Assembly: GCA_017467445.1 (NCBI GenBank) | Contig: JAFTSG010000003.1 | Coordinates: 75,753 to 139,752 of the forward strand | Length of the DNA: 64,000 nucleotides | Direction of reading: 5' to 3' | Origin: Clostridia bacterium | GTDB lineage: Bacteria; Bacillota; Clostridia; RUG12999 | Shown: in pieces, positions 1 to 64,000 of the stretch | Position numbering within the stretch: the first letter of the stretch is position 1 | Layout: the number at the start of each line of letters is the position of its first letter | Notes under the pieces: generated by a model | What the model saw: only the letters and a program-made list of their open reading frames with translations | Database searches by the model: none | Told to the model about the DNA's origin: nothing | Position numbers and translations under genes: made by a program

Positions 1-96
1 AAAAAGGCCTATAATGAAAAAACAACTCCCAACTGCCGCGAAAAATGTGCAGGCTGCGGACTTATGGGAAAATGCGGGGTGAAGCAGAATGGGTAA
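1..96 (+). CDS. 3' end of a CDS entering from the window edge, possibly the radical SAM partner of the next gene
   Basis: Open frame from position 1 ending ...NCREKCAGCGLMGKCGVKQNG*, stop 94-96, overlapping the next start (ATGGGTAA). The product guess rests only on the usual pairing with DUF2344-type genes. Confidence 0.35.
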   Translation, partial: KKAYNEKTTPNCREKCAGCGLMGKCGVKQNG

Positions 97-724
97 ATAT
101 ATTATAAAGTTTTTGAAGGACGAAAAAGTGAAATATGTTTCTCATCTTGATACTGTCCGTTTGTTCGGCAGAACAATGCGCCGTGCGGGAATTACAATGA
201 GTATGTCGCAGGGGTTTAATCCCCGCCCGATAATGACGTTTGCAAATCCTATCGGCATAGGAATTTCAAGCACCTCGGAGCTTGCGCTTATAGGTGTGGA
301 TGAAGAAATTTCACCGCGCGACCTTGCTATAACCCTTAACGAATATCTGCCTGACGGGTTCAAAGTGCTTGCCGCAAAAAAAGAATTTGCCAAATCTCCG
401 TTTACGGCACTTACATTTGCACAGTATAAAATAACCGTTACAGGAGATATTGCAAATCCTGCTGTTATTCTCGATATGCCCGAAATAATAATGCCGAAGA
501 AAACAAAGAGCGGCGTTAAGGATACAGATATAAAACCGTTTATCCGTTCAATCTTTATCGAGGGACAAACTATTTATGCAACTGTTCGTTGCGGTGAAAC
601 AAACCTCAAACCCGAGCTTTTGGTTGAGGCTATTGAAAAGTATACAGCCTCTCATATTGAGGAATATACAACAGAAAGAACAGCTCTTCTTGACGAGAAT
701 TTAAAAGATTTGATTGAATTTTGA
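89..724 (+). CDS. DUF2344/TIGR03936-family radical-SAM-associated protein
   Basis: 211-aa ORF. The N-terminal YVSHLDTVRLFGRTMRRAGI...QGFNPRP pattern is typical of this family as I recall it. Coupled to the upstream ORF. Confidence 0.7.
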   Translation: MGKYIIKFLKDEKVKYVSHLDTVRLFGRTMRRAGITMSMSQGFNPRPIMTFANPIGIGISSTSELALIGVDEEISPRDLAITLNEYLPDGFKVLAAKKEFAKSPFTALTFAQYKITVTGDIANPAVILDMPEIIMPKKTKSGVKDTDIKPFIRSIFIEGQTIYATVRCGETNLKPELLVEAIEKYTASHIEEYTTERTALLDENLKDLIEF

Positions 725-725
725 A

Positions 726-757
726 AATGAGTGGCTTTACGCCACTCATTTTTGTTT
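726..757. terminator. bidirectional hairpin terminator
   Basis: AATGAGTGGC (726-735) pairs with GCCACTCATT (741-750). A-run upstream and T-run downstream; lies between convergent genes. Confidence 0.7.
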
Positions 758-1558
758 TAATATTGATTTTAATGTAGCATCGGCATTTGTCTCGGCAAGT
801 CTGCCATAGATATAATAGGGTGAAACCACTCCATAAAATTCTCCCGTTTCATCTTTAACAACTCCAAGTGCATTATGCGGCAGGGAATTTGCCGCATCAA
901 GTGCTTTCATTGAATCTTTTATTGCAAAAGCAGGACATTTTTCAATATCTCGTTCTTTTGCACAAACCGTTTCAATAACAGGATTACAATAATTTGACGA
1001 ATTTGAAAAGAATACAAATAATCCTATATAAAGCAGGCTAAAATTTATTTTGCTTACGCAAAGCATCATAACACCAAGGATTGTAATCAGAATCCCGCTT
1101 ATTTTCCCCGATATGGCAGTTACTTTTTTTGCTGTTTTCCTGTTTGTCAGATTGCACACCAAAGCATATAAAATCTGTCCTCCGTCAAGCGGAAGTGCAG
1201 GAATTAAGTTTATAACGGCAACAGACAGATTCGTGATGAAAAATTTAAAACTACCTATTTTAAGTGCAATGCACGCCATAATAATATTCACAAGCGGGCC
1301 GCATAAAGCAACAAAAAAGAGCACCCCCGATGAAAAGTATCTGCCGCCGACAAGCTCTATGCCGAATCCTTTTATTATAAAATTATCGGGGTTAAATCCG
1401 CAAAGGCAGGCGGCGGCATAATGTGCCAGCTCGTGAATTATTGCAGAAAATGCTATTATGTACATATTAGTATTTCCGCTTACAATGCAGATTGCCGCTG
1501 TTATCAGAAGTGAATAATCCGCAAATACATTTTTATAAATTCTAAACGTGCCTTTCAT
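746..1558 (-). CDS. spoIVFB: M50 site-2 metalloprotease, SpoIVFB-like
   Basis: 270-aa polytopic ORF with a membrane-embedded HELAH (HExxH) and NLIPALPLDGG (NxxPxxxxDG), plus a soluble CBS-like C-terminal region. Size and architecture match SpoIVFB. Confidence 0.7.
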   Translation of the reverse strand: MKGTFRIYKNVFADYSLLITAAICIVSGNTNMYIIAFSAIIHELAHYAAACLCGFNPDNFIIKGFGIELVGGRYFSSGVLFFVALCGPLVNIIMACIALKIGSFKFFITNLSVAVINLIPALPLDGGQILYALVCNLTNRKTAKKVTAISGKISGILITILGVMMLCVSKINFSLLYIGLFVFFSNSSNYCNPVIETVCAKERDIEKCPAFAIKDSMKALDAANSLPHNALGVVKDETGEFYGVVSPYYIYGRLAETNADATLKSILKQK

Positions 1559-1831
1559 TTATTCTTCGGCACTTCCCGATACCGGAACAGAGTCCTGAAC
1601 ATCGCCGTCCGGATTAAGTTTTTTTACGATTTCTTCCATATTCACTGTTGTATTCAAAAAATGTGAAACATATTCGGCAGGAGTTTTTCCGTTTGGAAGC
1701 GGAGTATCTTTGAAAATCATAAATCCGCATATGAGCGCCACACATACCATCAGCTGAATAAATATTTTAACTTCTCCTTTTTGCGGGTTTGTTTCTTTTT
1801 TTACGCCTCTTGACTTTCGTCTTGTTTCCAT
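1559..1831 (-). CDS. small single-pass membrane protein, co-transcribed with the spoIVFB-like gene
   Basis: 90-aa ORF with a basic N-terminus, one hydrophobic helix (IFIQLMVCVALICGFMIF) and an acidic tail. Its stop abuts the spoIVFB-like start. Confidence 0.5.
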   Translation of the reverse strand: METRRKSRGVKKETNPQKGEVKIFIQLMVCVALICGFMIFKDTPLPNGKTPAEYVSHFLNTTVNMEEIVKKLNPDGDVQDSVPVSGSAEE

Positions 1832-1998
1832 TTATATCCCTCCTTCTTACACTATATTAAAGTTTATTTTTCAACTTCTGACTTTATTACACCATAAATA
1901 GCAAGATTTGCAATGTCCAGTGCAAAATAAACTATTTACAAAATTTTATTTTTGATATATAATAATGTAAACTTTAATTATAAAAAGGGAGTGTTATT

Positions 1999-2850
1999 AT
2001 GGCATTTACAATTTCAGGTTTTACAGATGAAATCAATAAGGATTTCGGAATTCAGATGGAAGGCGCAAAAAAATATGGTCTTTCACATATTGAAATTCGC
2101 GGAATTAACGGAAAAAACATAGGCGCGTTTGACAAAGAAGAAATTAAACCTATTAAAAAACAACTTGATGAAAATGGCATTAAGGTTTCTTCAATTGGTT
2201 CTCCTATCGGTAAATTTTATATCAACGAAGATTTTGAACCTCATTTTGCAGCTTTCAAAAATATGCTTGATATTGCGCAGGCTGTTGAAGCCAAATACAT
2301 AAGACTTTTCAGTTTCTATCCTCCAACTAAAGACGCAGACCCTGCTCTCTATCGCGATGACATTCTTAAAAGAATGAACGAATTTGTTAAAGCTGCAAAA
2401 GGAACAGGTGTTATGCTTCTTCACGAAAATGAAAAGGGCATTTACGGCGATATTGCCGACAGATGTGTTGACCTTGTGGAAAGTATAGGCAGTGATAACC
2501 TCCGTGTTGTTTTTGACCCTGCAAACTTTGTTCAATGCGGCGAAGAAACTTACCCGAGTGCATTCAACAAGCTCAAAAACTACATTGAATATATGCACAT
2601 TAAAGATGCTAAACAAAACGGTGATACCTGTCCTGCCGGTCAGGGCGAAGGCAAAATTAAAGAAATTTTGCAGTCACTTAAAGATATGAACTTTGACGGA
2701 TTTATTTCTCTCGAACCGCATCTCAGCAGATTTGATGGCCTTGCGGCTCTTGAACAGGACGTTCAGTATAAAAATCTTTCAGATAACGGCGAACGCACAT
2801 TTGCGCTTGCACTCAACTCATTAAAAGCAATCCTTGATGAACTCAAATAA
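1999..2850 (+). CDS. sugar phosphate isomerase/epimerase (xylose isomerase-like TIM barrel)
   Basis: 283-aa ORF preceded by an AAGGGAG RBS. Family-like blocks IEIRG, YIRLFSF, LLHENE, VFDPANF, HIKD. Confidence 0.75.
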   Translation: MAFTISGFTDEINKDFGIQMEGAKKYGLSHIEIRGINGKNIGAFDKEEIKPIKKQLDENGIKVSSIGSPIGKFYINEDFEPHFAAFKNMLDIAQAVEAKYIRLFSFYPPTKDADPALYRDDILKRMNEFVKAAKGTGVMLLHENEKGIYGDIADRCVDLVESIGSDNLRVVFDPANFVQCGEETYPSAFNKLKNYIEYMHIKDAKQNGDTCPAGQGEGKIKEILQSLKDMNFDGFISLEPHLSRFDGLAALEQDVQYKNLSDNGERTFALALNSLKAILDELK

Positions 2851-2868
2851 GAAAGGTAGTGTTTTACT

Positions 2869-4029
2869 ATGGTAAGAATTGGTATTGTTGGTCTTGGTAA
2901 TATGGGAAGATCCCATTCAAAAAACATTTTTGGCGGCAAAATTCCAAACGGAAAACTTGCAGCTGTTTGCGACACAGACCCCTCAAAACTGCAGTGGCTT
3001 AAAGAAATAGGTCACGAAGAAGTAAAAACTTTTACAGACGCTGAAGAAATGTTCAAAAGCGGCGAAGTTGACCTTGTAATTATTGCAGTGCCTCATTATT
3101 TCCATCCTCCGATGGTTAAACTTGCTCTTGCAAATAATCTTAACGTTATCAGTGAAAAACCTGCGGGTGTTTATACAAAACAGGTTCGCGAAATGAACGA
3201 AGCGGCTGAAAAGAGTGATAAAGTTTTTGGTGTTATGTTCAACCAGAGAACAAATCCAATCTACAGAAAAGTACGCCAGATGATTCAGGATGGTGAGCTT
3301 GGTAAAATTAAAAGAATCACATGGATTATCACTAACTGGTACCGCACACAGGTGTATCACGATTCCGGTGCATGGCGTTCAACCTGGGAAGGTGAAGGCG
3401 GCGGTCTTCTTATCAACCAGTGTCCGCACCAGATTGACCTTTGGCAGTGGATGTTCGGTATGCCAAACCGCATTAAATCCTTTGTAAGCTTTGGTAAATA
3501 CCGTGACATCGAAGTTGAAGACGAAGTTACAGCATATATGGAATACGACAACGGCGCAATCGGTACATTTATTTCCAGCACAACAGAATGCCCCGGCACA
3601 AACAGACTTGAAGTTGCCTGCGAAATGGGTACTCTTATTGTTGAAAATGATGAAATTACATTCAAACGCATGACCGTTCCGGAACCGCAGTTCAACGAAA
3701 ATGCAACTCTGGGTTTCCAGTCACCTGACGTTTGGGAATGTAAAGTACCACCGCTTCTCGGAGCTGAAAACACACAACACTCAGGTATTATCAACAATGT
3801 TATTGATGCCATCGAAAAAGGAACTCCGCTTCTTGCACAGGGTACGGAAGGTATTAATGGTGTTAAATTCTCAAACGCTATCCATCTTTCCGCATGGACA
3901 GATTCATGGGTTGACGTTGATAATCTTGATGAAGATTTATATTATAACCTCCTTCAGGAGAAAATCAAAAATTCTACATATGTTAAGAATTTAAGAGAAC
4001 AGGTAAGTGACACAAAAGGCACTTATTAA
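2869..4029 (+). CDS. Gfo/Idh/MocA family oxidoreductase
   Basis: 386 aa. N-terminal Rossmann motif MVRIGIVGLGNMG, EKP motif (ISEKPAG), GGGLLINQCPHQIDL block. Confidence 0.85.
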   Translation: MVRIGIVGLGNMGRSHSKNIFGGKIPNGKLAAVCDTDPSKLQWLKEIGHEEVKTFTDAEEMFKSGEVDLVIIAVPHYFHPPMVKLALANNLNVISEKPAGVYTKQVREMNEAAEKSDKVFGVMFNQRTNPIYRKVRQMIQDGELGKIKRITWIITNWYRTQVYHDSGAWRSTWEGEGGGLLINQCPHQIDLWQWMFGMPNRIKSFVSFGKYRDIEVEDEVTAYMEYDNGAIGTFISSTTECPGTNRLEVACEMGTLIVENDEITFKRMTVPEPQFNENATLGFQSPDVWECKVPPLLGAENTQHSGIINNVIDAIEKGTPLLAQGTEGINGVKFSNAIHLSAWTDSWVDVDNLDEDLYYNLLQEKIKNSTYVKNLREQVSDTKGTY

Positions 4030-4211
4030 TAGGAGATAAACCTTATTAAATTCTTCCACATTCACTTTCTGCCTTGTAAAACCTGTTCAACAATAGGCAT
4101 TTTGCATACTATTGAACAGGATAAATGTTGTAGCAAAGACCCTTTTTATTGTCTTAATAAAAACTATGACTTCCTTGCAAGTGCAGGACTTCAGAGGAGG
4201 AACAAGAATAA

Positions 4212-5234
4212 ATGAGAGATTACTTAAACGCAGTTATTATAGGATGTGGCTCCATTTCCGTCGTGCACGCAGCCGCAATAAATGACAGTGAATTTGCAAA
4301 GCTTTACGGCGTTTGTGATACTGACAAGTCAAAGCTTGATGCAGCAGTGGCAAAATATGGTTGCAAATGTTATACTTCTATTGAAGAGGTTCTTGAAGAC
4401 GAAAACGTGGACGTTGTTCACATCTGCACACCTCATTATCTCCACTCGTCAATGCTTGAAGCATCTGTTAAAGCAGGGAAAAAGGTAGTTATTGAAAAAC
4501 CGATGACAATGAATTTTGACGAATACCGCCACGCATATGCCGTTGTAAAAGAATATGATGGTAAAGTTTGCAACATCATTCAGAACCGTTTCAACCCTTG
4601 TATTATTAAAATAAAAGAAATGATCGAAAGCGGTAAATACGGCAAAATATTGGGACTTCGCGGAATACTTACCTGGAAACGTGATGCTAAATATTACGCA
4701 AGCGGGCAGTGGCGCGGTAAATGGGCAACTGAAGGCGGCGGGGTTGTTATTAACCAGGCTCTTCACACAATTGACCTTTTATGTTATCTTGGCAAAAAAC
4801 CTAAATCGGTTAAAGCAACTTGCGACAATCGTTCACTTCAGGGAATTATCGAGGTTGAAGATACTGCTGAAGCTATAATCCATATGGATGAAGGTGTAAA
4901 CGCACTGTTTTATGCAACCAATGCATACTGCAGAGATTCCTGTTACGACCTTGAGGTTGTTATGGAAAATGCATATCTTAAGTATATGTTCAATAACCTT
5001 TATTTGATTGAAAACGGCGAAATGTCGCTTCTTGAAAGTGATAAAATGGAGGTTTGCGGAAAAACCTGCTGGGGTGGCGGTCATAAAACCGTTATCGGCA
5101 ATTTCTATTCAAACCTTTGCGGTCACGGCGGCGAATATACACCGTTCGAATCCGCAGCCGAATATATCGGTGTGTTTGATGCGCTGTATAAATCGGCAAA
5201 TTCGCGCAAAGAAGAAAAGGTTGAAACTTTATAG
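4212..5234 (+). CDS. Gfo/Idh/MocA family oxidoreductase
   Basis: 340 aa. VIIGCGSIS, VIEKPM and GGGVVINQALHTIDL blocks; paralogous to the preceding gene. Confidence 0.85.
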   Translation: MRDYLNAVIIGCGSISVVHAAAINDSEFAKLYGVCDTDKSKLDAAVAKYGCKCYTSIEEVLEDENVDVVHICTPHYLHSSMLEASVKAGKKVVIEKPMTMNFDEYRHAYAVVKEYDGKVCNIIQNRFNPCIIKIKEMIESGKYGKILGLRGILTWKRDAKYYASGQWRGKWATEGGGVVINQALHTIDLLCYLGKKPKSVKATCDNRSLQGIIEVEDTAEAIIHMDEGVNALFYATNAYCRDSCYDLEVVMENAYLKYMFNNLYLIENGEMSLLESDKMEVCGKTCWGGGHKTVIGNFYSNLCGHGGEYTPFESAAEYIGVFDALYKSANSRKEEKVETL

Positions 5235-5245
5235 GAATAATTTCA

Positions 5246-5279
5246 AAGGCAGTTCAAAATGAACTGCCTTTTTCTTTTT
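5246..5279 (+). terminator. rho-independent terminator
   Basis: AAGGCAGTTC / GAACTGCCTT hairpin followed by TTTTCTTTTT. Confidence 0.75.
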
Positions 5280-5358
5280 GAATATGTAATATTTTTCATT
5301 TTACGAAAATATATATATACTACATGTACAATTGCATATTTGAAAAGGAGGAAAATAG

Positions 5359-6834
5359 ATGGATGGCTATAACATTTATCAGGATATAGCAAACCGCACG
5401 GAAGGCAACATTTACATAGGTGTTGTTGGTCCTGTGCGAACGGGCAAATCCACATTTATAAAGAGATTTATGGATTTAAAGGTTTTGCCAAATATTGAAA
5501 ACGACTTTCGCAGGACACGGGCAATGGATGAGCTTCCGCAAAGCGCCTCAGGCAGGACCATTATGACAACCGAACCAAAATTTGTACCAAACGAGGCGGT
5601 AACCATAAATATTGATGATGCGATGTGCAAAGTACGCCTTATTGACTGTGTCGGATATATGGTTGACGGTGCAATAGGCGGCATTGAAGACGGTAATGTA
5701 CGAATGGTACAGACACCGTGGGATGCAGACCCTATGCCGTTTGATACAGCTGCAGAAATCGGCACAAAAAAGGTTATTGAAGACCATTCCACAATCGGTC
5801 TTGTTGTGACAAGTGACGGCAGTATTACCGACATCCCCCGCGAGGATTATCTTGATGCGGAGCGTCGTGTTGTTTCCGAGCTTAAGGCAATAAATAAACC
5901 GTTTGTTGTACTTCTTAACTCTACTATGCCGTACAGCGCCCCTACAAAGGAACTGCAAAATCAGCTTATGCAGGAATATAACGTTCCTGTTATTGCAATG
6001 TCGTGTGCGGATATGAATGAGGAAGATATTGAAACCATTTTGAAAGCCGTTCTTTATGAATTTCCTCTTAAAGAAATAGGTATTTGTTTGCCAAAATGGC
6101 TTGATGCGCTTGATTATTCGCATCCGCTTAAGGATAAGATATATACATCACTTCGAGAATCTCTTAAAAATGTACATAAAATCCGTGACGGGATTATGGC
6201 AGCAAAAAGTATTTGCAATTTTGATTTTGCAAAAGATGTAAGACTCCCAATGGTTGACCTTGGCAGTGGCACTGTTATGGTGGATGTTGCAACGCCGGAA
6301 GAGCTGTTTTACCAGATACTTTCTTCATCTACAGGGTTTGATATCAGCGGCGAAGAACGTCTGTTATCACTTTTAATGGAATTAAAAGATGTGAAATCAA
6401 GGTATGATAAGATTGAATATGCTCTTAAAGAAGTTGATGCAAAAGGGTATGGAATTGTTTGCCCGACTATCGATGAGCTCTCTCTTGAAGAGCCTGAAAT
6501 TATGAAACAGGGCAATCGATACGGTGTACGCCTTAAAGCATCGGCACCGTCGATACATCTTATCCGAGCAGATATTGAAGCCGAGGTTAACCCGATTGTA
6601 GGAACAGAAAAACAGAGTGAGGAGCTTATTAAGTATTTGCTTGATGAGTTTGAAACCGACCCGAAAAAGATTTGGGAATCCAATATTTTCGGCAAATCTT
6701 TGCACGAGTTGGTTAACGAGGGACTGCATAACAAGCTTTCTAAAATGCCGGAAGAATCACGGTTTAAACTACAGGAAACCCTGCAACGCATTATAAACGA
6801 GGGTAGCGGCGGATTGATTTGCATAATATTATAG
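5359..6834 (+). CDS. spoIVA: stage IV sporulation protein A (spore coat morphogenetic ATPase)
   Basis: 491 aa. N-terminus IYQDIANRTEGNIYIGVVGPVRTGKSTFIKRFMD (Walker A). Length and overall sequence are characteristic of SpoIVA. Confidence 0.95.
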   Translation: MDGYNIYQDIANRTEGNIYIGVVGPVRTGKSTFIKRFMDLKVLPNIENDFRRTRAMDELPQSASGRTIMTTEPKFVPNEAVTINIDDAMCKVRLIDCVGYMVDGAIGGIEDGNVRMVQTPWDADPMPFDTAAEIGTKKVIEDHSTIGLVVTSDGSITDIPREDYLDAERRVVSELKAINKPFVVLLNSTMPYSAPTKELQNQLMQEYNVPVIAMSCADMNEEDIETILKAVLYEFPLKEIGICLPKWLDALDYSHPLKDKIYTSLRESLKNVHKIRDGIMAAKSICNFDFAKDVRLPMVDLGSGTVMVDVATPEELFYQILSSSTGFDISGEERLLSLLMELKDVKSRYDKIEYALKEVDAKGYGIVCPTIDELSLEEPEIMKQGNRYGVRLKASAPSIHLIRADIEAEVNPIVGTEKQSEELIKYLLDEFETDPKKIWESNIFGKSLHELVNEGLHNKLSKMPEESRFKLQETLQRIINEGSGGLICIIL

Positions 6835-6840
6835 AAAATA

Positions 6841-6866
6841 AAAAGGTGCCGACCGGCACCTTTTTT
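6841..6866. terminator. bidirectional terminator
   Basis: AAAAGGTGCC-GACC-GGCACCTTTTTT between convergent spoIVA and mnmE. Confidence 0.8.
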
Positions 6867-8232
6867 ATTTACCTACGCAGAACTCTTTAAATATCCTGTC
6901 AACTACTTCTTCGGAAACTGTCATTCCTGTTATTTCGCCGAGGGCTTCAACCGCTTCTGTCATATCAATAGATATAAAATCAAGCGGCATTCCCGATGTA
7001 TATGAATTGTATGCGTGTCGGATAGCATTTTTTGCGCGTGTTACCGCTTCTATATGCCTTACGTTTACAAGCACGGCATCCGCATCGGTTTCTATACCGC
7101 CCATTTCAAACATATCGCTGATGAGCGTTTTAAGTTCATCTATCCCCTCACCCGTTCTTGCGGCGGTGGTTACTACTGTTGCATCCGGTAAAAGTTTTTT
7201 GTACTTCTCTGCAGCACCGGCAATCTCAATATCTGTTTTATTAAGGAGAAGAATCGTATTTTTTCCCTGCACAAGCAATGCTACTTCCTCATCCTCGCTG
7301 TTTGGCATTTCGGATGTATCAACCACATACAAAACCAAATCCGCATCCTTGATTACATTTTTTGCACGGTCCACACCGATTTTTTCAACTACATTTTCCG
7401 TATCTCTGATACCTGCGGTGTCAATAAGTTTAAGTAACACATCGTCTACCTGAAGAAATTCTTCAACCGTATCTCTTGTTGTGCCGGGTATGTTTGTTAC
7501 AATGGCTTTTTCCTTTTCCACCAGTGCGTTAAGCACCGAGGATTTACCTGCATTTGGTCTTCCTGCGATTACTGTTGCAACTCCCTCACGGATATATCTT
7601 CCCTTTTCGGCACTTTTAAGGAGGCTGTCAAGTTCAGCTATATATCGTATAAGGTCATCTGCTAATGCCGTTTCATCTATACCGGAAATTCCTTCTTCCG
7701 GGAAATCGGCTTCTGCCTGAATGCTTGCAAGCACACGAAGAAGCTTATCTCTTACGGTGTTTATTTTAGACGAAATACTTCCCTCAAGCTGATTCACACC
7801 AACCGAAAGGGCTGTATTAGTTTTTGAATTTATTATATCAATAACGGCTTCTGCCTGTGAAAGGTCCATTTTTCCGTTTAAAAAGGCTCGTTTGGTAAAT
7901 TCACCTGCAAGAGCATATCTTACCCCTTTTTCAGCAAGGATGCCCAGAATTTCACGCACAGAGGTCATAGATCCGTGGCAGCTTATTTCCGCAACATCTT
8001 CGCCCGTAAACGAATTCGGTGCACGCATTACCGCAACAAGTACCTGATCAACATATCCGTTTTTACCAAGGATTTTACCAAGATGAACTGTATGTGTAGG
8101 CACATTTTCAATGTCTTTTGAAAATATCGTGTTTACGGTTTTAATTGAATCACTGCCGCTTACTCGTATAACCGCAATACTGCTTGTCCCTGGCGGCGTG
8201 GCAAGCGCCGCTATCGTATCGTTTGAAAGCAT
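6865..8232 (-). CDS. mnmE: tRNA modification GTPase MnmE
   Basis: 455 aa. G-domain GRPNAGKSS, DTAGIR, NKTD; C-terminal FCVGK (CxGK) motif. Confidence 0.95.
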   Translation of the reverse strand: MLSNDTIAALATPPGTSSIAVIRVSGSDSIKTVNTIFSKDIENVPTHTVHLGKILGKNGYVDQVLVAVMRAPNSFTGEDVAEISCHGSMTSVREILGILAEKGVRYALAGEFTKRAFLNGKMDLSQAEAVIDIINSKTNTALSVGVNQLEGSISSKINTVRDKLLRVLASIQAEADFPEEGISGIDETALADDLIRYIAELDSLLKSAEKGRYIREGVATVIAGRPNAGKSSVLNALVEKEKAIVTNIPGTTRDTVEEFLQVDDVLLKLIDTAGIRDTENVVEKIGVDRAKNVIKDADLVLYVVDTSEMPNSEDEEVALLVQGKNTILLLNKTDIEIAGAAEKYKKLLPDATVVTTAARTGEGIDELKTLISDMFEMGGIETDADAVLVNVRHIEAVTRAKNAIRHAYNSYTSGMPLDFISIDMTEAVEALGEITGMTVSEEVVDRIFKEFCVGK

Positions 8233-8297
8233 TATTCCACCTTCTTATGTATGGTATAAATATATTATACCATACATTTTGGTGTTTAACAAGTATA

Positions 8298-9062
8298 TTA
8301 TTTACGTTTAAACTGCCGCACAAGTGCTATTATTCCGGTGGCTGCAAGCACGATAAGACATACAGTAAGTGCCGTTATTATTTCCGGATACTGACCGGCA
8401 TAGTAACGCACGGAAACGTGTTTTACAAGAATGCCGATATATCCCTATATTACTGCCAGCATATACGGAAAATCCTTGTTTCTTAGGGCTGTTATGGAAG
8501 CTATTATTGTGCCAAGTACAAGAACTATTATTGTCCACGTGCTTTCCGAAAATAGAAATCCGTCAAATCCGATACTTACAAGAAAAGTTGTTACGTTTGC
8601 AATTGTTGCAATAGTTATCCATCCAAAATATATGCCAAAGGGTAGACGCAGGAAAAATCCCTCGTCTTTTAGTGTACTACTTATTGAACCGAGTGAAATC
8701 AAAAGAATAATCATTAAAACAAGTGCAAGACCTATAAGATAGTAACTCCACGATACTATCCAGAGGGTATTTGCAATTGACGAAACCGCAAACAACGTAC
8801 GTACTTTATCAAGCAGCTCTGGTTTTTTTACCGTTATAAACTGATAAATTGTAAATATTCCAAGAAGTGTATAAATCACTCCCCATATTGCAAATGTGCC
8901 CGCTGCCGGTGCAAAAAGATTTGGGTATGCGTCCGACACCTGTGCTGTAGGTGTATTGTTAAACACCCCGAATGTTGCCATTATATTTGCCGCTATCATT
9001 ATAACAAAGGTTGCGGCAGCTATAATTTTAAGTATAAAGGTATTATTTTTTTGTACAGGCAT
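8298..9062 (-). pseudogene. polytopic membrane protein (tentatively TspO/MBR-related) with one in-frame TAG at 8445-8447
   Basis: The 205-aa ORF 8445-9062 stops at TAG. The same frame then continues for 48 sense codons (GYIGILVKH...ITALTVCLIVLAATGIIALVRQFKRK) to TAA at 8298-8300, encoding a further TM helix. Confidence 0.55.
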
Positions 9063-9225
9063 TCAAATCATCTCCTTTATATGATTATATGATATTTCTA
9101 TCTATTCAATGCAAAAAGGTGTTGTACTAATCAATAAAACTTACCATGAATAAGAGTTTTGCTATTTACAATAACTTAATTTTACTATATAATACTATTG
9201 TAAGATTATTTTGGGAGATGAAGCA

Positions 9226-11058
9226 ATGTCAGTTCTTCAGTCGGTAAATTCACCCGAAGATTTAAAAAAACTAACCGCTTGCGAGCTTGAACGCTACTGC
9301 TACGAAGCTCGTGAATTTCTTATAAATACTGTTTCGGAAACAGGGGGGCACCTTGCGTCCAATTTAGGTGTTGTGGAGCTTACCTGCGCACTGCATTACG
9401 TATTTAACTGTCCTACGGACAAGCTTGTATGGGATGTGGGACATCAGGCATACGTTCATAAAATGATTACCGGACGGCGTGATTATTTTTCTTCTCTACG
9501 TTCTCTCGGAGGTCTAGCCGGATTCCCGAAAACCACCGAAAGCGAATGTGACTGTTTTAATACCGGACATTCATCCACTGCAATTTCTGCAGCACTCGGC
9601 ATTGCACGTGCACGTGATTTAAATGGCGAGGATTTTAACGTTATCAGCATAATCGGCGATGGTGCGCTTACCGGTGGCATGGCGTTTGAAGCGCTTGCCG
9701 ATGCAGGTCAATCCAAAAATCGTATGATTGTTATTGTTAATGACGACGAAATGTCCATTTCAAAAAATGTTGGCGGCATTTCAAATCATCTTTCCAATTT
9801 GCGTACGGGTACTACTTATAACCGCATAAGAACAAAGATTAAAAAATTGGTTGAAAATGCACCCGTACTTAAAAAGGTTGCACATAAACTGCATGACAGT
9901 TTTAAATATTCCATGGTGCCGAATACTATTTTTGAAGCACTGGGTTTCAGATATATCGGTCCGATTGACGGACATAATTTAAGTCAGCTTATTAAGATTT
10001 TTGAAAGGGTCAAAACCCTTGACGGAAACATTGTAATACACGTTAAAACCGTTAAAGGAAAAGGTTATCAGCCTGCCGAGGATGAGCCAGAAGCATATCA
10101 CGGAGTATCAAAACCGTCCGGCGGACCTACCTATTCATCCGCTCTCGGCAAGGTGCTTCTTGAAGCAGCAGAAAACGACAACCGCATTGTTGCAGTTTCT
10201 GCATCTATGCAGGCAGGTACCGGCATTGAGGAATTTGCAAAAAAATATCCCGACAGATTTTTTGACGCGGGAATTGCTGAAGGGCATGCCGCAACACTTA
10301 CCGCAGGAATGGCAAGCTGCGGATTTATTCCCGTCTTCCCCGTTTATTCGAGTTTCCTACAGCGCGCGTATGACCAAGTGCTACACGACATCTGTCTGCA
10401 GAATCTGCATGTTGTACTTTGCGTTGACAGAGCAGGACTTGTTGGCGAGGACGGCGAAACCCACCACGGAGCGTATGATATTTCGTATCTTAAACATATG
10501 CCCAATATGACAATTCTTGCTCCGTCGTGTATTGCAGAGCTTTACCGTATGTTTGACTATGCACTTTATACACTTACAGGACCTGTTGCAATTCGCTATC
10601 CCAAAGGACCTCAAAAGCTTGACATACTCTATCATACTCCCCTTGAATATGGTAAAGGTGAGCTTCTTATTTCAGGCAAAGATGTGCTTATTGTTGCATC
10701 AGGAAACACTGTGCCTGTTGCATTTGAGGTATCGGATATACTTACAAGACGCAACATTGCAAGCAGCATTATTGACCTTAGGTTTGCCTCACCGATTGAC
10801 GAAGAATTGATACTTTCAAATCTTGAAGATAAAAAGCTTGTTGTTATGATTGAAGATAATGTTGACAAAGGCGGTATAAGCGAAGATGTTGTGAAAGTTT
10901 TGTATGAATCGGGCATCCGTATTCCGTTTTTGCAGCTTGGGCTTGGGTGCACACCAATTTCGCACGGAACGGTAGATGACCTTCGCACGGCATATGGTCT
11001 TTCTGCTGAAAAAATGGCGGAAAAGATAATGTATAAACTGCTTAAATTCAGACCATAA
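9226..11058 (+). CDS. dxs: 1-deoxy-D-xylulose-5-phosphate synthase
   Basis: About 610 aa from the ATG at 9226 (GGGAG RBS 8 nt upstream). Blocks WDVGHQAY, GHSSTAISAALG, IIGDGALTGGMAFEAL, GEDGETHHG. Confidence 0.95.
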   Translation: MSVLQSVNSPEDLKKLTACELERYCYEAREFLINTVSETGGHLASNLGVVELTCALHYVFNCPTDKLVWDVGHQAYVHKMITGRRDYFSSLRSLGGLAGFPKTTESECDCFNTGHSSTAISAALGIARARDLNGEDFNVISIIGDGALTGGMAFEALADAGQSKNRMIVIVNDDEMSISKNVGGISNHLSNLRTGTTYNRIRTKIKKLVENAPVLKKVAHKLHDSFKYSMVPNTIFEALGFRYIGPIDGHNLSQLIKIFERVKTLDGNIVIHVKTVKGKGYQPAEDEPEAYHGVSKPSGGPTYSSALGKVLLEAAENDNRIVAVSASMQAGTGIEEFAKKYPDRFFDAGIAEGHAATLTAGMASCGFIPVFPVYSSFLQRAYDQVLHDICLQNLHVVLCVDRAGLVGEDGETHHGAYDISYLKHMPNMTILAPSCIAELYRMFDYALYTLTGPVAIRYPKGPQKLDILYHTPLEYGKGELLISGKDVLIVASGNTVPVAFEVSDILTRRNIASSIIDLRFASPIDEELILSNLEDKKLVVMIEDNVDKGGISEDVVKVLYESGIRIPFLQLGLGCTPISHGTVDDLRTAYGLSAEKMAEKIMYKLLKFRP

Positions 11059-11068
11059 GGAGAAGATA

Positions 11069-11878
11069 ATGGCAAAAATAAGACTTGATGTATATATGAC
11101 AGAAAATGCACTTGCTCCGTCTAGGGAAAAAGCAAAGGCATACATAATGTCCGGAATTGTATTTGTAAATAATCAGAAAGAAGACAAGCCCGGCACAATG
11201 ATTGGCCCCGATGACAATGTTGAAGTGAGGGGAAAACAGCTTCAATATGTCAGCCGCGGCGGTCTTAAGCTTGAAAAAGCAATTGCCGAGTTTGGAATAA
11301 ACCTTGAAAACAAGATTTGTATGGATGTTGGCGCATCCACAGGCGGATTTACCGACTGTATGCTGCAAAGCGGTGCAGTAAAGGTTTACTGCGTGGATGT
11401 GGGATACGGTCAGCTTGCGTGGAAACTTCGCACAGACGAACGTGTTGTTAATTTGGAGCGCACAAACGTACGTTATCTTACGGATGAGCAGGTGCCCGAT
11501 GTGCTTGATTTTATTTCTGTTGACGTTTCTTTTATTTCGCTGAAACTTGTACTTCCGGTAATAAAAGAATTTCTGGCGGATAACGGACATATAATGTGCC
11601 TTATAAAACCGCAGTTTGAAGCCGGCAGAGAAAACGTTGGCAAAAAAGGCGTTGTGCGTGACAGAAATGTACATCTTTCGGTTATAAATGAGATATATGA
11701 ATTTTGCATATCTTCCGGACTTTATCCGGAAATGCTTTCTTTTTCCCCCGTTAAAGGACCTGAGGGAAACATTGAATATCTTATCTATATTTCAAAATCC
11801 GAAACTGATGTGTTTGATAAAGAAATTATTGATAGAACCGTTGCCGCATCACACGATGCGCTTGATAAAAAGGAGTAG
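11069..11878 (+). CDS. tlyA: TlyA-family rRNA 2'-O-methyltransferase (S4 domain + FtsJ-like MTase)
   Basis: 269 aa. MAKIRLDVYM...SREKAKAYIMSG (S4-like), YVSRGGLKLEKA, DVGASTGGFTD SAM-binding motif. Confidence 0.9.
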   Translation: MAKIRLDVYMTENALAPSREKAKAYIMSGIVFVNNQKEDKPGTMIGPDDNVEVRGKQLQYVSRGGLKLEKAIAEFGINLENKICMDVGASTGGFTDCMLQSGAVKVYCVDVGYGQLAWKLRTDERVVNLERTNVRYLTDEQVPDVLDFISVDVSFISLKLVLPVIKEFLADNGHIMCLIKPQFEAGRENVGKKGVVRDRNVHLSVINEIYEFCISSGLYPEMLSFSPVKGPEGNIEYLIYISKSETDVFDKEIIDRTVAASHDALDKKE

Positions 11879-11880
11879 GT

Positions 11881-12393
11881 ATGAAACTGAAAAATCTTAC
11901 ACTGGGCGCCGTGGTAAGTGCACTTATTGTGGCACTTTTTTACATAGCTACACTTATACAAACCGGTACTGTTGCAATTTATTATGTAATAAGCATTATG
12001 CTTATGGTGCTTGTGGTTGAAACCGGTATCCGCACAAGTATTGTTTCCTATGTTGTGACTGCAATAATTCTTGTGTTTATCGTTCCTGATAAGGGTATGG
12101 CAATAGCGTACACAATGTTTATAGGGCTTCACCCGATGCTTAAAGCACTTTTCGAACGTCCGCACAAACTAATCAGACATTGGATGTTAAAATTGCCGTT
12201 TTTTGTTATTGTTACGGTAGCCGGGATGTTTGTATTTTCGGCATTTGTTGCAGGCTTTGACTTGAAAATCAAAATCCTTGTAGGAATCGGCGTTGTTTTT
12301 GCAATGTGCGTATATGATTTTCTGTTGTCATTCGGCATAACATATTATAACAAATATTTGTCCGACCGAATTTTTAAAAGCCGTAAGCCTTGA
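11881..12393 (+). CDS. integral membrane protein, function unknown
   Basis: 170-aa ORF with 4-5 hydrophobic segments; starts 3 nt after the tlyA stop. Confidence 0.5.
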   Translation: MKLKNLTLGAVVSALIVALFYIATLIQTGTVAIYYVISIMLMVLVVETGIRTSIVSYVVTAIILVFIVPDKGMAIAYTMFIGLHPMLKALFERPHKLIRHWMLKLPFFVIVTVAGMFVFSAFVAGFDLKIKILVGIGVVFAMCVYDFLLSFGITYYNKYLSDRIFKSRKP

Positions 12394-12457
12394 CATAGGC
12401 TCAAGAAAAATGTATAATATTTGGGTGGATTTATTAAATAATCAGGAGGAAACATAA

Positions 12458-13189
12458 ATGTCAGGACATTCAAAGTGGTCTAATATTAAACATAAAAAGG
12501 AAAAAACAGACTCGCAAAAAGCGAAGATTTTTACTAAAATAGGACGCGAAATTTCCGTTGTTGTTAAACAGGGCGGTCCCGATCCGGCATCTAACTTCAA
12601 GTTAAAAGACGTCATTACAAAAGCACGTTCTGTTAATATGCCTAACGATAACATTATGAGATGTATCAAGAAAGCGGCAGGTGAAGGCAGCGGTGATAAC
12701 TACGAAGATATCACATACGAAGGTTACGGTCCGAAAGGCGTTGCTGTTATTGTTGAAACCCTTACAGATAACCGCAACCGTACCGGCGGCGATATGAAAC
12801 ATTATTTTGATAAATACGGTGGAAACCTTGGTGCTATGGGTTGCGTTTCATGGATGTTTGACCGCAAGGGTGTTATTATAGTATCAAAGGAAAGCGGTGC
12901 TGACGAAGAAGAACTTATGATGCAGGCACTTGACCTTGGTGCTGACGATTTTAATAGCGAAGACGAATATTTCGAAATCCTCACCTCCCCCGAAGATTTT
13001 TCCAAAGTATCGGGCGGACTTGAAGAAGCAGGATATACATTTGAATCTGCCGAAATCAGTATGATTCCGCAGAACTATACAAAGCTTACGGAAGCTGACG
13101 ATATTAAGAATATGAATAAGCTTCTTGAAATGCTTGAAGATAACGATGACGTCCAGAATGTATGGACAAATCTTGAAGATGAAGAATAA
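12458..13189 (+). CDS. YebC/PmpR-family DNA-binding regulator
   Basis: 243 aa. Signature N-terminus MSGHSKWSNIKHKK and YEGYGPKGVAVIVETLTDNRNRT. Confidence 0.95.
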   Translation: MSGHSKWSNIKHKKEKTDSQKAKIFTKIGREISVVVKQGGPDPASNFKLKDVITKARSVNMPNDNIMRCIKKAAGEGSGDNYEDITYEGYGPKGVAVIVETLTDNRNRTGGDMKHYFDKYGGNLGAMGCVSWMFDRKGVIIVSKESGADEEELMMQALDLGADDFNSEDEYFEILTSPEDFSKVSGGLEEAGYTFESAEISMIPQNYTKLTEADDIKNMNKLLEMLEDNDDVQNVWTNLEDEE

Positions 13190-13191
13190 AT

Positions 13192-13222
13192 AAATATCCA
13201 CCCGCCTAGCGGGTGGATATTT
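13192..13222. terminator. bidirectional terminator
   Basis: ATATCCACCCGC / GCGGGTGGATAT perfect hairpin between convergent genes. Confidence 0.75.
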
Positions 13223-14093
13223 ATTTATCGTGTTTACTGAATACTTCGGCGACCTCACTTATTGTAAGGTATGCTTCGTCATCAATTTCGCGTACAATTT
13301 CTTTTACTTTGTTAATCTGGAAACGGTTTATTATGAAATAAACCATTGTTTTTTCGTTTTTCATATATCCGCCTTGTGCAGCTATTTTTGTTATTCCGCG
13401 CTGAAACTCATTTGTAAGCGCATTTGATATTTCCTCGCCTCTTGAGGTAATTACAAACACCGCTTTTTCACGGTCAAAACCTTCAACAATAAAGTCAATT
13501 GTTTTAAGTGCCGCAATATATGTTACGATAGAATAGAGCGGAAGTATCCAGCTTTGTATTACAATACCGCAAATAACATAAAGCGCAATGTTATATAGCA
13601 TTACAAAAGACCCAACGGAAATACCGATTTTTTTTGCAAAAATCACAGATAATACCTCTATCCCGTCCATTGCACCGCCAAAACGTATTGCAAGACCGCT
13701 GCCCATTCCGGAAATCATACCGCCGAACAATGCACAAAGAAGCAAATCCGTTCCTGCAAGCGGCGATGCAAGGCTTACGTCAATCGGCAGAACATCCGTA
13801 ATAAGCCATGCGCATATCGAGTAAATTATTACGGTGTATATTGCATAAAAAGTGAAGGCTCCACCTTGCTTTTTAAGTCCGTATATGAAAATCGGAACGT
13901 TTAAAAGCACAAGGAAAATTGAAAGGGACATATATTCCGGCGTAATTTGCGAAAGCAGCATGGACGTGCCGGAAATTCCACTGTCGTACAGTTTCACGGG
14001 GTTTAAAAACACCGTAACGCCAAAGGCATTCACAAGTCCCGCCACCGTCAGCAGCAATATATTTATAATACTAAGTTTTTTTAAAAATTTCAT
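13221..14093 (-). CDS. YitT-family membrane protein (DUF2179 C-terminal domain)
   Basis: Polytopic N-terminal part plus a soluble C-terminal domain. The start is placed at MKFLKK (ATG 14091-14093) behind a GGAGG RBS rather than the longer ORF-track start. Confidence 0.8.
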   Translation of the reverse strand: MKFLKKLSIINILLLTVAGLVNAFGVTVFLNPVKLYDSGISGTSMLLSQITPEYMSLSIFLVLLNVPIFIYGLKKQGGAFTFYAIYTVIIYSICAWLITDVLPIDVSLASPLAGTDLLLCALFGGMISGMGSGLAIRFGGAMDGIEVLSVIFAKKIGISVGSFVMLYNIALYVICGIVIQSWILPLYSIVTYIAALKTIDFIVEGFDREKAVFVITSRGEEISNALTNEFQRGITKIAAQGGYMKNEKTMVYFIINRFQINKVKEIVREIDDEAYLTISEVAEVFSKHDK

Positions 14094-14278
14094 TACGCGA
14101 CCTCCTGATGCTATATATTTTATCATATTTAGAAGCCTGGCGCAACATTCATTTTAAAATAAAATTGAAATGCATATCATTTTTTTCGTTTGTCTAATAT
14201 TGTAAAATTATAGTTCGAGATGGTACAAATGAAACAAAAAATGAAAACATTATTGAAAAGCTGAGATGCAGAGAGCCT

Positions 14279-14428
14279 ATGCAGATACGCGAAATGCTTG
14301 TGCCTGCTGTGCTGCTTTGCCCGCGCTGCGGATGCGTTATTTTAGTGGAATATCAAAATTACTGCAACAACTGCGCTCAGCACCTTAAATGGACTTATTT
14401 TCATAAAGCGAAAGTCCGTAATATGTAA
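14279..14428 (+). CDS. possible 49-aa zinc-ribbon peptide (CPRC...CNNC)
   Basis: Short ORF MQIREMLVPAVLLCPRCGCVILVEYQNYCNNCAQHLKWTYFHKAKVRNM in an otherwise empty gap. No convincing RBS. Confidence 0.2.
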   Translation: MQIREMLVPAVLLCPRCGCVILVEYQNYCNNCAQHLKWTYFHKAKVRNM

Positions 14429-14429
14429 G

Positions 14430-15023
14430 TCAGTACCAAAATCTTCTTTGGTTTTTATAAAGATATAAAAATCGCTTTTTTAAAGTTCTTCTTGCTATGT
14501 ACAGCTGCCTTTGCACAAAGAAAACATCAAGACCATAGCGTTCAGCAATTTCAATTTCGTTAAGCCTCCTGAATGCACGTTTTTTCAGTAAATTCCGCTG
14601 AAATGATGATAGCGAAGCGAAGGCAATATGTATACACGTTTTCCATTCTTTTTCAATGGCTATACGTTCCGGCAGAGCATATTTTGAATGTATAAGGTGA
14701 AGATGTATCGGCAATTCGCCGTGCTCTGCGTATTTTTTATATTCATCCGCCAACAGGGCTTTTGCAATTTCACATACCCATGTTGAATATTTGCTTCTTC
14801 CTTTAAAGAGCGAAAGCTTTTCATAACTTATTGTAAAAGCTTCGGCAGTAATATCATCGGCTGATATATATCCTTTGAACCTTCTCCATATTTTCTTTCT
14901 TACATATCCGTGCACCAATTTATAATACTTTTCGTAAAGTATTTCCCATGCGCCAATATCCCCTTTCAGCGTTTTTCTTACTAGCCTGTAATCTTCTCTC
15001 CAAATCCTTTTGTCTATAATCAT
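14430..15023 (-). CDS. sigma-70 family (ECF-type) sigma-factor-like protein
   Basis: Region-2-like DDITAEAFTISYEKLSLFKGRSKYSTWVCEIAKALLADEYKK and region-4-like LSSFQRNLLKKRAFRRLNEIEIAERYGLDVFFVQRQLYIARRTLKK. The start is placed at ATG 15021-15023, 7 nt after a GAGGA RBS and 4 nt after the upstream stop. Confidence 0.7.
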   Translation of the reverse strand: MIIDKRIWREDYRLVRKTLKGDIGAWEILYEKYYKLVHGYVRKKIWRRFKGYISADDITAEAFTISYEKLSLFKGRSKYSTWVCEIAKALLADEYKKYAEHGELPIHLHLIHSKYALPERIAIEKEWKTCIHIAFASLSSFQRNLLKKRAFRRLNEIEIAERYGLDVFFVQRQLYIARRTLKKRFLYLYKNQRRFWY

Positions 15024-15027
15024 ATTT

Positions 15028-16110
15028 TTATCCTCGCAAAATCTTATTACACCAGCTGTCCCATGTTTCTGTCTGAATATCGAGAACGGAATAAGAATCC
15101 GCAAGATGCCGCCCGTGGCTGTCCGCCAGGTCATCTGTTGTTCTTCCTGCAATAAGAACGTAAAAGAATTTCACATCCTTATTCGGGTCAACGCCCAGTT
15201 TGTAGTCGGGACCGCGAAATGCACCATAAGGCTTTCTGCCATTCTTAACTTCAGCAAGAACTTCATGAACAAACCTACGGTATGTTTCATAATGACCTTT
15301 TATCCACTCTGCCCGTTCATTTAACTGTTCTCTACCTTCTGCCGCAAAAGATGTAAAGGCTTTATAATGGTTTTTTCTGAAAATCCCTCGTTTTGCACCT
15401 TTTATTTCAATTAGGTACACATTCATACGGGAACGCCCCGTAAAGACGGCAAAATCAACCCTGCCGCTGCCTACCGGAAATTCGCAAAAACAAACATATT
15501 CCTCCGGCGAATAAGCATAAAACTCCCCTAAAAGAGATAAATCCTCTTTTAAAAATTCTGCAAGCTCTCGTTCTGTAGGATTTTTATCCAGTAATGCTTT
15601 AAACTCGTGTTTGGAATGCTGATTTAACTTTATCTCCAGCCGACTTTGTGTAATTTCTGGATTTTCCGAATATTCAAATTGCTCTATTGCCGGAATCCCG
15701 TTCAGCGCATCGTAAATTTCTTTCATAACGCGCTCGTCATTTTTATATAAATCAAATTCGCTTTCTTCACAATCCAGTATTTTCAATATCTTTGCAAAAG
15801 AAATTGATCTCCATATTGGTCTTTCGTCTTCATCAAAACTAACCATAGAAAATTTTTCTTCCCGGTCAAATGGGCGCGGATAATGTTCTATAATTTGAGC
15901 ATTTTGCGGTATTTTTTGCAATTCTGTAAGCTGCTCCAGTATAAGTTCCAGCGCATTTGTAACCGATGTTGAACGAGCTTCTTCCGATAAGTCAGTAAGT
16001 ACAATATGAATTTTTGATTCCTTGTTTGTAAATATTCTGACTCTGCACAAAGAAGCTTCTGACGCAAATCCATATGTTTTAAATCTGAAAACAAAATCTG
16101 TAATTTTCAT
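15028..16110 (-). CDS. Shedu-like (DUF4263-type) PD-(D/E)xK nuclease, putative anti-phage effector
   Basis: 360 aa. C-terminal half ERELAEFLKEDLSLLGEFY...GSGRVDFAVFTGRSRMNVYLIEIKGAK...EQL matches the D...E.K core and the preceding E..FL....LG helix that I recall for SduA/DUF4263. Confidence 0.6.
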   Translation of the reverse strand: MKITDFVFRFKTYGFASEASLCRVRIFTNKESKIHIVLTDLSEEARSTSVTNALELILEQLTELQKIPQNAQIIEHYPRPFDREEKFSMVSFDEDERPIWRSISFAKILKILDCEESEFDLYKNDERVMKEIYDALNGIPAIEQFEYSENPEITQSRLEIKLNQHSKHEFKALLDKNPTERELAEFLKEDLSLLGEFYAYSPEEYVCFCEFPVGSGRVDFAVFTGRSRMNVYLIEIKGAKRGIFRKNHYKAFTSFAAEGREQLNERAEWIKGHYETYRRFVHEVLAEVKNGRKPYGAFRGPDYKLGVDPNKDVKFFYVLIAGRTTDDLADSHGRHLADSYSVLDIQTETWDSWCNKILRG

Positions 16111-16178
16111 AGTTCACTCCATCAATAATATTTTTTATATTGTACCATTTTCGACAAAATCTGTAAATATGTTAACAT

Positions 16179-16210
16179 AAAAAAACCCTTGCATTTTTGC
16201 AAGGGCTTTT
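16179..16210 (-). terminator. terminator of the cotJ operon
   Basis: CCCTTGCA-TTTT-TGCAAGGG hairpin with a flanking A-run and T-run, 7 nt after the cotJC stop. Confidence 0.8.
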
Positions 16211-16216
16211 ATAGAT

Positions 16217-16609
16217 TTATCTGTCTGAATTTGTCATACAACGTTTTTGCTGAAGTCTGTCAAGAGCTTCACCGAAACGCTGGAAATGCACAATTTCTCG
16301 CTGACGCAGGAATTTGATAACGTCGTTTACGTCTGGGTCATCCGATACTGTAAGGATATTATCATACACCACTCTTGCTTTTTGTTCTGCTGCGAGGTCC
16401 TCTACTAAATCAGCAATCGGATCGCCCATTACGTTAATTGCCGTAAGTTTGAGCGCTTCACCGCCGGCATTTACCGGATACACACCTTTGCCGTGGTCAA
16501 TATAATATGCACCAAACGGGCTGTTTTCAATTTCTGATTCTTTCAGGTTTTTGGTAAGCTGATGCACAATTGTGCCTACCATTTCAAGATGTGCAAGTTC
16601 CTCTGTTCC
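16217..16609 (-). CDS. cotJC: cotJC (Mn-catalase-family spore coat protein), 3' segment of a split gene
   Basis: The frame opens at the junction with (G)TEELAHLEMVGTIVHQL... and continues through DLAAEQKARVVYD...FLRQREIVHFQRFGEAL, as in Mn catalases/CotJC. It has no start of its own except an internal Met. Confidence 0.85.
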   Translation of the reverse strand, partial: GTEELAHLEMVGTIVHQLTKNLKESEIENSPFGAYYIDHGKGVYPVNAGGEALKLTAINVMGDPIADLVEDLAAEQKARVVYDNILTVSDDPDVNDVIKFLRQREIVHFQRFGEALDRLQQKRCMTNSDR

Positions 16610-16931
16610 TGTGTTCTATACCATTTTGCTCTGTTGAAAAAAATTGAAAATTTTATTTTCAGCAATAGCACAGAAAAGTATGATTTTGAAAAATATTTTA
16701 AAAAAATTTTATATTGGACATAAATTTAGACAGTGTCGTTGTTATTAATATAGAGAGGTATATATACTAGTATAAAATAATAATACAACTTAACATTCTT
16801 AAACAACTCTTAATCAGATGGGGATTGTATCTATTAGGTATTTTGCAAGGTTGGGTGGTTGTGATATGTGTATAAAGTAGCCGTAGTCAATACGTTTTTT
16901 TGTTTTAATCAGGTAAATATTTGTAAAAGTA

Positions 16932-16960
16932 TTGAAAAAGATAAAGTTTTGTGTTAAAAT
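16932..16960 (+). promoter_or_regulatory. sigma-A-type promoter
   Basis: TTGAAA (16932-16937), 17-nt spacer, TGtTAAAAT extended -10 (16955-16960). Confidence 0.55.
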
Positions 16961-16967
16961 ACAATAG

Positions 16968-17092
16968 TCACGTAGTTAAATATTCTATTATACACCATAA
17001 GGCTTGCGTTGGTAAAAACGCAGGCTTGCTGTTCGTTCCCTTATGGTGTAATGGATTAACTGCGTGACAACAGGAGCATAGCCTCGTTTTTC
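16968..17092 (+). promoter_or_regulatory. structured 5' leader (nested helices), candidate cis-regulatory RNA of unknown class
   Basis: P1 is 16968-16979 / 17056-17067 (12 bp, one G-U). P2 is 16991-17002 / 17039-17050 (12 bp, perfect). P3 is 17003-17009 / 17018-17024. Lies between a promoter and a terminator. Confidence 0.4.
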
Positions 17093-17093
17093 G

Positions 17094-17121
17094 TGCGTGG
17101 GCTTATGCCCACGCATTTTTT
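17094..17121 (+). terminator. intrinsic terminator/attenuator upstream of the 17142 CDS
   Basis: TGCGTGGGC-TTAT-GCCCACGCA followed by TTTTTT, then GGAGG RBS and ATG. Confidence 0.75.
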
Positions 17122-17141
17122 AATTTATGGAGGTTTTGCAA

Positions 17142-18041
17142 ATGAAAAGATTTCTAAGTGTTTTGATGGTTGTGATATTATCAGTAAGTGTATTTATTGT
17201 TCCTGTATCAGCCAATAATGAGTTGTCAGTTGTGCTGAATGGTGAACCATTAGAATTTGACGTTCAACCACAAATAATTAATGGTCGTACCATGGTTCCT
17301 ATGCGTAAAATCTTTGAAGAATTAGGCGCAACTGTAGATTGGGATGGTAGCATACAAAAGATAACTGCAAAAAAACAAGATATAACAGTTGTTATGCAGA
17401 TTAATAGCAATATATTATCAGTAAACGGAAACAATGTTACATTAGATGTTCCACCGCAATTAGTTAATGGAAGAACTCTTGTTCCTGTAAGAGCGGTAGC
17501 GGAAAGTTTTGATATACATGTATTATGGGATGAAGTTTATAATAATGTTGTTTTATCTACATACATTCCTCTTGAAACATCAATACAAGCATTCAATTAT
17601 CTAGGTGCTTGGTTACTTGAGAATGGAAAAGTTTTTGGAGAATATGTATATGTAGGTTGGGAAGTAGTAGAGGGTGTTAATGCAGAAATTCGTTGTTATC
17701 CTGAAAGTGGGAATATAGCATTTTATCTTGATAGTTATCAAAATGACGGCATAATGACTGCAATAAATATATGGCCGACTTATGATGGAAACGATGTCTA
17801 TGCAACATATATTAGCGGTTCTCAAACTTGCAGAATTGATGGAAATATTAATATGGCGATGCATACCCCAAATTATCCACTTGCTTATAGAGAGTGTGAG
17901 CCAGGGGAATTTGAAACAACATACAACTTACTTGATGATACAAGAGAGAGAATTAATGTTTTGTTAAATGAAGTTGACTTGCTTTTAGCATTTGAGAATT
18001 CAGGTGTTAATTTAAATACGTTAGGTTTTAAAAAATATTAA
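17142..18041 (+). CDS. secreted protein with copper-amine-oxidase-N-terminal-like (stalk) repeats
   Basis: Signal peptide MKRFLSVLMVVILSVSVFIVPVSA. Two repeats of LNGEPLEFDVQPQIINGRTMVPMRKIFEELGATVDWD / VPPQLVNGRTLVPVRAVAESF. Start chosen 8 nt after GGAGG. Confidence 0.7.
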   Translation: MKRFLSVLMVVILSVSVFIVPVSANNELSVVLNGEPLEFDVQPQIINGRTMVPMRKIFEELGATVDWDGSIQKITAKKQDITVVMQINSNILSVNGNNVTLDVPPQLVNGRTLVPVRAVAESFDIHVLWDEVYNNVVLSTYIPLETSIQAFNYLGAWLLENGKVFGEYVYVGWEVVEGVNAEIRCYPESGNIAFYLDSYQNDGIMTAINIWPTYDGNDVYATYISGSQTCRIDGNINMAMHTPNYPLAYRECEPGEFETTYNLLDDTRERINVLLNEVDLLLAFENSGVNLNTLGFKKY

Positions 18042-18062
18042 TATTTTATTTCTTCATGGGCG

Positions 18063-18091
18063 TTGACTATAGTATTTAATGGAGGTATAAT
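18063..18091 (+). promoter_or_regulatory. sigma-A-type promoter
   Basis: TTGACT (18063-18068), 17-nt spacer, TATAAT (18086-18091). Confidence 0.6.
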
Positions 18092-18097
18092 ATATAT

Positions 18098-18257
18098 AAG
18101 TAAATTATATGAATATATGATTTGCTTGTAATTATGGTATCGAGTGCAACGGCACGGGCTTAATGATTATTTAAGTTGGTGGCGGTGGCGGTGGTTTCTT
18201 TAGTGGATGCTAAAGATATTAAATAATGAATAGAGCATAAGCCTGTATTGGCTTTAA
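18098..18257 (+). ncRNA. candidate small RNA or leader (no ORF longer than 16 codons)
   Basis: Lies between a near-consensus promoter and a strong terminator. Contains a GGTGGCGGTGGCGGTGG micro-repeat. Confidence 0.35.
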
Positions 18258-18289
18258 GTGTCGTTACAATCGGTAACGGCACTTTTTTT
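18258..18289 (+). terminator. intrinsic terminator
   Basis: GTGTCGTTAC-AATCG-GTAACGGCAC followed by TTTTTTT. Confidence 0.8.
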
Positions 18290-18324
18290 GTGCAGAAATA
18301 TTTTTATAAGGGGGGGTAACGGAT

Positions 18325-18819
18325 GTGTTACATAGCGGTATTTTCAAAGAGATAGTTAAGAGAAATAAGAATTATAATGGTATCAGCATCAAGTTTACAA
18401 CTGTTGCAGTATTTATCAGGAGAGTTCTTGACTTGTTAGGGTTGTATAGTGTAGCGGATGCGGAAAATGGTATGGTTAGAGCAATTAAGGATGATGAAGA
18501 ATTTGAGATTATTGTTGACAGGACAAATCAAAGGATAGTGTTAGAGGCAGACCTTTGGAGTGTTGGCACAAGAGCCTTTGCAAAGAAGAAAGTCCAGACG
18601 CTTGAAAGACTTAACAGATATAATCAAAATTTAAACTTCGGGTATTGTATGCTTGTTGGGTTTAAGGTTATATACCATACAACAGAAAGTATCTATATGG
18701 GTGTAGATGATGCGGAAGATATGGCAGTTGCAGACGGGTTGATAAGGCATTATATGATTGATACAAAGTTAATAAAAGATATGGTATTTTCTGATGGACT
18801 TGATTGCGTCGGCACGTAA
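18325..18819 (+). CDS. hypothetical protein (element cargo)
   Basis: 164-aa ORF with a GTG start 7 nt after a G-rich RBS (AAGGGGGGG). I recognise no family. Confidence 0.45.
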   Translation: MLHSGIFKEIVKRNKNYNGISIKFTTVAVFIRRVLDLLGLYSVADAENGMVRAIKDDEEFEIIVDRTNQRIVLEADLWSVGTRAFAKKKVQTLERLNRYNQNLNFGYCMLVGFKVIYHTTESIYMGVDDAEDMAVADGLIRHYMIDTKLIKDMVFSDGLDCVGT

Positions 18820-19290
18820 GCGAAAGTGTTTGTTTAAAAGCGTTGGAAAATTTACGGTAATTTTTCAACCAACACAAATTTGCTGGATTTTCAGTAGGTA
18901 GATTTTTGAAATTTTAGTTATCGGATGCAAAAAGTGTCAAAAGTGTTGGTTTTAGTTCGGGAGTGGAATGTGAAAATTTGCAGATTATTTCAATCTTATT
19001 TATCTTATACCATTAAATAGTGGTCGCAGAAAATTAAGATTAAAGAAATCAACAAAAATTTGATTTTAACATCAAGAAAAGGTTGAAATTACGGCATTTT
19101 GTGATTTTAAAATTTGCATCGTGATTTTGTGTTGAAATGACAGTATTTTTATAAAATTACATAAAATTTGTGGTTAAGAGATGAAAAAAGAGAGTTCATA
19201 TATTTTAAGTTATGGGTACGTTCTACCTATACAGGCTACTTGTGAGGTTTGGCGTATTCAATAGATTTATTCATAAGGTAGGTGTTAAAT

Positions 19291-19881
19291 ATGGAATACG
19301 GTTATGTTCGTGTGTCAAGCAAAAGTCAGGCAGAAAATCATTCTCTAGCAGAGCAAGAACAGACAATCTTAGAAAAGTATCCTTCGGCAGAGATACGCAG
19401 AGAAGTGTTTACTGCTGCAAAAGACTTTAATAATAGACAGGTGTTTAATGACCTAATTGACAGGTTGACAGATGGGGATTGTTTGATAGTTTCCAAGATG
19501 GATAGATTTTGCCGTAATGTTCGCGAGGGGTTAGATATCATAGAACATTTGATGGATAAGGGTATTAAGATAGATATACTGAATTTAGGTGTTATAGATA
19601 ATACGCCTGTTGGCAGGTTAACTTATACAATCTTATTGTCTTTTGCAGAATTTGTGAGAAATATGATTGTAGAGCGTACACAAAGCGGTCGCGAACTTGC
19701 AAGACAAAAGGATGGGTACATAGAAGGCAGACCAAGAAAATTTAGCAACACACAACTCGCATTGGCGATGCAGTTGTTAGAAAACCATTCATATAAACAA
19801 GTTTCATCGATGACAGGTATATCAAAGAGTACACTACAAAGAGAAAAGAAAAGGACAGTTGACAAAAATAACAGGACATAA
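19291..19881 (+). CDS. small serine recombinase (resolvase/invertase family)
   Basis: [13 protein letters not shown] catalytic-Ser N-terminus, [19 protein letters not shown]-terminal HTH ([17 protein letters not shown]). ATG placed behind an AAGGTAGG RBS. Confidence 0.85.
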
Positions 19882-19993
19882 ATTTTAAAAAATTAACTAA
19901 AATCTAAAAAAATTTACTGATGAGAGCAAAACTGACTAAAATGCACACAGTTACCTTAAATTAAGTATCAATTCGTAAGGGAGGGTACTTAAA

Positions 19994-20212
19994 ATGGGTA
20001 GTGCATTAAGACAACCTTATAACGCATATACATCTATTGGTGGTGTTATGCCTATGGGAAATAAAGTTAATGTTGTTCTTTCAGATAAAGAGAAAGAGAA
20101 CTTAAATCACAGTCTTAAATCTTCTGTATATAAAGAATTATATAGAAAGTCTCTTATTACAGATAGAGAGTTAAGATTATTGTTAGAAAAAGCGCCTAAA
20201 TTTTTAAATTAG
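19994..20212 (+). CDS. small hypothetical protein (candidate accessory or directionality factor)
   Basis: 72-aa ORF with a GGGAGGG RBS, directly upstream of the large recombinase gene. Confidence 0.4.
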   Translation: MGSALRQPYNAYTSIGGVMPMGNKVNVVLSDKEKENLNHSLKSSVYKELYRKSLITDRELRLLLEKAPKFLN

Positions 20213-20225
20213 GGGCTGAGATATC

Positions 20226-20258
20226 GGAGTGGTTGCGTTATAATACAGTGACCACTCC
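20226..20258. promoter_or_regulatory. inverted repeat enclosing a TATAAT box upstream of the large recombinase gene
   Basis: GGAGTGGT (20226-20233), 17-nt spacer, ACCACTCC (20251-20258). TATAAT at 20239-20244 lies in the spacer. Confidence 0.35.
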
Positions 20259-20299
20259 ACAAATACATTAGAAAAATAGTTAAGTGAGGTTAAAGAATT

Positions 20300-21982
20300 A
20301 TGGTAGATTTGAAAAGATTAAGTAGTAGTAACGTAGTAGCATTTAGTCCTTTTAATGTGTTAAATGATGCAAAGGCGTTGCGCGTAGCCGCTTATGCAAG
20401 GGTTAGTACAGATAAAGATGACCAAGCCAATAGTTTTGAAAGTCAGGTTAAATATTTTACAGAGTTTATTGACAAACAAGAAAATTGGCAGTTGGTTAAG
20501 GTTTATAGTGATGATGGTATTTCAGGAACATCAACCAAAAATCGTGTTGGGTTTAACTCAATGATAGATGATGTTACGGCAGGTAAAATTGATTTTATTA
20601 TAACAAAAGAGGTTTCGCGCTTTGCCAGAAATACAGTTGATACATTGCAGGTAACAAGAGACCTGAAAGAAATGGGTGTTGGAGTTTACTTTATGCTTGA
20701 TAACATTAACACACTTGACAAAGATGGCGAACTTCGCTTGACGCTTATGGCATCTCTTGCACAAGAAGAAAGCAGAAAGACATCAGAACGCGTCAAGTGG
20801 GGGCAGAAAAGACAAATGGAAATGGGTGTTGTCTTTGGTCGCAGCCTGCTTGGGTATAAAGTAGTTGAAGGTAAGTTATATCTGGTTGAAGAAGAAGCAG
20901 AAATTGTTAGAAAGATATTCCATAAATACCTCAATGAAGGTAAAGGTACTCATATAATAGCAAGGGAACTTAAAGAAGAAGGTATCAAGACGTATAACCC
21001 TGATGGTCGTGCAAAATATAAGAATGATTGGTCAAACACACAGATTTTGCGTGTTCTTCGCAATGAGAAATATGTTGGAGATTTGGTGCAAAAAAAGACT
21101 TGGACACAAAACTTTTTAGACCACAAGAAAAGGTATAACAGGGATAATGAAGAGATGGTTAGAATTGAAAACCACCATCCAGAGATTGCAATTATATCAA
21201 GGGATATGTGGAATGCGACACAAGCGGAGTTGCAACGTCGTACGACAACGGCAGAACAGAAATCTAAACATAGTAATAGGTATTGGGCATCAGGTAAAAT
21301 CTATTGTGGGGTATGTGGCGAAAGATTTGTAAACAAAATAAAAAAGACATCAGCAGGCACATCAAGGGCTTGGAATTGTATGAACCATATCAAACCACAC
21401 GCTTTTCGTAATGCAGAGTGTTCTATGTCAGAATGGGCAAGTGACAGGAGTATGAAGAATATTGTTCTTTATATCCTTAATATGTTAGTTGAGAGCAAAG
21501 ATGAACTTAAGACAGAGATTGTAAAGGAGATTTCGCAGTTAAATCTCGAACAAAAAGTTAAGTCAACAGATGATATTCAAGATAAAATTGACAGATTAGA
21601 ACAGAAAAAATTAAAATTGATTGACATTAGAACAGAGGGTGAAATCTCAAAGGAAGATTTTATGAAAAAGATAACTCAATTTGAAACAGAGATTTCAGAG
21701 TTGAAGATACAGTTAGAAGAAATAAAAGAACTTGCTACCACTAAACAACGTCAGCAGGATAGGATGGATAGTATTATCAAGGAAATTGACAAGGTATTGC
21801 AGTTAGATAGTGAAGATTTGGATGAACTGTTAGGAACAGTTACACAAAGTATAACAGTTTATGAAGGTCATACTGTTGTAGTAAGGCTTAAGGATGTACC
21901 TTTTAATTTCAAGGTAGTCTATAAGTCAACAGGTAAATTAGATACATATAGAACAGAGATTTTAAGTCTTGAAGTGGTATAA
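20300..21982 (+). CDS. large serine recombinase (SpoIVCA-like)
   Basis: 560 aa. RVAAYARVSTDKDDQANSFESQ catalytic N-terminus, YSDDGISGTS, recombinase domain, Cys-containing zinc-ribbon region and a C-terminal coiled coil. Confidence 0.9.
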   Translation: MVDLKRLSSSNVVAFSPFNVLNDAKALRVAAYARVSTDKDDQANSFESQVKYFTEFIDKQENWQLVKVYSDDGISGTSTKNRVGFNSMIDDVTAGKIDFIITKEVSRFARNTVDTLQVTRDLKEMGVGVYFMLDNINTLDKDGELRLTLMASLAQEESRKTSERVKWGQKRQMEMGVVFGRSLLGYKVVEGKLYLVEEEAEIVRKIFHKYLNEGKGTHIIARELKEEGIKTYNPDGRAKYKNDWSNTQILRVLRNEKYVGDLVQKKTWTQNFLDHKKRYNRDNEEMVRIENHHPEIAIISRDMWNATQAELQRRTTTAEQKSKHSNRYWASGKIYCGVCGERFVNKIKKTSAGTSRAWNCMNHIKPHAFRNAECSMSEWASDRSMKNIVLYILNMLVESKDELKTEIVKEISQLNLEQKVKSTDDIQDKIDRLEQKKLKLIDIRTEGEISKEDFMKKITQFETEISELKIQLEEIKELATTKQRQQDRMDSIIKEIDKVLQLDSEDLDELLGTVTQSITVYEGHTVVVRLKDVPFNFKVVYKSTGKLDTYRTEILSLEVV

Positions 21983-22057
21983 AGAAAATGGCAAAGCATA
22001 CTGATTTCAGTAGGCTTTGCCTATCTTTGTATAAAGGAGCAAAATCGTCGCTGATAG

Positions 22058-22243
22058 ACCTATATCCGTCAGGATTGCTTTTGCCATATCGTCTTCCATA
22101 TGGTAACGTTGCGACAGATAGCGAAGTGATGCCGCAATTTCACCATTTGGTCCACCGTACTGTGAAATGATGTAAGCGGCAAGTTTAGGGTTTGTATTTT
22201 TGATTTTTATCGGGTACTGCAATTTTTTAAGATAATTCCACAT
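22058..22243 (-). CDS. cotJC: cotJC, 5' segment of a split gene
   Basis: MWNYLKKLQYPIKIKNTNPKLAAYIISQYGGPNGEIAASLRYLSQRY...AILTDIG is a Mn-catalase/CotJC N-terminus. After G62 the frame runs into element DNA and stops at 22007. Confidence 0.85.
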
Positions 22244-22259
22244 AGTTTTACCTCTCCTT

Positions 22260-22505
22260 TCAATCCTTTTCCCAAGGCCACGGACCGTCCATCCATGCCC
22301 ATCTTTCGGAATTCATATTGTTTTCACTTCTGAGAGGACCATAATCATCCTCGTATTCTTCTACAAGGTCTTCAAGCTTTTCGGCAACAGATTTGTGCAT
22401 TGCCAATGCCTTTTTGTCGGTAGGATTGGTGTCCAGAAACAGGTTTAGTTCTTTTTCTACAAATGCATATTCCATTATTTCCTGTAACAAATCTTCTCTT
22501 GACAT
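22260..22505 (-). CDS. cotJB: spore coat protein CotJB
   Basis: 81 aa. LLQEIMEYAFVEKELNLFLDTNPTDKKAL...YEDDYGPL matches CotJB in size and pattern; positioned between cotJA and cotJC. Confidence 0.8.
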   Translation of the reverse strand: MSREDLLQEIMEYAFVEKELNLFLDTNPTDKKALAMHKSVAEKLEDLVEEYEDDYGPLRSENNMNSERWAWMDGPWPWEKD

Positions 22506-23119
22506 CAGTCTTCCTCCTTCATTTCATAAACATTTTTCGGCAAATCCAGAATTTTGAAGAGTGTTCCCCGTTTAAGTGCTCTGTGAGGTTCATTAACTCC
22601 TTCAAAATCATGTGGTTTTACACAGGCATATCCTGTTCGCATACAACCGCACGGCTGCATCGGTTTTGGGGACTCGGGTCTTTCCGGTCTTTGTGGAGGA
22701 CGGTTTTCCTGCATTGGTGGACGATTTTCCGGTCTTTGCGGAGGACGGTTTTCCTGCATCGGAGGACGATTTTCCGGTCTTTGCGGAGGACGGTTTTCCT
22801 GCATTGGTGGACGATTTTCCGGTCTCTGCGGAGGACGGTTTTCCGGTCTCTGGGGGCGCATCTGCCCGTTATTTCCGTTATTACCATTATTGCCGTTTGG
22901 CGGACGCTGTGGGCGTTGCTGACTTATTGTGGGAACACTCCACATATCGTCCTCCTCGCTACCTTCCGGCGTGCCATGAATAGAACGAAATCCGTTATTC
23001 ATATCATAGTTATACATATCATCTGTCATTCCACGACCTGTAATGTCCATAAGTCGTCTCATGATTTCATCTGCACCGTTAGTTCTATCGTTTCCGTTAT
23101 TATACATAACTACCTCCAT
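22505..23119 (-). CDS. cotJA: spore coat-associated protein CotJA with an expanded proline-rich repeat region
   Basis: C-terminal GYACVKPHDFEGVNEPHRALKRGTLFKILDLP resembles the CotJA signature. First gene of the cotJABC order. Confidence 0.7.
   Translation of the reverse strand: MEVVMYNNGNDRTNGADEIMRRLMDITGRGMTDDMYNYDMNNGFRSIHGTPEGSEEDDMWSVPTISQQRPQRPPNGNNGNNGNNGQMRPQRPENRPPQRPENRPPMQENRPPQRPENRPPMQENRPPQRPENRPPMQENRPPQRPERPESPKPMQPCGCMRTGYACVKPHDFEGVNEPHRALKRGTLFKILDLPKNVYEMKEED
22686..22866. repeat. 45-bp tandem repeat, 3 full copies plus a partial one, inside cotJA
   Basis: Units start at 22686, 22731, 22776 and 22821 (GGTCTTTGCGGAGGACGGTTTTCCTGCATYGGWGGACGATTTTCC). Encodes ENRPPQRPENRPPMQ on the minus strand. 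Confidence 0.9.
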
Positions 23120-23158
23120 TTGAAATTTTTGTACACAGTTGTACAGTAACCATTTTAT

Positions 23159-23698
23159 TCATTTGGCACAAGAATTGTTACAAAAAAGCCTGCCGGCAAT
23201 TTCAATAGCATTGTCCATATCCTTAACTTCAACATCGGGGATAACTCCCATTCCGATAATTTTTCTTCCGCCAGGTGTTGTGTAAATTCCCTTTGACATA
23301 ACTATTCCACCGCGCCGTTTTTCTTCCGCAAGGCGACTGAACGTTCCTTTGCCGTAAGTTTTTTCTCCGATTATTACTGCCGCACCCCATTCCTGCATTG
23401 TGGCGGCAAAGGCTTCCGCCGCACTGGCACTGTTTTTATTTACAATAATAACAAGGTTGTATTTACCAAAAGTTTTATTTTCAGAAAAATATGTTTTGCT
23501 GTTATTTACTTTAAGTACAGGTCCTTTGGGTGCAAACAGATTAAACAGTCCCATAAGTTCGTCGTGTGCACCACCTGGATTATCACAAAGGTCTATTATT
23601 ATGTTGTTTGTGTTAAGCGTTTTAAGTAATTGCTTCGTTTTTAAAGTTGTTCCTTTTGAAAAAGAGTCTATTTTTATATATCCTGTTATCATACACAC
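23159..23698 (-). CDS. S41-peptidase catalytic-domain protein lacking N-terminal and PDZ regions (truncated paralog)
   Basis: 179 aa. IIDLCDNPGG, SASAAEAF (catalytic Ser) and YGKGT (Lys) blocks align with ORF 26077-27516. There is no PDZ or signal sequence. Confidence 0.65.
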   Translation of the reverse strand: MCMITGYIKIDSFSKGTTLKTKQLLKTLNTNNIIIDLCDNPGGAHDELMGLFNLFAPKGPVLKVNNSKTYFSENKTFGKYNLVIIVNKNSASAAEAFAATMQEWGAAVIIGEKTYGKGTFSRLAEEKRRGGIVMSKGIYTTPGGRKIIGMGVIPDVEVKDMDNAIEIAGRLFCNNSCAK

Positions 23699-23724
23699 CT
23701 CCCCTTGCAGTATATGATAACAAA

Positions 23725-23766
23725 TAAAAAAACGGTCCTGACCAATGGTCAGAACCGCCTTTTTTA
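23725..23766. terminator. bidirectional terminator
   Basis: CGGTCCTGACC-AAT-GGTCAGAACCG hairpin flanked by an A-run and a T-run. Confidence 0.7.
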
Positions 23767-23773
23767 TTATTTA

Positions 23774-23944
23774 TTATTCCTGTTCAGGTGCGCCTACGGG
23801 ACAAACTTCTGCGCATGTTCCGCAATCGATGCAAGCATCTTTATCGATTACATATACAGAATCTCCTGCAGAAATGCAAGATACCGGGCAATCTCCTTCA
23901 CATGCACCACAGCTGATGCACTGATCTGAAATTACATATGCCAT
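23774..23944 (-). CDS. fdx: 2[4Fe-4S] clostridial-type ferredoxin (56 aa; below the ORF-track size cutoff)
   Basis: Hand translation gives MAYVISDQCISCGACEGDCPVSCISAGDSVYVIDKDACIDCGTCAEVCPVGAPEQE, with two CxxCxxCxxxCP motifs. Confidence 0.85.
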   Translation of the reverse strand: MAYVISDQCISCGACEGDCPVSCISAGDSVYVIDKDACIDCGTCAEVCPVGAPEQE

Positions 23945-24063
23945 TAGAAACACCTCCCCCTTGATTGTTCTTTATTGAATTATATCACATTAAAATATAA
24001 TTTTCAAGTACTAAATTTCTTCGAGTTTCTTAAGTTCTTTAAGCTCGTCGGCGCTTACATCCT

Positions 24064-24882
24064 CTACCTTTTATTGGTGTTTTTGAGAATTTTGATTTCA
24101 TCTATCGAATATTCTTTCGGCGGATGGTCGCTCGAGAGTTTTACCCCTACTTTTTTCTGCAGAATTTCCACCTTTACAACACTGCCTTCGCCATCGGGTG
24201 TTTTAACAAGAGCACCGTAACCCGGCAAATCTTTTGCAAGAGCATCATAGGTGTCCTGCTCGTATTTAAGGCAACACATAAGTCTGCCGCAGGTACCCGA
24301 AATTTTTGTCGGGTTAAGCGAAAGACTTTGTTCTTTTGCCATTTTGATTGAAACGGGAATAAACTCGCCAAGGAAGCTGTTACAGCAAAGACGTCTGCCG
24401 CACACACCGAGTCCGCCAAGCATTTTAGCTTCGTCACGCACACCTATCTGGCGAAGTTCAATTCTTGTTCTGAAAATTGAAGCAAGGTCTTTAACAAGGT
24501 CACGGAAATCCACTCTGCCGTCTGCAGTAAAGTAGAACAGCAGTTTTCCACCGTCAAAGGTATATTCCGTATCAATAAGTTTCATATCAAGATTATGCTT
24601 TCTTATTCTTTCAAGCGCGGTATAGAAAGCTTCTTTTTCCTTTTGAACGTTACGCTCCTCCTGTTTTAAATCTGCTTCGGTTGCTTTTCTTATAACAGGT
24701 TTAAGCGGAACGGAAATTTCACCATCCTCTACCTGACGGTTGGAAAGAACAACAACGCCTATTTCAACACCGCGCTGTGTTTCCACAATTACATATTCAC
24801 TTTCTTCAAACTTCGTTTTGCAAGGGTCAAAATAATATATCTTGCCGACTTTTTTAAAACGAACTCCTACTATTTCTACCAT
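24064..24882 (-). CDS. ricT: PSP1-domain protein RicT/YaaT (stage 0 sporulation)
   Basis: 272 aa. MVEIVGVRFKKVGKIYYFDP N-terminus and the Cys cluster CGRRLCC...CGRLMCCLKYE. Confidence 0.9.
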   Translation of the reverse strand: MVEIVGVRFKKVGKIYYFDPCKTKFEESEYVIVETQRGVEIGVVVLSNRQVEDGEISVPLKPVIRKATEADLKQEERNVQKEKEAFYTALERIRKHNLDMKLIDTEYTFDGGKLLFYFTADGRVDFRDLVKDLASIFRTRIELRQIGVRDEAKMLGGLGVCGRRLCCNSFLGEFIPVSIKMAKEQSLSLNPTKISGTCGRLMCCLKYEQDTYDALAKDLPGYGALVKTPDGEGSVVKVEILQKKVGVKLSSDHPPKEYSIDEIKILKNTNKR

Positions 24883-25837
24883 TGAGTACCTCCCAGCATC
24901 CGTTTGAAAGAGCAGTTATAAGAATGCCATAATTAACATTCCTGCTATGCATTTTCTGTGCTTCTGTTATATACTGAGTTGCTTTAAATGCGCCGAAAAG
25001 CTCTGTTTTTTCTGCAAGGCGCACCAAGCTTTCTGTTTTATCTTTATTACCAAGTAAATCTTTTTGGCCTAATTTGATAAAAACAATATCACGGAAAAAA
25101 GCGAGCATTATATCAAGAATTTTTCCTGATTCATCTTTATTTTTTTCAAAAAAATTTACTGTATCAAATATGCAAATCTGATTAGTTCCAATAAGATTTT
25201 CAATCTGGTGCAGGCAGTTATCCCTCATTTCAAGGTAAGTTTCGTCACCCGACAGGGCAAGTGCTTTTCCGATATTGTTTTCGGATGCCGCTATAAGCGC
25301 ACTTTCGCCGCCAAGCACTTTTTTTACATCCGCTTCCGTATATGGTGTAAGCGAAAGTTTCATAACTCTTGATAAAATTGTATCAAGAAGAAGCTCGGCA
25401 TTCTGGATAAGAATGATAAAAACAACATATTCCGGCGGTTCTTCCAGCACTTTAAGAAGTGCGTTCTGCGCTTCCTTCGTTATACCGTCCGCATCGGGAA
25501 TTATTACCACTTTTTTATCCGCCATATAAGGTTTTATGCTTATGCTTTTAATGACCTGCCTTATATCGTCAACACCGATTTGCTTTTTTTCGGGCAAAAC
25601 TGTTATGATATCCGGATGTGAGCCACCCGAAGAAAGCCTGCACGATTCACAGACTCCGCACGAGGATTTGCCATCACACACAAGATAGGCGGCAAATGTA
25701 TTTGCAATAAGCTTTTTGCCCATACCCTTGTCCCCTTCGATAACGTAAGCATGGCTTACTTTACCGCGGCGGATTGAGGTAAGTAAAAAACTTTTTATTA
25801 GTTCCTGACCGATTATGTCATCAAACTTATTGCTCAT
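24854..25837 (-). CDS. holB: DNA polymerase III subunit delta'
   Basis: 327 aa. HAYVIEGDKGMGK, zinc module CGVCESCRLSSGGSHPD, LLKVLEEPP, SRV motif. Overlaps ricT, matching the conserved holB-yaaT order. Confidence 0.9.
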   Translation of the reverse strand: MSNKFDDIIGQELIKSFLLTSIRRGKVSHAYVIEGDKGMGKKLIANTFAAYLVCDGKSSCGVCESCRLSSGGSHPDIITVLPEKKQIGVDDIRQVIKSISIKPYMADKKVVIIPDADGITKEAQNALLKVLEEPPEYVVFIILIQNAELLLDTILSRVMKLSLTPYTEADVKKVLGGESALIAASENNIGKALALSGDETYLEMRDNCLHQIENLIGTNQICIFDTVNFFEKNKDESGKILDIMLAFFRDIVFIKLGQKDLLGNKDKTESLVRLAEKTELFGAFKATQYITEAQKMHSRNVNYGILITALSNGCWEVLNGRNSRSSF

Positions 25838-25856
25838 TACAGCCTGACCTTCCTTT

Positions 25857-26033
25857 AAGCCGAGGGGAATCGAGCCCCATAAGCCTTAAACTTGTTAAAT
25901 TTTCATTCTTGAAACTTGTCGTCCTTGCAAGGCGTCAGCCTTGCTTCGTCCTTCGCATTCCAATTATATAAAATTTTCCTGCGTTTAATATCGAAGAGTT
26001 TAAAACCTTGTGGTGTTCGATTCCACTCGGCTT
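25857..26033 (-). promoter_or_regulatory. structured 5' leader or inverted-repeat element upstream of holB
   Basis: AAGCCGA (25857-25863) pairs with TCGGCTT (26027-26033). Adjacent hairpins are GGGG-AATCGAG-CCCC and GTGG-TGTTCGATT-CCAC, with a central GCAAGGC-TGAC-GCCTTGC hairpin. Confidence 0.4.
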
Positions 26034-26047
26034 CGGACATCTTTTTT

Positions 26048-26076
26048 ATTTTAACACAGATAACGTTTTGTGTCAA
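26048..26076 (-). promoter_or_regulatory. sigma-A-type promoter reading into the holB leader
   Basis: Minus strand reads TTGACA (26071-26076), 17-nt spacer, TGtTAAAAT (26048-26053). Confidence 0.6.
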
Positions 26077-27516
26077 CTATTTCAAAAGTTCGATTGCCTT
26101 GTTGTACTGGCTATCAATAAGGACTTCCATATTCCTTGTTGCGTTATGAAGGTCAACCTGTGTCATTATGTCCATTTTGCCGGTAACCTCGTGAGAATAA
26201 GTTTCCTGAAACAGTTTTACAGCCGCACGTGTATCGTTGTCAAATACACCGTCTACCTGACCGGTATAGATATTAAGCAGGTTAAGACGCTGTTCTATTG
26301 TATAAATGCTTTCTTCGGATGAATTTTCATTTATTTCCGCCGAAAATTCAATATCCTTTACTTCAGGATGCTGCGAAAGAAGGCATTTTTTGTTTTTTAT
26401 TTCAAAATCCGGAATTACACCGATACCGTCAACCGGAGTACCTTTTGCAGTTGTATATGTAGCAATTGTAAGTCTGAATCCTGCACCTGTAAGAAGTCCG
26501 TTTACTGTCTGTACGGTACCTTTTCCGTAGGTTGTTGTACCAACAATTTGAGCTGATTTTGTATCTTTCATTGTGCCGGCAAAGGCTTCCGCCGCACTTG
26601 CGCTATATTCGTTCACAAGCACAACAATTTTATATTTCTTTGAGTTATCTTTATTGTTATAATACTTTTCGTTTTGTTTTGAGTCCTTGAATTCAATGTT
26701 GAAAATAGGTCCTTTTGGTGTAAACATACGCAGGATTTCAATAAGCGCATCCTTATCACCACCTGGGTTGTTACGCAAATCTATGATAAGCTTTTTAATT
26801 CCCGCTTTATCAAAATACTCCATCTGCTCTTTTACTTCCGATGCTGTATGTGTTGAAAAGCTTGATATTGCAAGGTATCCTATTTTGCCGTCTTCAACAA
26901 TGCTTCCCGCTACGGTTTTCTGTTCAAATTTATCTCTTATAATTGTGAAATAAATGATTCCTTCCTGACCTGCACGATGGATACCGATTTTCACCTCTGT
27001 TCCCTTGTCGCCCGTAATGATGCTTTGCGCATATGCAAGACTTTTACCGGTAATATCTTCATCGTCTACACTTACAATTACGTCACCCGAAAGAATACCG
27101 GCTTTTTTTGCAGGAGAATTTTCAATAGGACTTACAACAACTATTTCGCCGCCCCGTTCCTGCACGTTTACACCTATACCGCACACAGACGCCTCTATTG
27201 AACCCATAAGGTCCTGCATTTCTTCATAGTTAAGAAACTCCGAGTTTTTATCAAGTGACCCGAAAGCTGTTTTAAGAATTTCTTCAAATAGCTCCGGATT
27301 TTCGTCAAGCATTTTCTTTACAACAGTTTCATAAAGCTGACCTTCGGTTACTCCGAATTTATAGTTTTCAGCAATAAATTCCATTATCATATCCATATAT
27401 TCTACTGTGAATGCGTAGTCTTTTTCCGTTTCTTCGGCAAAGACTGCAGTAGAAAAAAGTATTGTAAAAGCAAGAAGTAATGCTGCTATTTTTTTCATTA
27501 TTATCCTCCTATTCAA
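26077..27516 (-). CDS. S41 C-terminal processing peptidase (CtpA/CtpB-like) with PDZ and peptidoglycan-binding domains
   Basis: 479 aa. Signal peptide, PDZ (GIGVNV...SPIENSPAKKAGILSGD), DLRNNPGG, SASAAEAF, YGKGT, and C-terminal GQVDGVFDNDTRAAVKLFQ. Confidence 0.9.
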   Translation of the reverse strand: MNRRIIMKKIAALLLAFTILFSTAVFAEETEKDYAFTVEYMDMIMEFIAENYKFGVTEGQLYETVVKKMLDENPELFEEILKTAFGSLDKNSEFLNYEEMQDLMGSIEASVCGIGVNVQERGGEIVVVSPIENSPAKKAGILSGDVIVSVDDEDITGKSLAYAQSIITGDKGTEVKIGIHRAGQEGIIYFTIIRDKFEQKTVAGSIVEDGKIGYLAISSFSTHTASEVKEQMEYFDKAGIKKLIIDLRNNPGGDKDALIEILRMFTPKGPIFNIEFKDSKQNEKYYNNKDNSKKYKIVVLVNEYSASAAEAFAGTMKDTKSAQIVGTTTYGKGTVQTVNGLLTGAGFRLTIATYTTAKGTPVDGIGVIPDFEIKNKKCLLSQHPEVKDIEFSAEINENSSEESIYTIEQRLNLLNIYTGQVDGVFDNDTRAAVKLFQETYSHEVTGKMDIMTQVDLHNATRNMEVLIDSQYNKAIELLK

Positions 27517-28612
27517 TCACAAGACGGTAAACTCTTTCAATACCGCCTGCCCACGTGCTTTTCATATATGCAAAACAAAACTTATCAAAAATTGTGTTAA
27601 GCTCGTCCTTATTTATCTGTTTATGTTTAAACATCAGTTCTGTTTCATTTTTTATCTGCATCTGCATAAAATCAGATGTTTCGCCGCTTGTATAAGATTT
27701 TGCATTATCAAGAACAATATATCCGCCAGGACTATCGTAAAAATACAGGTTTCCAGAATATACCGAAAGCTCGCCTGTATATTCTTCTTTCTTTTCGTAT
27801 TCCGTTACACTTGCAAAATAAAGGGCTTTGTCTTTCATATAAAGTTTGATTTTATCCCCTACCCGAAGTGCGCCCGATGTATCTGTCCTGCCCTTGCCTA
27901 TTACAACAAGCTCGTTATCAAGCTGCATAAATACAGGGGTATTTTTATCAAGGTCAACACGTATTTCAATGTAGTTTTTTTCAGTGGAAACTGCAATAAC
28001 ACGATTTATTTTATCTTTAGTATATTTTTCGGTTATTTTGACAACCTTACCCTCATGAAGAACCATTCCCATTTTGGGAAGTATATGCGGTTCAAAAAAT
28101 GAAAGCACAAGTGCAATATCACTTTTTGTCATATATGTAGCTTTATAGTTCGGCATTTCCGCTTCATCCGCACCGTGCAGAGTTTTCATCCATCCGACAA
28201 AGCGTTTTGCCGTTACGGGTGCATCCTTATAAAGCGGATTTTGCTTTTCGTAGCACTGAACAAACTCGTGCGATGTCATAAGTCCGTCGTTAAGTGCATG
28301 CATAAAAAAGCCATCTGCCCATGCAGATTCATCATACTCACCAAGTCCTGCTTTTTTGCGCATTTCGGGGTTAATTGAATCATTAAGACAATCCTGTTCT
28401 TTGCCCACTGTCCTGTAGGCAATACGAAGTGCGACGGCGTTTGAAAAATACTTATCATCATCAAAATCCTGAAATATTATGCCAAGCGCTGTCATTTCAT
28501 TTTCACCGCGACTTGCCGTTTCATCAAGTGCGCCAAGAATTTCCATAACCTCTTCGGCACTTCCTTCAATTGGAAGATAAACCGCCGCCTGTCCGGTTAC
28601 GGGAAAAAGCAT
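27509..28612 (-). CDS. exported hypothetical protein (start uncertain; may extend to about 28657)
   Basis: 367-aa ORF overlapping the S41 start by 8 nt. A signal-peptide-like segment lies upstream of the first ATG (see finding). Confidence 0.5.
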   Translation of the reverse strand: MLFPVTGQAAVYLPIEGSAEEVMEILGALDETASRGENEMTALGIIFQDFDDDKYFSNAVALRIAYRTVGKEQDCLNDSINPEMRKKAGLGEYDESAWADGFFMHALNDGLMTSHEFVQCYEKQNPLYKDAPVTAKRFVGWMKTLHGADEAEMPNYKATYMTKSDIALVLSFFEPHILPKMGMVLHEGKVVKITEKYTKDKINRVIAVSTEKNYIEIRVDLDKNTPVFMQLDNELVVIGKGRTDTSGALRVGDKIKLYMKDKALYFASVTEYEKKEEYTGELSVYSGNLYFYDSPGGYIVLDNAKSYTSGETSDFMQMQIKNETELMFKHKQINKDELNTIFDKFCFAYMKSTWAGGIERVYRLVIE

Positions 28613-28736
28613 TAATATTATGCTTAAAATTAATATGCAAACTATACTTTTTTTTATGGTAATTCACTCCCAAAACTTCATACTTATAGTTTAAACTTTA
28701 AGCGGCAATTTGTCAAGTAATTTAACGTGCATTTTA

Positions 28737-28765
28737 TTGACATTACCTGCTTAATATGGTAAAAT
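28737..28765 (+). promoter_or_regulatory. sigma-A-type promoter of rqcH-queA
   Basis: TTGACA (28737-28742), 17-nt spacer, TGgTAAAAT (28760-28765). Followed by the 5' hairpin TAAGCTGA-CTCCCC-TCGGCTTA (28771-28792). Confidence 0.6.
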
Positions 28766-28814
28766 TGGAGTAAGCTGACTCCCCTCGGCTTAGCTTTTGA
28801 TATTGGAGGAAATT

Positions 28815-30569
28815 ATGGCTTTTGACGGTATTACAATGAAATGCATAGCTACCGAACTTAGCACCCGGCTTTGCGGCGGCAGAGTGGACAAAATATATAT
28901 GCCCGATAAGGACACTATTGTAATTTCTGTACGTAGCACAGGAAAAAATTACAAGCTTTTTTTATGTGCCAATCCCTCCATTCCAAGGATTTATCTTACC
29001 GAAAGTGCAAGAGAAAATCCGCTTTCTCCGCCTGTTTTCTGTATGCTTCTTCGTAAGCATTTAAGCGGCGGACATATAACGCACATTTCCTGTCCCGATG
29101 TTGAAAGGGTTATTGAAATCGGGATTGAATCCAAAAATGAGCTTGGCGATATTGGTGTAAAACGTCTTATAATTGAAATTATGGGTCGATACAGCAATAT
29201 TCTGCTTGTAAATGAAAACGGTTCTATTGCCGATTGCGTGCGTAAAATTGATGCATCTGCCCCCGGTGAACGTATACTTTTGCCCGGTGTGAAATATGAG
29301 TTTCCTCCAAAACAGAACAAGGTTTCTCCGCTTGAAACGGATTTTGATGAAATACGCAGCATTGTTTCTGCATGTCCCGATGAATTAAAAATGGACAAAC
29401 ATATTTTAAATTCCTTTGCCGGACTCTCCCCTGCGGTGGCGCGCGATTTTGTATATGCCGCCTGCGGTGATATGGATGCACAAGGAATGAGCTTTGATGA
29501 TGAAACGAAAGCTATTCTTGCAAAACATATTGCAGGAATATTTGATAAAATAAAAGTTTCCGAATTTGAGCCTGTTATTATTAAAAATGACGATACGCTG
29601 CCGTTTGATTTTTCATGTTTTGATTTGAAACAGTATGACACAAAAGAGCGTGTCCCCGCACTTTGTGAAGTGCTGGATGATTTTTATATAGAACGCGAAA
29701 TAAGGCAGAGGTTAAATCAGAAAAGCAGCGAAATTTCAAAAACGGTTTCCAACCTGCTTGCAAGATACAGAAAAAAAGCTACTCTTCAGCAACAGGACAT
29801 TGAAAACGCAGGTCAAATGGATAAATACAAACTGTATGGCGACCTGATTACTGCAAACATATACCAGATTAACGCAGGTGACACACGGCTTATTGCACAG
29901 AATTTTTATGACGAAAATCTGCCGGAGATTGAAATTCCGCTTGACGCAAATCTTTCTCCTGCGAAAAACGCAAGTAAGTTTTATGCCAAATACAACAAAC
30001 TCAAAAGCACCGCTATTCACGCAGCTCGGCAGCTTGAAATTACAAATTCGGATATTGAATATCTGATGAGTGTAGAGTCATCTATTGATACCTGCGAAAA
30101 TATGCGCGATATTGCCGAAATTCGTCGTGAGCTTGAGGCAGGCGGATATATAAAAGCACAGAAGAACTCGGAAAAACCGAAAAAGGACGAGACGATTGTT
30201 TTAAACAAATTCATCAGCTCCGACGGGTTTGAAATTTATGTGGGTAAAACCAGCCGTCAGAATGATTATCTGACGATGAAATTCGCGCGGTCCCGAGATA
30301 TATGGATGCATACCAAAAACATCCCCGGCTCGCATACTGTAATTATAACCGGCGGCAAAGATGTGCCTGACAGAACGCTTGAAGAGGCGGCAAATTTGGC
30401 GGCATATTATTCAAAGGCAAGACAAAGCAGCGGCGTTGCGGTTGATTATACCGAAATTAAAAATGTTAAAAAACCATCCGGCGCAAAACCCGGTATGGTT
30501 ATATATGAGGAGTATTACACGATTTATGTTACTCCCGACGAAGAAAAAGTGAAAGAGATGTCAAAATGA
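28815..30569 (+). CDS. rqcH: ribosome quality control factor RqcH (NFACT / FbpA-like)
   Basis: [16 protein letters not shown]-terminus (NFACT-N), coiled-coil middle, C-terminal [16 protein letters not shown] (NFACT-R). ATG is 7 nt after GGAGGA. Confidence 0.9.
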
Positions 30570-31591
30570 AACTTGATTTATTTGATTATTATCTTCCCGA
30601 AGAGCTTATTGCACAAACACCGCTTGAAAAACGTGACACGTCACGTCTTTTAAAGCTTGACAGACAAAGCGGCGAAACCCAGCACGGAAGTTTCAGGGAT
30701 ATTAAAAAATACTTAAAAAAAGGCGACTGCCTTATTCTTAACGACACAAGGGTTATTCCCGCAAGGCTGTACGGTCAGCGCGAAGATTCCGGCGCAGAGG
30801 TTGAATTTTTACTTTTGAAACGAATTTCAACTACTGACTGGGAGGTTATTGTACGTCCGGGTAAAAAGCTTAAAGAAGGACGGCGCGTCGTTTTTGGCGG
30901 CGGTAAGCTGAAAGCTGAAATTATCGAGGTGCTTGAAACAGGCAATCGTATTGCAAGGTTTGAATATGACGGGGTTTTTGAAAATATTCTTGAAGAGCTT
31001 GGCGAGATGCCGCTCCCCCATTACATAACACATAAGCTTGAAGATAAAAACCGATATCAGACGGTTTATGCAAAATATGACGGGTCGGCGGCGGCACCTA
31101 CAGCGGGACTCCATTTTACACCTGAGCTGATGGACGAAATACGCGCTTTGGGCGTTAATATTGCATATGTTACCCTGCACGTAGGCCTTGGTACGTTCCG
31201 CCCTGTTAAGGTGGAAAATATTGAAGAACACGAAATGCACAGCGAATATTACATTATGCCCGAAGAAACCGCAAAAATTATAAACGAAACTAAGGAAAAT
31301 GGCGGCAGGGTTATTGCTGTGGGCACAACCTCCTGCAGAACGCTTGAATCCGTTGCAGACGAATCGGGACTTGTCCGCCCGTGCAGCGGAAGTACGGATA
31401 TATTCATTTATCCAGGGTATAAATTTAAACTTATTGACGGGCTTATAACTAATTTTCATTTACCGAAATCCACACTTATAATGCTTGTAAGTACGTTTGC
31501 AGGACGTGAAAACACAATGAATGCATATAAAGAAGCAGTAAACGAAAAATACAGATTTTTCAGTTTCGGCGATTCAATGATAATTATTTAA
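30566..31591 (+). CDS. queA: S-adenosylmethionine:tRNA ribosyltransferase-isomerase
   Basis: 341 aa. [29 protein letters not shown] and [10 protein letters not shown] blocks. Confidence 0.95.
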
Positions 31592-31595
31592 TAAT

Positions 31596-31621
31596 AAAAA
31601 GCACCTTTTAGGTGCTTTTTA
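31596..31621. terminator. bidirectional terminator
   Basis: AAAAGCACC-TTTTA-GGTGCTTTT between convergent queA and dpaB. Confidence 0.8.
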
Positions 31622-32195
31622 TTATTATCGGTTGAAGCTGTTTTCCCTCAACTGCCGCAATTGTTGCGGGCACTACAAGGTTAAAATCTGCAATCATTGA
31701 ATTTGGTTTTTTTATCGGGTCATCCTGACCGTAGGGAACAAAAAATATGTTCTTTGCAAGAAGCAGTTGACCTATATTCCGTGCAGATGCGCCAAGCGCA
31801 TCGTTTGTTGAAACTGCCACTATAAGCGGTTTCAAGTTGCGCAGGTGTGCTTTTGCCGCCATTGTGACACATGTATCATTAATGCCGTTTGCAAGTTTTG
31901 AGATGGTGTTTCCTGTACACGGCGCAATAACAAGTGCATCAAGAAGCTTTTTAGGTCCGATAGGTTCCGCATCTTTAATTGTGGAAATAATAGTGTTTCC
32001 CGATAGCTCCTGCATTGCCGATTTGAAATGCTCGGCTGTGCCGAACCGAGTGTCCGTTTTTTCTACAATTTCGCTCATAATGGGTATTACATTTGCACCG
32101 GCTGCTTTAAGCTGTGCAATTTGCTTTATTGCCGTTTCAAGTGTGCAAAACGAACCTGTAACCGCAAATCCGACCGTAAGCCCTTCTAAATTCAT
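31608..32195 (-). CDS. dpaB: dipicolinate synthase subunit B (flavoprotein)
   Basis: MNLEGLTVGFAVTGSFCT start behind a GGGGGAGG RBS, ...APCTGNT.... Follows dpaA. Confidence 0.9.
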   Translation of the reverse strand: MNLEGLTVGFAVTGSFCTLETAIKQIAQLKAAGANVIPIMSEIVEKTDTRFGTAEHFKSAMQELSGNTIISTIKDAEPIGPKKLLDALVIAPCTGNTISKLANGINDTCVTMAAKAHLRNLKPLIVAVSTNDALGASARNIGQLLLAKNIFFVPYGQDDPIKKPNSMIADFNLVVPATIAAVEGKQLQPIIIKST

Positions 32196-32215
32196 AAAAC
32201 CTGCACCTCCCCCTT

Positions 32216-33067
32216 TTAAATCTCGTTTATTATATTCATAACTGTATCTGCAATTATTTCGCCTGCCGAATCGGGCGCTGTTTTCCCCGGAAGTGAAAGC
32301 GCCCATATAACGTTTATCCCAAGCTTTTTCCCCGCATCAAAATCCACCCCTCCGGGTTTTGATGCAAGATCTATAATTAATGCATCTCCTCGCACTATTT
32401 TCAACACTCTCTCATCAAATATCATATGCGGTACTGTATTAAAAATAAGCGGATATTCATATACATCTTCAGCTATTTCTCCTGTTGGTACAGGTGTATA
32501 TCCATAGGCTTTTATCCACGCAAGGTCCGAGCACTTTCTGGCACTGCAGGTTACATCAGCACCAAATGCCGAAAGCATTTTGGCAAGAACTTTTCCTATT
32601 CTTCCAAATCCCACGACAAGACACTTCATTTTATTAAGTGTACGAGGCATATTCCGCATTGCTATTTCAATAGCTCCTTCCGCAGTGGGAACTGCATTTA
32701 AAACGGCAAATTCTTCCCTTTCAAGATAATCAGCATAACGCACCTTCTTTTCGTCAAGTGCATTCTTTAATTCAGGCGAAAGCTTACCTCCTGCTACAAT
32801 GGCATCCTTTTCAAGTGCCGAAACAAATCTTTTTATACTGATATTTGGTGTGCAGTTTATACAGCAATCGTCCGATGCAGGAAGCCCCAGAAGTACTATT
32901 TTTGCGCCGCAAAGTACTTCTTCTGCCGATGATGCAAGTGCTGCCCCTTTATACAAACTTTCTTTATTAAAACCGAAAAGGTATACATCAAATCCGTTTT
33001 TTGCAAGATGCCGCGCCGCCGCTACCTGACGCATATCCCCGCCTATTACAGCTATTTTTTTAGCCAT
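32216..33067 (-). CDS. dpaA: dipicolinate synthase subunit A
   Basis: 283 aa. MAKKIAVIGGDMRQ and the NAD-binding VVGFGRIGK motif; paired with dpaB. Confidence 0.9.
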   Translation of the reverse strand: MAKKIAVIGGDMRQVAAARHLAKNGFDVYLFGFNKESLYKGAALASSAEEVLCGAKIVLLGLPASDDCCINCTPNISIKRFVSALEKDAIVAGGKLSPELKNALDEKKVRYADYLEREEFAVLNAVPTAEGAIEIAMRNMPRTLNKMKCLVVGFGRIGKVLAKMLSAFGADVTCSARKCSDLAWIKAYGYTPVPTGEIAEDVYEYPLIFNTVPHMIFDERVLKIVRGDALIIDLASKPGGVDFDAGKKLGINVIWALSLPGKTAPDSAGEIIADTVMNIINEI

Positions 33068-33199
33068 ATATATCCACTTCCTTCATAAGATGCATTAATA
33101 TATTAACATATTATGCATTTTTCGGCTGTGCGGTTACTTGCGTTTTTTATATTTTTGGATTATAATAGAAAGTGATAAATTATGCTTAAGGATTACGAT

Positions 33200-35710
33200 A
33201 TGAAAAGATTATGTATTGGAATTCTTGCCCATGTTGACAGCGGAAAAACCACACTTTGTGAGGGGCTTCTTTTTGCCGCAGGCGAAATACGAAGGCTGGG
33301 CAGGGTTGACCATAAGGATGCTTTCCTTGATACAAACGAAATAGAACGTGACAGAGGAATTACAATTTTCTCTAAACAGGCAATTATAAACGCGTTTGAT
33401 ACGAAAATCAGTTTGCTTGACACTCCGGGACACGTGGATTTTTCTGCCGAAACCGAAAGAACTCTACGTGTGATTGACTATGCCATTTTGGTAATAAGCG
33501 GGTCGGAGGGGGTACAAAGCCATACAAAAACCCTTTGGAATTTGCTTTCCCATTACGGTGTACCAACCTTTATTTTTGTAAATAAAATGGATTTGCCGGA
33601 AACGAACAGAGAAAATATGCTCTCCGAACTTCAGACCGAGCTTTCCGGCGGATGTATTGATTTTGAAAATTTTGATTATGAACAGGCCGCAACACTTGAT
33701 GATGCTCTTTTTGAAGAATATATGTCAAGTGACAGTTTGTCTGAAAAATCCATTAAAAATGCCATTTCCGGACGCAAAATATTCCCCTGCTTTTTCGGTT
33801 CGGCACTTAAAAATGAGGGTGTTGATTCTTTTCTTGAAAATGTTTGTAAGTTTACATCGGAAAAGAAAACAAACGAAGAATTCGGTGCAAAGGTGTTTAA
33901 AATTTCGGAAGATGAACGAGGCGTGCGCCTTACTCATATAAAAGTTACAAGCGGAAGTCTTAAAGTAAAAAGTGTAATTGGTGACAATAAGATTAACGAG
34001 ATTCGTATTTATTCGGGTGTAAAATACACTCCTTCGCAGGAGGTTTTTGCGGGTGAGGTGGCGGCTGTTACGGGACTTCCTGAAAGCTATCCCGGTATGG
34101 GGCTTGGGTGCGACCCGGACAGCGGCGAGCTTACTATGGAGCCGGTATTTACCTACAGCGTAGTTTTACCGGATGGAGCTGATATTCATACTGCCCTTAC
34201 TGCACTTCGCAAGATAGAGCAGGAAGAAACGCAGATGCACGTTATTTACAACGAGCTTCTGCAGAAAATTGATGTGCAGATTATGGGAATGGTTCAGCTT
34301 GAAGTATTAAAACGAATACTCGCTGACAGATTTTCCATTGACGCAGAGTTTGAACACGGAAGTATTATATATAAAGAAAGTATTGCAACTGCAGTTGAGG
34401 GTGTTGGGCATTATGAGCCGCTGCGCCATTATTCCGAGGTGCATTTACTCTTAGAACCGGGTAAACGCGGCAGCGGGCTTGTATTCAAATCCGCCTGCAG
34501 TGAGGATGTACTTGACCGCAATTGGCAGCGCCTTATTATGACACATCTTAAAGAAAAGACGCATCTTGGTGTGCTGACAGGCTCGCCCATTACGGATATG
34601 AAAATAACCCTTGTCAACGGACGTGCACATCAGAAGCATACCGAGGGCGGTGATTTCCGTCAGTCGACATACCGCGCGGTGCGGCAGGGACTGATGATGG
34701 CGGAAAGCGTACTTCTTGAGCCGTATTACAATTTTGTGCTTGAAGTACCGCTTGACAAAACAGGTCGTGCAATGACGGATTTGCAGCAGATGGGTGCGGA
34801 GTTTAAGCCTCCGGTTACGAAAGAAAATACAACCGTTATTTCGGGTAGCGCACCTGTTTCTCGTGTACGTGACTATCACCTTGAGGTGATTTCATATACG
34901 CACGGTGAGGGCACTCTTTCATGCAGTTTCGGCGGATATATGCCGTGTCAGAATGCGGATGAAGTAATAGAAAAAATCGGATATAATCCTGAAGCAGATA
35001 CCGCAAACAGCGCCGATTCCGTATTTTGTGAGCGTGGCAGTGGATTTACGGTTAAGTGGAATGAAGTTTATGATTATATGCACATTCCCCTGCTTTCAGA
35101 TAAGAAGAAAGAAAACGAGCCTATTGTGCGGAAATATGAAAAGATTACCGCAAGCGAGGAAGAACTTTTAAAGATATACGAAAGCGTGTACGGCAAGATA
35201 AAACGTGAGCTGCCAAGACCGATGAAAACACCGAAAACTCCTAAGCCATATAAAGAAAAACCGATTGCAAACATGCAGACATATCTGCTGATTGACGGAT
35301 ATAATATTATCTTTGCATCGAATGAGCTTAAAGCTATAGCGCAGGACAGCTTTGATGCGGCACGCGAAATTCTTATCCGAAAAGTATGCAATTACAAGGC
35401 AGTTCGCCCGTACAATATCATTCTTGTGTTTGACGCATATAAGGTAAAGGGCGCAAAACGTGAGATTGAGGAAATAAGCGGTATTACTGTTGTGTATACA
35501 AAAGAAGCGGAAACCGCCGATGCGTATATTGAAAAAACGTCGAAAGAGCTTGCAAAGAATTACCGAGTTCGTGTTGCAACCTCTGACGGACTTGAGCAGA
35601 TTATTATTTTCAGTCAGGGCGCAATGCGAATTCCCGCATCGGAATTCTGGGCGGAAGTAAACACCGCCGAGGATGAAATAAGGGAATTTATAAAAGAATA
35701 TAATAGATAA
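33200..35710 (+). CDS. EF-G/TetM-like translational GTPase fused to a C-terminal NYN (Rae1/YacP-like) nuclease domain
   Basis: G domain AHVDSGKTTL, DTPGHVDF, NKMD, followed by EF-G-like domains II-V. A Lys/Pro linker leads to YLLIDGYNIIF...LVFDAYKV...ETADAYIE...VATSDGLEQ. Start at 33200 (AAGGA RBS) or 33182. Confidence 0.8.
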   Translation: MKRLCIGILAHVDSGKTTLCEGLLFAAGEIRRLGRVDHKDAFLDTNEIERDRGITIFSKQAIINAFDTKISLLDTPGHVDFSAETERTLRVIDYAILVISGSEGVQSHTKTLWNLLSHYGVPTFIFVNKMDLPETNRENMLSELQTELSGGCIDFENFDYEQAATLDDALFEEYMSSDSLSEKSIKNAISGRKIFPCFFGSALKNEGVDSFLENVCKFTSEKKTNEEFGAKVFKISEDERGVRLTHIKVTSGSLKVKSVIGDNKINEIRIYSGVKYTPSQEVFAGEVAAVTGLPESYPGMGLGCDPDSGELTMEPVFTYSVVLPDGADIHTALTALRKIEQEETQMHVIYNELLQKIDVQIMGMVQLEVLKRILADRFSIDAEFEHGSIIYKESIATAVEGVGHYEPLRHYSEVHLLLEPGKRGSGLVFKSACSEDVLDRNWQRLIMTHLKEKTHLGVLTGSPITDMKITLVNGRAHQKHTEGGDFRQSTYRAVRQGLMMAESVLLEPYYNFVLEVPLDKTGRAMTDLQQMGAEFKPPVTKENTTVISGSAPVSRVRDYHLEVISYTHGEGTLSCSFGGYMPCQNADEVIEKIGYNPEADTANSADSVFCERGSGFTVKWNEVYDYMHIPLLSDKKKENEPIVRKYEKITASEEELLKIYESVYGKIKRELPRPMKTPKTPKPYKEKPIANMQTYLLIDGYNIIFASNELKAIAQDSFDAAREILIRKVCNYKAVRPYNIILVFDAYKVKGAKREIEEISGITVVYTKEAETADAYIEKTSKELAKNYRVRVATSDGLEQIIIFSQGAMRIPASEFWAEVNTAEDEIREFIKEYNR

Positions 35711-35740
35711 GGGTGAAAGCAGTTGCTTTCACCCTTTGTT
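35711..35740 (+). terminator. terminator hairpin T1 (copy 1 of a duplicated hairpin)
   Basis: GGGTGAAAGC-AGTT-GCTTTCACCC followed by TTTGTT, directly after the stop at 35708-35710. Confidence 0.65.
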
Positions 35741-35747
35741 ATCGCAA

Positions 35748-35764
35748 GACATAGAACCGTCCCC
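35748..35764 (+). repeat. 17-nt motif copy A (GACATAGAACCGTCCCC)
   Basis: Near-identical copies at 39912-39928 (inverted) and 40719-40735 (direct). Confidence 0.85.
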
Positions 35765-38700
35765 TGTCACTAATTTTCTTCGGAACATCAATATCCCTTG
35801 CCGGATTTTCGCCTTTTGGTATTACTCCATATTCCCTTGCTTTATTAAGCCATTCTTCCCAAAAGTCAGTATTTACCCCAACAAAAGAAAACTTTACATC
35901 TTCTCCGTTTCTTCCTTCAGCTGATGAAGTTTCTCCACTACTTCTTTCTCCGTATCGGTTTCCATTATTATTTTCACCGTCTGTAATATTTTGTTTTTCG
36001 TATTCATTTCCGAAATCAGTTGCATAGTATCGTCCGATAACTGGTCCACTCTTCGCAGATATTCCTCGTCTTTCCAGTCCATAAATAAACCTCCTTATAT
36101 CAGCTAAAGCCGTTTCATCATGCTCGTATATTTCTATTACGCTTGTAATAATAGGATTTGTAATAGTACCCTTTGCAAACACAAGAACATTATTAATACC
36201 CTCACGATCCGAGTCATATATATTGCTGACAGGTATAATGTACTCTCCGATCTTACTCTTATTAAATTTAACCCTTCCTGATTTAGCATCCGCAAATTTT
36301 GAACGATAGTCCGCATTTTGCCCTGCGTTCAAAATATCATTTGCTCTCGCCCATCCAAAATCCCGATATTCTTTATCCGTATATTGTCCGGTATCTTTCG
36401 CTGCTTCAACAGCTTTCATATAATCCGAATCTTTGGTAGATAGATTAAATTTTACTTCATCTTCCCTATTCTCGATACTATGTTGGTTATTTCTGCTTCT
36501 GTCGTGTTCAGTACTCCGGTTTCCGTCTTGCTCTCTATCCACTTTTTGAACTTCTGCAGTTTCTCCACTGTGTTTATCAGAACCGTTATTGTCATCAGAA
36601 CTTCCTCGTCTATTTTCACCGAATCCCTGATTTGGTTCATTATTTGAAACAACATCTTTTCTTCCTGACTGTGGTCTATTATTTCTGTCATCTTTATCCC
36701 TCTCTTCGTATTCAATCATATTTCTTTCATATCTTGAAAGTGATTTCTTACTTATTTTTTCTACAACCAGATAACCCAATTCCATACTGTCAAACTTTTC
36801 AACAAGGTATGGTGTATCTTTGTAGAAAAATATTCTTTGAGCTCCTGTCTCTATTTCATCATTATGCGCCCATCTTGATGCTCTTTCATTTGCATCGCTA
36901 TGAGATTTATTAAACGGCGGAAATACTCCACCGGGGAACAGGGCAAGTTTTACATCTCCCCCTGCATCAATACTCTCCGCATATTCTGCAGCAGTATTCT
37001 CTGCTTTACTTTCCGATGTTGCTGCCGGCACAGATTCTTCAACACTATAGCTTCTGATTTCACTTCTGAAAGTCTTAATTTCTTCAGCAAATCTATCAGC
37101 GAACTCAAGGGTTCCTGCGTTTATGTTTGCAAGAATTTCGCAGTCTATGTAGTTATTGCAATACGCCTGCCACTATTTTTCCGGTATAGTATTTTTAAAC
37201 TGTTTTCGTTTTTCGGCTAATATGCCGCTGTATTTTTCACGAAAGTTTCTTCTTATTGCCGCTAATTCACTTTTCGACAACCGACTTGTTAAAGCACTTA
37301 AGAATTTGTTGTGTGCAGCCGTACCCTCGTAATTATGTGTAATTTCGTGGTCTGCCAACTCCTCAATAGAATGCTGACTATTATTCATTGACAAATACAG
37401 CGTTCCTTTATAAATAAATGCATTTCCCGTGTCTTTCGTCTCCAATACATATGCTTCTCCTGCAAAATATACCGTTTTAAGTCCGTATTCATTCTTGTTC
37501 TTCTTTGCAAGATTAGTCATATCATCGGACCAATCTTCCGAGCTTACTTCATCGTAAGCAATGGTAAGACTTTTAGCCTTTATTTCTCGTTTTGTTGTTT
37601 TGCCTTTGTATATTTCTCTTTCAATTTTTCCTGCTCTTTCTTGAACTCTTTCACCATTCCTGCCGGAACGCTCGCCAATGTTCCATCCCAAGCCTCGACC
37701 GTTACGAACAGCTCGTCTTTCATCAGTTCCCTCAAATTCATAACTTTCTACACCTATTACCCTTTCTGTATTCTTATCAACTTGTTCCGTTTTGAAAATA
37801 GTTTCATCGGCATTTATATTGCCGTTTAAAGCCTCAATGACTTTTATGCCGCCATCTGCAAACAAACTTTCAAAATCACCTATGGATTCACCTTTCTCAT
37901 GACGTGCTATGATTTCATCAGCCAATCCGCTTATGCCATCATCGCCAAACTTATCCGCCAACATACTCATCAGGTCGTTGTTGGAAAGTATTTCCGGTCT
38001 CAAGGTTTTTTCTATTGCATTAGAAACCTTTGTTATTTCATCTTCCAATGCATCATTTTCAGCATTATTGCGTATACTATCATTGACAATATTCTCATCT
38101 TGTGATATAATATTGTTAGATGATGTTTCCCCAAGCGAGCTGTTATCATCATCAGCTTTAGACTTGGACTTGAAAGAAGCATCATCTTTTTTTATTATAA
38201 TGATATTCCCCTCATTGTCAGACACTTCGTGTAAATAGTATCTATTATCTGTTTCGCTTTTGGTTACAACAACACCCACAAATGCTTTTTGCGCACCTAT
38301 CTGAATCGGTGCTGCAAAAACATAGCTGTCGTAGTTTCTACCTTTCCAATTTTTTACAAAATCAATCTGTCGCCCTTTTTCTATTACAGCAGGAACACTT
38401 GCAAACGCAATCGCTTTTGCTCTGCCCATTCCGTGAGCTATACTGCTGTCAACACCTTTGTCATTTATGGCTACATCGCCGAAATTATCTCTATGAACTA
38501 CGCCATCCAAACTTTCAAAGTATTCATATACCTGCTGTGATAATTTCTTTTCTCCTACCTCAAATTCATATCCTGTTGCTTCATACACAACAGGGTCATT
38601 CTCTAACAGAGGTATGCTGTCCGTTAATTTTTTGAACAGTTCATTTCTTTTCTGAGAGTTTGTTGTTTTATCTGATGCAGTATCAGAGATGTTTTTTTCA

Positions 38701-39911
38701 TTTTCAGGCGTTTTAGTAACACTTTCATACAACGTTGTTACATCTTCATTAGCCGAACTATTTTTATCTGAATCGTGCATATTTTGTTCATCTATGCCTG
38801 TTACATCTGTTGATGAACTACCGTCGTCAACACGGATTATTTGACTGTCATCAAACACTATGTATGATTGTCCATTTACCGATTCTGAATTGTTATTATA
38901 CACAACGCCATCATAGTTTTTGTTTTGTAAAAGTTTAGTAAGTGAAGCGTTACTTTTCTGTTTATCCTTCCTGCTTGTTGTCCAATACTCTAAAGCTTCT
39001 TCTTCGGTTAAAATCCCCATGTCTTTTAGCTTTTTAGCAATTTGGAAAGCGTTCCAACCGGAAAAATCCTCTTCCATAATAAGAGGATTTTTTATATTAA
39101 GATATGCTTTTATAAAGGTTGGATTATCATATTCCTGGTCTTGTGCTCGTTTGTACGCCTGCGCATAACTGCCGAAATGGAACCCTATATCACCAATTTC
39201 GAATTTATCAAATGCCTTGTTCGTTGCGTGATAAACAGGTATAAGCTGTCCGTTTTCGTTCTTTACAACGGTATTTTTCAGCTTATCAAGAATAGGCTTC
39301 TCAATAACTCTACCCGTTATATCTGTATCCGAAGATTTTTCAACATTAAAATATGCTTCAATTTCATCTGCAAATAACCCACGAAGTTCATTATCAGGGT
39401 TTGTAAGCATATCATAAGTGATAACAGCTGAAAAATCATAATCTTCTTCTGTTATTCGTGTATCTTTCTGATATTGTTCAAACAAATCATTTTGCAGTGA
39501 ATAACTTACCTCGTTACCAACAAACGCAGAAAGGTTAATAAAGGTTTTGTCGTTTAAGAGTGTTTCAAGAGTTCTTGTTTCAACTCTGCTATCGCTTCGT
39601 CTGTCAGCTGAAATCTTGCTGAGTCTGCCAACACGTCCTTGATTGAGTTGATTATCCACTCCTCTTGCTTGTCCTTCGGTTTGCATTTCGCTATATCGGT
39701 TATCATTTTTATAAATGTCTGCCCTTGAGTCAGTGCCATTATCGTTCACTCCTCCACTATTCTGTGTATTAATTATATCACCATTCAAATCTGAATTCAA
39801 GACGTTTGTTTCTGCCGCAACATCTATGCTGTTAAGCCAACTTGCAACAAGCGGGTCTGTGTTACCTTTAAATACTCTGTGAAATTCACTGCTTATTAAA
39901 ATAATGGTAAT

Positions 39912-39928
39912 GGGGACGGTTCTATGTC
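39912..39928 (-). repeat. 17-nt motif copy B (inverted)
   Basis: GGGGACGGTTCTATGTC on the plus strand, overlapping the transposase stop and the first codons of the polyvalent frame. Confidence 0.85.
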
Positions 39929-40686
39929 CTTTCAATAATTCCTTTACTAATCCCCGTTAACCTACTGATTTGTCTAATTGATAATCCGTTGTTTTTTAGT
40001 TTAGCTAATAACTTGTTCCGTATTTCAGGTTTCAACTGTTGGAATTCATTTGCATTTTTGCATGTTGAAATTTTTTGTATTATACGTTTAGCTTCTTCAT
40101 CCGTAACTCCGAATGTTCTGTCGGATAAATCAAGGCAGCTATCATTATTTATATACTGATGAAATTCGATGAAACTGTCTATACCTATCATATTCAATAC
40201 TAATTCAGTATCAATTATATTTCTGTTATTCGCACTAAGATATTCTTTATAACTATTAAACGGATATTCGTTTATGTTTTCTGCTAATTGAGCCTTTAAA
40301 GGATTTTGGTGAATATAACGTAATACAGTTAAAAAATATTTATTATCCTCTACCGGTTCACTTTTAAATCGATCTTGAAACAAATGACCAATGCGTTTGT
40401 ATTTTGTATTAAACCAGTATACATACTTACCGGCAATGCGCTTCATTACACTTTGAAGTTCTTCCTTTTCTTCTTTTAAAAGCAAATGCAAATGATTGCC
40501 CATGAGGCAATATGCATATACTTTATATTGACATATTTCTTTATATTCTTTCAAAATTTTTAAAAACTTTAGGTTATCTTCTTCATCTTCAAAAATTTGC
40601 TCTTGGTTTATTCCTCGCAACATAATATGGTATATTCCACTTTTGCTTTTTATTCTAGCCTGTCGCGGCATATAAATCACCTCCAA
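39922..40686 (-). CDS. IS200/RAYT-like HUH Y1 transposase with a C-terminal HTH
   Basis: 254 aa. MPRQARIKSKSGIYHIMLRG, HUH motif GNHLHLLL, GHLFQDRFKS, catalytic-Tyr block LRYIHQNPLKA, C-terminal LSIRQISRLTGISKGII. Confidence 0.8.
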   Translation of the reverse strand: MEVIYMPRQARIKSKSGIYHIMLRGINQEQIFEDEEDNLKFLKILKEYKEICQYKVYAYCLMGNHLHLLLKEEKEELQSVMKRIAGKYVYWFNTKYKRIGHLFQDRFKSEPVEDNKYFLTVLRYIHQNPLKAQLAENINEYPFNSYKEYLSANNRNIIDTELVLNMIGIDSFIEFHQYINNDSCLDLSDRTFGVTDEEAKRIIQKISTCKNANEFQQLKPEIRNKLLAKLKNNGLSIRQISRLTGISKGIIERT

Positions 40687-40718
40687 ACAATAATATCAAA
40701 ACTTAAGTCCTTTGTCAA

Positions 40719-40735
40719 GACAGAGAACCGTCCCC
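40719..40735 (+). repeat. 17-nt motif copy C (GACAGAGAACCGTCCCC)
   Basis: Lies 33 nt upstream of the transposase start. Copies B and C flank the transposase gene in inverted orientation. Confidence 0.85.
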
Positions 40736-40754
40736 TATTCCCGCCCTATTCCTT

Positions 40755-40785
40755 CAAAAAAGGGTGAAAGCTAATGCTTTCACCC
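40755..40785 (-). terminator. terminator hairpin T2 (copy 2) for hppA
   Basis: GGGTGAAAGC-TAAT-GCTTTCACCC. On the minus strand it is followed by TTTTTTGAAGG. Confidence 0.7.
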
Positions 40786-40801
40786 TTTTGGTTTTTATAT
40801 C

Positions 40802-42895
40802 TTATTTAAATAAGTTTGCGATTATATCAAACAGATTGAATTTTACTGCAACGCCGGCAAATACGATTGATACCATACTGAGCAGTTTGATAAGGATATT
40901 TACTGACGGACCTGCTGTGTCTTTAAACGGGTCACCAACGGTATCCCCTACTACTGCAGCTTTATGGTTATCGCTGCCTTTTCCGCCGAAGTTACCGGAT
41001 TCAATATATTTTTTTGCGTTGTCCCATGCACCGCCGGAGTTTGCCATCATAATAGCGATTGCAAAGCCTGTGATGAGTGCACCTGCAAGCATACCAACTA
41101 CGCCGTTAACACCAAGAACAAGTGCTACTGCGATAGGTGCTATAATACCGAGTGCTGCAGGGATAATCATTTCTTTAAGAGAAGAACGTGTGCAGATATC
41201 TACACAGGTTTCATAGTCTGCCTCTGCTTCCCCTTGCATAAGGCCTGTAATTTCCTTGAACTGACGGCGAACTTCTATTACAATTTTATGTGCCGCACGT
41301 CCTACAGCCTGCATTGTGAATGCGCTGAAGAGGAACGGAAGCATTGCGCCGATGAACAGACCGATAAGTACCGGTGTGTTTGTTATTGAAAGGTCAAGTG
41401 TTCCGCCAAGGAGTTTAACCTTGTCTGTATATGAAACGATAAGTGCAAGTGCTGTAAGAGCCGCACTACCTATTGCAAAACCTTTACCTGTTGCCGCTGT
41501 TGTGTTACCGAGAGAATCAAGAGCGTCTGTACGTTCGCGAACTTCTTTATCAAGTCCTGCCATTTCAGCAATACCGCCGGCGTTATCAGCAACCGGACCG
41601 TATGCGTCTGTTGCAAGTGTGATACCAAGTGTTGAAAGCATACCAACAGCTGAAACCCCTATTCCGTAAAGTCCCATTGCAAATGAGCCTGCGCCGCCTG
41701 AAATAAAGTAGCTGAAGAGTACAGATAAAGCAATTATGATTACGGGGATTGCAGTTGAGTTCATACCAAGAGCAAGACCGTCGATTATAATTGTTGCGCT
41801 ACCTGTTTCAGATGAGCCTGCAAGACGTTTTGTCGGGTTATATGAATCGGATGTATAGTATTCTGTGAAAAATCCTATAAGAACACCGGCAAGAAGACCT
41901 GAAACAACCGCCCAGAATACGCCTGTATGTTCCGGAAGGAGAATGTATATAAGTGCTGCCGAGCCTACTGCCGACAGGATTGAGCTTATATATGTTCCTT
42001 TACGGAGTGAACCTAGAAGGTCTTTTTGCGTGGCACCTTCTTTTGTGCTTACAAAGAATGTACCGATGATTGAAGCAACAATACCGATTGCCGCAATAAT
42101 CATAGGAATTACAACGCCTGTCATACCAAGGCCTGCCGCTGCAGCAAGTGCTGCTGCAGAAACAACAGAACCAACGTATGATTCATAAAGGTCAGCACCC
42201 ATGCCCGCAACGTCACCAACGTTGTCACCAACGTTATCAGCAATAACCGCCGGGTTTCTGGGGTCATCTTCGGGAATACCTGCTTCTACTTTACCAACAA
42301 GGTCGGCACCTACGTCTGCAGCTTTTGTAAAGATACCGCCGCCTACTCTTGCAAAAAGTGCCATTGAGCTTGCACCCATACCGAATGTAAGCATTGTCGA
42401 TGTTATTTCAACCGGGTCCGTTAAAAATGCATTAAGAATGAGGAACCATATTCCAATATCAAGAAGTCCGAGACCTACAACTGTAAGACCCATTACTGTA
42501 CCGCTGGAGAAAGCTATTTTAAGACCTTTATTAAGGCCCTGACGTGCACCTTCCGCTGTTCTGCTGTTTGCATATGTGGCAATTTTCATTCCTACAAAAC
42601 CCGAAAGTCCTGAGAAGAAACCACCGCTTAAAAATGCAAATGGTACAAACGGCGAAAGTACACCGAATGCTGCCATTATTCCAAGAATAACAAGCATTAC
42701 TATAAAGAAAACAGATACTGTTTTATATTGACGCTTTAAGTATGCCATTGCTCCTTTTCTGATTTTTGCTGATATTGATGCCATAAGGTCTGTTCCTTCG
42801 GGCATTTTTTTAACCCAATAGAACTTATAAATTGCAAATGCAAGACCGACTGCGGCAGCAAGCACAACAAAAATTGCAGCGTATGTTTCAGCCAT
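40802..42895 (-). CDS. hppA: membrane-bound proton/sodium-translocating pyrophosphatase
   Basis: 697-aa polytopic ORF with [28 protein letters not shown] and [11 protein letters not shown] motifs. Confidence 0.95.
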
Positions 42896-43068
42896 AACTG
42901 ATGTTCCTCCTTAATGAATAAAAAATGTATGTGCAAAATTAGCTTTGCTAACTTTGCACAACTGTTATAATATTTATTATATTATAATGGTTTCTTTTAC
43001 CTTTTGTCAATAATAATGTTAAAAAATTAGCAACATTACCAATCAAAATACATTCGTCTTTGTAGTTT

Positions 43069-44208
43069 TTAATATTTTTTCCACACCATTTTGTTAACTA
43101 CACCCGTATAACTCTGAATAAATTTCACGACTTTAGTGGAAACGTTTTCGTCCACATAGTTTGGAACCGGTATACCGTAGTCGCCGTTTTTATTCATTTC
43201 AACCGCTGTATCAACCGCTTGAAGCACCTGCTGGGTGGTTATTCCGGCAAGGATGAAGTTGCCTTTATCCATTGCTTCAGGGCGTTCTGTGCTTGTTCTG
43301 ATACATACCGCCGGGAAGGGATTTCCAACCGAAAGGAAAAAGCTGCTTTCTTCCGGAAGTGTTCCGCTGTCCGATACAACTGCAAAAGCATTCATCTGCA
43401 GATTGTTATAATCGTGGAAACCGAGCGGTTTATTCTGAATTACACGTTTATCAAATACAAATCCACGCTGTTCGATGAATTTTGCACTTCTAGGGTGGCA
43501 GGAATAAAGAATCGGCATATCGTATTTTTCAGCCATTGCGTTTACTGCGTTCATAAGGCTGAAGAAATTCTTTTCAGTATCTATATTTTCTTCTCTGTGT
43601 GCGGAAAGAAGAATATATTTACCTTTTTCAAGACCAAGACGGGACAGAATGTCGCTGCCCGTTATCTGCTCAAGGTTATCATGAAGAACTTCTGCCATAG
43701 GCGAGCCTGTTACATATGTTCTTTCCTTTGCAGTACCTTCGTGATTTAAATATCTTCTTGCGTGTTCTGAATAGCAAAGGTTAACATCTGAAATATGGTC
43801 AACAATACGACGGTTTGTTTCTTCCGGCAGACATTCGTCAAAACAACGATTCCCCGCTTCCATATGGAAAATCGGGATGTGCAGTCTTTTTGCGGAAATT
43901 GCCGACAGACAGGAGTTTGTATCGCCAAGGATAAGAAGTGCGTCGGGTTTCTGTTCTACCATAAGTTTATAGGATTTTGCAATGATGTTTCCTATGGTTT
44001 CGCCAAGGTCCGATCCTACTGCATCAAGATAAAAGTCCGGTGCACGAAGTCCAAGGTCATCAAAGAAAACCTGATTCAATTCATAATCATAGTTTTGACC
44101 GGTATGTACCAGAATCTGGTCAAAATACTTATCGCATTTTTTGATTACCGCCGCAAGACGGATAATTTCCGGTCTTGTGCCTACTATTGTCATAAGTTTA
44201 AGTTTCAT
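43069..44208 (-). CDS. fnlC: UDP-N-acetylglucosamine 2-epimerase (non-hydrolysing; FnlC/CapG-like)
   Basis: 379 aa. IVGTRPEIIRL, LILGDTNS, EAGNR and SDSG blocks. Adjacent to fnlB-like and fnlA-like genes. Confidence 0.85.
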   Translation of the reverse strand: MKLKLMTIVGTRPEIIRLAAVIKKCDKYFDQILVHTGQNYDYELNQVFFDDLGLRAPDFYLDAVGSDLGETIGNIIAKSYKLMVEQKPDALLILGDTNSCLSAISAKRLHIPIFHMEAGNRCFDECLPEETNRRIVDHISDVNLCYSEHARRYLNHEGTAKERTYVTGSPMAEVLHDNLEQITGSDILSRLGLEKGKYILLSAHREENIDTEKNFFSLMNAVNAMAEKYDMPILYSCHPRSAKFIEQRGFVFDKRVIQNKPLGFHDYNNLQMNAFAVVSDSGTLPEESSFFLSVGNPFPAVCIRTSTERPEAMDKGNFILAGITTQQVLQAVDTAVEMNKNGDYGIPVPNYVDENVSTKVVKFIQSYTGVVNKMVWKKY

Positions 44209-44210
44209 AA

Positions 44211-45359
44211 TTACACCTCTTCAAAATATGTATCGGGTTTGTTCGGGTCAAACGCTTCGTTTGCCCACATTACCGTTACAAGGTCTTCGCTGTCGCTTAA
44301 GTTTATTATATTATGAGTATATCCGGGAAGCATATGAACTGCTTCAATTTTTTCTCCGGAAACCTCAAATCGGAGCACTTTATCTGTGCCGATTTTTCTT
44401 TGCTCAATAAGTCCGTGGCCCGATACCACAATGAAAAATTCCCATTTGGTATTATGCCAGTGCTGACCCTTTGTTATGCCCGGTTTTGAAATATTAACGC
44501 TTACCTGCCCTACCTTTTCGCTTCTGATGAGTTCAGTAAAGCTTCCTCTTGCATCCACATTCATTTTAAGCGGGAATTTTACTTTTTCCTCCGGCAGATA
44601 TGAAAGATATGTTGAGTACAGTTTCTTTTCAAAGGAGCCGAGCGGAATTTCAGGTACAACAAGTGTTTCGGGCTGATTTTTGAATTTATAAATCAAATTC
44701 ACAATTTCGCCAAGCGTTATTGTATGCACTGTCGGGATGCGGCAAAAATCGCCGTCACGGGTTTCGCTACCGCTGATGGCGGATATAAATTCATCCACAA
44801 CATCATCTATATAAACAAGGTTCATTGTAACCGACGGGTCGTTTACAGTTATCTCAAGGTCGTTTGCTATATTATTACAAAATGTTGCCACCGCACTGTT
44901 GTAATTGGGTCTGCACCATTTGCCGAATACATTCGGAAGTCGGTATACAAGTGTTTTTACCCCATTTGTTCTGCCGTATTCAAAAATAAGGTCCTCGCCC
45001 GCTTTTTTTGACTGTCCGTACGGATTATCAAGTGCGGCCTGAATTGATGAAGTAATAAGCACAGGGGCTTTGTTACCGTTTTTTGAAAGTGCAGAAAGAA
45101 GTGTTTCCGTAAACCCAAAATTCCCTGTCATAAATTCCGACTCATTCTTAGGGCGGTTTACACCTGCAAGGTGGCATACAAAATCTACATCCTTGGCATA
45201 AACTTCAAGCAGTTCGGGGTTGGTATCCACATCATATTCATAAATTGTGATGTCCTTGGGTAAGGGGTAGTTTTTTGCTTTGCCCGATTTAATATTACAA
45301 AGCTGGGCAACAAGATTTTTGCCCACAAATCCTTTTGCACCGGTTACAAGTATTTTCAT
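44211..45359 (-). CDS. fnlB: CapF/FnlB-like bifunctional reductase (SDR N-terminus + cupin C-terminus)
   Basis: 382 aa. MKILVTGAKGFVGKNL Rossmann motif. C-terminal cupin-like DARGSFTEL...GITKGQHWHNTKWEFFIVVSG. Confidence 0.8.
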   Translation of the reverse strand: MKILVTGAKGFVGKNLVAQLCNIKSGKAKNYPLPKDITIYEYDVDTNPELLEVYAKDVDFVCHLAGVNRPKNESEFMTGNFGFTETLLSALSKNGNKAPVLITSSIQAALDNPYGQSKKAGEDLIFEYGRTNGVKTLVYRLPNVFGKWCRPNYNSAVATFCNNIANDLEITVNDPSVTMNLVYIDDVVDEFISAISGSETRDGDFCRIPTVHTITLGEIVNLIYKFKNQPETLVVPEIPLGSFEKKLYSTYLSYLPEEKVKFPLKMNVDARGSFTELIRSEKVGQVSVNISKPGITKGQHWHNTKWEFFIVVSGHGLIEQRKIGTDKVLRFEVSGEKIEAVHMLPGYTHNIINLSDSEDLVTVMWANEAFDPNKPDTYFEEV

Positions 45360-45369
45360 CGGGTTCCTC

Positions 45370-46542
45370 CTATAATGTTTTCCTTAATCCTGCAATTTCA
45401 CAGTGCATTGCAAAATCATCGAGTTCTTTTGAACCTACAGTTCTTTTACCTATTTCTTTTGTTACCTTTTTTGCAAATATTGCCGCAATACCTCGCCATA
45501 CAATTGCAAATGGGTATAAGAACGGTAATTTTTCAAGGATTTTATATTTTTCTTTTAAAACCGAAAGTTTCGGAAAAATAAGAGTTTTAATACTTTCCCT
45601 TTTCACTTCTGTATAGTTTTTTTCTACTGAATTACGGTAAATTTCCGAGGCATCGGCCCTTTCTTTTGTGCCAAGTACTCCGCCGCCAAGAATAAACTCT
45701 TCCATATATTTAAGCTCATCATACATTTCGCCGCTGCCAAACCACACATCTGCAAGGTCGCACATCATTTTATTGAATTTGGTAAGTCCAAGCTTTTCAA
45801 GCTCAGCATCAAGATATTCATTATCCATTTCCGGCATATATGCTTCTTTGAGCACCCACATATCAACCACATGGCGCATCCCTATTCCCGAACCGATGTA
45901 ATGTTTAGCCGCATGCACTAGCGTATATATGTAGAAATCCTCTTTAGACAGTTCATATATGTTTTCGTATCCCGGTTTTTTCTTTGCAAATTTCCAACCA
46001 TCACCATAATAATCATATAATTCGGTATTATAGTTAGGTACGATTGATTTATGAAGCTCAACTGCAACAGCAGGAAGACGAATAAATATATATTCGTGTG
46101 CGCTTTCCTTATCGAAAGTAAAGCCGTTTTGTTCCATTATCGGTTTTATTTCTTCATACTGCGACTGGTCAATAAGAATATCAACGTCAACCATTTCGCG
46201 CATTTCGGATTCAGGATAAAGGTTTTTGAGGATATACCCTTTCATCGGCATTGCTTTTATGCCCTCTTTTTCAAAATCCTCAAGAATTCCGGCTACAAGT
46301 ACCTCCTGATTAGTTTCTTTAAACACCATTTTCATTCTGTGTGCTTCAAGAAATTCTTTTACCATATCGGGTGCATCAATCTCCCCGATCACATGCGTTA
46401 CCATACCGATAAGACCCTGGGTGTTTGCAATCTTTACAATTTCTTTCCAGTCTGTATCGGCAGGCACTTCGCACTTTTCTCCACCAAGAGCATATTTAAC
46501 TATATCAAGTAGATATCTGATATTCTTATACATACATTTCAT
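45370..46542 (-). CDS. uncharacterised nucleotidyltransferase-family protein (PF14907-like)
   Basis: 390 aa. MPMKGYILKNLYPESEMREMVDVDILI and ELHKSI pattern, as I recall for this family. Inserted between fnlA and fnlB. Confidence 0.55.
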   Translation of the reverse strand: MKCMYKNIRYLLDIVKYALGGEKCEVPADTDWKEIVKIANTQGLIGMVTHVIGEIDAPDMVKEFLEAHRMKMVFKETNQEVLVAGILEDFEKEGIKAMPMKGYILKNLYPESEMREMVDVDILIDQSQYEEIKPIMEQNGFTFDKESAHEYIFIRLPAVAVELHKSIVPNYNTELYDYYGDGWKFAKKKPGYENIYELSKEDFYIYTLVHAAKHYIGSGIGMRHVVDMWVLKEAYMPEMDNEYLDAELEKLGLTKFNKMMCDLADVWFGSGEMYDELKYMEEFILGGGVLGTKERADASEIYRNSVEKNYTEVKRESIKTLIFPKLSVLKEKYKILEKLPFLYPFAIVWRGIAAIFAKKVTKEIGKRTVGSKELDDFAMHCEIAGLRKTL

Positions 46543-46552
46543 CCTCTGTCAG

Positions 46553-47593
46553 TTATAAGCTAAGTTCGTTTCGTATATATGAAAGTTCAAGTAACTTTTC
46601 TTTTACCTGCTGTACTGTAAGCAGGTCTGTATTGTTGGAATTGAATTCTGAGAGATTAACTCGTTCAACGTTACCGTCTTTAAAATATTTATCGTAATTA
46701 AGGTCACGTTTATCTGCGGGTACACGGTAGAAATTACCCATATCAATTGCGCCGGCACATTCTTCATTTGTAAGAAGTGTTTCGTACATTTTTTCGCCGT
46801 GACGGATACCGATTACCTTAATTTCGGATTTATTTTCTTTATCAAACAGTTCTTTTACTGCTTTTGCAAGCACTTCAATTGTGCAGGCAGGAGCTTTTTG
46901 CACCATAATATCGCCGTTTTCGGCATTTGCAAATGCAAAGAGTACAAGGTCAACCGCTTCTTCAAGTGACATAATAAATCTTGTCATTGAACTTTCTGTT
47001 ACGGTAATGGGTTTTCCTGCTCTTATCTGTTCAATCCAAAGCGGAATCACACTGCCGCGACTGCACATTACGTTGCCGTAGCGTGTGCAGCTGATTGTGG
47101 TTTTTTTCGGGTCAACATTTCGGGATTTTGCAACAACAACCTTTTCCATCATTGCTTTTGATGTTCCCATTGCATTTACAGGATATGCAGCTTTGTCTGT
47201 TGAAAGACATACCACGTTTCTAACCCCCGCTTCAATTGCCGCAGTAAGCACGTTTTCTGTTCCAAGAACGTTGGTTTTTACCGCTTCAATCGGGAAAAAT
47301 TCACAAGATGGCACCTGCTTTAAAGCTGCCGCATGAAATATATAGTCCACCCCGTGCATTGCATTTTTTACGCTTGCAAGGTCACGCACGTCACCAATAA
47401 AAAACTTGATTTTACCTGCTGCCCCCGGCATTTTCTGCTGAAATTCATGACGCATATCGTCCTGTTTTTTCTCATCACGGGAGAAAATGCGGATTTCGCC
47501 TATATCTGTTTCTAAAAAACGGTTTAACACCGCATTACCAAAACTTCCTGTTCCGCCCGTTATAAGTAATGTTTTATCTTTGAATATACTCAC
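46553..47593 (-). CDS. fnlA: UDP-GlcNAc 4,6-dehydratase/5-epimerase (FnlA/CapE-like)
   Basis: 346 aa. KTLLITGGTGSFGNAVLNRFL...EIRIFSRDEKKQDDMR...STDKAAYPVNAMGTSKAMMEK. Confidence 0.9.
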   Translation of the reverse strand: MSIFKDKTLLITGGTGSFGNAVLNRFLETDIGEIRIFSRDEKKQDDMRHEFQQKMPGAAGKIKFFIGDVRDLASVKNAMHGVDYIFHAAALKQVPSCEFFPIEAVKTNVLGTENVLTAAIEAGVRNVVCLSTDKAAYPVNAMGTSKAMMEKVVVAKSRNVDPKKTTISCTRYGNVMCSRGSVIPLWIEQIRAGKPITVTESSMTRFIMSLEEAVDLVLFAFANAENGDIMVQKAPACTIEVLAKAVKELFDKENKSEIKVIGIRHGEKMYETLLTNEECAGAIDMGNFYRVPADKRDLNYDKYFKDGNVERVNLSEFNSNNTDLLTVQQVKEKLLELSYIRNELSL

Positions 47594-47608
47594 TTCAGTT
47601 CCTCCTAA

Positions 47609-48316
47609 TTATTTAAGCCAATCGTATTTTTCCGAATTTAAAAGAGCCTTGAAAATCTCTATATCCTCCGTAGTAGTGATTTTTATTTGCCTTGCACTTC
47701 CTTTGGATAAGCCTATTTTATATCCGCTATCTATTAACATATCCGGCAAGGTATTCACTCTATCATCATCGACATATTTTTCGTACATATTTAAACACAA
47801 ATCATATGGAGCTGTATCTGGTCCCATTCCCCTGAACACTTCTTCTCTGTCTGCCGTTTCCGTGATTAATGTGCTTCCTTTTCTTGAAATATACATCGAA
47901 TCGTAGGATGGCAAAACTCCACATGCACTTCCGTATTCCCTGCATTTTGCTATGGCATCATCCACAATATCTTCGGAAATCAAAGGTCTGTTTGCATCTG
48001 TGATAAGAACAATATCATCTGCACTAACAAAAGGCTTCATATCTATTAAGGCATTATATAATGTTTCCTTCCTGCTGTCTCCACCAATAGCAATAAGCAT
48101 CAGCTTAGTAATATTAAACTGCTTTGCATATGCTTCCACAGCCATTTCCCATCCTTTTAAACATGCAACCACTATTTTATCTATGCTTTTACAAGCCTCC
48201 AGTCTTTTCATAGTATGAATGATAATAGGCATATTATCAACACAAATGAATTGTTTAGGTATGTCTTGTCCGGTTCGGGTTCCTGTTCCGCCCGCAGCAA
48301 GTAGTACAACATTCAT
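47609..48316 (-). CDS. IspD/TarI-family cytidylyltransferase
   Basis: 235 aa. MNVVLLAAGGTGTRTGQDIPKQF N-terminal nucleotide-binding signature. Confidence 0.8.
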   Translation of the reverse strand: MNVVLLAAGGTGTRTGQDIPKQFICVDNMPIIIHTMKRLEACKSIDKIVVACLKGWEMAVEAYAKQFNITKLMLIAIGGDSRKETLYNALIDMKPFVSADDIVLITDANRPLISEDIVDDAIAKCREYGSACGVLPSYDSMYISRKGSTLITETADREEVFRGMGPDTAPYDLCLNMYEKYVDDDRVNTLPDMLIDSGYKIGLSKGSARQIKITTTEDIEIFKALLNSEKYDWLK

Positions 48317-48318
48317 AA

Positions 48319-49170
48319 TTATGCCTCCTTTTGATAAACTTTGTAGTTATGATGTGTTATGCGTTTTTCCTCAGGTGGAAGGGTCATATAATCGCCATAG
48401 CACTTTGTCAAAACCTCATGGTAACCATCCGGAATATAAAATTCATATTCTTCAAACTTATGCAAGCTTCTGTTTGCGAACAGTTCTCCGTTCATAACCA
48501 ATGGCATTTTTATATTTGCATCCGCATATAACATTACATTCTCCGTACTTCCACCAGCATACTTTTGTGCCATATCATTTAGTTTCCTGCAAACATCATT
48601 TGTTTTTTTTCTAAAAATTAATAAATATGGACTCAACAGCAATAAATAAGAATTTAACAGCATTCGTTTAATCCATGTCCCTGCTGCATTGTATTTTCTT
48701 TTTGAAAGCTTTATTTCCTCAAGCAATCTTTTTCTTTTTTTGCATGATTTCAACATTTCATCAATATTTTCTACAAAATCAAGCATAAAAATATCAACAT
48801 CTACTCCAATACAGTAGTCCCCATCATACCTAATCTCTTCTTTTTTTATAGTATTCTTATCAAACACTTTTGCATATGGGAAAGGATGAAGATCATTTGT
48901 CTCACACGAAAAAACTCCTGCATTTTCAGTATTAAAGCTCTCAACAAAAATTTTATAATCTTCTCGCGGCATTATTATATCAATATCATCGTCCCACGGA
49001 ATAAAACCATCGTGCCTTACTGCGCCCAAAAGAGTTCCACCCCAAAGATAATATTTTATTCCTTTTTCCTCGCAGAAGTCATGTATTTTCTTCATTAATT
49101 GGAGCTCAATTTTTTTGATTTCAGTCACGTCAAGAGTAACGATTTCTGTTTTCCCTTTCTTTTTCAACAC
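48319..49170 (-). CDS. licD: LicD-family phosphotransferase
   Basis: 283 aa. YYLWGGTLLGAVRHDGFIPWDDDIDIIMPREDY signature. GTG start. Confidence 0.85.
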   Translation of the reverse strand: MLKKKGKTEIVTLDVTEIKKIELQLMKKIHDFCEEKGIKYYLWGGTLLGAVRHDGFIPWDDDIDIIMPREDYKIFVESFNTENAGVFSCETNDLHPFPYAKVFDKNTIKKEEIRYDGDYCIGVDVDIFMLDFVENIDEMLKSCKKRKRLLEEIKLSKRKYNAAGTWIKRMLLNSYLLLLSPYLLIFRKKTNDVCRKLNDMAQKYAGGSTENVMLYADANIKMPLVMNGELFANRSLHKFEEYEFYIPDGYHEVLTKCYGDYMTLPPEEKRITHHNYKVYQKEA

Positions 49171-49224
49171 TTGTTTACCAACTCATTTCTTTTTGGTTTA
49201 CATCAAATTCACCTTTTGTTAACT

Positions 49225-50517
49225 TCACTTTTTTAAGTATTTTAAAAAAGAATACAAATATTTTAGGTGCAACCCTTTTAACATCAATTTGTTATTATAG
49301 CTTATTGGACGTATTATATATCCAATAATTACATTGGTAAATATTTGAGTTATCAGTGATGCAAATGCCGCCCCGTTTATCCCCCAACATGGTATACAAA
49401 TATAGTTTAACAGAATATTTGCAAGCGCCCCCGCGAGATTGATTATCCATAAATATTTATGTTTACTTTCTGCCAAAATCCATATATTACGGACAGAGCC
49501 TAAATACGCAAAAGTAGTATACCATACTATAATTTGCAGGGCACTGCTTGCCGGTGCATATTGTGATCCGTACAAAATATATATTATTTCATTCGAAAAA
49601 ATCGCCATAAACAAACTTTGAAACAATGATAAATATAATATTATCGAATATAGCCTTGATATATTCGTTTCATATATCTCTTTATCTTGTTTTTTTGTTT
49701 CAAAGATAGCCGGTCTGAAAGAATCTATTATTGCTGCAAAAACAAATGCAGTTATTCCGGCACAAGTAACTGCCGCCGAATAATATCCAACTGCTTCTTC
49801 TGATAACATCAGTTTTAACATAATTTTATCAGTTTGCGCAAAAATTGTAACCATAAGGCTTGATACAATGTAATATCTGGATTTTGAAAAAATCCTTTTT
49901 GCTGTCCCCAAAGAAAATTCAAATTTTGGTCCGTTTAATTTACTATAAACTATGTATAATATTGCAGCTATTACCAAAAAGTCAATCATTTGCGACAAAG
50001 CAAACATATACACACTCTTTCTCGAAAAAAGCAAATACAGTCTGTAGACAGCTACACAAATATATGCTATCAAAGATGCCACAGATGCATATTTTGATAT
50101 TAACTTAGCCTGAAACCAATATTGAATTAAATCCACACTTTGAAAAAGCATCAACAGACTGTAAAGTAAACAAACTACAATCGTTTCTGTTTCGCCCGCA
50201 TTTACTATCGAGGTAAATGCGAACACCCCTGCAATACACGCTATGGCCGAAAAAAAACTTAAGGTTACAGATGTTCCAATAATTTTCCCTTCATCATCAG
50301 GATTGTTTATTATTTCCTGAACGAGTATATTATTTATTCCCAAATACATTATTGGCACAGCAAAGGCTACAATTGATGCTGCATAGTTTATTACCCCGTA
50401 ATTGGATGGACCAAGGTACCTTGCAGACATCATTCCTATAACTAAGGAAATAATTGATTGGACTATTCTGCATAATATAATCCATATTGCATTTTGCGCA
50501 ATCTTTCTACCATTCAA
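49225..50517 (-). CDS. wzx: Wzx-type flippase (MOP superfamily)
   Basis: 430-aa ORF with about 12 TM segments. TTG start abutting the upstream stop. Confidence 0.75.
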   Translation of the reverse strand: MNGRKIAQNAIWIILCRIVQSIISLVIGMMSARYLGPSNYGVINYAASIVAFAVPIMYLGINNILVQEIINNPDDEGKIIGTSVTLSFFSAIACIAGVFAFTSIVNAGETETIVVCLLYSLLMLFQSVDLIQYWFQAKLISKYASVASLIAYICVAVYRLYLLFSRKSVYMFALSQMIDFLVIAAILYIVYSKLNGPKFEFSLGTAKRIFSKSRYYIVSSLMVTIFAQTDKIMLKLMLSEEAVGYYSAAVTCAGITAFVFAAIIDSFRPAIFETKKQDKEIYETNISRLYSIILYLSLFQSLFMAIFSNEIIYILYGSQYAPASSALQIIVWYTTFAYLGSVRNIWILAESKHKYLWIINLAGALANILLNYICIPCWGINGAAFASLITQIFTNVIIGYIIRPISYNNKLMLKGLHLKYLYSFLKYLKK

Positions 50518-51759
50518 CTAATATTTCTCCTCCATTTTGCCAATTTCTTCATATATTTTTATCATTGTCTTAAGATTATTTTCTCTGTTATGAGTTGCAC
50601 TTGCATGTTTTTTTGCATTTTTAGAGAACATCTTCGCAAGCTCATCTGATTCAAAAATTTTGATAACGCAATCCGCAAGCATATACGGAGCGTCAGCCTG
50701 ATATATAAACCCGTCTACATTGTGATTGAACAAGACTTTTATTCCACCTACATCCGATGTTACTGTAGGTACACCCAGTATCATAGCTTCTCCAACAGAG
50801 TTTGGCGAGTTTTCTATTGACGACGGTGATACAAAAACATGTGATTTCAAATAACGCTGGCACATTTTATTTTCATCAAGCGCTCCCAAAAATTCAACAT
50901 TTTGTTCAAGCTTATATTTTTTAATTAACTTTCTAAGGTATTGCTCATATTTCGTGAGTTTGAAGCTTCCTTTGAGTCCTTTTTCATTGATAACATTTCT
51001 GCCTGTTGTATAAAGTTTTGCATCCGGATAAAACTTTAAAATTAAAGGCATTGCTTCCAGTATTCGGTGAAACCCTTTTATTGGATAGTTACACTGACTT
51101 ACAAATATTGAATGTTTCTCACAATTATCAAGACCCCATTCATTTTCATAAAAAGCTCCGCGCAATGTTTCGTTACAGAAATGATATGTTGCTTCAGGAT
51201 TAATTTGTCTTGTGCAAGCATAGTCCCAGTCTGTACGTCCGATTATATGGTTTGTATTTCTTATTGCCTGTTTTTCAAACGCACCCTTTTGTTCATAAGC
51301 ACGTTTGCCTTTACTGATATTTGACCTCTTAATAAAATCTCTTAAAGAATATCCTTTTTCAACGGATTTGGGTATACCGTTGATATAGTGCTGTGAATAA
51401 ACAGATACAAGTCCCTGTATGCTTATAACAACCTTTTCCCTTATTCCCAGTTCAATACAAAGGTCTGTTACATCTGCCGAATGTTTATGCTCCGTACCAA
51501 AAATATGTACTACATCCGCACCGCTTTTTTCAATAGCTGTTTTGAGATCCTCTTTTGATGCAAAACCAAAATATCTGAGGCCTTCCGCTTCGCCTTCTAC
51601 AAAATTACCGAACGGGAAACATACATAAAGTTCTATATTTTCAACTGTTGTAATGTCATTGGCCAGACCTGCCATCCAGCCACCGCCAAAAGGAACGGCT
51701 TTGTTTAAGTCCTTCGCAATCTGAGGTAACATTACGTTACATATCCACAGTACCTTCAT
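50518..51759 (-). CDS. glycosyltransferase family 4 (GT-B)
   Basis: 413 aa. C-terminal SSIENSPNSVGEAMILGVPTVTSDVGG (E-x7-E region). Confidence 0.8.
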   Translation of the reverse strand: MKVLWICNVMLPQIAKDLNKAVPFGGGWMAGLANDITTVENIELYVCFPFGNFVEGEAEGLRYFGFASKEDLKTAIEKSGADVVHIFGTEHKHSADVTDLCIELGIREKVVISIQGLVSVYSQHYINGIPKSVEKGYSLRDFIKRSNISKGKRAYEQKGAFEKQAIRNTNHIIGRTDWDYACTRQINPEATYHFCNETLRGAFYENEWGLDNCEKHSIFVSQCNYPIKGFHRILEAMPLILKFYPDAKLYTTGRNVINEKGLKGSFKLTKYEQYLRKLIKKYKLEQNVEFLGALDENKMCQRYLKSHVFVSPSSIENSPNSVGEAMILGVPTVTSDVGGIKVLFNHNVDGFIYQADAPYMLADCVIKIFESDELAKMFSKNAKKHASATHNRENNLKTMIKIYEEIGKMEEKY

Positions 51760-53194
51760 CGTTAATTCCTCCGTATTTTTTTAATCTGATTTTACCAAGC
51801 AACAATATTACCATAACCAAAGTCCAGTTCCATACCGAAATCCAGACAGGCAGAAAATTGAGAGCAAAGTTTCTTGCTATACCTAAAAAACTATAAATCA
51901 TATATATGATAAATACATTCAAATACCATTTTTTAAAGTATACAAACTTACATTTTGAGATTAAAAATCCCAGAATAAAATTAAATACTGCTACGCCAAC
52001 ATATCCGAAATCCGCGTATGCTTCTGCTATATACTGTGTGCCAAGCCCTATACCTGACAAAAAACGTTGAGGCATAACCAAATATGTAATTGTTGCACCG
52101 AGATTGTTTCCGTAAAGTGCATCACCTATTGTATTCTTAGCATATTCAATAAATTCCTGATTGAATATGCCGCCTATTATCTTTCCTAAGAAACCGTGTT
52201 TATAAAGTGAAATAATCGGACCGAAGAAGTAGGATGTATTTGTTTTCGGAAGCATTTCATGAAAGACTTTTTCATAAGCTATTACGTTAATACTTCCACC
52301 CTGCGTGGTAAAGAAATTTAAAAATTCTGTCCAGAATCCCGTATAATTTGCCGTTAACCCGCTTCTCCATGAATTATAGAGACTTAAAAATACAATTGCA
52401 AGAGGAGCTGCTATACAAATTATTATAATGTGTTTTCTTTTAACCCACGGTTCTTCGTCCGTTGTATTTCTGAATAAGCAGTATATTATTAAAAGAATAG
52501 TAACCTTAACTGCTGTTCCTCGTATACCTGTAAACAATGACAAAACACCTATAACAAAATAAATTATTAACGGAAGTTTTGCCTTTTTCTTATCCGGCAG
52601 CATTGTCATAAATGCATACAGCATAAAATCGTTACATTCTGCTAATTTATATACCATTCCGGGTAGGGTATTGCTGTATGTACGGTAAAGTTCTATATAT
52701 GTAGACGCCTGTACAAAAAACACTTTTTCCAATACAACTGCCATATTAAATACAACTGTAATATAAAACAAAACAAGAATAGCATTTTCATATTTCTTAT
52801 TTTCCTGTTTGTATAGCTCTATATCAACCATGGTGTTTTCTTTCGATTTTAAGTTGCCGCACAGTACACCCAAAAAAATTGCAAACAGGCTTAAATAAAC
52901 ACATACCAGAACATGTTGAATAACCTTGTTATCAAATATCTGTTTCCATTCCTGCCCCGTCAGGTATTTTATTCCCCATTCACCCAGGATAAACGTAAAA
53001 AAACATACAAGAAATGCTGTGAAAACGATATTCTTTTTTCCTTCGAAAAGGCTATATAAAAATACGCTTGCAAACAGCACAAGAACAGATGCCATAAGCA
53101 CATCTACATCTTTTACACCTAATCCCAATATTAATAAAATCAATGATATAATCATTGCAAATATTGCTATCGACATTTTACCAATTCTTATCAT
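51737..53194 (-). CDS. wzy: Wzy-like polysaccharide polymerase (polytopic membrane protein)
   Basis: 485-aa ORF with more than 10 TM segments, located between GT genes. Assignment is by context and topology only. Confidence 0.55.
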   Translation of the reverse strand: MIRIGKMSIAIFAMIISLILLILGLGVKDVDVLMASVLVLFASVFLYSLFEGKKNIVFTAFLVCFFTFILGEWGIKYLTGQEWKQIFDNKVIQHVLVCVYLSLFAIFLGVLCGNLKSKENTMVDIELYKQENKKYENAILVLFYITVVFNMAVVLEKVFFVQASTYIELYRTYSNTLPGMVYKLAECNDFMLYAFMTMLPDKKKAKLPLIIYFVIGVLSLFTGIRGTAVKVTILLIIYCLFRNTTDEEPWVKRKHIIIICIAAPLAIVFLSLYNSWRSGLTANYTGFWTEFLNFFTTQGGSINVIAYEKVFHEMLPKTNTSYFFGPIISLYKHGFLGKIIGGIFNQEFIEYAKNTIGDALYGNNLGATITYLVMPQRFLSGIGLGTQYIAEAYADFGYVGVAVFNFILGFLISKCKFVYFKKWYLNVFIIYMIYSFLGIARNFALNFLPVWISVWNWTLVMVILLLGKIRLKKYGGINDEGTVDM

Positions 53195-54356
53195 TAAAAA
53201 CCATCCTAATTATTTTTTCTGTCTGTTTAATACTGCTTTTTTCTTCCAGCACCCATTGTTTTGCTTCTTCAGCCAATTTCGTAAGTTCCTGTTCCGGTTT
53301 TTCAAGCAAAACTTCAAGGGACTTTTTAATGTCTTCCGGTTCGTTTCCGGTTATATAATTCAGATATTTATCATATTCGCCCGGTACACCGTCAAGTTTA
53401 TACATCAAAACCGGTTTTCCGGCAACTAAATATTCCATTGTTTTTGAAGGAAACGAATATTTTGTATATTCACCTTCGTTTTTGCGGGGATTAACCAACA
53501 CTGTCGCCTGCTGCTGCAGTTCATTCACTCGTTGCTTTGAACAAAAGCCAAAAAACTTAATTCTTTTATCTTTTTCGGCAAGCTCCTTTATCTCCTCTTC
53601 TGCATCTCCGCGTCCACAAAGCCAAAGTTCATAATCTTCATTAGTTGTCATGCAAAATCCGTCCAGCAACGTTTTAATACCAAATACATAGCGCAAGGAC
53701 CCTGCATAAAAAACCACTTTTTTATTTAGTGATTTATTAAAAGATTCCTCTAACCCATTTGCAATACCTTCAACCACCGTATATGGACGTTCTCCAACCT
53801 GCAACGGATATTTCATTTGTTCTGTCAAAAGAACAAACTTATCTACACGATTGAGTGTTTTATATATTTGTTTATTATTTTGCTTTCTTAAAAACCTTTT
53901 CAATGACGAAATTTTCCCAAAATCATAAAATTCCGGCAAGTCTGCAACAACAAGAGTTATATTATAAGATTTATCAAGTTTTTCTATCGCCTTTAAAAAC
54001 GGCAAATAGGTTGAATATACAATAATGTTCTTATCCTCTGTTTTTTTTAGAAGTTTTTTTATTTTTTGTTTTCTTGAAAACTGTTTTAAAAACGGAATAT
54101 TAATACTTCCTACTTCAATATTTGAAGAACCGTTGTACTGCCATTTTTTTGTTTTAAGAAAAAGTTGTTTATACTGAAAAGGATACACACCTATCGGCAA
54201 AACATTTATTATATCTACAGGCTTTTCAAGATTGGCATTAAACCCGTCAATTAAATTCCACTGAAAAGTATTTACTGCATTTGAAACGCCTAATTTACTT
54301 TTGTTTAAAATACTTTCTTCATTCTTTTTATCGAACAGACATCCTAAAAAAATCAA
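53178..54356 (-). CDS. glycosyltransferase (GT-B, GT4-like)
   Basis: 392 aa. C-terminal VNPRKNEGEYTKYSFPSKTMEYLVAGKPV block. Confidence 0.7.
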   Translation of the reverse strand: MIFLGCLFDKKNEESILNKSKLGVSNAVNTFQWNLIDGFNANLEKPVDIINVLPIGVYPFQYKQLFLKTKKWQYNGSSNIEVGSINIPFLKQFSRKQKIKKLLKKTEDKNIIVYSTYLPFLKAIEKLDKSYNITLVVADLPEFYDFGKISSLKRFLRKQNNKQIYKTLNRVDKFVLLTEQMKYPLQVGERPYTVVEGIANGLEESFNKSLNKKVVFYAGSLRYVFGIKTLLDGFCMTTNEDYELWLCGRGDAEEEIKELAEKDKRIKFFGFCSKQRVNELQQQATVLVNPRKNEGEYTKYSFPSKTMEYLVAGKPVLMYKLDGVPGEYDKYLNYITGNEPEDIKKSLEVLLEKPEQELTKLAEEAKQWVLEEKSSIKQTEKIIRMVFNDKNW

Positions 54357-54368
54357 GCAATGTCCCTC

Positions 54369-55565
54369 CTATTCTGCATACAGACATATATACTCCATAA
54401 ACTTATCCGTTTTATCAAAAGTTTTTGCATATGCTATGCAATCTTCTGCTGGAAATATATTTTCTTCGCATACTTTTTGTACCGCTGTCCAAAGGGCATC
54501 CGGCGTTTTTTGTTCCGTAACAATACCACATGTTTCATTAATTCCTTCCGGACTTCCACCCGTATTATATGTAATTACAGGTGTGCCACAGGCAATTGAT
54601 TCCAGATTTACTGTCGGGAAATTATCTTCGTATGTCGGATTTGCAAATACATCCGCCGAAGTATAAATTTCAGCAAGTTCTTTTACACTGTTTGTTCTTG
54701 ATATCGGCAAAATGTTTTCAGGCAAATCCGCCATTTTATTTTCGGGAATACCGACAAGCACTATTTTATACTCATCATTTATCATTTCTGACAATTTCAG
54801 AAAATCAGCAAGTCCTTTTCTCTCGTCCCATATTGCCGCAACACCAAGAATAATTTTCTTGTTTTCTATATTATTGTTCTTTTTGAAATCACTTGGTATT
54901 GGTTTAAAGGAATTCAAATCAATTCCGTTATTAATTACCTTGACGGGATATTTCCCAAGGTATGACGTTTTCATTATATCAGCAAGCCATTTTGAAGGAG
55001 TTACAATTGTCAAATCTTTTACTCTTGTAAAAAGTTCTTTTTTTCTTATCCAGTGTGATTTTGAATTGTCACACACATAACTAGTGGGATATTTATTTTT
55101 TTGCGGGCAGTTGTTGCAGCCCGTTTCCCATTTGTTGCAATTTGCCATATCAAAATATGCACAGTGTCCGGTAATTGCCCAGCAGTCATGCATTGTCCAT
55201 ATTACTTTCTTATTTGTTTTTGCAAGATAATCAAAAAGTATTTCTATGTTCAGATAATATCCATGAATGTTATGCAGATGAATTACGTCCGGATTATATT
55301 CTTCAATTTGGTTTATAAATCTTTTTGTTGCAGTTTTGGAATAAAATCCTGTTTTATCCGTAACACGACTTAAAAGAGCATGCATTTTTACACCCAAATC
55401 CGTGCCGATTTGTATTACATCCTCTTTTTCAATATTGTGCGGAAGTTCACGTCCGTAAGCTACTTTACAGTCGTGTCCCTGTTGCATAAGAATATTATAT
55501 ATATCCGTTGCAATTCTGCCTGTGCTTCTTATCCCGCACACACTGTTAATCTGCAAAACTTTCAT
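54369..55565 (-). CDS. glycosyltransferase family 4
   Basis: 398 aa. MKVLQINSVCGIRSTGRI N-terminus, ANPTYEDNFPTVNLESIACGTPVITYNTGG. Confidence 0.8.
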   Translation of the reverse strand: MKVLQINSVCGIRSTGRIATDIYNILMQQGHDCKVAYGRELPHNIEKEDVIQIGTDLGVKMHALLSRVTDKTGFYSKTATKRFINQIEEYNPDVIHLHNIHGYYLNIEILFDYLAKTNKKVIWTMHDCWAITGHCAYFDMANCNKWETGCNNCPQKNKYPTSYVCDNSKSHWIRKKELFTRVKDLTIVTPSKWLADIMKTSYLGKYPVKVINNGIDLNSFKPIPSDFKKNNNIENKKIILGVAAIWDERKGLADFLKLSEMINDEYKIVLVGIPENKMADLPENILPISRTNSVKELAEIYTSADVFANPTYEDNFPTVNLESIACGTPVITYNTGGSPEGINETCGIVTEQKTPDALWTAVQKVCEENIFPAEDCIAYAKTFDKTDKFMEYICLYAE

Positions 55566-55567
55566 TT

Positions 55568-56761
55568 TTACGCCTCCATAATTATCTCGTAACTACGCCT
55601 TGCCGAATAGTTTTCAGCCAGACAGCGTTTTGCGTTTTCTCCCATTTTTTTCAAGTCAGCTGCACATGCAGCATCACATACATTTGTAAAATCGTCCGCA
55701 CGAGCTGATTCGCACCACCACCCAAAACCACCGTCAACAATTACTTTGCCGATATCGGTAGCCTTATCCGTACAAGCAATAACCGGCATTTCGTTTTGCA
55801 TATACGAGAGTATTCTTGATGGGAAGTTCGGAATGGTGAACCTGCGGTCAAGGAAAATAAGTCCTACATCTGCCGATGCCACAAAGATTTCATATTCTTC
55901 CGGCGGAAGACCGTTTATAAGAAGCACATTTTTCGGGTTTTCATTGTCCACATATGCTTTTAATTTTGAATATTCCGTGCCCATACCACAGATAACAAAA
56001 AATCTGTCATCTTTGTTTTCGTTTGCTTTAAGACACTCAATTATAAACGGTATATCCTGCGGCCGACCAAGGTTACCGCCATAGATAAACACTTTTTTAT
56101 CCGTTGGCACACCGTATTTTTTTCTTATGTTTTCTTTAGTTTCTACATCTATATTTTTATCAAGAAATTCCACACTGTTAGGTGAAATATGTACTTTTTT
56201 TGCATCAATATACGAATTATGTTTAACCACAAAATCCACATTTGCCTGCGACATACACCCTATGCTGTCTGACAGTTTATAAAGAGATTTCTCTTTAATT
56301 CTGAAAAACTTATATATCGGGCTTTGTTTTGAAAACATTCCAAGGTCAACTGCGTTCTGCGGAAAAATATCTTTAAGAAGAAGATATGTTTTTGCACCGT
56401 CTCTTTTTTTGACAAACTTTATAACGCTTGCAAACGTAATCGGCGGAGTAGAATACATTACCATATCAAACTTAATATCACTAAAATATTTCTTTATTGC
56501 TGCTTTCATCTGGGGTTCCAACAATACTGTTGAAATACCCTTTTCAATAATATTTGTTTTTTGTATATTCCCTATTTTCAGCTTTAATATTTTAGCATTT
56601 CCTTCTTGCACCAGTTTTGTTTCTTCCCCATGCCTGCGCTCTGTCGGTGAAATAACAACCACATTATGCCCTTCTTTTACAAAGACACGAAGTAAATCCG
56701 TATAAATATTCTTTTCATCCATTGTTTTAAAATCAAACAAAGTTAAAAAAAGTAAATTCAT
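55568..56761 (-). CDS. glycosyltransferase family 4, WbuB-like (candidate L-FucNAc transferase)
   Basis: 397 aa. MNLLFLTLFDF...NIYTDLLRVFVKEGHNVVVISPTERR resembles the WbuB family as I recall it. The fnlABC context supports this. Confidence 0.7.
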   Translation of the reverse strand: MNLLFLTLFDFKTMDEKNIYTDLLRVFVKEGHNVVVISPTERRHGEETKLVQEGNAKILKLKIGNIQKTNIIEKGISTVLLEPQMKAAIKKYFSDIKFDMVMYSTPPITFASVIKFVKKRDGAKTYLLLKDIFPQNAVDLGMFSKQSPIYKFFRIKEKSLYKLSDSIGCMSQANVDFVVKHNSYIDAKKVHISPNSVEFLDKNIDVETKENIRKKYGVPTDKKVFIYGGNLGRPQDIPFIIECLKANENKDDRFFVICGMGTEYSKLKAYVDNENPKNVLLINGLPPEEYEIFVASADVGLIFLDRRFTIPNFPSRILSYMQNEMPVIACTDKATDIGKVIVDGGFGWWCESARADDFTNVCDAACAADLKKMGENAKRCLAENYSARRSYEIIMEA

Positions 56762-56770
56762 ATTTTCTCC

Positions 56771-57400
56771 TCATTTATTATAAATGCCGTCTTTATTGGC
56801 AAAATGAATTGATTTCATACCAAGTTTTTGCGGAGCAATAAAATCCTTTCGGGGATTATCGCCAATATATACCATTTCTCCAAAAGGAACACCAAAATGT
56901 TCCTGCATCATAACAAAAGCTTTTTCGTTTGGTTTTCTGAAGCTGATTCCGCCAAGCTCGTCCGTTATAATGATATAATCAATATATTTTTCAATTTCAA
57001 GTGCCTTTATTTTTGCACATTGTCCTTCTACTCTTCCATCCGTTATAATTCCTAACGGCACACCTTTATTTTTAAGGTTTATGAGCAATTGCTTTGCATC
57101 TTCGTAAAGAGATATTTCCGGCACCTGAAACCTGTATATATTCAAACATTCCTGTTTTTTTTCTTCGCTGAAAACACCTTCATTTTTCAGAACGTCATCT
57201 ATTGCTGCTCCACCGTTTTCAAAAACATGCCACAGTTTTTCTGACATATTTTCAATTTCCGGTGTTTGTTTTGCAATTGCCCTGTATCCGCTTCTTACAT
57301 ATTCTTTTTCCGGATACAACGTATCATCCAAATCAAAGATTACAACTGCTACATTTTGAAGTAACGGTTCAATTTCCGTTAGTTTATTTACCGTAATCAT
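56771..57400 (-). CDS. HAD-superfamily hydrolase
   Basis: 209 aa. Motif I VVIFDLDDTLY, plus GIITDG and YIGDNPRKD motifs. Confidence 0.8.
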   Translation of the reverse strand: MITVNKLTEIEPLLQNVAVVIFDLDDTLYPEKEYVRSGYRAIAKQTPEIENMSEKLWHVFENGGAAIDDVLKNEGVFSEEKKQECLNIYRFQVPEISLYEDAKQLLINLKNKGVPLGIITDGRVEGQCAKIKALEIEKYIDYIIITDELGGISFRKPNEKAFVMMQEHFGVPFGEMVYIGDNPRKDFIAPQKLGMKSIHFANKDGIYNK

Positions 57401-57401
57401 T

Positions 57402-58352
57402 TCAGTTCACCCGTATGCTCTGGTCAAATCTGCTGTATATTGCACCATGTTCTGCGGCACCGTTCTGATAAGGCACTTTTTCTCCATTAAGAATTTTCAG
57501 CATTGCAATTGCCGAATCTGCCCCTGCTTTGATGGAAAGCGGTGCCCCGCCGCCGTAACGCGGATTTATTTCTATATAGTAATTTTCGCCCGAATTTTTG
57601 TCCTGAATGAGTTGCAGTGTTATTGCACCACAGGGTTTGAACCTTTTAATAACTTCCATTGTTTCGGCAATTATTCTTTCATCTTGCACAATTTCTGTTT
57701 TAAGGACCTCCCCTGCACGTACCGCAAGTCTTATTCTGGGAGTAACATAAACCGGATTACCGTCATAATCGCAAAAAACGTCAACTGTGTATTCCGTTCC
57801 CTCTACAAACGGCTGAATTATATAGTCCGGCACCTGCGATGCATAGTGAACAAGCTCCTCCATGTTCCCGGCTTTATATGCAAAAATACTTGAACTTCCG
57901 TCTTTAGGTTTTATAAAACATGGAAATCCCAAATTGTACTTATCTACATCATCGATTGTTTTGGGTGCTTTAAGTCCGCAGGATTCAAAAAAATCTCCCG
58001 TATTTCTTTTATCACGGCATATAGCAATTTTGTCTTCTGCACTTATAAACATTTTTGTGCCAATCTGTTCAAACCTTGATTTGTTTTGTGCAAGAATAAG
58101 AAGATCAGTGTCAATTGTCGGAATAACTGCATCTATTTTTTCTGTTTTACAAATGCTCATAAGAGTCGGAATGTAACTTTCTTCTCTTATTCCGGGAGCC
58201 TTATGTTTAACATCACAATACATAAGCGCAGGAGCTGTTTCTGACATATCAGTTCCGTGTATGTATAAATCCATGCCGGTAATATGCGCCGCATTTCTAA
58301 ATGCCTGCATTAACTCCACTCTTCGCCCGACACATGTAAAAAGTATATTCAT
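57402..58352 (-). CDS. ATP-grasp domain protein (carbamoyl-phosphate-synthase-L-like)
   Basis: MNILFTCVGRRVEL start behind GGAG, FIKPKDGSSS, IIQPFVEGTEYTVD, EINPRYGGG. Confidence 0.8.
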   Translation of the reverse strand: MNILFTCVGRRVELMQAFRNAAHITGMDLYIHGTDMSETAPALMYCDVKHKAPGIREESYIPTLMSICKTEKIDAVIPTIDTDLLILAQNKSRFEQIGTKMFISAEDKIAICRDKRNTGDFFESCGLKAPKTIDDVDKYNLGFPCFIKPKDGSSSIFAYKAGNMEELVHYASQVPDYIIQPFVEGTEYTVDVFCDYDGNPVYVTPRIRLAVRAGEVLKTEIVQDERIIAETMEVIKRFKPCGAITLQLIQDKNSGENYYIEINPRYGGGAPLSIKAGADSAIAMLKILNGEKVPYQNGAAEHGAIYSRFDQSIRVN

Positions 58353-58375
58353 ATATGTGCTCCTTGTCATCTGTA

Positions 58376-59008
58376 TTATAGTTTCACGCTGCTTTCTTTT
58401 TCAGGCGTACCCTGAAAAAATTCCATTGTAGCATGGCCCTCCTGCGAAATACCTTCTTCTTTAATAAACACTTTCCATACGGTCAGAAAAATTATTTTTA
58501 TATCTCTCCAAAAGGTTATATTATCTACATATTCAACGTCAATTTCAAATTTTTCTTCCCACGAAATTGCATTTCGTCCACTTATTTGTGCAAGTCCCGA
58601 AAGACCCGGTCTTACCTCATGGCGACGGCGTTGCTTTTCATTATACAGTGGCAGATACTCAACAAGAAGTGGTCTTGGTCCTACAACACTCATATCGCCT
58701 TTTAAAATATTAAACGCTTCCGGCAGTTCATCAAGCGAAGTTTTGCGAAGAAGTCGACCGAATTTTGTAAGCCTTACATCATCGGGCAGAAGTTTTCCGT
58801 TTTCGTCACGCTTATCCGTCATTGTACGGAATTTATAAAGTTTAAATATCTTTTCGTCTTTACCTGGACGGTCCTGCTTGAACAGCACCGGACTTCCAAG
58901 TTTTACTCTTACAAGAATTGCCACAATTATGTACAGCCAGGAAAAAACAATTATTGCCACAAGGGCACATACAATGTCAAATGCGCGTTTTATGTATTTT
59001 TTATACAA
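58376..59008 (-). CDS. PglC/WcfS-like small phosphoglycosyl transferase (initiating sugar transferase)
   Basis: 210 aa. [15 protein letters not shown] re-entrant helix, [34 protein letters not shown]. Confidence 0.9.
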
Positions 59009-60142
59009 CTAAAAACACTCCTTAATAATTTCAATTATTTCATCATGTTCTTCAGGTGTCATTTGCGGATAAAAATCACTCGGCAGGCAAAGTCCGCGAT
59101 TGAAGATATCTTCACTTACGGAAGCCTCGCCTTCGATATGTTCAAAATAGTCGCAATCTTTATAGAACGGCTGCATATGCATTGGTTTCCAGATGGGTCT
59201 TGATTCAATATTCTTTTCTGCAAGAACATCCATTATGTCAAATGCAGAAACATTGGACGTTTTATCTATTGTCATTGCAGAAAGCCAGTGATTTGGTTTT
59301 GCATGATTCTCATATGGTTGCATTGTAACAGGCATATCTGCAAATGCAGCTTTATACTTATTATAAATTTTTGTCTTTTGTTCAACATGGTCGGAAAGGG
59401 CGTGCATCTGGCCCCTGCCTATTCCTGCACAGATATTACTCATGCGGTAGTTATAACCAAGCTCCTCGTGCTGGTACCATTTTGCCGGTTCGCGGCTTTG
59501 TGTTATCCATTTAAGAACCGTGGCAAGTTTATCTGTATCATTACCTACAAGCATTCCGCCGCCGGAGGTGGTTATGATTTTGTTTCCGTTAAACGAAAGA
59601 ATACCAAAATCACCAAATGAGCCCAGTTTCTTTCCTTTATATTCACCGCCAAGTCCTTCTGCCGCATCTTCAATAAGAACTGCATCATTTTCACGGCAGA
59701 TTTCCATAATTTCATCCATTTTCGCAGGAGTTCCGTAAAGGTGAACCACCACAACCGCTTTTGCTTTATATTTCTTAAACGCACGACGAAGTGCTTCCGG
59801 ACTTAAGTTCCATGTATCGGGCTCACTGTCTATAAAAACAGGTGTGGCATTTTGATAAACAATTGGGTTTGCGCTTGCCGCAAAGGTCATTGACTGGCAA
59901 AAAACAACATCACCGCTACCAACTCCTGCCGCACGAAGTGCCATATGTATAGCCGCTGTTCCCGCACTCATTGCAACAGCACCTTTGACGCCGATGTATT
60001 CTTTAAGTGTGTTTTCAAATTCGTTCACGTTTTTACCAAGAGGAGCTACCCAGTTGGTATCAAACGCTTCTTTAACGTATTCCTGTTCTTTTCCGCACAT
60101 ACACGGCGATGAAAGATAAATTTTTCTGTTCATAGTTGCCAC
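59009..60142 (-). CDS. DegT/DnrJ/EryC1/StrS-family aminotransferase (PglE/WcfR-like)
   Basis: 377 aa. Family blocks include SAGTAAIHMALRA..., LSFNGNKIITTSGGGML (PLP-Lys region) and GYNYRMSN. Confidence 0.9.
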   Translation of the reverse strand: MATMNRKIYLSSPCMCGKEQEYVKEAFDTNWVAPLGKNVNEFENTLKEYIGVKGAVAMSAGTAAIHMALRAAGVGSGDVVFCQSMTFAASANPIVYQNATPVFIDSEPDTWNLSPEALRRAFKKYKAKAVVVVHLYGTPAKMDEIMEICRENDAVLIEDAAEGLGGEYKGKKLGSFGDFGILSFNGNKIITTSGGGMLVGNDTDKLATVLKWITQSREPAKWYQHEELGYNYRMSNICAGIGRGQMHALSDHVEQKTKIYNKYKAAFADMPVTMQPYENHAKPNHWLSAMTIDKTSNVSAFDIMDVLAEKNIESRPIWKPMHMQPFYKDCDYFEHIEGEASVSEDIFNRGLCLPSDFYPQMTPEEHDEIIEIIKECF

Positions 60143-60382
60143 CCGTTTCGAAGTTTTCTTTTAATTCACCTATTATATTATTATATCATACATATATATA
60201 AAAGGCAATATTCTTTTTTTGGAAGAAAAAAGCCGATTTTCCCTTTCGCATAACGAGTGAAAAATCAGCTTGAAATATCATGCACATACATTTTAATTAT
60301 ATCAAAATCAATATCCCGTGTCAATTGTCGGTTTCGTAGAAGAAATGCCGCTCTTTTGGTGTTTTTTACCATTTTTAATAGG

Positions 60383-60415
60383 CGAAAAAATAAGACCGTG
60401 CAAAAGCACGGTCTT
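60383..60415 (-). terminator. htpG terminator
   Basis: AAGACCGTGC-AAAA-GCACGGTCTT with a T-run on the minus strand. Confidence 0.8.
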
Positions 60416-60420
60416 CAATA

Positions 60421-62214
60421 TTATCTAATTCTTTCAAGTATTTTTGCCGAGCGGTCAAGGAATGCTTTCATTTGTTCGCTTGTAAGCGGTGCATGAGCAA
60501 GGCTTGCAAGGTCATAAATGTAGTTACAAACAAGCTTGTTATACTCCTCATCTTCGCTTTCCAGAATTGATGATGTAATTGCACAACCCGTATTTACAAT
60601 AAGCTTTTTCTCATCGGGAATTTCCGGCATATTACCGCCCATAAGAACGCTCATTTCGTTAAGGCGTCTTGCCTCCTCCGACATATTGATTATCGCAGGA
60701 AGGTCTGTAGTTTTAAGGTCACGACATTCTACAATAAGCTTATCATCACCAATGCTGTCTTTAAAGAGTTTTGTAAGCTTTTCAGCTACCTCTTTATCGG
60801 TTTCAGCCCCCGATGTAATTTCGGAATCAACACGTTTGAACCTGATATCGCGGTTTTTAAACTCGCAAAAGCTCATAAAATGCGTATCTATTGCAAGCGG
60901 AAAAGTTACTACCTCCACCCCGTCCTGTTCATACATATCAATATACTGTGCCTGAACATCCGCATTTGTAGCATAATAAATGATATTTTTATGTTTTTCA
61001 TCTGCGCCCTCAAGATATTCCGCAACAGTTTTATATTCGCCTTTTGTGGTTTTAAGCATTACAATATCTTTTACTTTTTCGTAAAAGCTTTCGTCTCTCA
61101 TACTGCCGTATTTTACAAATGGGCTGATGTCGTCCCAGTATTTTTCAAGAGTTTCACGGTCAGTATTAAACATTCCTGTCAGCTTATCGCAAACTTTTTT
61201 GATAATATGTGCAGATACCTTTTTAACGTATCCGTCATTTTGCAAAAAGCTTCTTGATACGTTAAGCGGCAGGTCCGGACAGTCGATACAGCCGCGGAGC
61301 ATCATAAGATATTCGGGAATAACCTCTTTTATGTTGTCCGCCACAAATACCTGATTGTTATACAGTTTTATCTGCCCCTCAAGACCGCTTGCTTCGTGTT
61401 TAAGTTTCGGGAAATAGATTATCCCTTTCAGGTTGAACGGAAAATCCACATTAAGATGAATCCAGAACAATGGAGCATCCATATCCATAAACACTTTTGT
61501 GTAAAATTCTTTATATTCTTCATCGGTGCATTCGGACGGTTTTTTAAGCCAAAGCGGCTCTTTATCATTAAACGGTTTTTCGCTGGGTTTTTCATCTTCT
61601 GCGTTTATAACATAAATGTCAACAGGCAGGAAATAGCAGTATTTATACAAAATCCCGCTTATTCTTGAATAGTCAAGAAATTCTTCATTTTCCTTGCCAA
61701 CATTAAGGATAATATCCGTACCTACCTCTGTTCTTGTGCCTTCGCCAATTTCGTATTCTGTGCCGCCGTCGCAGCTCCATTTAGCAGGTTTTGCGCCTTC
61801 TTTATACGAAAGACTTTCGATTTCAACCGTATCACCTACCATAAATGCCGAATAAAATCCAAGCCCGAAATGACCGATGATAGATGTTGTTTTGTCATCT
61901 TTATATTTGCTTAAGAAATCCTCCGCACCGGAAAACGCCACCTGAGTAATGTATTTTTCAATTTCCTCAGCTGTCATTCCAAGTCCGTTATCGCTGAAAA
62001 TAAGTTTTTTGTTCGGTTTATCAACTGTTACCTTAATTTCAAACTTTTCGGGAGCTTTTGCCTCACCGTCAAGTACAAGTTTCTTACGTTTGGAAATAGC
62101 ATCGCATCCGTTTGAAACAAGCTCGCGTGCAAATATATCCTTGTCTGAGTAAAGCCACTGCTTTATCACAGGAAAAATGTTCTCGGTATGTACCGCAATA
62201 TTGCCTTTTGCCAT
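60421..62214 (-). CDS. htpG: molecular chaperone HtpG (Hsp90)
   Basis: MAKGNIAVHTENIFPVIKQWLYSDKDIFARELVSNGCDAISK and DNGLGMT. ATG is 8 nt after GGAGG (the ORF-track TTG start is rejected). Confidence 0.95.
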   Translation of the reverse strand: MAKGNIAVHTENIFPVIKQWLYSDKDIFARELVSNGCDAISKRKKLVLDGEAKAPEKFEIKVTVDKPNKKLIFSDNGLGMTAEEIEKYITQVAFSGAEDFLSKYKDDKTTSIIGHFGLGFYSAFMVGDTVEIESLSYKEGAKPAKWSCDGGTEYEIGEGTRTEVGTDIILNVGKENEEFLDYSRISGILYKYCYFLPVDIYVINAEDEKPSEKPFNDKEPLWLKKPSECTDEEYKEFYTKVFMDMDAPLFWIHLNVDFPFNLKGIIYFPKLKHEASGLEGQIKLYNNQVFVADNIKEVIPEYLMMLRGCIDCPDLPLNVSRSFLQNDGYVKKVSAHIIKKVCDKLTGMFNTDRETLEKYWDDISPFVKYGSMRDESFYEKVKDIVMLKTTKGEYKTVAEYLEGADEKHKNIIYYATNADVQAQYIDMYEQDGVEVVTFPLAIDTHFMSFCEFKNRDIRFKRVDSEITSGAETDKEVAEKLTKLFKDSIGDDKLIVECRDLKTTDLPAIINMSEEARRLNEMSVLMGGNMPEIPDEKKLIVNTGCAITSSILESEDEEYNKLVCNYIYDLASLAHAPLTSEQMKAFLDRSAKILERIR

Positions 62215-62245
62215 AGTATTTGCCTCCAAATAAAAATATAAATAT

Positions 62246-62274
62246 ATTTTACTACTTTAGAAAATTATTGTCAA
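62246..62274 (-). promoter_or_regulatory. sigma-A-type promoter of htpG
   Basis: Minus strand reads TTGACA (62269-62274), 17-nt spacer, TAAAAT (62246-62251), immediately after the last barstar stop. Confidence 0.6.
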
Positions 62275-62276
62275 GA

Positions 62277-62600
62277 TTATGAAATTACTTCAAAAGTTAC
62301 ATTTGGTGTTTCTTTATGCACATCATCAAACACGTCCAATATCTCACGGCAATATTCTTTCAATTCTCCTTTCAGAGAATTGTATCCGTATATTTTCACC
62401 TTATATTCTCCTTCGCCGTAAAATAGTCCATCAAGGCAATCCCACAGTGCACTTGAGTTATGACCACAGCACTCCGGTAAGCCAAATTTTTCTTTCAATA
62501 ATGGGTATATTTCCCAATGTTTGAGTCCTGTAAAATCAATAATTATCGGATTTTCCTTTATTTCTTTATATGCATAATAGCTTTCGTCATGTTCTTTCAT
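62277..62600 (-). CDS. barstar-family immunity protein, paralog 1
   Basis: 107 aa. LKEKFGLPECCGHNSSALWDCLDG aligns with the barstar LPEYYGENLDALWDCLTG region. GAGGA RBS. Confidence 0.85.
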   Translation of the reverse strand: MKEHDESYYAYKEIKENPIIIDFTGLKHWEIYPLLKEKFGLPECCGHNSSALWDCLDGLFYGEGEYKVKIYGYNSLKGELKEYCREILDVFDDVHKETPNVTFEVIS

Positions 62601-62611
62601 TTTGCTTCCTC

Positions 62612-62935
62612 CTATGAGATTACATCAAATGTTAGATTGGGAGATTCTTCATGAACTTCGTCCAAAATCTTCAGCATCGGCTTGCAATATTCTTGAACCT
62701 CTTTATCCAACGAATAATATCCGTATATTTCTACTTTATATTCACCTTTATTCCAAAATCGTCCCAGCATACAATCATCAAACGCATCCCAGTTCTCTCC
62801 ATAATACTCCGGAAAACCAAATTTTTCTTTCAGCATTGTATGTATTTCCTCCGGTCTGCACGAAGAAAAATCAATGATTATTGGGTTTTCCTTTATTTCT
62901 TTAAACGCATAGTAGCTTTCATCGTGTTCTTTCAT
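62612..62935 (-). CDS. barstar-family immunity protein, paralog 2
   Basis: 107 aa with FPEYYGENWDAFDDCMLG. Starts exactly 335 nt from the neighbouring paralogs. Confidence 0.85.
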   Translation of the reverse strand: MKEHDESYYAFKEIKENPIIIDFSSCRPEEIHTMLKEKFGFPEYYGENWDAFDDCMLGRFWNKGEYKVEIYGYYSLDKEVQEYCKPMLKILDEVHEESPNLTFDVIS

Positions 62936-62946
62936 ATTTGTTCCTC

Positions 62947-63270
62947 CTATAAAATAATTTCAAAGGTTAGATTTTTCCACTCTTTTTGTGCATCACTAAA
63001 AAGATTAAGTATCTTATGGCAATATTCCTTGACATATCCATCAAGAGCATTATAGCCATATATTTTTACTGCATACTCTTTCTCATCACTGACAAGATCC
63101 CGAAGACAATCCCACAACGCACTTAAATTTCTCCCATAGTATTCCGGAAATCCAAATTTTTCTTTCAGCATTGTATGTATTTCCTCCGGTCTGCATGATG
63201 CAAAATCAATTATTATAGGATTTTCTTTTATTTCTTTAAACGCATAGTAGCTTTCATCATGTTCTTTCAT
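62947..63270 (-). CDS. barstar-family immunity protein, paralog 3
   Basis: 107 aa with FPEYYGRNLSALWDCLRD. Begins 11 nt after the toxin stop, with a GAGGGA RBS. Confidence 0.85.
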   Translation of the reverse strand: MKEHDESYYAFKEIKENPIIIDFASCRPEEIHTMLKEKFGFPEYYGRNLSALWDCLRDLVSDEKEYAVKIYGYNALDGYVKEYCHKILNLFSDAQKEWKNLTFEIIL

Positions 63271-63281
63271 TTTGGTCCCTC

Positions 63282-63809
63282 CTACTTTATTTCAATAAAT
63301 GTATGGTAATGGTCATATGTAACAAAAATCAATCCGTCATTTGAATACACTATACGTTCCGTCCCCCTGCGCCCACTTTCATAGTCAATATCTGCCTCAT
63401 ACCATATTCGTCCGGGCTGTGATGGTAAATGCTTATTTTCATTTCTGTAAATACCATTTGCAATCATTTTATCTGGACATTTTAAATATAAGTTTCCTAA
63501 TTTAGGGTTCCATCCTGCTTTTTTAGCATCCTCATATGATATATAATAATCCGGCAATATTCCGTAATATTTCAGATACCAGTCTGCACCGTCCACCCCG
63601 TTTTTTGTTGCATTTCCGGCAAGCATTGCCTGCATTCTTTCAATTTTGCAGCGACAGAACAAATGGTCGGGCGGAGCGTCAAAAACGAACTCCTCTATAC
63701 CGTATATTTTACCATGCTTTTCCTCACAAGGCAAGCATCTTTTAACATCTACAACCGACACCCGATGTTTCCACTTTTCGCTGAAGGACATATATTTATT
63801 TTTAACCAT
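63282..63809 (-). CDS. barnase-family ribonuclease toxin with an N-terminal Cys-rich (MuF-C-terminal-like) extension
   Basis: The C-terminal 110 aa align along barnase: VDGADWYLKYYGILPDYYISYEDAKKAGW, GRIWYEADIDY (Glu), YDHYHTFIEI (His). The N-terminal part is CLPCEEKHGKIY...PPDHLFCRC. The start ATG overlaps the upstream stop (ATGGTTAA). Confidence 0.85.
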   Translation of the reverse strand: MVKNKYMSFSEKWKHRVSVVDVKRCLPCEEKHGKIYGIEEFVFDAPPDHLFCRCKIERMQAMLAGNATKNGVDGADWYLKYYGILPDYYISYEDAKKAGWNPKLGNLYLKCPDKMIANGIYRNENKHLPSQPGRIWYEADIDYESGRRGTERIVYSNDGLIFVTYDHYHTFIEIK

Positions 63810-64000
63810 ACAATCCCGCCCTGTCATTTATAACAAGCATACGGAGCATTGTTTCGTCAAGGTTAAGTTTACCCTCTTCATCGCCTTTTAAAATTCCTTT
63901 ATCCATAAGCTTTGTTACCGTAGGCTTTGCCCAGTCGGGCATATTGTCATCCACCCACGCATAGATAAATTTATCCGTCTTTTTTTCAAGAGCTTCAACC
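63802..64000 (-). CDS. 3' end of an unidentified CDS running off the window
   Basis: Open frame ...YAWVDDNMPDWAKPTVTKLMDKGILKGDEEGKLNLDETMLRMLVINDRAGLYG*, stop 63802-63804, coupled to the toxin gene. Confidence 0.4.
   Translation of the reverse strand, partial: VEALEKKTDKFIYAWVDDNMPDWAKPTVTKLMDKGILKGDEEGKLNLDETMLRMLVINDRAGLYG

What the first reader, a model, noticed from the sequence alone, without database searches (positions are those of the whole stretch)
14430..16110. Shedu-like DUF4263 nuclease translationally coupled to an ECF-type sigma-like protein
ORF 15028-16110 has the SduA-type C-terminal module: E..FL....LG helix, GRVDFAVF, and LIEIKG forming the PD-(D/E)xK core. Its roughly 170-aa N-terminal region is unrecognisable to me. 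The stop (15028-15030) is followed 4 nt later by the ATG of a 197-aa protein with clear sigma-70 region 2 and region 4 signatures. The RBS of that protein (GAGGA) lies inside the nuclease gene, so the two are an operon. Shedu is normally described as a single-gene system, and I do not know of a sigma-factor partner. The pair lies in a 2-kb accessory gap next to the cotJ locus. It could be a Shedu variant with a transcriptional arm, or a sensor/regulator for it.
Basis: partly seen in the sequence, partly recalled or inferred. Interest (0 to 1): 0.7.

Follow-up and report, generated by a model that had tools for sequence, protein, structure and literature searches.

The report
Shedu nuclease with dedicated sigma-factor partner
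A known type of anti-phage DNA-cutting enzyme (Shedu) is here encoded in a tight two-gene unit with its own small RNA-polymerase sigma factor. The same pairing recurs in about a dozen unrelated gut-bacterial genomes, which suggests an undescribed Shedu variant linked to transcription.

Summary
ORF 15028-16110(-) is a genuine SduA: Pfam SduA_C scores 64.6 bits, and the PADLOC SduA model PDLC00403 scores 413 bits over the full length. All PD-(D/E)xK motifs are intact. ORF 14430-15023(-) is a two-domain ECF-type sigma factor: TIGR02937 scores 58.6 bits, and all 23 significant Foldseek hits are ECF sigmas. The genes are 4 nt apart, with a GAGGA ribosome-binding site inside sduA. One sigmaA-type promoter lies upstream.

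The pairing is not chance. Relatives of this sigma sit within 25 nt of, or overlap, an sduA in 11 other distinct loci with different flanking genes. Eight have the order sduA->sigma and three have sigma->sduA. On the SduA tree the pairing looks ancestral to the gut-Clostridia clade, with repeated loss.

The link is not exclusive. Other members of the sigma family sit next to a PDC-M35B-like gene plus a 495-aa gene, or next to a TIR gene.

No paper found links Shedu to a sigma factor.

The mechanism is inferred, not shown. SduA occupies the place an anti-sigma factor normally holds, so the two proteins probably form a complex that couples DNA sensing to transcription.

Verdict: a new variant of a known kind; interest about 0.6.

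The parts
16181..16210 (-). Intrinsic terminator of the upstream cotJC 3' fragment. It marks the upstream boundary of the cassette.
   Evidence: 13-bp stem followed by a T-run; sequence read.
16139..16167 (-). SigmaA-type promoter of the sduA-sigma operon: TTTACA, 17 nt, TACAAT, with a TG extension.
   Evidence: Matches 10 of 12 consensus positions plus TG. Near-consensus sigmaA-type promoters occupy the same position in L077, L007, L009 and L013.
16117..16120 (-). Ribosome-binding site (GGAG) of sduA.
   Evidence: Read from the sequence.
15028..16110 (-). sduA, encoding a 360-aa Shedu nuclease. It has an N-terminal alpha/beta domain (about residues 1-112), a helical linker, and a C-terminal PD-(D/E)xK domain.
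   Evidence: PF14082 at 64.6 bits. PADLOC PDLC00403 at 413 bits over the full length. AlphaFold2 model with pLDDT 91.5.
15055..15576 (-). SduA_C (DUF4263) nuclease domain, residues 179-352. It carries motif II D219 (15454-15456), motif III E235 and K237 (15400-15408), and motif IV Q262 (15325-15327).
   Evidence: motif definitions.
15031..15035 (-). Ribosome-binding site (GAGGA) of the sigma gene. It lies inside the last codons of sduA.
   Evidence: Read from the sequence.
14430..15023 (-). Gene for a 197-aa ECF-type sigma factor. Sigma2 spans about residues 5-100, a disordered linker spans 103-114, and sigma4 spans about residues 118-195.
   Evidence: TIGR02937 at 58.6 bits. Full-length matches to AlgU and SigW sequences in the PDB. 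AlphaFold2 model with pLDDT 85.3. All 23 significant Foldseek hits are ECF sigmas.

Best explanation
This is a two-gene variant of the Shedu anti-phage system.

**Shown.** A complete, catalytically intact SduA nuclease gene and a gene for a dedicated, fast-evolving ECF-type sigma factor form one operon. A housekeeping-type promoter drives it. The unit is inherited and moved as a cassette in gut and rumen Clostridia.

**Inferred.** ECF sigmas are almost always co-transcribed with the protein that holds them inactive. SduA is the only conserved partner here, and in three loci it sits in the canonical sigma->partner order. The two proteins therefore most likely form a complex in which SduA keeps the sigma inactive. 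SduA is an autoinhibited oligomer in the characterised systems. When SduA is activated by invading DNA and changes conformation or oligomeric state, it cuts DNA and releases the sigma to redirect RNA polymerase. The defence nuclease would thereby gain a transcriptional output. The direction of control could instead be the reverse, with the sigma modulating SduA.
For: - **Identities.**
- **Operon.** The gap is 4 nt, the ribosome-binding site lies inside sduA, there is a single upstream promoter, and no terminator separates the genes.
- **Conservation.** A member of the sigma family lies immediately downstream of sduA in L073, L077, L007, L009, L013, L090 and L023, and immediately upstream in L081, L146 and L128.
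- **Junctions.** They are ATGA overlaps or gaps of 6-25 nt.
- **Flanking genes differ.** The neighbours are cotJC/yitT here, Zip/TetR in L073, ABC transporter/glycoside hydrolase in L077, and an ABC-transporter gene downstream in L081.
- **Specificity.** SduA-adjacent sigmas that were not used to build the profile score 104-205 bits. That places them at about ranks 6-65 among 1.84 billion representatives, 72,416 of which are ECF-like.
- **Tree pattern.** Sigma-linked SduAs are spread across the gut clade and include its deepest branch (L009). This suggests an ancestral pairing with later losses.
- **No other regulator.** No anti-sigma gene is present in the cassette. Sister sigmas are followed by a 155-aa protein with a hydrophobic segment plus a 495-aa protein, or by a 499-aa membrane protein, in the usual anti-sigma position.
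- **Promoter type.** Strong sigmaA-type promoters upstream imply constitutive synthesis, and therefore post-translational control.
- **Precedents from established knowledge.** In type III-E CRISPR, the Csx30-RpoE module couples a defence enzyme to an ECF sigma. B. cereus Shedu is autoinhibited through its N-terminal domain.
Against: - No protein-protein interaction was tested.
- About half of the closest SduA relatives lack the sigma: L006/L075, L074, L078, L011/L079, L008, L010 and L012. No sigma remnant was detected in them. SduA therefore does not need the sigma.
- Several pairs look decayed. L073 sduA has an in-frame stop, L013 sduA is truncated, and the L007 sigma is frameshifted. These may be MAG assembly errors or signs of weak selection.
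- No surface patch of SduA is specifically conserved in sigma-linked copies.
- No target promoter or ECF-type motif was found.
- All four sigma relatives whose context was looked up from the sigma side lack an adjacent sduA.
Confidence: 0.45

Rival explanations
1. The sigma is a positive regulator of expression. It transcribes the cassette itself, or other defence genes, for example to keep Shedu expressed when a phage shuts down sigmaA-dependent transcription. It does not bind SduA.
For: ECF sigmas are commonly autoregulated (established knowledge). Relatives of this sigma lie beside other defence-type genes: a PDC-M35B-like gene at 34 bits and TIR_2 genes. This would fit a general role as a defence-gene regulator.
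Against: The operon and its relatives carry near-consensus sigmaA-type promoters, as do sigma-less sduA genes such as L006. No shared ECF-type -35/-10 motif was found. The sigma gene is usually the second gene. A constitutively made, unregulated sigma would give no signal-dependent control.
Confidence: 0.2
2. The sigma-like protein does not act as a transcription factor. It is a structural, DNA-binding or decoy subunit of the nuclease complex. It could resemble KELA in KELShedu, or it could act as bait for phage proteins that target sigma factors or RNA polymerase, and so gate SduA activity.
For: A two-component Shedu with a dsDNA-binding partner exists (PMC12577705). The sigma evolves much faster than SduA, at 22-59% identity against 46-69% between the same genome pairs. 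That is as expected for a protein in direct conflict with phage factors. Pfam does not detect region 4.
Against: The full two-domain ECF architecture is retained, and the best structural matches are functional ECF sigmas. KELA is not reported to be sigma-like.
Confidence: 0.17
3. The adjacency has no functional meaning. A small ECF gene merely hitch-hikes beside sduA in one lineage, or the pair is a decaying remnant.
For: The sigma is often lost. Some copies of either gene are disrupted. The sigma family has other neighbours elsewhere.
Against: There are twelve distinct loci with different flanking genes, two gene orders, and overlapping stop/start codons. SduA divergence reaches 35% identity, and the sigmas are drawn from the top ~65 of 72,416 ECF-like representatives. 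The window copy has both genes intact, with its own promoter and ribosome-binding sites.
Confidence: 0.06

Closest known systems
Shedu (SduA; B. cereus B4264 and E. coli systems; PADLOC SduA, Pfam PF14082)
   Same: It has the same C-terminal DUF4263 PD-(D/E)xK nuclease, with motifs II, III and IV intact. It has a variable N-terminal domain plus a helical linker. PADLOC would call the gene Shedu.
   Different: Shedu is described as a single-gene system. The published neighbourhood survey lists restriction-modification systems, BREX, transposons and prophages as neighbours, but no sigma factor. Here a sigma gene is translationally linked to sduA. This subfamily is too distant from the solved Shedu structures to match them by sequence or by Foldseek.
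KELShedu (KELA + KELB, E. coli)
   Same: It is a two-component Shedu, in which a DUF4263 nuclease works with a small co-encoded DNA-binding partner and forms a complex with it.
   Different: KELA is described as a dsDNA-binding protein, not a sigma factor. The partner here is a full ECF-type sigma. No homology between the two partners was tested.
Type III-E CRISPR-Cas (Craspase) Csx30-Csx31-RpoE module
   Same: A defence enzyme is genetically coupled to an ECF-type sigma, so that target sensing can feed into transcription (own knowledge). The NCBIfam model NF041236 for that sigma exists and gives a weak hit to the L009 sigma.
   Different: The hit is only 16.7 bits against a cut-off of 100, so this is not a member of that family. 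No protease, Csx30 or Csx31 is present. The partner is a nuclease.
Classical ECF sigma/anti-sigma pairs (RpoE-RseA, SigW-RsiW, AlgU-MucA)
   Same: The sigma has the same two-domain fold, and these are its best sequence and structure matches. It is co-transcribed with a single conserved partner.
   Different: No anti-sigma domain or membrane anti-sigma gene is present. The partner is a cytoplasmic nuclease, and the sigma gene is usually second rather than first.
PADLOC candidate system PDC-M35 (component B)
   Same: In sister branches of this sigma family, the sigma gene is followed by a ~155-aa protein that matches PDC-M35B (34 bits, E 6.5e-9 in L089). The sigma family therefore recurs beside candidate defence genes.
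   Different: That module is absent from the window. Neither the sigma nor the 495-aa protein matches any PADLOC model.

Membership tests
Shedu / SduA | DUF4263 (SduA_C, PF14082) domain above the curated threshold | tested here: met
   64.6 bits against a cut-off of 27. PADLOC SduA model PDLC00403 scores 413 bits over the full length.
Shedu / SduA | PD-(D/E)xK catalytic motifs II (D), III (ExK) and IV (Q) | tested here: met
   D219, E235, K237 and Q262 are invariant in 40 homologues. They correspond to D249, E264, K266 and Q295 of B. cereus Shedu.
Shedu / SduA | Variable N-terminal regulatory domain joined to the nuclease by a helical linker | tested here: met
   The AlphaFold2 model (pLDDT 91.5) has an alpha/beta domain at residues 1-112, helices at 116-198, and the nuclease core from about residue 200.
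Shedu / SduA | Fold similarity to solved Shedu structures | tested here: inconclusive
   Foldseek of the full-length model against the PDB gave no hit at E<=1e-3. The profile search against PDB sequences gave none. The low pTM of 0.61 for a multi-domain model may explain this.
Shedu / SduA | Single-gene system | tested here: not met
   A conserved, translationally linked sigma partner is present.
Shedu / SduA | Anti-phage activity and homo-oligomeric autoinhibited state | not testable with these tools
   This needs phage challenge experiments and biochemistry.
ECF (group 4) sigma-70 factors | Sigma2 and sigma4 domains only, about 200 aa, above the family HMM threshold | tested here: met
   TIGR02937 scores 58.6 bits against 42.9, covering residues 25-184. 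The AlphaFold2 model has two helical domains and a disordered linker. All 23 Foldseek hits at E<=1e-3 are ECF sigmas, aligned over 160-190 columns.
ECF (group 4) sigma-70 factors | Co-transcribed cognate anti-sigma factor | tested here: not met
   The cassette holds only sduA and the sigma gene. No anti-sigma domain was found.
ECF (group 4) sigma-70 factors | Autoregulatory ECF-type promoter upstream of its own operon | tested here: inconclusive
   Only sigmaA-type promoters were recognised, and no shared motif appeared in 13 upstream regions. The sample is small and the target motif is unknown.
ECF (group 4) sigma-70 factors | Binds RNA polymerase core and directs promoter-specific initiation | not testable with these tools
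   This needs biochemistry.
Type III-E CRISPR-associated RpoE-like sigma (NF041236) | Score above the family cut-off (100 bits) | tested here: not met
   The window sigma does not list this family among its 25 best hits. The L009 homologue scores 16.7 bits.

The most novel reading that the evidence does not exclude
SduA doubles as the anti-sigma factor of its partner. Sensing of foreign DNA by the Shedu nuclease would then release an ECF sigma that reprograms RNA polymerase. That would give a single-protein innate immune nuclease a built-in transcriptional alarm. More broadly, this fast-evolving ECF lineage would be a portable signalling module shared by several defence systems (Shedu, PDC-M35-like and TIR).
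Probability: 0.25. Interest if true: 0.8.

Novelty: new variant of a known kind. Interest (0 to 1): 0.6.

Why it matters
Shedu is treated as a single-protein system, and its N-terminal domain is thought to be its only regulator. A conserved sigma-factor partner would add a second layer, either a transcriptional output or a new mode of control.

The only well-known case of a defence effector coupled to an ECF sigma is type III-E CRISPR. A second, unrelated case would suggest that defence-triggered transcriptional reprogramming is more widespread.

The system is small (two genes, 1.7 kb) and directly testable. The same sigma lineage also flanks other candidate defence genes, so it could serve as a marker for finding new systems in gut Clostridia.

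Tried and rejected
- **SduA fold search.** Foldseek of the SduA model against the PDB gave no significant hit. The profile search against PDB sequences gave none. This added nothing about the N-terminal domain.
- **Alternative upstream partner.** hhalign of the 172-aa upstream partner family from Oscillibacter, Dysosmobacter and Lawsonibacter (A3) against the sigma alignment was not significant (E 0.72). Those proteins cannot be called sigma-like.
- **Phage and plasmid carriage.** Scans of viral contigs with both alignments found no relatives. tblastn against plasmids found only generic ECFs and one distant SduA. There is no evidence that the cassette is phage- or plasmid-borne.
- **Metagenome scan with the sigma alignment.** It was not possible, because no stretch was conserved enough.
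- **Sigma pseudogene remnants.** tblastn against the sigma-less loci found none.
- **Shared promoter motif.** A k-mer search found only AT-rich words. TTGTCGA occurs in 3 of 13 upstream regions and was judged unconvincing.
- **Differential conservation.** Comparing sigma-linked with sigma-less SduAs revealed no distinct patch.
- **How discrete the sigma family is.** The word-indexed search suggested a sharply bounded family. The exhaustive search corrected this, showing scores that decline gradually into the general ECFs.
- **Chance adjacency.** Considered and rejected on the conservation evidence.

Full report
**1. The observation**

On the minus strand, an ORF at 16110-15028 encodes 360 aa and ends in TAA at 15030-15028. 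Four bases later (AAAT), an ATG at 15023 opens a 197-aa ORF that ends at 14430. GAGGA at 15035-15031 lies inside the first gene, 7 nt upstream of that ATG.

Upstream of the first gene is the terminator of the cotJC fragment (16210-16181). A near-consensus sigmaA-type promoter follows at 16167-16139: TTTACA, 17 nt, TACAAT, with a TG extension. A GGAG ribosome-binding site lies at 16120-16117. No terminator-like site lies between the two genes.

**2. Identity of the two proteins**

*The 360-aa protein.*
- It passes Pfam SduA_C (PF14082) at 64.6 bits against a cut-off of 27, over residues 179-352.
- It matches PADLOC SduA model PDLC00403 end to end, residues 1-359 of 360, at 413 bits.
- In a 40-sequence alignment (A1), D219, E235, K237 and Q262 are invariant. 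They correspond to motifs II, III and IV of B. cereus Shedu: D249, E264/K266 and Q295 (10.1101/2023.08.10.552793).
- AlphaFold2 gives a confident model (pLDDT 91.5). It has an N-terminal alpha/beta domain, a helical linker and the nuclease core.
- Neither Foldseek nor a profile search of PDB sequences connects the model to solved structures. This subfamily is remote from the B. cereus and E. coli proteins that have been studied.

*The 197-aa protein.*
- It passes NCBIfam TIGR02937 (sigma70-ECF) at 58.6 bits against a cut-off of 42.9, over residues 25-184.
- It passes Pfam Sigma70_r2 at 29.5 bits against a cut-off of 24.
- It aligns along its full length with AlgU and SigW in the PDB.
- Its model (pLDDT 85.3) has two helical domains separated by a disordered linker at residues 103-114.
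- All 23 Foldseek hits at E<=1e-3 are ECF sigma factors.
- It matches no PADLOC model.

**3. Is the pairing more than chance?**

Three sources of related sequence were examined: 67 genome loci, 80 metagenome loci, and contigs encoding individual homologues.

A profile of the sigma family finds a member directly beside sduA in 11 further distinct loci.
- Downstream of sduA: L073, L077, L007, L009, L013, L090 and L023.
- Upstream of sduA: L081, L146 and L128.

NCBIfam confirms that the L013, L023 and L009 partners are ECF sigmas.

The junctions are ATGA overlaps in L007 and L023, an overlap in L077, and gaps of 6-25 nt elsewhere.

Flanking genes differ in every case:
- cotJC and yitT in the window;
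- Zip and TetR in L073;
- ABC transporters and a glycoside hydrolase in L077;
- an ABC-transporter gene on the downstream side in L081.

The two genes therefore travel together as a cassette.

The sigmas diverge faster than the nucleases, at 22-59% identity against 46-69% between the same genome pairs.

An exhaustive profile search of 1.84 billion representatives finds 72,416 ECF-like proteins, of which only 41 reach E<=1e-30. Scored with the same profile, SduA-adjacent sigmas that were not used to build it reach 205, 202, 197, 128 and 104 bits. That corresponds to about ranks 6-65. The adjacency is therefore specific to one ECF lineage.

On a neighbour-joining tree of SduA, sigma-linked genes are scattered through the gut-Clostridia clade (48% identity to the window copy or higher). 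They include its deepest branch, L009. A separate clade, L146 and L128, carries the sigma upstream. The simplest reading is an old association with repeated loss.

**4. Limits of the association**

- **Sigma-less relatives.** Seven distinct close relatives lack the sigma: L006/L075, L074, L078, L011/L079, L008, L010 and L012. No remnant of it is detectable. None of the ~120 more distant SduA loci, mostly Proteobacteria, has it apart from L146 and L128.
- **Damaged copies.** L073 sduA has an in-frame stop, L013 sduA is truncated relative to L090, and the L007 sigma is frameshifted. These are metagenome assemblies, so errors cannot be excluded.
- **Other partners, seen from the sigma side.** All four further family members whose context I could read lack sduA.
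  - P0056 and P0059 are followed by a ~155-aa and a ~495-aa protein.
  - P0058 is followed by a 499-aa multi-pass membrane protein.
  - P0055 stands alone, next to a divergently transcribed TIR_2 gene.
  - The ~155-aa protein matches the PADLOC candidate component PDC-M35B (34 bits, E 6.5e-9 in L089).
  - In the sigma tree these form one clade nested among the SduA-linked sigmas.

The lineage as a whole is therefore found beside defence-type genes, but it is not exclusive to Shedu.

**5. How it probably works**

*Shown:* an intact nuclease, an intact two-domain sigma, one operon, a constitutive-looking sigmaA-type promoter, and conserved linkage.

The same promoter type precedes the operon in L077, L007, L009 and L013, and also precedes sigma-less sduA in L006. 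I found no shared ECF-type promoter motif. This argues against the idea that the sigma exists to switch the operon on. It implies that the sigma is made continuously and must be controlled after translation.

ECF sigmas are normally co-transcribed with the protein that sequesters them (established knowledge). Here the only conserved partner is SduA. In three loci the order is the canonical sigma-then-partner. In sister lineages that position is held by small hydrophobic or membrane proteins.

*Inferred:* SduA and the sigma form a complex. B. cereus Shedu is an autoinhibited tetramer that rearranges on activation. A rearrangement triggered by foreign DNA could free the sigma to redirect RNA polymerase. 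This would be conceptually like Csx30-RpoE in type III-E CRISPR systems (own knowledge).

The reverse direction of control is a live alternative, in which the sigma acts as a gate, decoy or DNA-binding subunit like KELA of KELShedu (PMC12577705). The sigma's rapid divergence would suit a protein in direct conflict with phage factors.

I could not test binding.

**6. Comparison with what is known, and novelty**

The nuclease is a member of Shedu by every sequence criterion tested. The sigma is an ECF-type sigma by domain content and fold, but it lacks a recognisable anti-sigma partner.

The published neighbourhood survey of 5,499 Shedu genes reports restriction-modification systems, BREX, transposons and prophages, but no sigma factor. 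Full-text searches for Shedu with 'sigma factor', and for DUF4263 with ECF, returned nothing relevant. Two-component Shedu variants exist (KELShedu), but with a different kind of partner.

I therefore classify this as a new variant of a known kind.

**7. Context**

The cassette sits between housekeeping and sporulation genes, not in a defence island. Its GC content is similar to that of its neighbours. It is not found in viral or plasmid collections. The host is an uncultured spore-forming member of the Clostridia from ruminant gut metagenomes.

**8. Verdict**

The mechanism is inferred only. Interest is 0.6. The finding is a small, testable, previously undescribed pairing with a plausible but unproven link between a defence nuclease and transcription.

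Noticed in passing
window 16217-22243 (element about 16610-22006): The spore-coat gene cotJC is split. The 5' part (22007-22243, minus strand) ends in ...LTDIG. The 3' part resumes with TEELAHLEM... at about 16608. A ~5.4-kb insert of lower GC content separates them. The insert carries a 560-aa large serine recombinase (20300-21982) right at one end, a small resolvase (19282-19881), and a secreted protein with a Cu_amine_oxidN1 domain (17127-18041). The junctions are GATATAGG|T and AACACAGG|A. It looks like a skin-like element that would be excised during sporulation. The same arrangement occurs in L001 and L002.
   Followed up: partly
window 14279-14428 (+): A 49-aa ORF with two CxxC pairs (CPRC...CNNC), resembling a zinc ribbon. 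It converges on the end of the sigma gene and was not called as a gene in the metagenome records.
   Followed up: no
window 22681-22849 (within cotJA, 22505-23119, minus strand): A 45-nt tandem repeat (3.6 copies, 94% matches) encodes PQRPENRPPMQENRP-type repeats in the CotJA-like protein.
   Followed up: partly
L008 4859-5987; L010 5008-5980; L012 5003-5964: In Oscillibacter, Dysosmobacter and Lawsonibacter, the same SduA clade has two conserved upstream genes (~150 aa and ~172 aa) instead of the sigma. Neither has a Pfam, NCBIfam or PADLOC match. The 172-aa protein ends 18-36 nt before sduA. hhalign against the sigma family was not significant. They may be an alternative partner module.
   Followed up: partly
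L082 4001-6602; L089 4001-6641; L086 4001-6111; L084 2836-4621: Other members of the same ECF lineage head operons with a ~155-aa protein that matches PDC-M35B plus a ~495-aa protein of unknown function, or with a 499-aa multi-pass membrane protein. In L084 the sigma lies 176 nt from a divergently transcribed TIR_2 gene, and in L082 about 930 nt from one.
   Followed up: partly
L011 7268-9177; L079 5267-7161: In Christensenella hongkongensis and related contigs, sduA is followed by two unknown proteins (~290 aa and 240 aa). They share an N-terminal motif, FVAYLDILGF in one and FVAYIDILGV in the other. Neither matches a PADLOC model.
   Followed up: no
L073 3698-4777; L013 6001-6972; L007 7083-7657: Several sduA-sigma pairs are damaged. 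L073 sduA has an in-frame stop at about codon 68, L013 sduA has lost its last ~45 codons relative to L090, and the L007 sigma is frameshifted. These could be real decay or metagenome assembly errors.
   Followed up: partly

Follow-up and report, generated by a model that had tools for sequence, protein, structure and literature searches.

In a 64,000-nucleotide stretch of DNA from a Clostridia bacterium (the window), the minus-strand spore-coat gene cotJC is split by a 5,451-bp insert at positions 16608–22058, with a G+C content of 33.8% vs 38.3% for the window. On balance, the best overall explanation is probably a compact, non-phage integrative element whose large serine recombinase (LSR) has a fixed attachment site in cotJC and which can be precisely excised. 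An earlier note on this DNA had described a cotJC split by a 5.45-kb element, and the size of the insert and the positions of both gene halves on the minus strand agree with that description.

To the right of the insert, an ORF of 78 aa (22243–22007) is CotJC-like up to …AILTDIG and unrelated beyond it. The cotJC 5′ segment (22059–22243, minus strand) supplies codons 1–61 and the GG of the Gly62 codon, after which the frame enters the element and meets a stop at 22007; amino acids 1–62 of the reconstituted CotJC were recovered from this segment at 100% identity by tblastn. The reading frame reopens at TEELAHLEMVG, and alignment with homologues placed the last base of the Gly62 codon, codons 63–191 and the stop at 16217 in the 3′ segment (16217–16607, minus strand). 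The trinucleotide AGG is common to both junctions (22061–22059 and 16610–16608) and contains the right (22059–22060) and left (16608–16609) minus-strand copies of the GG crossover dinucleotide. A join anywhere inside AGG, for example from 22059 to 16607, yields DIGTEEL within 576 nt encoding 191 aa. The in-frame, seamless 191-aa fusion proposed earlier therefore holds, but the join from 22058 to 16609 given for it is 3 nt off and would duplicate the glycine (DIGGTEEL, 192 aa). The joined protein (…LTDIG/TEELAHLEM…) matched Pfam Mn_catalase over residues 1–184 (E = 4e-53) and aligned with uninterrupted homologues at 94% and 90% identity with no gap and no duplication, so that no residue is missing or duplicated at the join, and the two halves carry no inactivating lesions, two faults that the earlier note had said would count against its reading. 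The split point is in the metal-ligand motif TDIG/TEELAH, at the GG of the Gly62 codon; residues T59-D60-I61-G62-T63-E64-E65 are invariant columns in the CotJC alignment and all are kept in the joined protein. Precise excision is predicted from the sequence to reconstitute an intact CotJC ORF, with no residue lost or duplicated.

The interrupted gene is the third of a cotJA-cotJB-cotJC cluster and has the Mn_catalase fold. Directly upstream of it, cotJB (22260–22505, minus strand; Pfam PF12652, E = 9e-28) is intact, and a cotJA-like gene (22505–23119, minus strand) is present, with a weak Pfam CotJA match (E = 3e-5; 24.4 bits, just under the cutoff of 25) and an internal 45-nt tandem repeat detected with TRF. 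The earlier reading that only cotJC is disrupted was upheld, as was the presence of an intrinsic terminator (hairpin plus T-run) 3′ of cotJC; it was located at 16181–16210 on the minus strand. The presence of dpaA and dpaB nearby indicates that the host is a spore former. The cotJ operon of B. subtilis is sigma-E-dependent, and by analogy we infer mother-cell expression of cotJC in this organism.

The element ends are organized as recombinase half-sites. The left-end arm (16610–16635, minus strand) contains GAGCAAAAT, and the right-end arm (22033–22058, minus strand) reads TCTATCAGCGACGATTTTGCTCC…, an end sequence also found in related loci L014–L024. When attP was rebuilt from the two ends, an imperfect inverted repeat was obtained, centred on the junction GG (the right copy above), with 14/24 symmetric positions vs ≤9 at shifted centres. 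Five of the six elements with both ends available showed the same GG-centred symmetry (14–18/24 at the true centre vs ≤11 when shifted). This inverted repeat is a canonical LSR attP. The predicted attB and attP junction sequences are …GACGGATATAGGAACAGAGGAAC… and …AGAACACAGGTCTATCAGCG…, respectively. The check for uninterrupted alleles suggested in the earlier note was positive: relatives L001 and L002 have an intact cotJC that contains the attB sequence. No excised form was found in public assemblies. An assembled attB allele of this organism itself was absent from a 5.8-billion-protein collection (best match 94%), and scans for an attP circle, which gave none, were uninformative because the element end sequence was itself absent from the JGI and IMG/VR collections.

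The element comprises five ORFs, all on the plus strand. Two are cargo genes, and the others encode the LSR, a conserved 72-aa partner and a small invertase-like recombinase. The LSR gene (20300–21982, 560 aa) ends 76 bp from the right junction, exactly as first described. Its product has the domain order Resolvase (PF00239), Recombinase (PF07508) and Zn-ribbon (PF13408) (Pfam E = 8e-34, 1e-23 and 7e-6), followed by a C-terminal extension; the catalytic YARVST motif is intact, the PHROG integrase match is strong (E = 5e-127), and PDB chains of the SPbeta integrase SprA/YokA are distant homologues (E = 2e-16). The small serine recombinase (19282–19881, 199 aa) is of the resolvase/invertase type with a C-terminal HTH (Pfam Resolvase E = 5e-28; PHROG DNA invertase E = 7e-46) and is 99.5% identical in related loci L019 and L023. 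One cargo gene (17127–18041) encodes a 304-aa protein with a copper amine oxidase N-terminal-like domain (PF07833, E = 4e-39) that is variable between elements, with a homologue in only 2/80 loci. The other (18325–18819) encodes a 164-aa protein of an orphan family, present in seven related elements, with no match in Pfam, PHROG or NCBIfam and only five representative clusters in 1.84 billion proteins. Two non-coding regions are conserved, one 5′ of the small recombinase gene (18820–19281) and one at the left end (16610–17126; 71–91% nt identity to related loci L014, L015, L019, L023, L025, L026 and L032), the latter judged not to be protein-coding because all reading frames are equally conserved. 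No phage structural, lysis or replication genes were found in the element, its PHROGs matches being confined to integrase/invertase families plus a single family with no known function; the closest phage match to the LSR was 42–54% identical. Similarly, no relaxase/Mob or coupling protein domains were found in the five ORFs, although an oriT is possible within the 1.3 kb of conserved non-coding DNA. Larger family members, such as L040, encode FtsK-like and Rep-like genes.

We compared 80 genomes with related LSRs, 44–93% identical to that of the window. The LSR adjoins a cotJC fragment in 70/80 loci, and four of the remaining loci lie at contig ends. Across the ~60 junctions inspected as DNA sequence, cotJC is broken at one and the same nucleotide (…ACNGAYATHGG/T…), in hosts including Oscillospiraceae, Lachnospiraceae, Ruminococcus, Butyricicoccus, Caldicoprobacter and others. 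Cultured carriers include Bacterium D16-50 and D16-51, Lachnospiraceae M18-1, MD329 and JLR.KK009, Roseburia sp. 1XD42-69, Lacrimispora saccharolytica An817 and Caldicoprobacter algeriensis TH7C1. LSR and CotJB identities were barely correlated (Spearman 0.13): LSRs 98–100% identical were found in hosts with CotJB only 25–60% identical, and LSRs 92–93% identical in hosts whose cotJC 3′ fragment was only 47–57% identical to that of the window. The nearest host cotJC allele (94%) is uninterrupted. A segment of 95–98% nt identity is also shared with elements in other hosts, against only 77% nt identity for their LSR gene, which indicates mosaicism. LSR and host divergence are thus uncoupled, and the family is accordingly an actively spreading one and no domesticated skin-like relic. 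Judged by these comparisons, the element is a member of a large LSR family that has spread horizontally among gut Clostridia with one fixed cotJC site. Being non-phage, mosaic and horizontally spreading, it is closer to an active small integrative element, or to gin, which is also non-phage, than to a vertically inherited prophage remnant. The layout noted earlier, with an LSR adjoining the 5′ gene segment as in skin/SpoIVCA, is real, but to call a non-phage, mosaic, host-uncoupled element skin-like is misleading.

The 72-aa ORF (19994–20212) lies directly 5′ of the LSR gene. A small ORF with the core …K.GIYKEL….LLT..QL..LLEK occupies this position in most loci that retain the LSR 5′ flank; the family is 36–80 aa long, syntenic, and found beside LSRs down to ~45% identity. 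Structure prediction gave a helix-loop-helix (pLDDT 84–91 in helices), and searches for a family or PDB match and for homology to known recombination directionality factors (RDFs) were negative. The protein is a candidate RDF; alternatively, it may be a regulator that binds DNA. A mother-cell-type −10 (CATA[CT]A.T) was present upstream of the small ORF in 8/25 representative loci vs ~1 expected, and AC-N16-CATAnnnTA in L037 and L040. The search for sigE/sigK-type promoters suggested in the earlier note gave no convincing candidate in the window's element; in its subfamily, only the one-mismatch −10-like CACACAGT, with no −35, was seen 5′ of the 72-aa ORF. The LSR gene has an apparent sigma-70-like TATAAT (20239–20244) mid-way in a palindrome, GGAGTGGT-N17-ACCACTCC (20226–20258, plus strand), which separates the 72-aa ORF from the LSR gene; in eight elements neither its arms nor TATAAT vary and the remainder hardly does, while the flanks differ. 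This points to vegetative or repressor-controlled LSR expression rather than sporulation-specific expression.

Taken as a mechanism, a circular element would very likely have been integrated by the LSR through attP × attB recombination. It is likely, with somewhat less assurance, that the same LSR can excise it precisely through attL × attR to restore the 191-aa CotJC, presumably aided by the 72-aa protein as RDF. That the mother cell of this organism triggers excision during sporulation is suggested by analogy with other systems and is possible rather than probable; the coat would then receive CotJC, and the forespore would retain the element. The choice of cotJC is best explained by its sequence conservation, which would give a broad host range, combined with a low cost of interruption in a late, dispensable, mother-cell-expressed gene.

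A rival explanation is plain insertional inactivation, in which cotJC, being conserved and dispensable, is a safe harbour for a selfish element that leaves it, if ever, only to transfer itself, and carriers form spores lacking CotJC. We regard this as possible but doubtful. It fits the strong signs that the element is mosaic and has recently spread horizontally, the absence of a convincing sporulation promoter in the window's element, and the situation in relatives, where cotJC is interrupted at as many as three or four sites and in some cases at two of them together, as for a tolerated target. Moreover, CotJC catalase activity is held to be unimportant for coat assembly (PMC3533761), and C. 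difficile cotJC-like mutants have no major coat defect (PMC11222575). However, sigma-E/K-type −10 elements are enriched 5′ of the small ORF in other subfamilies, and in the experimental work consulted, directly or in summary, skin, SPbeta, vfbin, gin and yin all excise, most of them specifically during sporulation. Most inspected cotJC fragments in related loci also keep open frames and conserved motifs, an argument that is weak if the insertions are young; since they look like recent horizontal acquisitions, the intactness of the two halves is no evidence that reconstitution is selected for.

A domesticated, vertically inherited skin-like remnant with developmental control of cotJC as its main role would account for the small size, the lack of transfer or phage genes, the recombinase adjoining the 5′ gene segment, and the presence of the element in every assembly of this organism. 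Those assemblies, however, are 99.9–100% identical across the element, i.e. clonal, and therefore uninformative on long-term fixation. The uninterrupted closest host allele, the near-identical LSRs in hosts with diverged cotJC fragments, the segment shared with elements of other hosts, and the FtsK-like and Rep-like mobilisation genes of larger family members make such a remnant highly improbable. The window comes from a metagenome-type assembly, in which a chimera or misjoin could mimic a split gene. This explanation is effectively refuted: identical junctions recur in at least seven independent metagenome assemblies from different samples and pipelines (ENA, Logan, NCBI), so the split is not an assembly artefact, the split-cotJC plus LSR architecture is found in 70 other genomes, including isolates and one complete chromosome, and the junctions show LSR att-site structure.

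Returning to the integrative element with precise excision, a broader reading would make clostridial cotJC a landing pad, with insertion by several unrelated LSR families at GGP (aa 30–32), Gly62, LAAE (~aa 135) and perhaps also after QRFGE, as many as two or three elements in one cotJC, timed mother-cell excisions and a new RDF family. Jointly, these propositions are unlikely to hold. If they did, the mother cell would restore the coat catalase through several separate excisions, each under developmental timing, much as multiple nifD/fdxN/hupL rearrangements take place in the heterocysts of Anabaena, and the K.GIYKEL…LLT..QL protein would be a new RDF family, sigma-E/K-controlled in at least some lineages. 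LSR elements interrupting sporulation genes are classic bacterial programmed DNA rearrangements, and the window's element is a minimal example (5.45 kb, five genes) with clearly definable attL, attR, attP and attB. Because cultured isolates are among the carriers, programmed excision vs tolerated gene loss is directly testable. The family is also a source of orthogonal LSRs that are site-specific by nature, have defined att sites and each come with a candidate partner protein, and it marks gene flow that took place very recently between families of gut Firmicutes. For annotation, a split cotJC in MAGs should not be called a pseudogene by default.

Among known systems, the element is most readily compared with gin, which sits in gerE of Bacillus cereus ATCC10987 and encodes the LSR GirC and the 42-aa RDF GirX (PMC5595907); SPbeta SprA/SprB and C. 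difficile skin are further precedents for an LSR with a small RDF. Identical gin copies in different strains imply transfer (PMC5595907). Both elements are non-phage, interrupt a small mother-cell sporulation gene, carry more than one serine recombinase, one of them an LSR, and a tiny partner protein lacking a known motif, and have a short shared core with an inverted-repeat attP. They differ in size (gin is 28.6 kb with 31 genes) and target, and the sporulation-specific excision and RDF function of gin are experimental, whereas those of the cotJC element are predicted; its candidate partner, directly 5′ of the LSR, has no similarity to GirX. Skin (sigK; SpoIVCA/Skr), SPbeta (spsM; SprA/SprB), vfbin (spoVFB), vrin (spoVR), phi3T (kamA) and yin (yabG) similarly have an LSR at the element end that splits a sporulation gene, with precise reconstitution predicted, but are prophages or remnants of tens of kb, in contrast to the cotJC element, with its other target and no phage genes. 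Tn4451 and Tn4453 are clostridial mobilisable transposons of ~6 kb that have the LSR TnpX and a resolvase-like gene, tnpY, and form a circular intermediate; in Tn4451 there are also a resistance gene and a Mob relaxase with oriT, and its insertion sites are many and contain GA. The cotJC element is likewise small and clostridial with an LSR and a second resolvase-like gene, and the TnpX catalytic domain matches its LSR (E = 5e-11), but, in contrast to Tn4451, no relaxase could be detected in it and its integration is strictly site-specific. The earlier suggestion that cotJC might be a new target stands in that no experimental characterisation of it as an integration locus was found in the literature searched, but it is already listed as one in a 2021 preprint (10.1101/2021.11.22.469490), attributed there to the in-silico survey of Abe et al., 2013 (Mol Microbiol 90:415). 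The main text of Durrant et al., 2022 (PMC10083194) does not mention cotJC, catalase or spores, but its 33 LSRs in one prolyl isomerase site provide a parallel, many diverged LSRs converging on a single conserved coding-sequence site.

The spore-coat gene cotJC lies on the minus strand of the window in two pieces. The 5' piece (ORF 22243-22007) starts as a CotJC/Mn-catalase and departs from the family straight after ...AILTDIG; the same frame reopens with TEELAHLEMVG at a distance of 5.45 kb and continues to a stop at 16217, followed by a terminator hairpin with a T-run (16210-16181). The insert between them (16608-22058, 5,451 bp; G+C 33.8% vs 38.3% for the window) encodes a 560-aa large serine recombinase (LSR). 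AGG is common to both junctions (22061-22059 and 16610-16608), and any join inside this core gives ...LTDIGTEELAHLEM..., a frame of 576 nt and 191 aa whose residues 1-184 are covered by Pfam Mn_catalase (E=4e-53). The earlier note was thus right that cotJC is split by an LSR-encoding insert and that its frame resumes, to give a joined frame of 191 aa; its join of 22058 to 16609, however, duplicates a glycine, and its coordinates are 3 nt off. No second cotJC copy was found within the window. Immediately upstream, cotJB is intact (Pfam, E=9e-28), and the cotJA-like ORF before it matched Pfam weakly (24.4 bits against a cutoff of 25).

The cotJA-like gene contains a 45-nt tandem repeat (22681-22844; 3.6 copies, 94% matches) encoding PPQRPENRPPMQENR-type repeats, and versions of 170, 200 or 204 aa occur in otherwise near-identical contigs of the same organism, length differences that we attribute to repeat copy number. 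The segment that begins the downstream side, next to the cotJC terminator (14430-16110), holds a Shedu-type defence gene (SduA_C, E=1.5e-17) together with a sigma-70-like one. This segment may be a separate variable island, since L001, a related contig with intact cotJC, carries other genes at that position.

The reconstructed protein was searched against 5.8 billion proteins for uninterrupted alleles. Two uninterrupted CotJC homologues, P0001 (188 aa, 94% identical to the reconstruction) and P0002 (191 aa, 90%), are encoded directly after cotJB on contigs L001 and L002. Their alignment across the join shows neither gap nor duplication, columns T59-E65 are invariant, and both alleles contain attB, the intact-gene site (…ACAGATATAGGTACTGAAGAACTTGC…). 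Because their nucleotide identity to the window cotJC is only 82-85%, they belong to related species and not to that of the window; an intact same-species allele was not found in this protein set, the best full-length match being the 94% one from a different species (82% at the nucleotide level). The split-gene reading comes through this comparison: relatives do carry intact alleles, no residue is missing or repeated at the join, and both cotJC halves are lesion-free.

The insertion point lies between TDIG and TEELAH (Gly62), and the predicted junctions are GACGGATATAGGAACAGAGGAAC for attB and AGAACACAGGTCTATCAGCG for attP, the joined element ends. The attP (...aacaGAGCAAAATggtatagaacacaGGtctatcagcgacgATTTTGCTCcttt) is an imperfect inverted repeat with its symmetry centre exactly on the junction GG (14/24 matches, against at most 9 at any shifted centre), and GG-centred symmetry was also present in four of the five other family members with both ends visible. 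This is the canonical architecture of an LSR attachment site. Elsewhere in the element, upstream of a 72-aa ORF, a stretch at 19910-19931 (…ACTGATGAGAGCAAAAC…) is similar to the inverted left attP arm (73% over 22 nt) and is conserved in five related loci (L014, L015, L019, L023 and L032); an LSR half-site with a role in autoregulation is one possible explanation, chance another.

The LSR was used to survey GTDB at one genome per species, which gave 80 loci with LSRs 44-93% identical, in hosts belonging to Oscillospiraceae, Lachnospiraceae, Ruminococcus, Butyricicoccus, Agathobaculum, Caldicoprobacter, Peptococcaceae, Lacrimispora, Roseburia and others. Some carriers are in culture, among them Bacterium D16-51 (L056), Lachnospiraceae M18-1 (L074), Roseburia sp. 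1XD42-69 (L075), Lacrimispora saccharolytica An817 (L036) and Caldicoprobacter algeriensis TH7C1 (L043). A cotJC 5' piece ending at aa ~62 lies at the LSR 3' end, convergent as in the window, in 62 loci; in eight it is a 3' piece, starting at aa ~60 and co-directional. The contig ends before any cotJC fragment is visible in four loci, and the remaining six have neither arrangement despite downstream room, with cotJC pieces nearby in most. In the ~60 loci whose junction was read as DNA, the break always falls at one and the same nucleotide, with a host side ending in ...ACNGAYATHGG and an element side that falls into a few end-sequence subfamilies. Where both halves are visible the elements measure 3.8-8.4 kb; many of the rest are longer than 10 kb. 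In L040, where the element is 8.3 kb long, sequence motifs point to two further genes (7189-9675), one for an FtsK/SpoIIIE-like ATPase (Walker A GMSGSGKS) and one for a Rep-like protein of 344 aa. If these assignments are right, the family would include integrative mobilisable elements; beside L040 with its FtsK-like and Rep-like genes, the window copy is a stripped-down member. In many Lachnospiraceae/Oscillospiraceae members a 120-aa ORF that starts MER.IKRGDIYYA.LNPV.GSEQ… and is PemK/MazF-like by eye lies close to the recombination module on its upstream side, ~360-380 nt from the LSR (L057, L060, L064, L069, L077, L086, L087, L091 and L092); it might be an addiction module stabilising the element.

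Over 1,540 locus pairs, LSR identity showed essentially no correlation with host CotJB identity (Spearman 0.13). Dozens of pairs combine LSRs that are 98-100% identical with host CotJB proteins only 25-60% identical. The LSRs closest to that of the window (92-93%; L014 and L015) reside in hosts with 47-57% identity in the cotJC 3' fragment, and the closest host cotJC allele (94%) is uninterrupted. The element is also mosaic: some others share a 95-98% nucleotide-identical segment with the window and have LSR genes only 77% nucleotide-identical, the breakpoint falling at the LSR start. These comparisons mark the element as horizontally mobile and not as a domesticated relic. All assemblies of the window organism carry it (carrier samples include SRR12529332, SRR12529365 and the ENA runs behind ERZ28654276 and ERZ27256818), on contigs that are 99.9-100% identical, so this occupancy is uninformative on long-term fixation and was rejected as a sign of it. 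Similarly, since same-species copies are clonal and cross-species copies are recent independent or horizontal insertions, the intact halves are uninformative on post-insertion selection.

The element contains five ORFs, all on the plus strand: a copper-amine-oxidase N-terminal-like domain protein (17127-18041), an orphan 164-aa protein with only five representative clusters in 1.84 billion proteins (18325-18819), a small resolvase/invertase-type serine recombinase with a C-terminal HTH (19282-19881), the 72-aa ORF, which has no family match (19994-20212), and the LSR (20300-21982), with Resolvase, Recombinase and Zn-ribbon domains. Phage structural, lysis and replication genes and a relaxase gene are absent from these five. 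The LSR is a distant relative of the SPbeta integrase SprA/YokA, which has structures in the PDB (E=2e-16), and its best phage-borne relatives are only 42-54% identical. A plasmid or phage origin of the element was considered and rejected, as there was no close match. With no phage structural, lysis or replication genes, and with a mobile, mosaic character, the element is described too strongly as 'skin-like', the term used in the earlier note. About 1.3 kb of the 5.45 kb is non-coding (16610-17126, 18042-18324 and 18820-19281), yet it retains ~70-98% nucleotide identity across elements in separate hosts, and no reading frame is favoured; it might contain an oriT, encode regulatory RNAs or provide accessory sites for a recombinase. 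Rfam gave no structured RNA in the element, and a search for flanking inverted repeats bounding an invertible segment for the small recombinase gave none that was convincing.

Most loci in which the LSR 5' flank is present have an ORF of 36-80 aa immediately upstream of the LSR. The exceptions fall mainly in one Lachnospiraceae/Oscillospiraceae subgroup, where the first-ATG ORF caller gave only a toxin-like ORF. These small ORFs have a mean identity of 27% and share the core ...[FL]xxx[IL]KxG[IM]YKELxxxxLL[TS]xxQLxxLLEK. For the 72-aa protein, AlphaFold2 with a close-homologue alignment predicted a disordered N-terminus and helices at 31-51 and 57-66 (pLDDT 84-91 for both); no significant match came from Pfam, PHROGs, NCBIfam, PDB profiles or Foldseek, the most that emerged being a weak resemblance to SHOCT. 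SprB/SprA, Skr/SpoIVCA and GirX/GirC likewise keep strict synteny while the LSR diverges, and by this likeness we prefer a recombination directionality factor (RDF) as the candidate function, an assignment we regard as evenly balanced; the alternative is a small transcriptional regulator.

Of 25 representative loci, 8 have a mother-cell-type -10 (CATA[CT]A.T) ahead of the small ORF, where shuffles predict ~1; the eight are partly interrelated and so represent fewer independent cases. The -10 is placed mostly 13-31 nt before the annotated ATG, and 83-98 nt before it in four loci; a full sigma-K-type AC-N16-CATAnnnTA occurs in L037 and L040. In the window's subfamily the corresponding conserved block is CACACAGT, without a -35. 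The sigma-E/K-type promoters proposed as a check on developmental control did not materialise: the window element has only one-mismatch or isolated -10-like strings, none convincingly placed upstream of the 72-aa ORF, the LSR gene or cotJA. The gap that separates the 72-aa ORF from the LSR gene contains a palindrome, GGAGTGGT-N17-ACCACTCC (20226-20258), with a central TATAAT. Eight elements, each of which also has the small recombinase, show no change in the arms or in the TATAAT, and in all of them the palindrome is better conserved than the flanking genes; L017, an element without the small recombinase, gave no nucleotide match to this segment. The palindrome looks like an operator over a housekeeping-type promoter and may act as operator or attenuator of LSR expression.

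Excision of the element during sporulation is suggested by the precedents of skin, SPbeta, vfbin, gin and yin, and we consider it a distinct possibility that falls short of probable; in our assessment the earlier label 'developmentally excised' outruns the evidence. The main rival is that a dispensable coat gene has been inactivated and its loss tolerated. CotJC catalase activity is thought unimportant for coat assembly (PMC3533761), and little coat defect is seen in cotJC-like mutants of C. difficile (PMC11222575); we hold this explanation to be somewhat improbable. Exact attP scans of JGI metagenomes and IMG/VR gave no matches, a null that is uninformative because the control, the element end alone, also gave none in JGI.

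The window cotJC carries the Gly62 insertion only. Elsewhere, a second, unrelated LSR family (494-502 aa) occupies the cotJC GGP motif (aa 30-32, core ...GGNGGNCC...), at L014:11759-13375, L015:11747-11905, L056:11584-15272, L036:11457-18135 and L075:3378-8181, and also in L025 and L093. Two different elements leave cotJC in three pieces in L036, L056 and L075, and the second element of L014 carries ImmA-like and XRE-like genes (assigned by sequence motifs). At L028:11674-11913 and L052:2979-3206, cotJC 3' fragments stop at the same position, between ...EDLAA and D within the invariant LAAEQKAR (~aa 135); the DNA that follows is unrelated (by sequence motifs, BlaI/BlaR1-like genes in L028 and conjugative-transposon-like in L052). 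This suggests a third insertion site. A fourth may lie near aa 175, where the 3' fragments of L031, L086, L063 and L068 lose their likeness to other CotJC proteins immediately past QRFGE/D, and two of the four go on in a similar way (..EDCSK..).

As a target, cotJC is less new than the earlier note supposed: a 2021 preprint (10.1101/2021.11.22.469490) cites Abe et al. 2013 for the use of cotJC in phage or transposon integrations. Experimental work on the interruption was not found in the searchable literature, and cotJC is absent from the supplements of the 2019 iScience paper. Durrant et al. 2022 (PMC10083194) describe the convergence of diverged LSRs on one conserved coding site as a general phenomenon, and cotJC is not mentioned in their main text. 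The interest lies in the picture at the level of the family: Clostridia families share a single-nucleotide target, transfer between them has been very recent, a candidate partner protein is conserved, and cotJC has been entered independently at more than one site. Mechanistically, the element appears to be an LSR integrative element of the 'sporulation-gene intervening' kind. Among characterised elements the nearest analogue is gin, which interrupts gerE in B. cereus, is non-phage, encodes several serine recombinases and has a tiny RDF (PMC5595907). The cotJC element is known from sequence alone, is smaller (5.45 kb vs 28.6 kb) and differs in target and gene content.

Follow-up and report, generated by a model that had tools for sequence, protein, structure and literature searches.

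The segments at positions 16584–16633 and 22035–22084 of the window, the whole 64,000-nucleotide stretch of Clostridia bacterium DNA that was analyzed, are very probably the hybrid att sites of a 5,451-bp non-phage element that integrated into the Gly62 codon of cotJC by means of its own large serine recombinase (LSR; 20300–21982). Strand exchange is predicted to occur at the dinucleotide CC, found at 16608–16609 and again at 22059–22060, an assignment that comparison with related elements makes highly probable.

The split cotJC gene and its intervening element

When position 16609 is joined in silico to position 22061, an uninterrupted minus-strand reading frame of 191 codons results, which runs across the joint as ...LTDIG/TEELAHLEM... 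and matches the Pfam Mn_catalase family (E = 4e-53). The rejoined CotJC carries the conserved DIGTEELAHLEM motif and is 75% identical to intact relatives. Because the rejoined host gene is an uninterrupted reading frame, the position of the junction is fixed independently of symmetry. The break lies inside the Gly62 codon, with GG on the gene strand as the crossover candidate. Once rejoined, the flanks make up an attB that is asymmetric, lies wholly in coding sequence, and restores cotJC, the two G residues and the following A yielding the glycine codon GGA.

The 3′ part of cotJC (16217–16609, minus strand) comprises codons 62–191 and the stop codon, matches residues 57/60–191 of the rejoined protein at 96–98%, and contributes the first two Gly62 bases, which are the crossover CC/GG. 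The 5′ part (22061–22243, minus strand) comprises codons 1–61. In the integrated state, the frame of the 5′ part enters the element and meets a stop at 22007, such that the product is 78 residues long and does not include the ELAH metal-ligand motif. Upstream in the same operon are cotJB (22260–22505, minus strand; Pfam CotJB, E = 9e-28) and a cotJA-like gene (22505–23119, minus strand; Pfam CotJA, E = 2.6e-5, slightly under the curated cut-off), which identifies the split gene as the cotJC of a cotJABC operon. The cotJ genes of B. subtilis are expressed in the mother cell, and the insertion would accordingly interrupt the coding region of a sporulation gene that is active there. The host is represented by a metagenome-assembled genome of 1.05 Mb (61% complete). 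Genes for SpoIVA, which lies inside the window, and for Spo0A mark the host as a spore-former. A second, intact Mn-catalase/CotJC-like paralogue with 35% identity is found on another contig (C15).

The intervening element (16610–22060, plus strand) is 5,451 bp long, with boundaries that are ambiguous by the two to three bases shared at its ends. Its G+C content is 33.8% versus 38–40% in the flanks, and all five of its open reading frames lie on the plus strand. Two of these are cargo genes. One (17127–18041, plus strand) encodes a Cu_amine_oxidN1 domain protein (Pfam, E = 3.9e-39), and the other (18325–18819, plus strand) encodes a 164-residue protein that is 50–88% identical to its counterparts in seven sister elements (L025, L026, L030, L034, L036, L037, and L043) and has no match in Pfam or PHROG. 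A third gene (19282–19881, plus strand) encodes a small serine recombinase of 199 residues, a resolvase/invertase with a C-terminal helix-turn-helix (Pfam Resolvase, E = 4.6e-28; PHROG DNA invertase). This enzyme is predicted to be accessory and not the excisionase, because some sister elements that have the P′ arm in common with the element of the window (e.g., L028 and L032) do not contain it. In L030 and L034, the small resolvase has 99.5% identity and the LSR only 77–78%, which points to an exchange of cargo between elements. The remaining two genes are orf72 (19994–20212, plus strand; 72 residues) and, directly downstream on the same strand, the LSR gene.

Between the stop codon of the LSR gene and the att site lies an inverted repeat with 27-nt arms (21978–22033), a hairpin that is likely to act as a two-way terminator and is conserved in sister elements; a terminator-like site was also found at 22010–22024. 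An Rfam scan of the element gave nothing over threshold. No phage structural genes (virion, packaging, or lysis) were found in the element, and its sole PHROG matches are to integrase/invertase families and to one family of unknown function. At 5.45 kb and with five reading frames, the element does not have the gene content of a temperate prophage.

The LSR is an intact protein of 560 residues (20300–21982, plus strand) with the Pfam domains Resolvase, Recombinase, and Zn_ribbon_recom, and 77 nt separate its stop codon from the right CC. The catalytic domain spans residues 29–177 (PF00239, E = 7.7e-34) and harbors the serine motif YARVSTDKDDQ with Ser35 as the predicted nucleophile; it aligns to 3g13 and γδ resolvase. 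It is followed by a recombinase domain (PF07508, E = 1.3e-23) and a zinc ribbon (PF13408, 26.9 bits versus a cut-off of 25.3) with a Cys-rich ribbon at about residues 346–374. Residues ~400–500 form a long charged helical segment, a putative coiled coil, whose alignment with SprA extends as far as SprA residue 510. The SPβ integrase SprA (9dxh) is the best full-length solved relative, and residues 75–520 of the LSR align with it (E = 2e-16). The LSR is very likely to be active on the att sites described here.

Junction letters, probable crossover, and symmetry of the predicted att sites

The trinucleotide CCT occurs at 16608–16610 and again at 22059–22061. GAGCAAAAT at 22037–22045 (plus strand) is the exact reverse complement of ATTTTGCTC at 16623–16631 (plus strand). 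When the element ends are joined in silico, the resulting attP reads AGGAGCAAAATCGTCGCTGATAGA CC TGTGTTCTATACCATTTTGCTCTG on the plus strand, with 13 nt between CC and either 9-mer. These results bear out an earlier note, made from the letters of the window, which had described the shared CCT and a perfect 9-bp inverted repeat placed symmetrically about CC. The predicted attP, in which 22060 is joined to 16610 (...GCTGATAGACC / TGTGTTCTAT...), has the 50-bp sequence AGGAGCAAAATCGTCGCTGATAGACCTGTGTTCTATACCATTTTGCTCTG. The predicted attB, in which 16609 is joined to 22061 (...CCTCTGTTCC / TATATCCGTC...), has the 50-bp sequence TCAAGATGTGCAAGTTCCTCTGTTCCTATATCCGTCAGGATTGCTTTTGC.

Each junction is a composite of chromosome and element. 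The attL-type junction (16584–16633, plus strand) consists of the B′ half (16584–16607), which is chromosomal and on the ELAH-coding side, the left copy of the crossover CC (16608–16609), and the P half (16610–16633), which belongs to the element. The attR-type junction (22035–22084, plus strand) consists of the P′ half of the element (22035–22058), the right copy of CC (22059–22060), and the chromosomal B half (22061–22084). Both CC copies are on the plus strand in the same orientation. They are arranged head to tail, and recombination between them would therefore delete the intervening DNA and not invert it. In LSR reactions, the central dinucleotide is the sole sequence that attL and attR must share. 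Here, a non-palindromic dinucleotide common to attP and attB occupies the center of both predicted sites and would set their polarity.

The attP is about 50 bp long and has imperfect dyad symmetry about the crossover. Centered on CC, perfect symmetry extends over at most 9 consecutive positions, and complementarity is found at 17 of 30. When randomly chosen pairs of window positions were joined 200,000 times, a perfect symmetric stretch of 9 or longer appeared within ±30 nt at a frequency of ~1.3–2.2e-4, and 17 or more complementary matches in 30 at a frequency of 6–8e-4; the 9-bp repeat is thus not a composition effect of the AT-rich DNA of the window. When the dyad center is varied from −6 to +6 nt, complementarity reaches 15 of 25 at GG and at most 10 at any shifted center. 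Only five positions match within the inner 13 nt of the arms. The arms of the attB have 7 of 25 complementary positions, which is background symmetry and agrees with the earlier description of the chromosomal arms as much less symmetric.

The position of the crossover is further defined by a survey of the 80 loci with the closest LSR homologues (44–93% identity). A cotJC fragment lies beside the LSR gene in 76 of the 80. Of 41 relatives compared, 14 loci carry cotJC in one piece, with GGN at the Gly62 codon, and several others match only residues 1 to ~64 or only residues ~55 to the end. Without exception, the junctions coincide with one and the same GG (CC on the plus strand), on the N-side (67/67) as well as on the C-side (27/27). 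The element arms at these 94 junctions represent no fewer than half a dozen well-separated sequence types. Every cotJC contains the crossover pair, since the genetic code dictates these two G residues for the invariant glycine.

The sequence shared by the two junctions was determined for the 17 elements that have both on one contig, a set that includes the doubtful pair L056. The shared core contains GG in all 17 and is GG alone in six (L025, L026, L037, L040, L041, and L051). Of the 17, 10 have no common base 5′ of GG and 11 have none on its 3′ side; the former excludes AG, which is CT on the plus strand. The most informative elements are L025 and L026, whose LSRs are 92–93% identical to that of the window and whose attP arms are the same. 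Their junctions have only GG in common, which places the exchange at GG, or CC on the plus strand of the window. In L056, the two cotJC pieces are on opposite strands; dropping this element alters no conclusion.

The attP arms of the family have the same center. The summed dyad matches are 247 when centered on GG and at most 139 for centers shifted by 1–6 nt; the survey loci are related to each other, which makes these scores descriptive rather than probabilistic. The attP bases next to GG are predominantly A on one side (23/27) and T on the other (62/67), which is a dyad-symmetric pair. The distal motifs at 16623–16631 and 22037–22045 occupy half-site positions 14–22, and a motif of the TTGCNC type is kept at the same distance throughout the family. 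The motif at 16623–16631 is likely to be contacted by the zinc-ribbon domain.

To compare the two kinds of site, attP half-site positions 13–24 were matched against the attB half-sites at offsets from −8 to +11. For the ELAH-side attB half, the best offset is +5 bp with 210 of 408 matches, whereas the other offsets average 91 and the next best reaches 151; these numbers, too, are descriptive scores from related loci and not probabilities. In the window, this offset is exemplified by TTGCTC at attP positions 17–22 and TTGCAC at attB positions 12–17. The other (N-side) attB half-site has no clear peak, at +5 or elsewhere, over the same range of offsets. The earlier note had named CC as the crossover from symmetry alone, and this prediction gains support from the shared cores of the 17 two-sided elements and from the family dyad peak on GG. 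Its suggestion that the geometry is that of an LSR attP is likewise strengthened by the full LSR architecture of the enzyme, the family-wide dyad symmetry, and the 5-bp offset of the motif in the ELAH-side attB half.

Possible excision, mobility, and alternative readings

In LSR systems, attP × attB recombination is carried out by the recombinase alone, while attL × attR recombination requires a directionality factor (RDF). If the element of the window follows the LSR mechanism, LSR dimers would occupy each site and contact its inner part through the recombinase domain and its distal motif through the zinc-ribbon domain (Rutherford et al. 2013; Shin 2025, preprint). The sites would then synapse, and CC would be cut on all four strands with a 2-nt stagger. 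Upon rotation of one half-complex by 180° and religation of the ends, the expected products are a repaired cotJC and a 5.45-kb circle that carries attP.

The candidate RDF is the product of orf72. The gene was found upstream of the LSR gene in 18 loci by tblastn and in 35 of the 80 by profile search, including Caldicoprobacter, and it also occurs in elements that have no small resolvase. Its AlphaFold model (pLDDT 75) comprises a β-hairpin and, after it, one helix of 21 residues and another that is short. No match to the sequence was found in Pfam, PHROG, or the PDB, and a Foldseek search with the predicted fold gave no match better than E = 0.9; the protein resembles no known RDF by sequence or by predicted fold. 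The RDFs described to date are small proteins that do not resemble one another (PMC5025042, PMC11722253), and the tight co-conservation of orf72 with the integrase thus fits an RDF. By analogy with gin, skinCd, and SPβ, orf72 may serve as the factor that enables attL × attR recombination, a proposal whose chances are about evenly balanced. Excision may be timed to the sporulating mother cell on the same analogy, with chances that are likewise about even. No sporulation-type promoter (σE or σK) could be assigned from an alignment of the regions upstream of orf72 and a σ70 scan, which returned σ70-like consensus matches only. The sequence CATAAATT near 19877 was considered as a promoter and rejected, as it sits in the 3′ end of the resolvase gene and is not conserved in distant elements.

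Comparison of the enzymes with their hosts argues for movement of the element. Sister elements with LSRs 92–93% identical to that of the window reside in hosts whose CotJC proteins are only 47–57% identical; in L025, the LSR is 93% identical and the host CotJC only 47%. Such a disparity is indicative of recent horizontal movement and, thus, of an active integration system. The cotJC reading frames of the two-sided loci were followed by frame-walking. The part 3′ of Gly62 is open to the stop codon or the contig end in 17 of 17 loci, L056 included, and the canonical 61-codon N-terminal part is kept in 11 of 17.

Exact-protein look-ups returned the LSR and the orf72 product only in integrated copies, all from the same strain and from at least five independent samples, and each assembly found of the strain of the window carries the element in integrated form. 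Samples with this strain include SRR12529332, SRR12529359, and SRR12529365. Neither the exact rejoined CotJC nor an allele of this strain with an empty site turned up in the same kind of look-up. The predicted attP junction GTATAGAACACAGGTCTATC has no exact match in metagenome and viral contig collections. The P′ arm alone likewise has none in either collection, which makes the negatives for the attP junction uninformative. In the plasmid collection, searched with the LSR as a means of finding free attP, matches are at most 46% identical. The phage collection was searched in the same way, and two small GenBank records named "Bacteriophage sp." (MT837874.1 and MT839280.1) were considered as free circles; both are integrated copies that have cotJC-fragment flanks and no terminal repeats.

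Four rival readings have to be weighed, two of which concern the sites themselves. Exchange in the element of the window could take place at the overlapping CT (16609–16610/22060–22061), since CCT is common to both junctions and the window by itself cannot separate CC from CT. However, with CT as the center of the attP, the symmetric run falls from 9 to 2 and the complementary positions from 17 to 11 of 30; L025 and L026, with the same arms and 92–93% identical enzymes, share GG/CC only; and in 10 of the 17 two-sided elements there is no shared base on that side at all. Exchange at CT is accordingly very improbable. It is less probable still, and hardly credible, that the small resolvase/invertase (19282–19881) acts at the junctions or that the 9-bp repeat is coincidental to recombinase binding. 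The element does encode two serine recombinases, but sisters with the same P′ arm (L028, L031, and L032) have no small enzyme and always keep the LSR. It is the LSR gene, moreover, that abuts the att site, and small resolvases are known to act on res or hix sites and not on attP × attB. Coincidence is opposed by the chance frequency of the repeat (~2e-4) and by the presence of the motif at the same distance in diverged elements.

The other two accept the sites and ask what the element does now. It could be a plain integrative island, with the sites and crossover as described, in which excision is rare or serves transfer only, sporulation timing is absent, cotJC is off in carriers, and the paralogue covers the loss. 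This has a substantial chance of being correct, though one clearly below even. The intact second gene on C15 would provide the cover, all assemblies of the strain carry the element integrated, no sporulation promoter is recognizable, and the element spreads horizontally; in addition, C. difficile tolerates the loss of individual cotJC paralogues (PMC11222575). Against it, all characterized LSR elements in mother-cell sporulation genes (skin, SPβ, and gin) excise at sporulation (PMC5025042, PMC5595907, PMC4191935). The cotJC parts also stay open in every host examined, which is expected if the gene is rebuilt but equally if the insertions are recent. A fixed relic, in which genuine LSR integration scars are left with a dead recombinase or partner and inert sites, would account for the failure to find a free form or an empty site of the strain. 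Such a relic is improbable given an intact LSR reading frame with all catalytic and DNA-binding domains, a distal motif perfectly conserved in both att arms, undecayed cotJC halves, and the recent movement evident from 92–93% identical LSRs in hosts with divergent CotJC. The favored reading is, then, that the two junctions are the att sites of an element integrated by its own LSR at the CC of the Gly62 codon.

With this reading, the locus gains a defined 50-bp attP and attB whose crossover is fixed comparatively. Dozens of diverged LSRs appear to use one attB in coding sequence, with the crossover on two code-invariant bases of a glycine codon and attP arms that co-vary with the enzyme. The clade, which has at least 277 members and is represented in the cultured strains Lachnospiraceae bacterium JLR.KK009 (L096), Caldicoprobacter algeriensis TH7C1 (L054), and Lacrimispora saccharolytica An817 (L047), is therefore a natural data set on how serine integrases read DNA and a source from which sets of integrases, att sites, and RDFs can be mined for genome engineering. 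It also lengthens the list of sporulation genes of gut Clostridia that may be rebuilt via programmed DNA excision. More tentatively, and with the balance tilted against it, the LSR and orf72 of the window could be one branch of an old dedicated module that has tracked a single cotJC glycine codon through Oscillospiraceae, Lachnospiraceae, Caldicoprobacter, and other Clostridia (with enzyme identity as low as 41%) as its attP arms drifted apart. Another LSR family, unrelated to this one, would act at the QYGGP codons (~29–32) of the same gene, such that cotJC would be assembled during sporulation from up to three pieces by two independent recombinases. If so, the module would constitute a natural series of orthogonal integrases with one conserved attB.

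Relation to known systems

Intervening elements of sporulation genes that are excised by their own LSR are well established and include skin in sigK, SPβ in spsM, vfbin in spoVFB, and gin in gerE. The cotJC element adds a fresh example to this class and no new mechanism. That skin-like or phage-like insertions recur in cotJC has already been noted (Abe et al. 2013, as cited in bioRxiv 10.1101/2021.11.22.469490), and a skin-like element is reported in the cotJC of Laceyella sacchari (Galperin et al. 2022, bioRxiv 10.1101/2022.02.25.481979). The relevant passages of these sources concern Bacilli-type hosts and, as far as they extend, give no att-site anatomy, crossover position, or clade-wide survey.

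The closest analogue is gin, which interrupts gerE in Bacillus cereus ATCC 10987 and encodes the LSR GirC, the 42-residue RDF GirX, and the small recombinases GirA and GirB (Abe et al. 2017, PMC5595907). Both are small non-phage elements in a mother-cell sporulation gene, and both combine an LSR with one or more extra small serine recombinases and a tiny partner protein that has no recognizable motif. They also share an inverted-repeat att site that is symmetric about a predicted central dinucleotide and an apparent horizontal transfer with no transfer genes of their own. In contrast, the target is cotJC at Gly62 and not gerE, the host is a gut Clostridia member and not a Bacillus, and the shared core is 2–3 bp versus a 9-bp consensus in gin. 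The orf72 product has 72 residues versus 42 for GirX, and searches of protein families and solved structures gave no match to it.

Similarly to the element of the window, skinCd in sigK of C. difficile (LSR CD1231, RDF CD1234; Serrano et al. 2016, PMC5025042) is a clostridial element with an LSR and att inverted repeats at the point of exchange. Its LSR needs a small element-encoded RDF for attL × attR recombination, and the timing of excision is set by σE/SpoIIID control of that RDF (PMC5025042). However, skinCd is a prophage-like element of 14.6 kb that resides in sigK, and the conserved motifs at its point of exchange are 12 bp long.

SPβ of B. subtilis, which uses SprA and SprB, excises from and thereby rebuilds a spore-envelope gene, spsM (PMC4191935, PMC5499854). 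It resembles the present system in having an attP of ~50 bp, an attB of ~40 bp, and a central dinucleotide (cryo-EM, PMC11722253). Unlike the element of the window, SPβ is a 134-kb active phage. The identity between the LSR and SprA is low, and no similarity between SprB and orf72 is detectable. SprB docks on the zinc-ribbon domain of SprA, at the foot of the coiled coil.

At the level of the sites, a close parallel is the model for the integrase of Listeria phage A118 (LI integrase), which has a 9-bp distal motif in each attP half and a 2-bp crossover (Rutherford et al. 2013, PMC3783163). The attP of the window has its 9-bp motif at half-site positions 14–22, where binding is predicted. In the A118 model, the zinc-ribbon motif is 5 bp closer to the center in attB than in attP (PMC3783163), and the family of the window has the same displacement in the ELAH-side attB half only.

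A second insertion site in cotJC

The codons for QYGGP (about residues 29–32) are a second insertion hotspot of the spore-coat gene cotJC, which in the window is interrupted at Gly62 only. At three loci, L047 (8678–8794 and 15252–15356), L067 (8584–8700 and 12180–12272), and L086 (3378–3509 and 8086–8181), the sequence encoding residues 1 to ~32 is separated from that encoding residues ~26–64 by 3.5–6.5 kb. The intervening DNA harbors a large serine recombinase (LSR) that is a different enzyme, with only 24–26% identity to the LSR of the window; thus, cotJC is present in three pieces at these loci. The second-site LSR is also found at L025 (8981–10321), with cotJC sequence at 8759–8863, and residues 1–27 were not found within this locus.

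cotJC elements in public records and metagenomic contigs

Two unannotated GenBank entries from human faeces, MT837874.1 (L117) and MT839280.1 (L118), are labelled "Bacteriophage sp.". Each harbors an integrated cotJC-type element whose LSR is 41% identical, and the flanking cotJC fragment is broken at the same codon as in the window, Gly62. Neither is a phage genome; both are fragments of bacterial chromosomes carrying an integrated element. Many contigs of metagenome-assembled genomes (L015, L017, L018, L020, L023, and others) end within 0.1–1.7 kb of the junction in cotJC. These elements are thus places where assemblies are prone to break, a tendency that probably reflects the presence of near-identical copies in several species per sample. 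As a consequence, surveys of such genomes will under-count split cotJC genes.

Host genes, putative regulatory sites, and cargo

The host genome encodes an intact Mn-catalase/CotJC-like paralogue (contig C15, 395–940; 35% identity), which could mitigate the effect of losing the interrupted gene. Directly 3′ of the 3′ part of cotJC, and not inside the element, lies a gene for a Shedu-type nuclease on the minus strand (15028–16110; Pfam SduA_C, E = 1.5e-17).

Within the element, 5′ of orf72, lies GAGAGCAAAAC (19922–19932; repeat I20), which is similar to the motif of the attP arms, GAGCAAAAT. This site may bind the recombinase or act in autoregulation, with the caveat that finding a single such 8-mer in 5 kb of AT-rich sequence carries no significance by itself. 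The inverted repeat GGAGTGGT...ACCACTCC (20227–20259), which separates orf72 from the gene for the recombinase, surrounds a TATAAT box and looks like an operator or attenuator controlling recombinase expression.

The small resolvase/invertase of the element (19282–19881) shares 99.5% identity with its counterparts in L030 (3141–3737) and L034 (5257–5853), whereas the large recombinases of these two loci are just 77–78% identical to that of the window. This disparity indicates that cargo modules are shuffled among elements of the family.

Follow-up and report, generated by a model that had tools for sequence, protein, structure and literature searches.

An EF-G/Tet-type GTPase joined by a flexible tether to a Rae1-type NYN nuclease domain in gut Clostridia

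We confirmed that one gene in the 64,000-nucleotide stretch of Clostridia DNA analysed here (the window) encodes, in a single polypeptide, a five-domain EF-G/Tet-type GTPase, a small folded module, a flexible tether of about 60 residues, and a YacP/Rae1-type NYN nuclease domain. The fusion is old and widespread in gut Clostridia. On the evidence set out below, we lean toward reading it as a ribosome-docking GTPase that would carry a Rae1-type mRNA endonuclease on a flexible leash and act as a GTP-dependent sensor of problem ribosomes.

The fusion gene and its domains

The gene lies in a single open reading frame on the forward strand (33182..35710, 842 aa). Its true start is the ATG at 33200, which gives an 836-aa product, because relatives begin at MKR, an AAGGA sequence stands 7 nt upstream, and gene calls agree; the exact 836-aa product was reported by gene callers in six independent metagenome contigs or assemblies. 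The original prediction had placed the gene at 33200-35710, and these coordinates are right. Residue numbers given here follow the 842-aa numbering (open reading frame from 33182). A search of Rfam returned no RNA leader or riboswitch for the gene, and the hairpin directly after its stop codon is a probable bidirectional terminator between convergent genes. The features are as follows.

33188..33192, + strand: Shine-Dalgarno sequence AAGGA, 7 nt before the ATG at 33200 (read from the sequence)
33200..35710, + strand: whole fusion gene (translational GTPase, tether, NYN; 836 aa), including the stop codon
33209..33853, + strand: G domain, aa 10-224 (Pfam GTP_EFTU, 2.3e-50)
33881..34354, + strand: domains II and III, aa 234-299 and 320-391 (Pfam EF-G_D2, EFG_III)
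34361..34702, + strand: domain IV, aa 394-507 (Pfam EFG_IV, 1.3e-17)
34397..34444, + strand: domain IV tip loop EGVGHYEPLRHYxEVH, family-specific and invariant
34625..34660, + strand: domain IV tip loop AHQKHTEGGDFR, family-specific and invariant
34709..34954, + strand: domain V, aa 510-591 (Pfam EFG_C, 2.6e-16)
34955..35089, + strand: mini-domain after domain V, aa 592-636 (AF2 model 2, conservation)
35090..35284, + strand: tether, aa 637-701 (AF2 pLDDT, family alignment)
35156..35197, + strand: conserved tether helix EELLKIYESVYGKI
35198..35284, + strand: basic Lys/Pro-rich tether segment
35285..35701, + strand: NYN_YacP (Rae1-type) endonuclease domain, aa 702-840 (Pfam, 4.1e-46)
35709..35736, no strand assigned: GC-rich 12-bp hairpin directly after the stop codon

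The assignment of the two enzymes made from the letters alone is borne out far beyond chance by the Pfam matches to GTP_EFTU (2.3e-50) and NYN_YacP (4.1e-46). All the motifs that had been quoted are present, in the GTPase (AHVDSGKTT, DTPGHVDF, NKMD), the linker (PRPMKTPKTPKPYKEKP) and the nuclease (LLIDGYN, LVFDAYK, ETADAYIE, ATSDG). The nuclease domain had been expected from about nt 35280; it is where it was predicted, with its first nucleotide at 35285.

The G domain contains G1 (AHVDSGKTT), G2 (T61), G3 (DTPGH84), G4 (NKMD) and G5 (GSAL) and has a reduced G' insert, and residues K22, T61, D80, H84, K135 and D137 are kept in at least 230 of 231 family members. The EF-G_D2 and EFG_III matches are under the Pfam cutoff in the window protein and over it in relatives, and AF2 model 2 predicts both domains with confidence. 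The most conserved stretch of the whole protein is the domain IV tip, where G409, H410, E412, P413 and D491 occur in all 231 members and H416 and H486 in 230; in alignments to TetO/TetM and EF-G, the family-specific tip loops occupy the place of Tet loop III (YYSPVSTPADFR). In EF-G and TetM this tip reaches into the 30S A site, and its invariance is as expected for a module that would read a universally conserved ribosomal site. Domain V aligns with TetM/TetO (hhalign probability 96%) up to the GY(x)P motif. The mini-domain that follows is modelled, together with aa 585-591, as a helix, a beta-hairpin and a helix (pLDDT ~81-89, AF2 model 2), with C589, C616, W626, V629 and H634 conserved. Its homology to the TetM/TetO C-terminal helix is suggestive only and unproven: the local hhalign alignment ends at domain V, and the C-terminal helices are paired by a forced global alignment only. 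The fold of the body is that of EF-G/EF2 (Foldseek 1e-52, TM up to 0.70; AF2 pLDDT 81). Collectively, these data show that the N-terminal 630 residues form a complete EF-G/Tet-type factor, catalytically competent to judge by its conserved residues, and the GTP gating envisaged in the original prediction is plausible because the GTPase residues are invariant.

The NYN_YacP match (PF05991) scores 157-164 bits against a cutoff of 24.6, with 157 bits for aa 702-840 of the window protein. When the NYN part alone was compared with the PDB, it matched B. subtilis YacP/Rae1 (5MQ8/5MQ9) with E=1.7e-25 and ~42% identity over 138 residues. The acidic residues, which had been expected to be retained, are D705, D751, D780 and D802; they are present in 227-228 of the 231 members and align as a set to D7, D53, D81 and D104 of Rae1, with D705 equivalent to D7 and D780 to D81 in the alignment to 5MQ8/5MQ9. 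The Rae1 D7N D81N double substitution is the published catalytic mutant and is inactive (PMC10351889). The fused domain covers Pfam positions 1-141 of 166, whereas B. subtilis Rae1 covers 1-166; the conserved C-terminal tail of stand-alone Rae1 (positions 142-166) is missing from the fusion. Both enzymes are, judging from their sequences, under purifying selection.

The tether runs from a disordered acidic or neutral segment through the conserved helix to the basic Lys/Pro-rich segment, and its pLDDT falls below 50 on either side of the helix, which is itself of low confidence (AF2). Across the family its length has a median of 83 aa (5th-95th percentile 70-131, maximum 196), yet the helix and basic segment keep a fixed distance to the NYN domain even when the tether reaches ~200 residues. 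In the helix, E661 is kept in 215 of 231 members, L662 as L/I/V in 226 and I665 in 209, and the basic segment is net positive in 196 of 209 members. The AF2 models gave no confident contact of the helix with either the GTPase or the NYN module. A relocated Rae1 C-terminal tail was considered as the origin of the helix (EEVLKTFEKW vs EELLRIFEQTYG) and rejected, as an artificial circular permutant gained only 1.7 bits in Pfam score; the linker alone did not match the Pfam Rae1 model. As modelled, the long flexible tether would rule against precise positioning of the nuclease by the GTPase, so that no particular cleavage site follows from the architecture.

Distribution, inheritance and genomic context

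A frameshift or an assembly artefact had been named as what could undo the fusion. The fusion is real: besides the six assemblies, one intact fusion ORF is present in 80 of 80 GTDB loci. The architecture is common to all of the best 120 homologues and is found in more than 150 clusters at 50% identity, whose best 150 representatives all match at E<=1e-187 and almost all measure 822-1156 aa; a search with the two domain IV tip peptides brought up at least 600 stretches from genomes of GTDB species. More than 97% of the 231 members, a diverse set from at least two orders, retain the fusion. Its carriers belong to Oscillospirales, Lachnospirales and Monoglobales and include Faecalibacterium, Ruminococcus and Agathobacter. 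One member, P0253, is genuinely unfused: it has 642 aa, carries the same signature, and ends at the post-domain-V mini-domain. Because P0253 exists, the GTPase can presumably function without a covalently attached nuclease. No other C-terminal partner domain was found on the same GTPase chassis, and the two apparent exceptions are artefacts, an aminotransferase read-through (P0252) and a frameshift (P0218).

A TetM-like/NYN_YacP fusion in Clostridia was noted earlier by Atkinson (2015, BMC Genomics; PMC4342817) and by Matelska et al. (2017, NAR; PMC5499597). They described this very family, with identical domain order and taxa, and the window gene is one more orthologue; the architecture was mentioned briefly, in a sentence or two ('ten species of clostridiales'), and its function was left open. 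New here are the number of GTDB species hits and of 50% clusters given above, the invariant active sites, the family-specific domain IV tip, the segmented tether, the vertical inheritance and, probably, the loss of stand-alone yacP.

The tree of the fusion family follows taxonomy, the gene has no conserved neighbours, and it is not on true plasmids or phages; on these grounds we regard it as a vertically inherited core gene. Plasmid carriage was rejected, the PLSDB matches being mislabelled pieces of chromosome, and so was phage carriage: two 'Bacteriophage sp.' records are UNVERIFIED and carry addAB, feoB and gltX, that is, bacterial DNA. Among the 80 loci there is no conserved operon partner, the best neighbour being an ABC ATPase in only 13. 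Neither rlmB, mrnC nor cysS is near the fusion in the window or in those loci, and at the locus examined for sigH (L072) the neighbours of the fusion are unrelated, which says little about sigH. The original prediction had also pointed out rqcH 2.6 kb away and had allowed that this might be coincidental. The gene is indeed there, 2.6 kb upstream at 28797-30569 (NFACT_N, 7e-139), and the proximity is coincidental: none of the 80 related loci has rqcH, queA, dpaA or dpaB within 10 kb of the fusion, and a functional linkage to rqcH was rejected, since the synteny does not extend beyond the one species.

Where lineages lack the fusion, yacP adjoins rlmB, as seen in 13 species-level records. Monoglobus, Vescimonas and Subdoligranulum have rlmB without yacP beside it, and in 1.30 Mb of Monoglobus sequence the fused copy of yacP is the only one present; this evidence covers partial genomes, namely about half of one genome and fragments of three others. 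With C. difficile Rae1 as the query, the best 120 matches were all from Peptostreptococcaceae and so do not bear on the fusion-bearing orders. Wherever this could be tested, yacP is absent from its canonical place beside rlmB; this is consistent with replacement, and, as far as these partial genomes reach, the fusion has probably taken over from stand-alone Rae1 in its carrier clades.

Proposed function and its alternatives

In B. subtilis, Rae1 cuts translated mRNAs in a translation- and frame-dependent manner (PMC10351889, PMC12407103), and a 2026 preprint on the CART pathway places it at collided ribosomes (PMC13622287). Its binding to the ribosome is transient, for which reason there is no ribosome-bound structure (PMC13622287), and the collided ribosome of a B. 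subtilis disome is in a rotated/hybrid state (PMC10897456). A-site cutting by Rae1, the premise on which the original prediction built its delivery model, is outdated; current work locates Rae1 at the trailing edge of ribosomes that have stalled or collided (Deves et al.; PMC13622287). The general idea of a ribosome-delivered nuclease stands as a reading of the protein's sequence, whereas delivery to the A site in a fixed geometry is unlikely, given that 70-131 residues of mostly disordered tether lie between the GTPase and the nuclease.

We propose that the GTPase module, in its GTP form, binds the factor site of a ribosome unable to proceed. This ribosome may have stalled with its A site accessible, in which case binding would be Tet-like, or it may have collided and be in a rotated state beyond translocation by EF-G, in which case binding would be EF-G-like. 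The recognised state is not decidable from sequence because overall similarity to Tet and to EF-G is equal (232/227 vs 222 bits) and the domain IV loops resemble neither. The NYN domain would thereby be held at a high local concentration near the mRNA of that ribosome and would cut most likely at the mRNA-entry edge or the disome interface, in the same inter-ribosome segment as B. subtilis Rae1, ~12 nt 5' of the stalled A-site codon. GTP hydrolysis, involving H84 and the sarcin-ricin loop, would release the factor, and the truncated mRNA would pass to trans-translation, as in the Rae1/CART pathway. Where the fusion replaces Rae1, the GTPase module would take over ribosome targeting. A stronger form of this proposal is possible but doubtful: the fusion would be the sole Rae1-type stall/collision nuclease in Oscillospirales, Lachnospirales and Monoglobales, and the invariant His/Glu-rich domain IV tip, by probing the A site, would add a GTP-dependent proofreading of the ribosome state before the cut.

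Rae1 has newly become central to ribosome-collision rescue in Gram-positive bacteria, and a covalent fusion is a strong hint as to where and how it engages the ribosome. If the stronger form of the proposal is true, Bacillus Rae1 would, by Rosetta-stone logic, likewise approach the collided ribosome on its factor-binding or mRNA-entry side, perhaps with a translational GTPase as partner. A GTPase that can be locked on the ribosome (with GDPNP or an H84 mutant) could then provide the first structure of a Rae1 nuclease engaged with its substrate, and a trappable GTPase is a practical handle for cryo-EM and biochemistry. As a core gene of Faecalibacterium, Agathobacter and Ruminococcus, the fusion is probably the main stalled-ribosome mRNA surveillance route of the dominant human and ruminant gut Clostridia.

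We leave a small but real chance that the substrate is rRNA or tRNA: the GTPase would dock immature or defective ribosomal particles and the NYN domain would make a maturation or degradation cut, comparable to the eIF5B-stimulated cleavage of pre-18S rRNA by Nob1 in eukaryotes or to ribosome turnover in stress or sporulation. There are rRNA-processing enzymes among NYN/PIN-like nucleases, stand-alone yacP shares an operon with the rRNA-maturation genes mrnC and rlmB (PMC5499597), and this operon context first prompted a proposal of rRNA/tRNA processing (PMC4342817). A GTPase at the factor site would presumably put elements of 16S and 23S rRNA, like mRNA, within reach of the nuclease, and the basic arm could bind any RNA. 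However, the only characterised member, B. subtilis Rae1, cuts translated mRNAs (PMC10351889, PMC12407103), none of the 80 loci links the fusion to rRNA-processing genes, and the invariant domain IV tip suggests that a mature decoding centre is recognised.

It is unlikely, in our judgement, that the two halves work independently, the fusion merely co-expressing a specialised EF-G/Tet-like factor and Rae1 through a tether without a role in delivery. The unfused GTPase P0253, which carries the same signature, and the length and disorder of the tether would fit such an arrangement; the near-universal retention of the fusion, the conserved helix and the basic segment with their constant spacing to the NYN domain, the loss of the Rae1 C-terminal tail and the lack of alternative C-terminal partners among the members speak against it.

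A tetracycline-type ribosomal protection protein, in which the nuclease adds a new resistance mechanism, was suggested by Atkinson in 2015 (PMC4342817), and we consider it very unlikely. The best NCBIfam model is tet_protect, the body aligns with TetO and TetM end to end in one stretch, and PGAP names the orthologues 'TetM/TetW/TetO/TetS family'. However, the tet_protect score of 409.7 bits is well short of the curated cutoff of 775, as is that of the TetM/W/O/S model (256 vs 1100), and identity to Tet(M), Tet(O), Tet(S) and TetB(P) is only 28-30%. The drug-dislodging loop III, YYSPVSTP, is swapped for an unrelated invariant AHQKHTEGG loop, domains IV-V score better against EF-G, and the gene is chromosomal, vertical, off mobile elements and free of any resistance-gene context. 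The Tet label that PGAP gives to many members is in all likelihood mistaken, and in gut metagenomes it can make resistome counts too high.

RelE is a ribosome-dependent mRNA nuclease that destroys mRNA globally. Least probable of the readings considered is that the fusion acts in such a manner, as a conditional shut-off or defence device whose GTPase would, upon a stress or phage signal, deliver the nuclease to all translating ribosomes; a defence by Rae1 against invader mRNAs has been speculated (2026 preprint, PMC13622287), but the fusion has no PADLOC match, no defence-island or antitoxin context, and the phylogeny of a core gene, and the 'phage' records are bacterial DNA.

Comparison with known systems

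The nuclease half has its closest known relative in Rae1/YacP of B. subtilis (PF05991), with which it shares the NYN fold and the catalytic aspartates; the chemistry and the ribosome-associated mRNA cleavage are presumed to be the same. Rae1 consists of one 170-aa domain that ends in a conserved C-terminal tail; its gene lies next to rlmB and sigH, and its contact with the ribosome is only transient. The fused domain, by contrast, has neither that tail nor that operon context, forms the end of an 836-aa protein and is linked covalently to a factor-site GTPase.

Tet(M) and Tet(O) share with the fusion a five-domain EF-G-like body of ~640 residues in collinear alignment, and their C-terminal module may be related to that of the fusion. 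They differ in that the fusion is encoded by a non-mobile gene, does not conserve loop III, and has an extra tether and nuclease; in contrast to the association of Tet(M)/(O)/(W)/(S) with mobile elements and to their near-identical copies in distant taxa, the fusion was met in PLSDB only on chromosomal fragments, and its tree follows taxonomy. EF-G has the same fold, and its loop II His (H483) is kept in 212 of 231 members, but its loop I, GGRGQ(Y/F)G, reads GVGH(Y/F)EPLRHY in the fusion. In domains IV-V the fusion stands a little nearer to EF-G than to Tet, and the scores against EF-G models all fall below cutoff (TIGR00484, 274.6 vs 659.4; PRK12740, 307.9 vs 583). By these sequence criteria, the fusion cannot be a housekeeping translocase.

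The job proposed for the fusion, recognising problem ribosomes, is that of SmrB in E. coli and MutS2 in B. subtilis. SmrB cuts mRNA between collided ribosomes to feed tmRNA. Both, however, have an unrelated fold (the SMR domain) and recognise the disome interface directly, not through a GTPase factor site. In eukaryotes, Ski7-exosome and Hbs1/Dom34-Cue2 couple a GTPase-like module flexibly to mRNA decay at stalled ribosomes (PMC11806357); these systems consist of individual polypeptides or of complexes held together non-covalently, and their nucleases are different ones. We know of no characterised bacterial counterpart with a covalent GTPase-nuclease link. If the stronger form of the proposal is true, the fusion would be a single-polypeptide bacterial analogue of Hbs1/Dom34-Cue2 or Ski7-exosome.

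A fused GTPase–nuclease gene and its inheritance

The window carries an uninterrupted single ORF at 33182..35710 (+), whose functional start codon is ATG 33200; in relatives the protein opens at the equivalent MKR, and an AAGGA Shine–Dalgarno sequence lies 7 nt 5' of this ATG. Gene calls in six independent metagenome assemblies give exactly this 836-aa product, and the surrounding gene order is identical in all of them. Pfam searches resolved an EF-G/TetM-like translational GTPase followed by a Rae1 (YacP)-type nuclease domain; unless marked, residues are numbered along the 842-aa ORF from 33182.

Domains of the fusion protein encoded at 33200-35710 (+)
Residues 10-224: GTP_EFTU (Pfam, 2.3e-50)
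Between these and domain IV: EF-G_D2 and EFG_III (Pfam, both weak)
Residues 394-507: EFG_IV (Pfam)
Residues 510-591: EFG_C (Pfam)
Residues 585-636 (34934-35089): post-domain-V mini-domain with C589, C616, W626, and H634 near-invariant (211-215/231 members)
Residues 702-840: NYN_YacP (Pfam, 4.1e-46)

Searched alone, the C-terminal part matched the crystal structures of B. subtilis YacP/Rae1, 5MQ8 and 5MQ9 (E=1.7e-25); for the GTPase body, Foldseek gave a firm assignment to the EF-G/EF2 fold (E about 1e-52, with target TM reaching 0.70). These results bear out the original prediction of a GTPase–NYN fusion, including its coordinates, the NYN_YacP identity of its C-terminus, and the quoted motifs, every one of which was found in the window protein.

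The same architecture was present in 120 of the 120 closest homologues listed (59–92% identity, 837–879 aa). GTDB species-representative genomes were queried with two family-specific domain IV peptides, EGVGHYEP and LRHY[AS]EVHL, which yielded at least 600 matching stretches; the best 80 all span residues ~7-840, each as one intact ORF. The fusion is therefore genuine rather than an assembly or frameshift artefact. The best 150 representatives of a 50%-identity library (E<=1e-187) are nearly all 822–1156 aa long; together with the window protein and the 80 GTDB loci, they make up the 231 members used for conservation counts. Among the named hosts are Faecalibacterium, Ruminococcus, Flavonifractor, Intestinimonas, Oscillibacter, Anaerotruncus, Monoglobus, Acutalibacteraceae, Dorea, Herbinix, Agathobacter rectalis, and other Lachnospiraceae. 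In a neighbour-joining tree built from the GTPase body, the branching tracks taxonomy: Lachnospiraceae, Oscillospiraceae, and Faecalibacterium each form a group, as do most Ruminococcus, indicating that the fusion gene is old and vertically inherited. The architecture has been reported twice (PMC4342817; Matelska et al. PMC5499597), and we found no experimental work on it in the literature searched.

In the window, the gene is monocistronic and divergent from dpaA/dpaB, and a terminator hairpin comes after it; an Rfam search detected no RNA leader. As had been noted, with the caution of possible coincidence, rqcH lies 2.6 kb upstream. None of the 80 related loci carries rqcH, queA, or dpaAB within 10 kb of the fusion, and no neighbour is conserved among them; the proximity of rqcH is therefore coincidental. 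Downstream, a polyvalent-protein gene (35739-39935 (-); ART-PolyVal and LPD3) is split into 430-aa and 920-aa ORFs and followed by an IS200/Y1 transposase (39922-40686). Four other assemblies of the species have this gene as a single 1398-aa ORF, and this region looks like a mobile-element remnant that is disrupted or variant in the window genome. Separately, 16001-22000 has a low GC content (0.34-0.35) and a strong positive GC skew (+0.12 to +0.34), unlike the rest of the window.

Competing identities, unfused relatives, and stand-alone yacP

A tetracycline ribosomal protection protein was rejected, as the tet_protect score of 409.7 falls short of the 775 cutoff, the protein shares only 28–30% identity with Tet(M), Tet(O), Tet(S), and TetB(P), the drug-displacing loop is unconserved, and the gene lies off mobile elements. 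NCBI PGAP often names fusion orthologues 'TetM/TetW/TetO/TetS family tetracycline resistance ribosomal protection protein', among them the A. rectalis gene (L085, NZ_CP143948.1, 24767-27568) and library proteins P0043, P0050, P0086, P0100, and P0101. Because the family scores under the cutoffs of the Tet models and has no Tet loop, this naming is probably a systematic mis-annotation, which could falsely raise gut resistome counts. The protein is not EF-G either, since every EF-G model scores under its cutoff. Two virome contigs labelled 'UNVERIFIED: Bacteriophage sp.' (L090/L091; MT835563.1, MT835514.1) carry the fusion; their neighbouring genes are addA/addB, feoB, gltX, and a DinG-type helicase, so that the contigs are bacterial chromosomal DNA rather than phage genomes and the gene is not phage-borne. 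PADLOC gave no match to a known defence gene.

The survey of fused versus split forms returned the fused architecture in all 80 best GTDB loci and a genuine unfused GTPase, P0253; two other seeming exceptions were artefacts. P0253 is a complete internal 642-aa gene (L093, 2679-4607), found inside two contigs, that carries the family domain IV signature without tether or NYN domain, and NYN genes are absent within 4 kb of it; the GTPase can hence exist alone. It branches outside all fused members in the tree and may represent a pre-fusion state or a secondary loss. It ends exactly past the post-domain-V module, at TetM length, so tether and nuclease were probably appended to a Tet-length ancestor.

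Stand-alone Rae1 in fusion-bearing genomes was examined in a partial test on chromosome fragments that PLSDB mislabels as plasmids. Among them are records of 250-520 kb from Monoglobus pectinilyticus (L083, L096, L099, and L100; NZ_OY7257xx) and A. rectalis (L085/L095; NZ_CP143948.1), on which smc, secA, prfA/B, rpoBC, sigH, rlmB, and operons of ribosomal proteins are found. In lineages without the fusion, a stand-alone NYN match directly adjoins rlmB in 13 species-level records (C. difficile, Acetoanaerobium, three Bacillus, Paenibacillus, two Listeria, S. aureus, Aerococcus, Latilactobacillus, and Collinsella). The Monoglobus, Vescimonas, and Subdoligranulum records contain rlmB and no NYN match. 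In fusion-bearing Monoglobus, rlmB is followed by a phosphoesterase, pta-ackA precedes sigH, the genes before rpmG-secE-nusG are unrelated, and the fused copy is the only one in the 1.30 Mb of assembly examined; the A. rectalis nusG locus gives the same picture. These partial genomes are consistent with, and not genome-wide proof of, replacement of stand-alone Rae1 by the fusion. In Vescimonas fastidiosa (L101, NZ_AP023416.1), a 718-aa hypothetical protein without Pfam domains (5231-7387) begins 10 nt after rlmB, in the slot of yacP in Bacilli and C. difficile.

Catalytic residues, domain IV tip, and tether

The GTPase residues K22, T61, D80, H84, K135, and D137 are each kept in at least 230 of the 231 members. 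The domain IV tip is the most conserved stretch of the entire protein, with G409-H410-(Y/F)-E412-P413 and D491 in 231/231 and H416 and H486 in 230/231. The fusion is a predicted competent GTPase of the factor site, and its domain for probing the A site is extremely constrained. At the tip (34397-34444, 34625-34660), an unusual invariant His/Glu/Asp cluster (H410, E412, H416, H421, H483, H486, and D491) sits where the decoding centre would be entered; it may serve RNA recognition alone or have its own chemistry. The NYN aspartates D705, D751, D780, and D802 are present in 227-228/231 members; of these, D705 and D780 correspond in the alignment to D7 and D81 of Rae1, the pair mutated in published catalytic-dead Rae1 (PMC10351889).

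An AlphaFold model (101-sequence alignment; pLDDT 81, pTM 0.56) gave the post-domain-V module as a confident helix, beta-hairpin, and helix, in which C589, C616, W626, and H634 may form a metal site or pack against domain IV. In the window tether, two segments with pLDDT <50 (634-651 and 668-691 in the 836-aa numbering) lie on either side of a low-confidence helix that bears the conserved motif EELL(R/K)I(F/Y)ExxYGKI. Across the family, the median tether is 83 residues long (70-131 from the 5th to the 95th percentile, and at most 196), and the motif-to-NYN spacing stays about 35-45 residues through low-complexity expansion. This segment is net positive in 196/209 members (median +4 over 33 residues), unlike the GTPase body and NYN domain, which are net acidic. 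The fusion carries a predicted competent Rae1-type nuclease on a flexible, partly basic tether. Some members (e.g., P0171 and P0154) have low-complexity insertions of 200-300 residues, rich in G/A/S/D/R, within the G' region or tether, with all catalytic motifs and the motif–NYN spacing kept.

Proposed mechanism and comparison with Rae1, Tet proteins, and EF-G

The fusion is real and the original prediction described it correctly, although it was already in the literature and the premise of A-site cleavage is outdated: Rae1 was first modelled in the A site, and later work puts it on collided ribosomes. According to a 2026 preprint, Rae1 makes tmRNA substrates on collided ribosomes but binds them too transiently for a ribosome-bound structure to exist (PMC13622287). 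Of the two ribosomes in a B. subtilis disome, only the collided one is rotated, the stalled one being non-rotated (PMC10897456). Mapped Rae1 cleavage falls in the inter-ribosome mRNA segment of the disome. On the 30S subunit, the factor site is at the side where mRNA enters, and the collided ribosome's entry side abuts the stalled ribosome's exit side.

We propose that the GTP form would dock on a ribosome unable to proceed, the tether holding the nuclease within roughly 60 Å of the factor site (random-coil estimate; about 200 Å fully extended). An EF-G-like module would bind the collided, rotated, non-translocating ribosome and, because of disome geometry and the mapped inter-ribosome cleavage, place the nuclease at the known Rae1 site. 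Alternatively, a Tet-like module would bind a stalled ribosome whose A site is empty and place the nuclease at the 3' edge of that ribosome. GTP hydrolysis would free the factor, and the cut mRNA would enter trans-translation. With Rae1 now at the centre of collision rescue and no structure of it on the ribosome, a natural GTPase–Rae1 fusion offers an informative clue that experiments can readily address.

The fusion departs from stand-alone Rae1, and its domain IV tip from both TetM/TetO and EF-G. Its NYN domain stops at Pfam model position 141/166 and thus lacks the conserved C-terminal tail of stand-alone Rae1; loss of this tail and probable loss of the stand-alone gene suggest that the GTPase took over ribosome targeting. 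Loop III of TetM/TetO, YYSPVSTPADFR, becomes AHQKHTEGGDFR in the fusion, and a loosely similar P(V/I)CQ...DKVR(Y/H)MF closes TetM/TetO, whose homology there to the post-domain-V module of the fusion is without statistical support. Compared with EF-G, H483 aligns with the loop II histidine, whereas the loop I motif is replaced.
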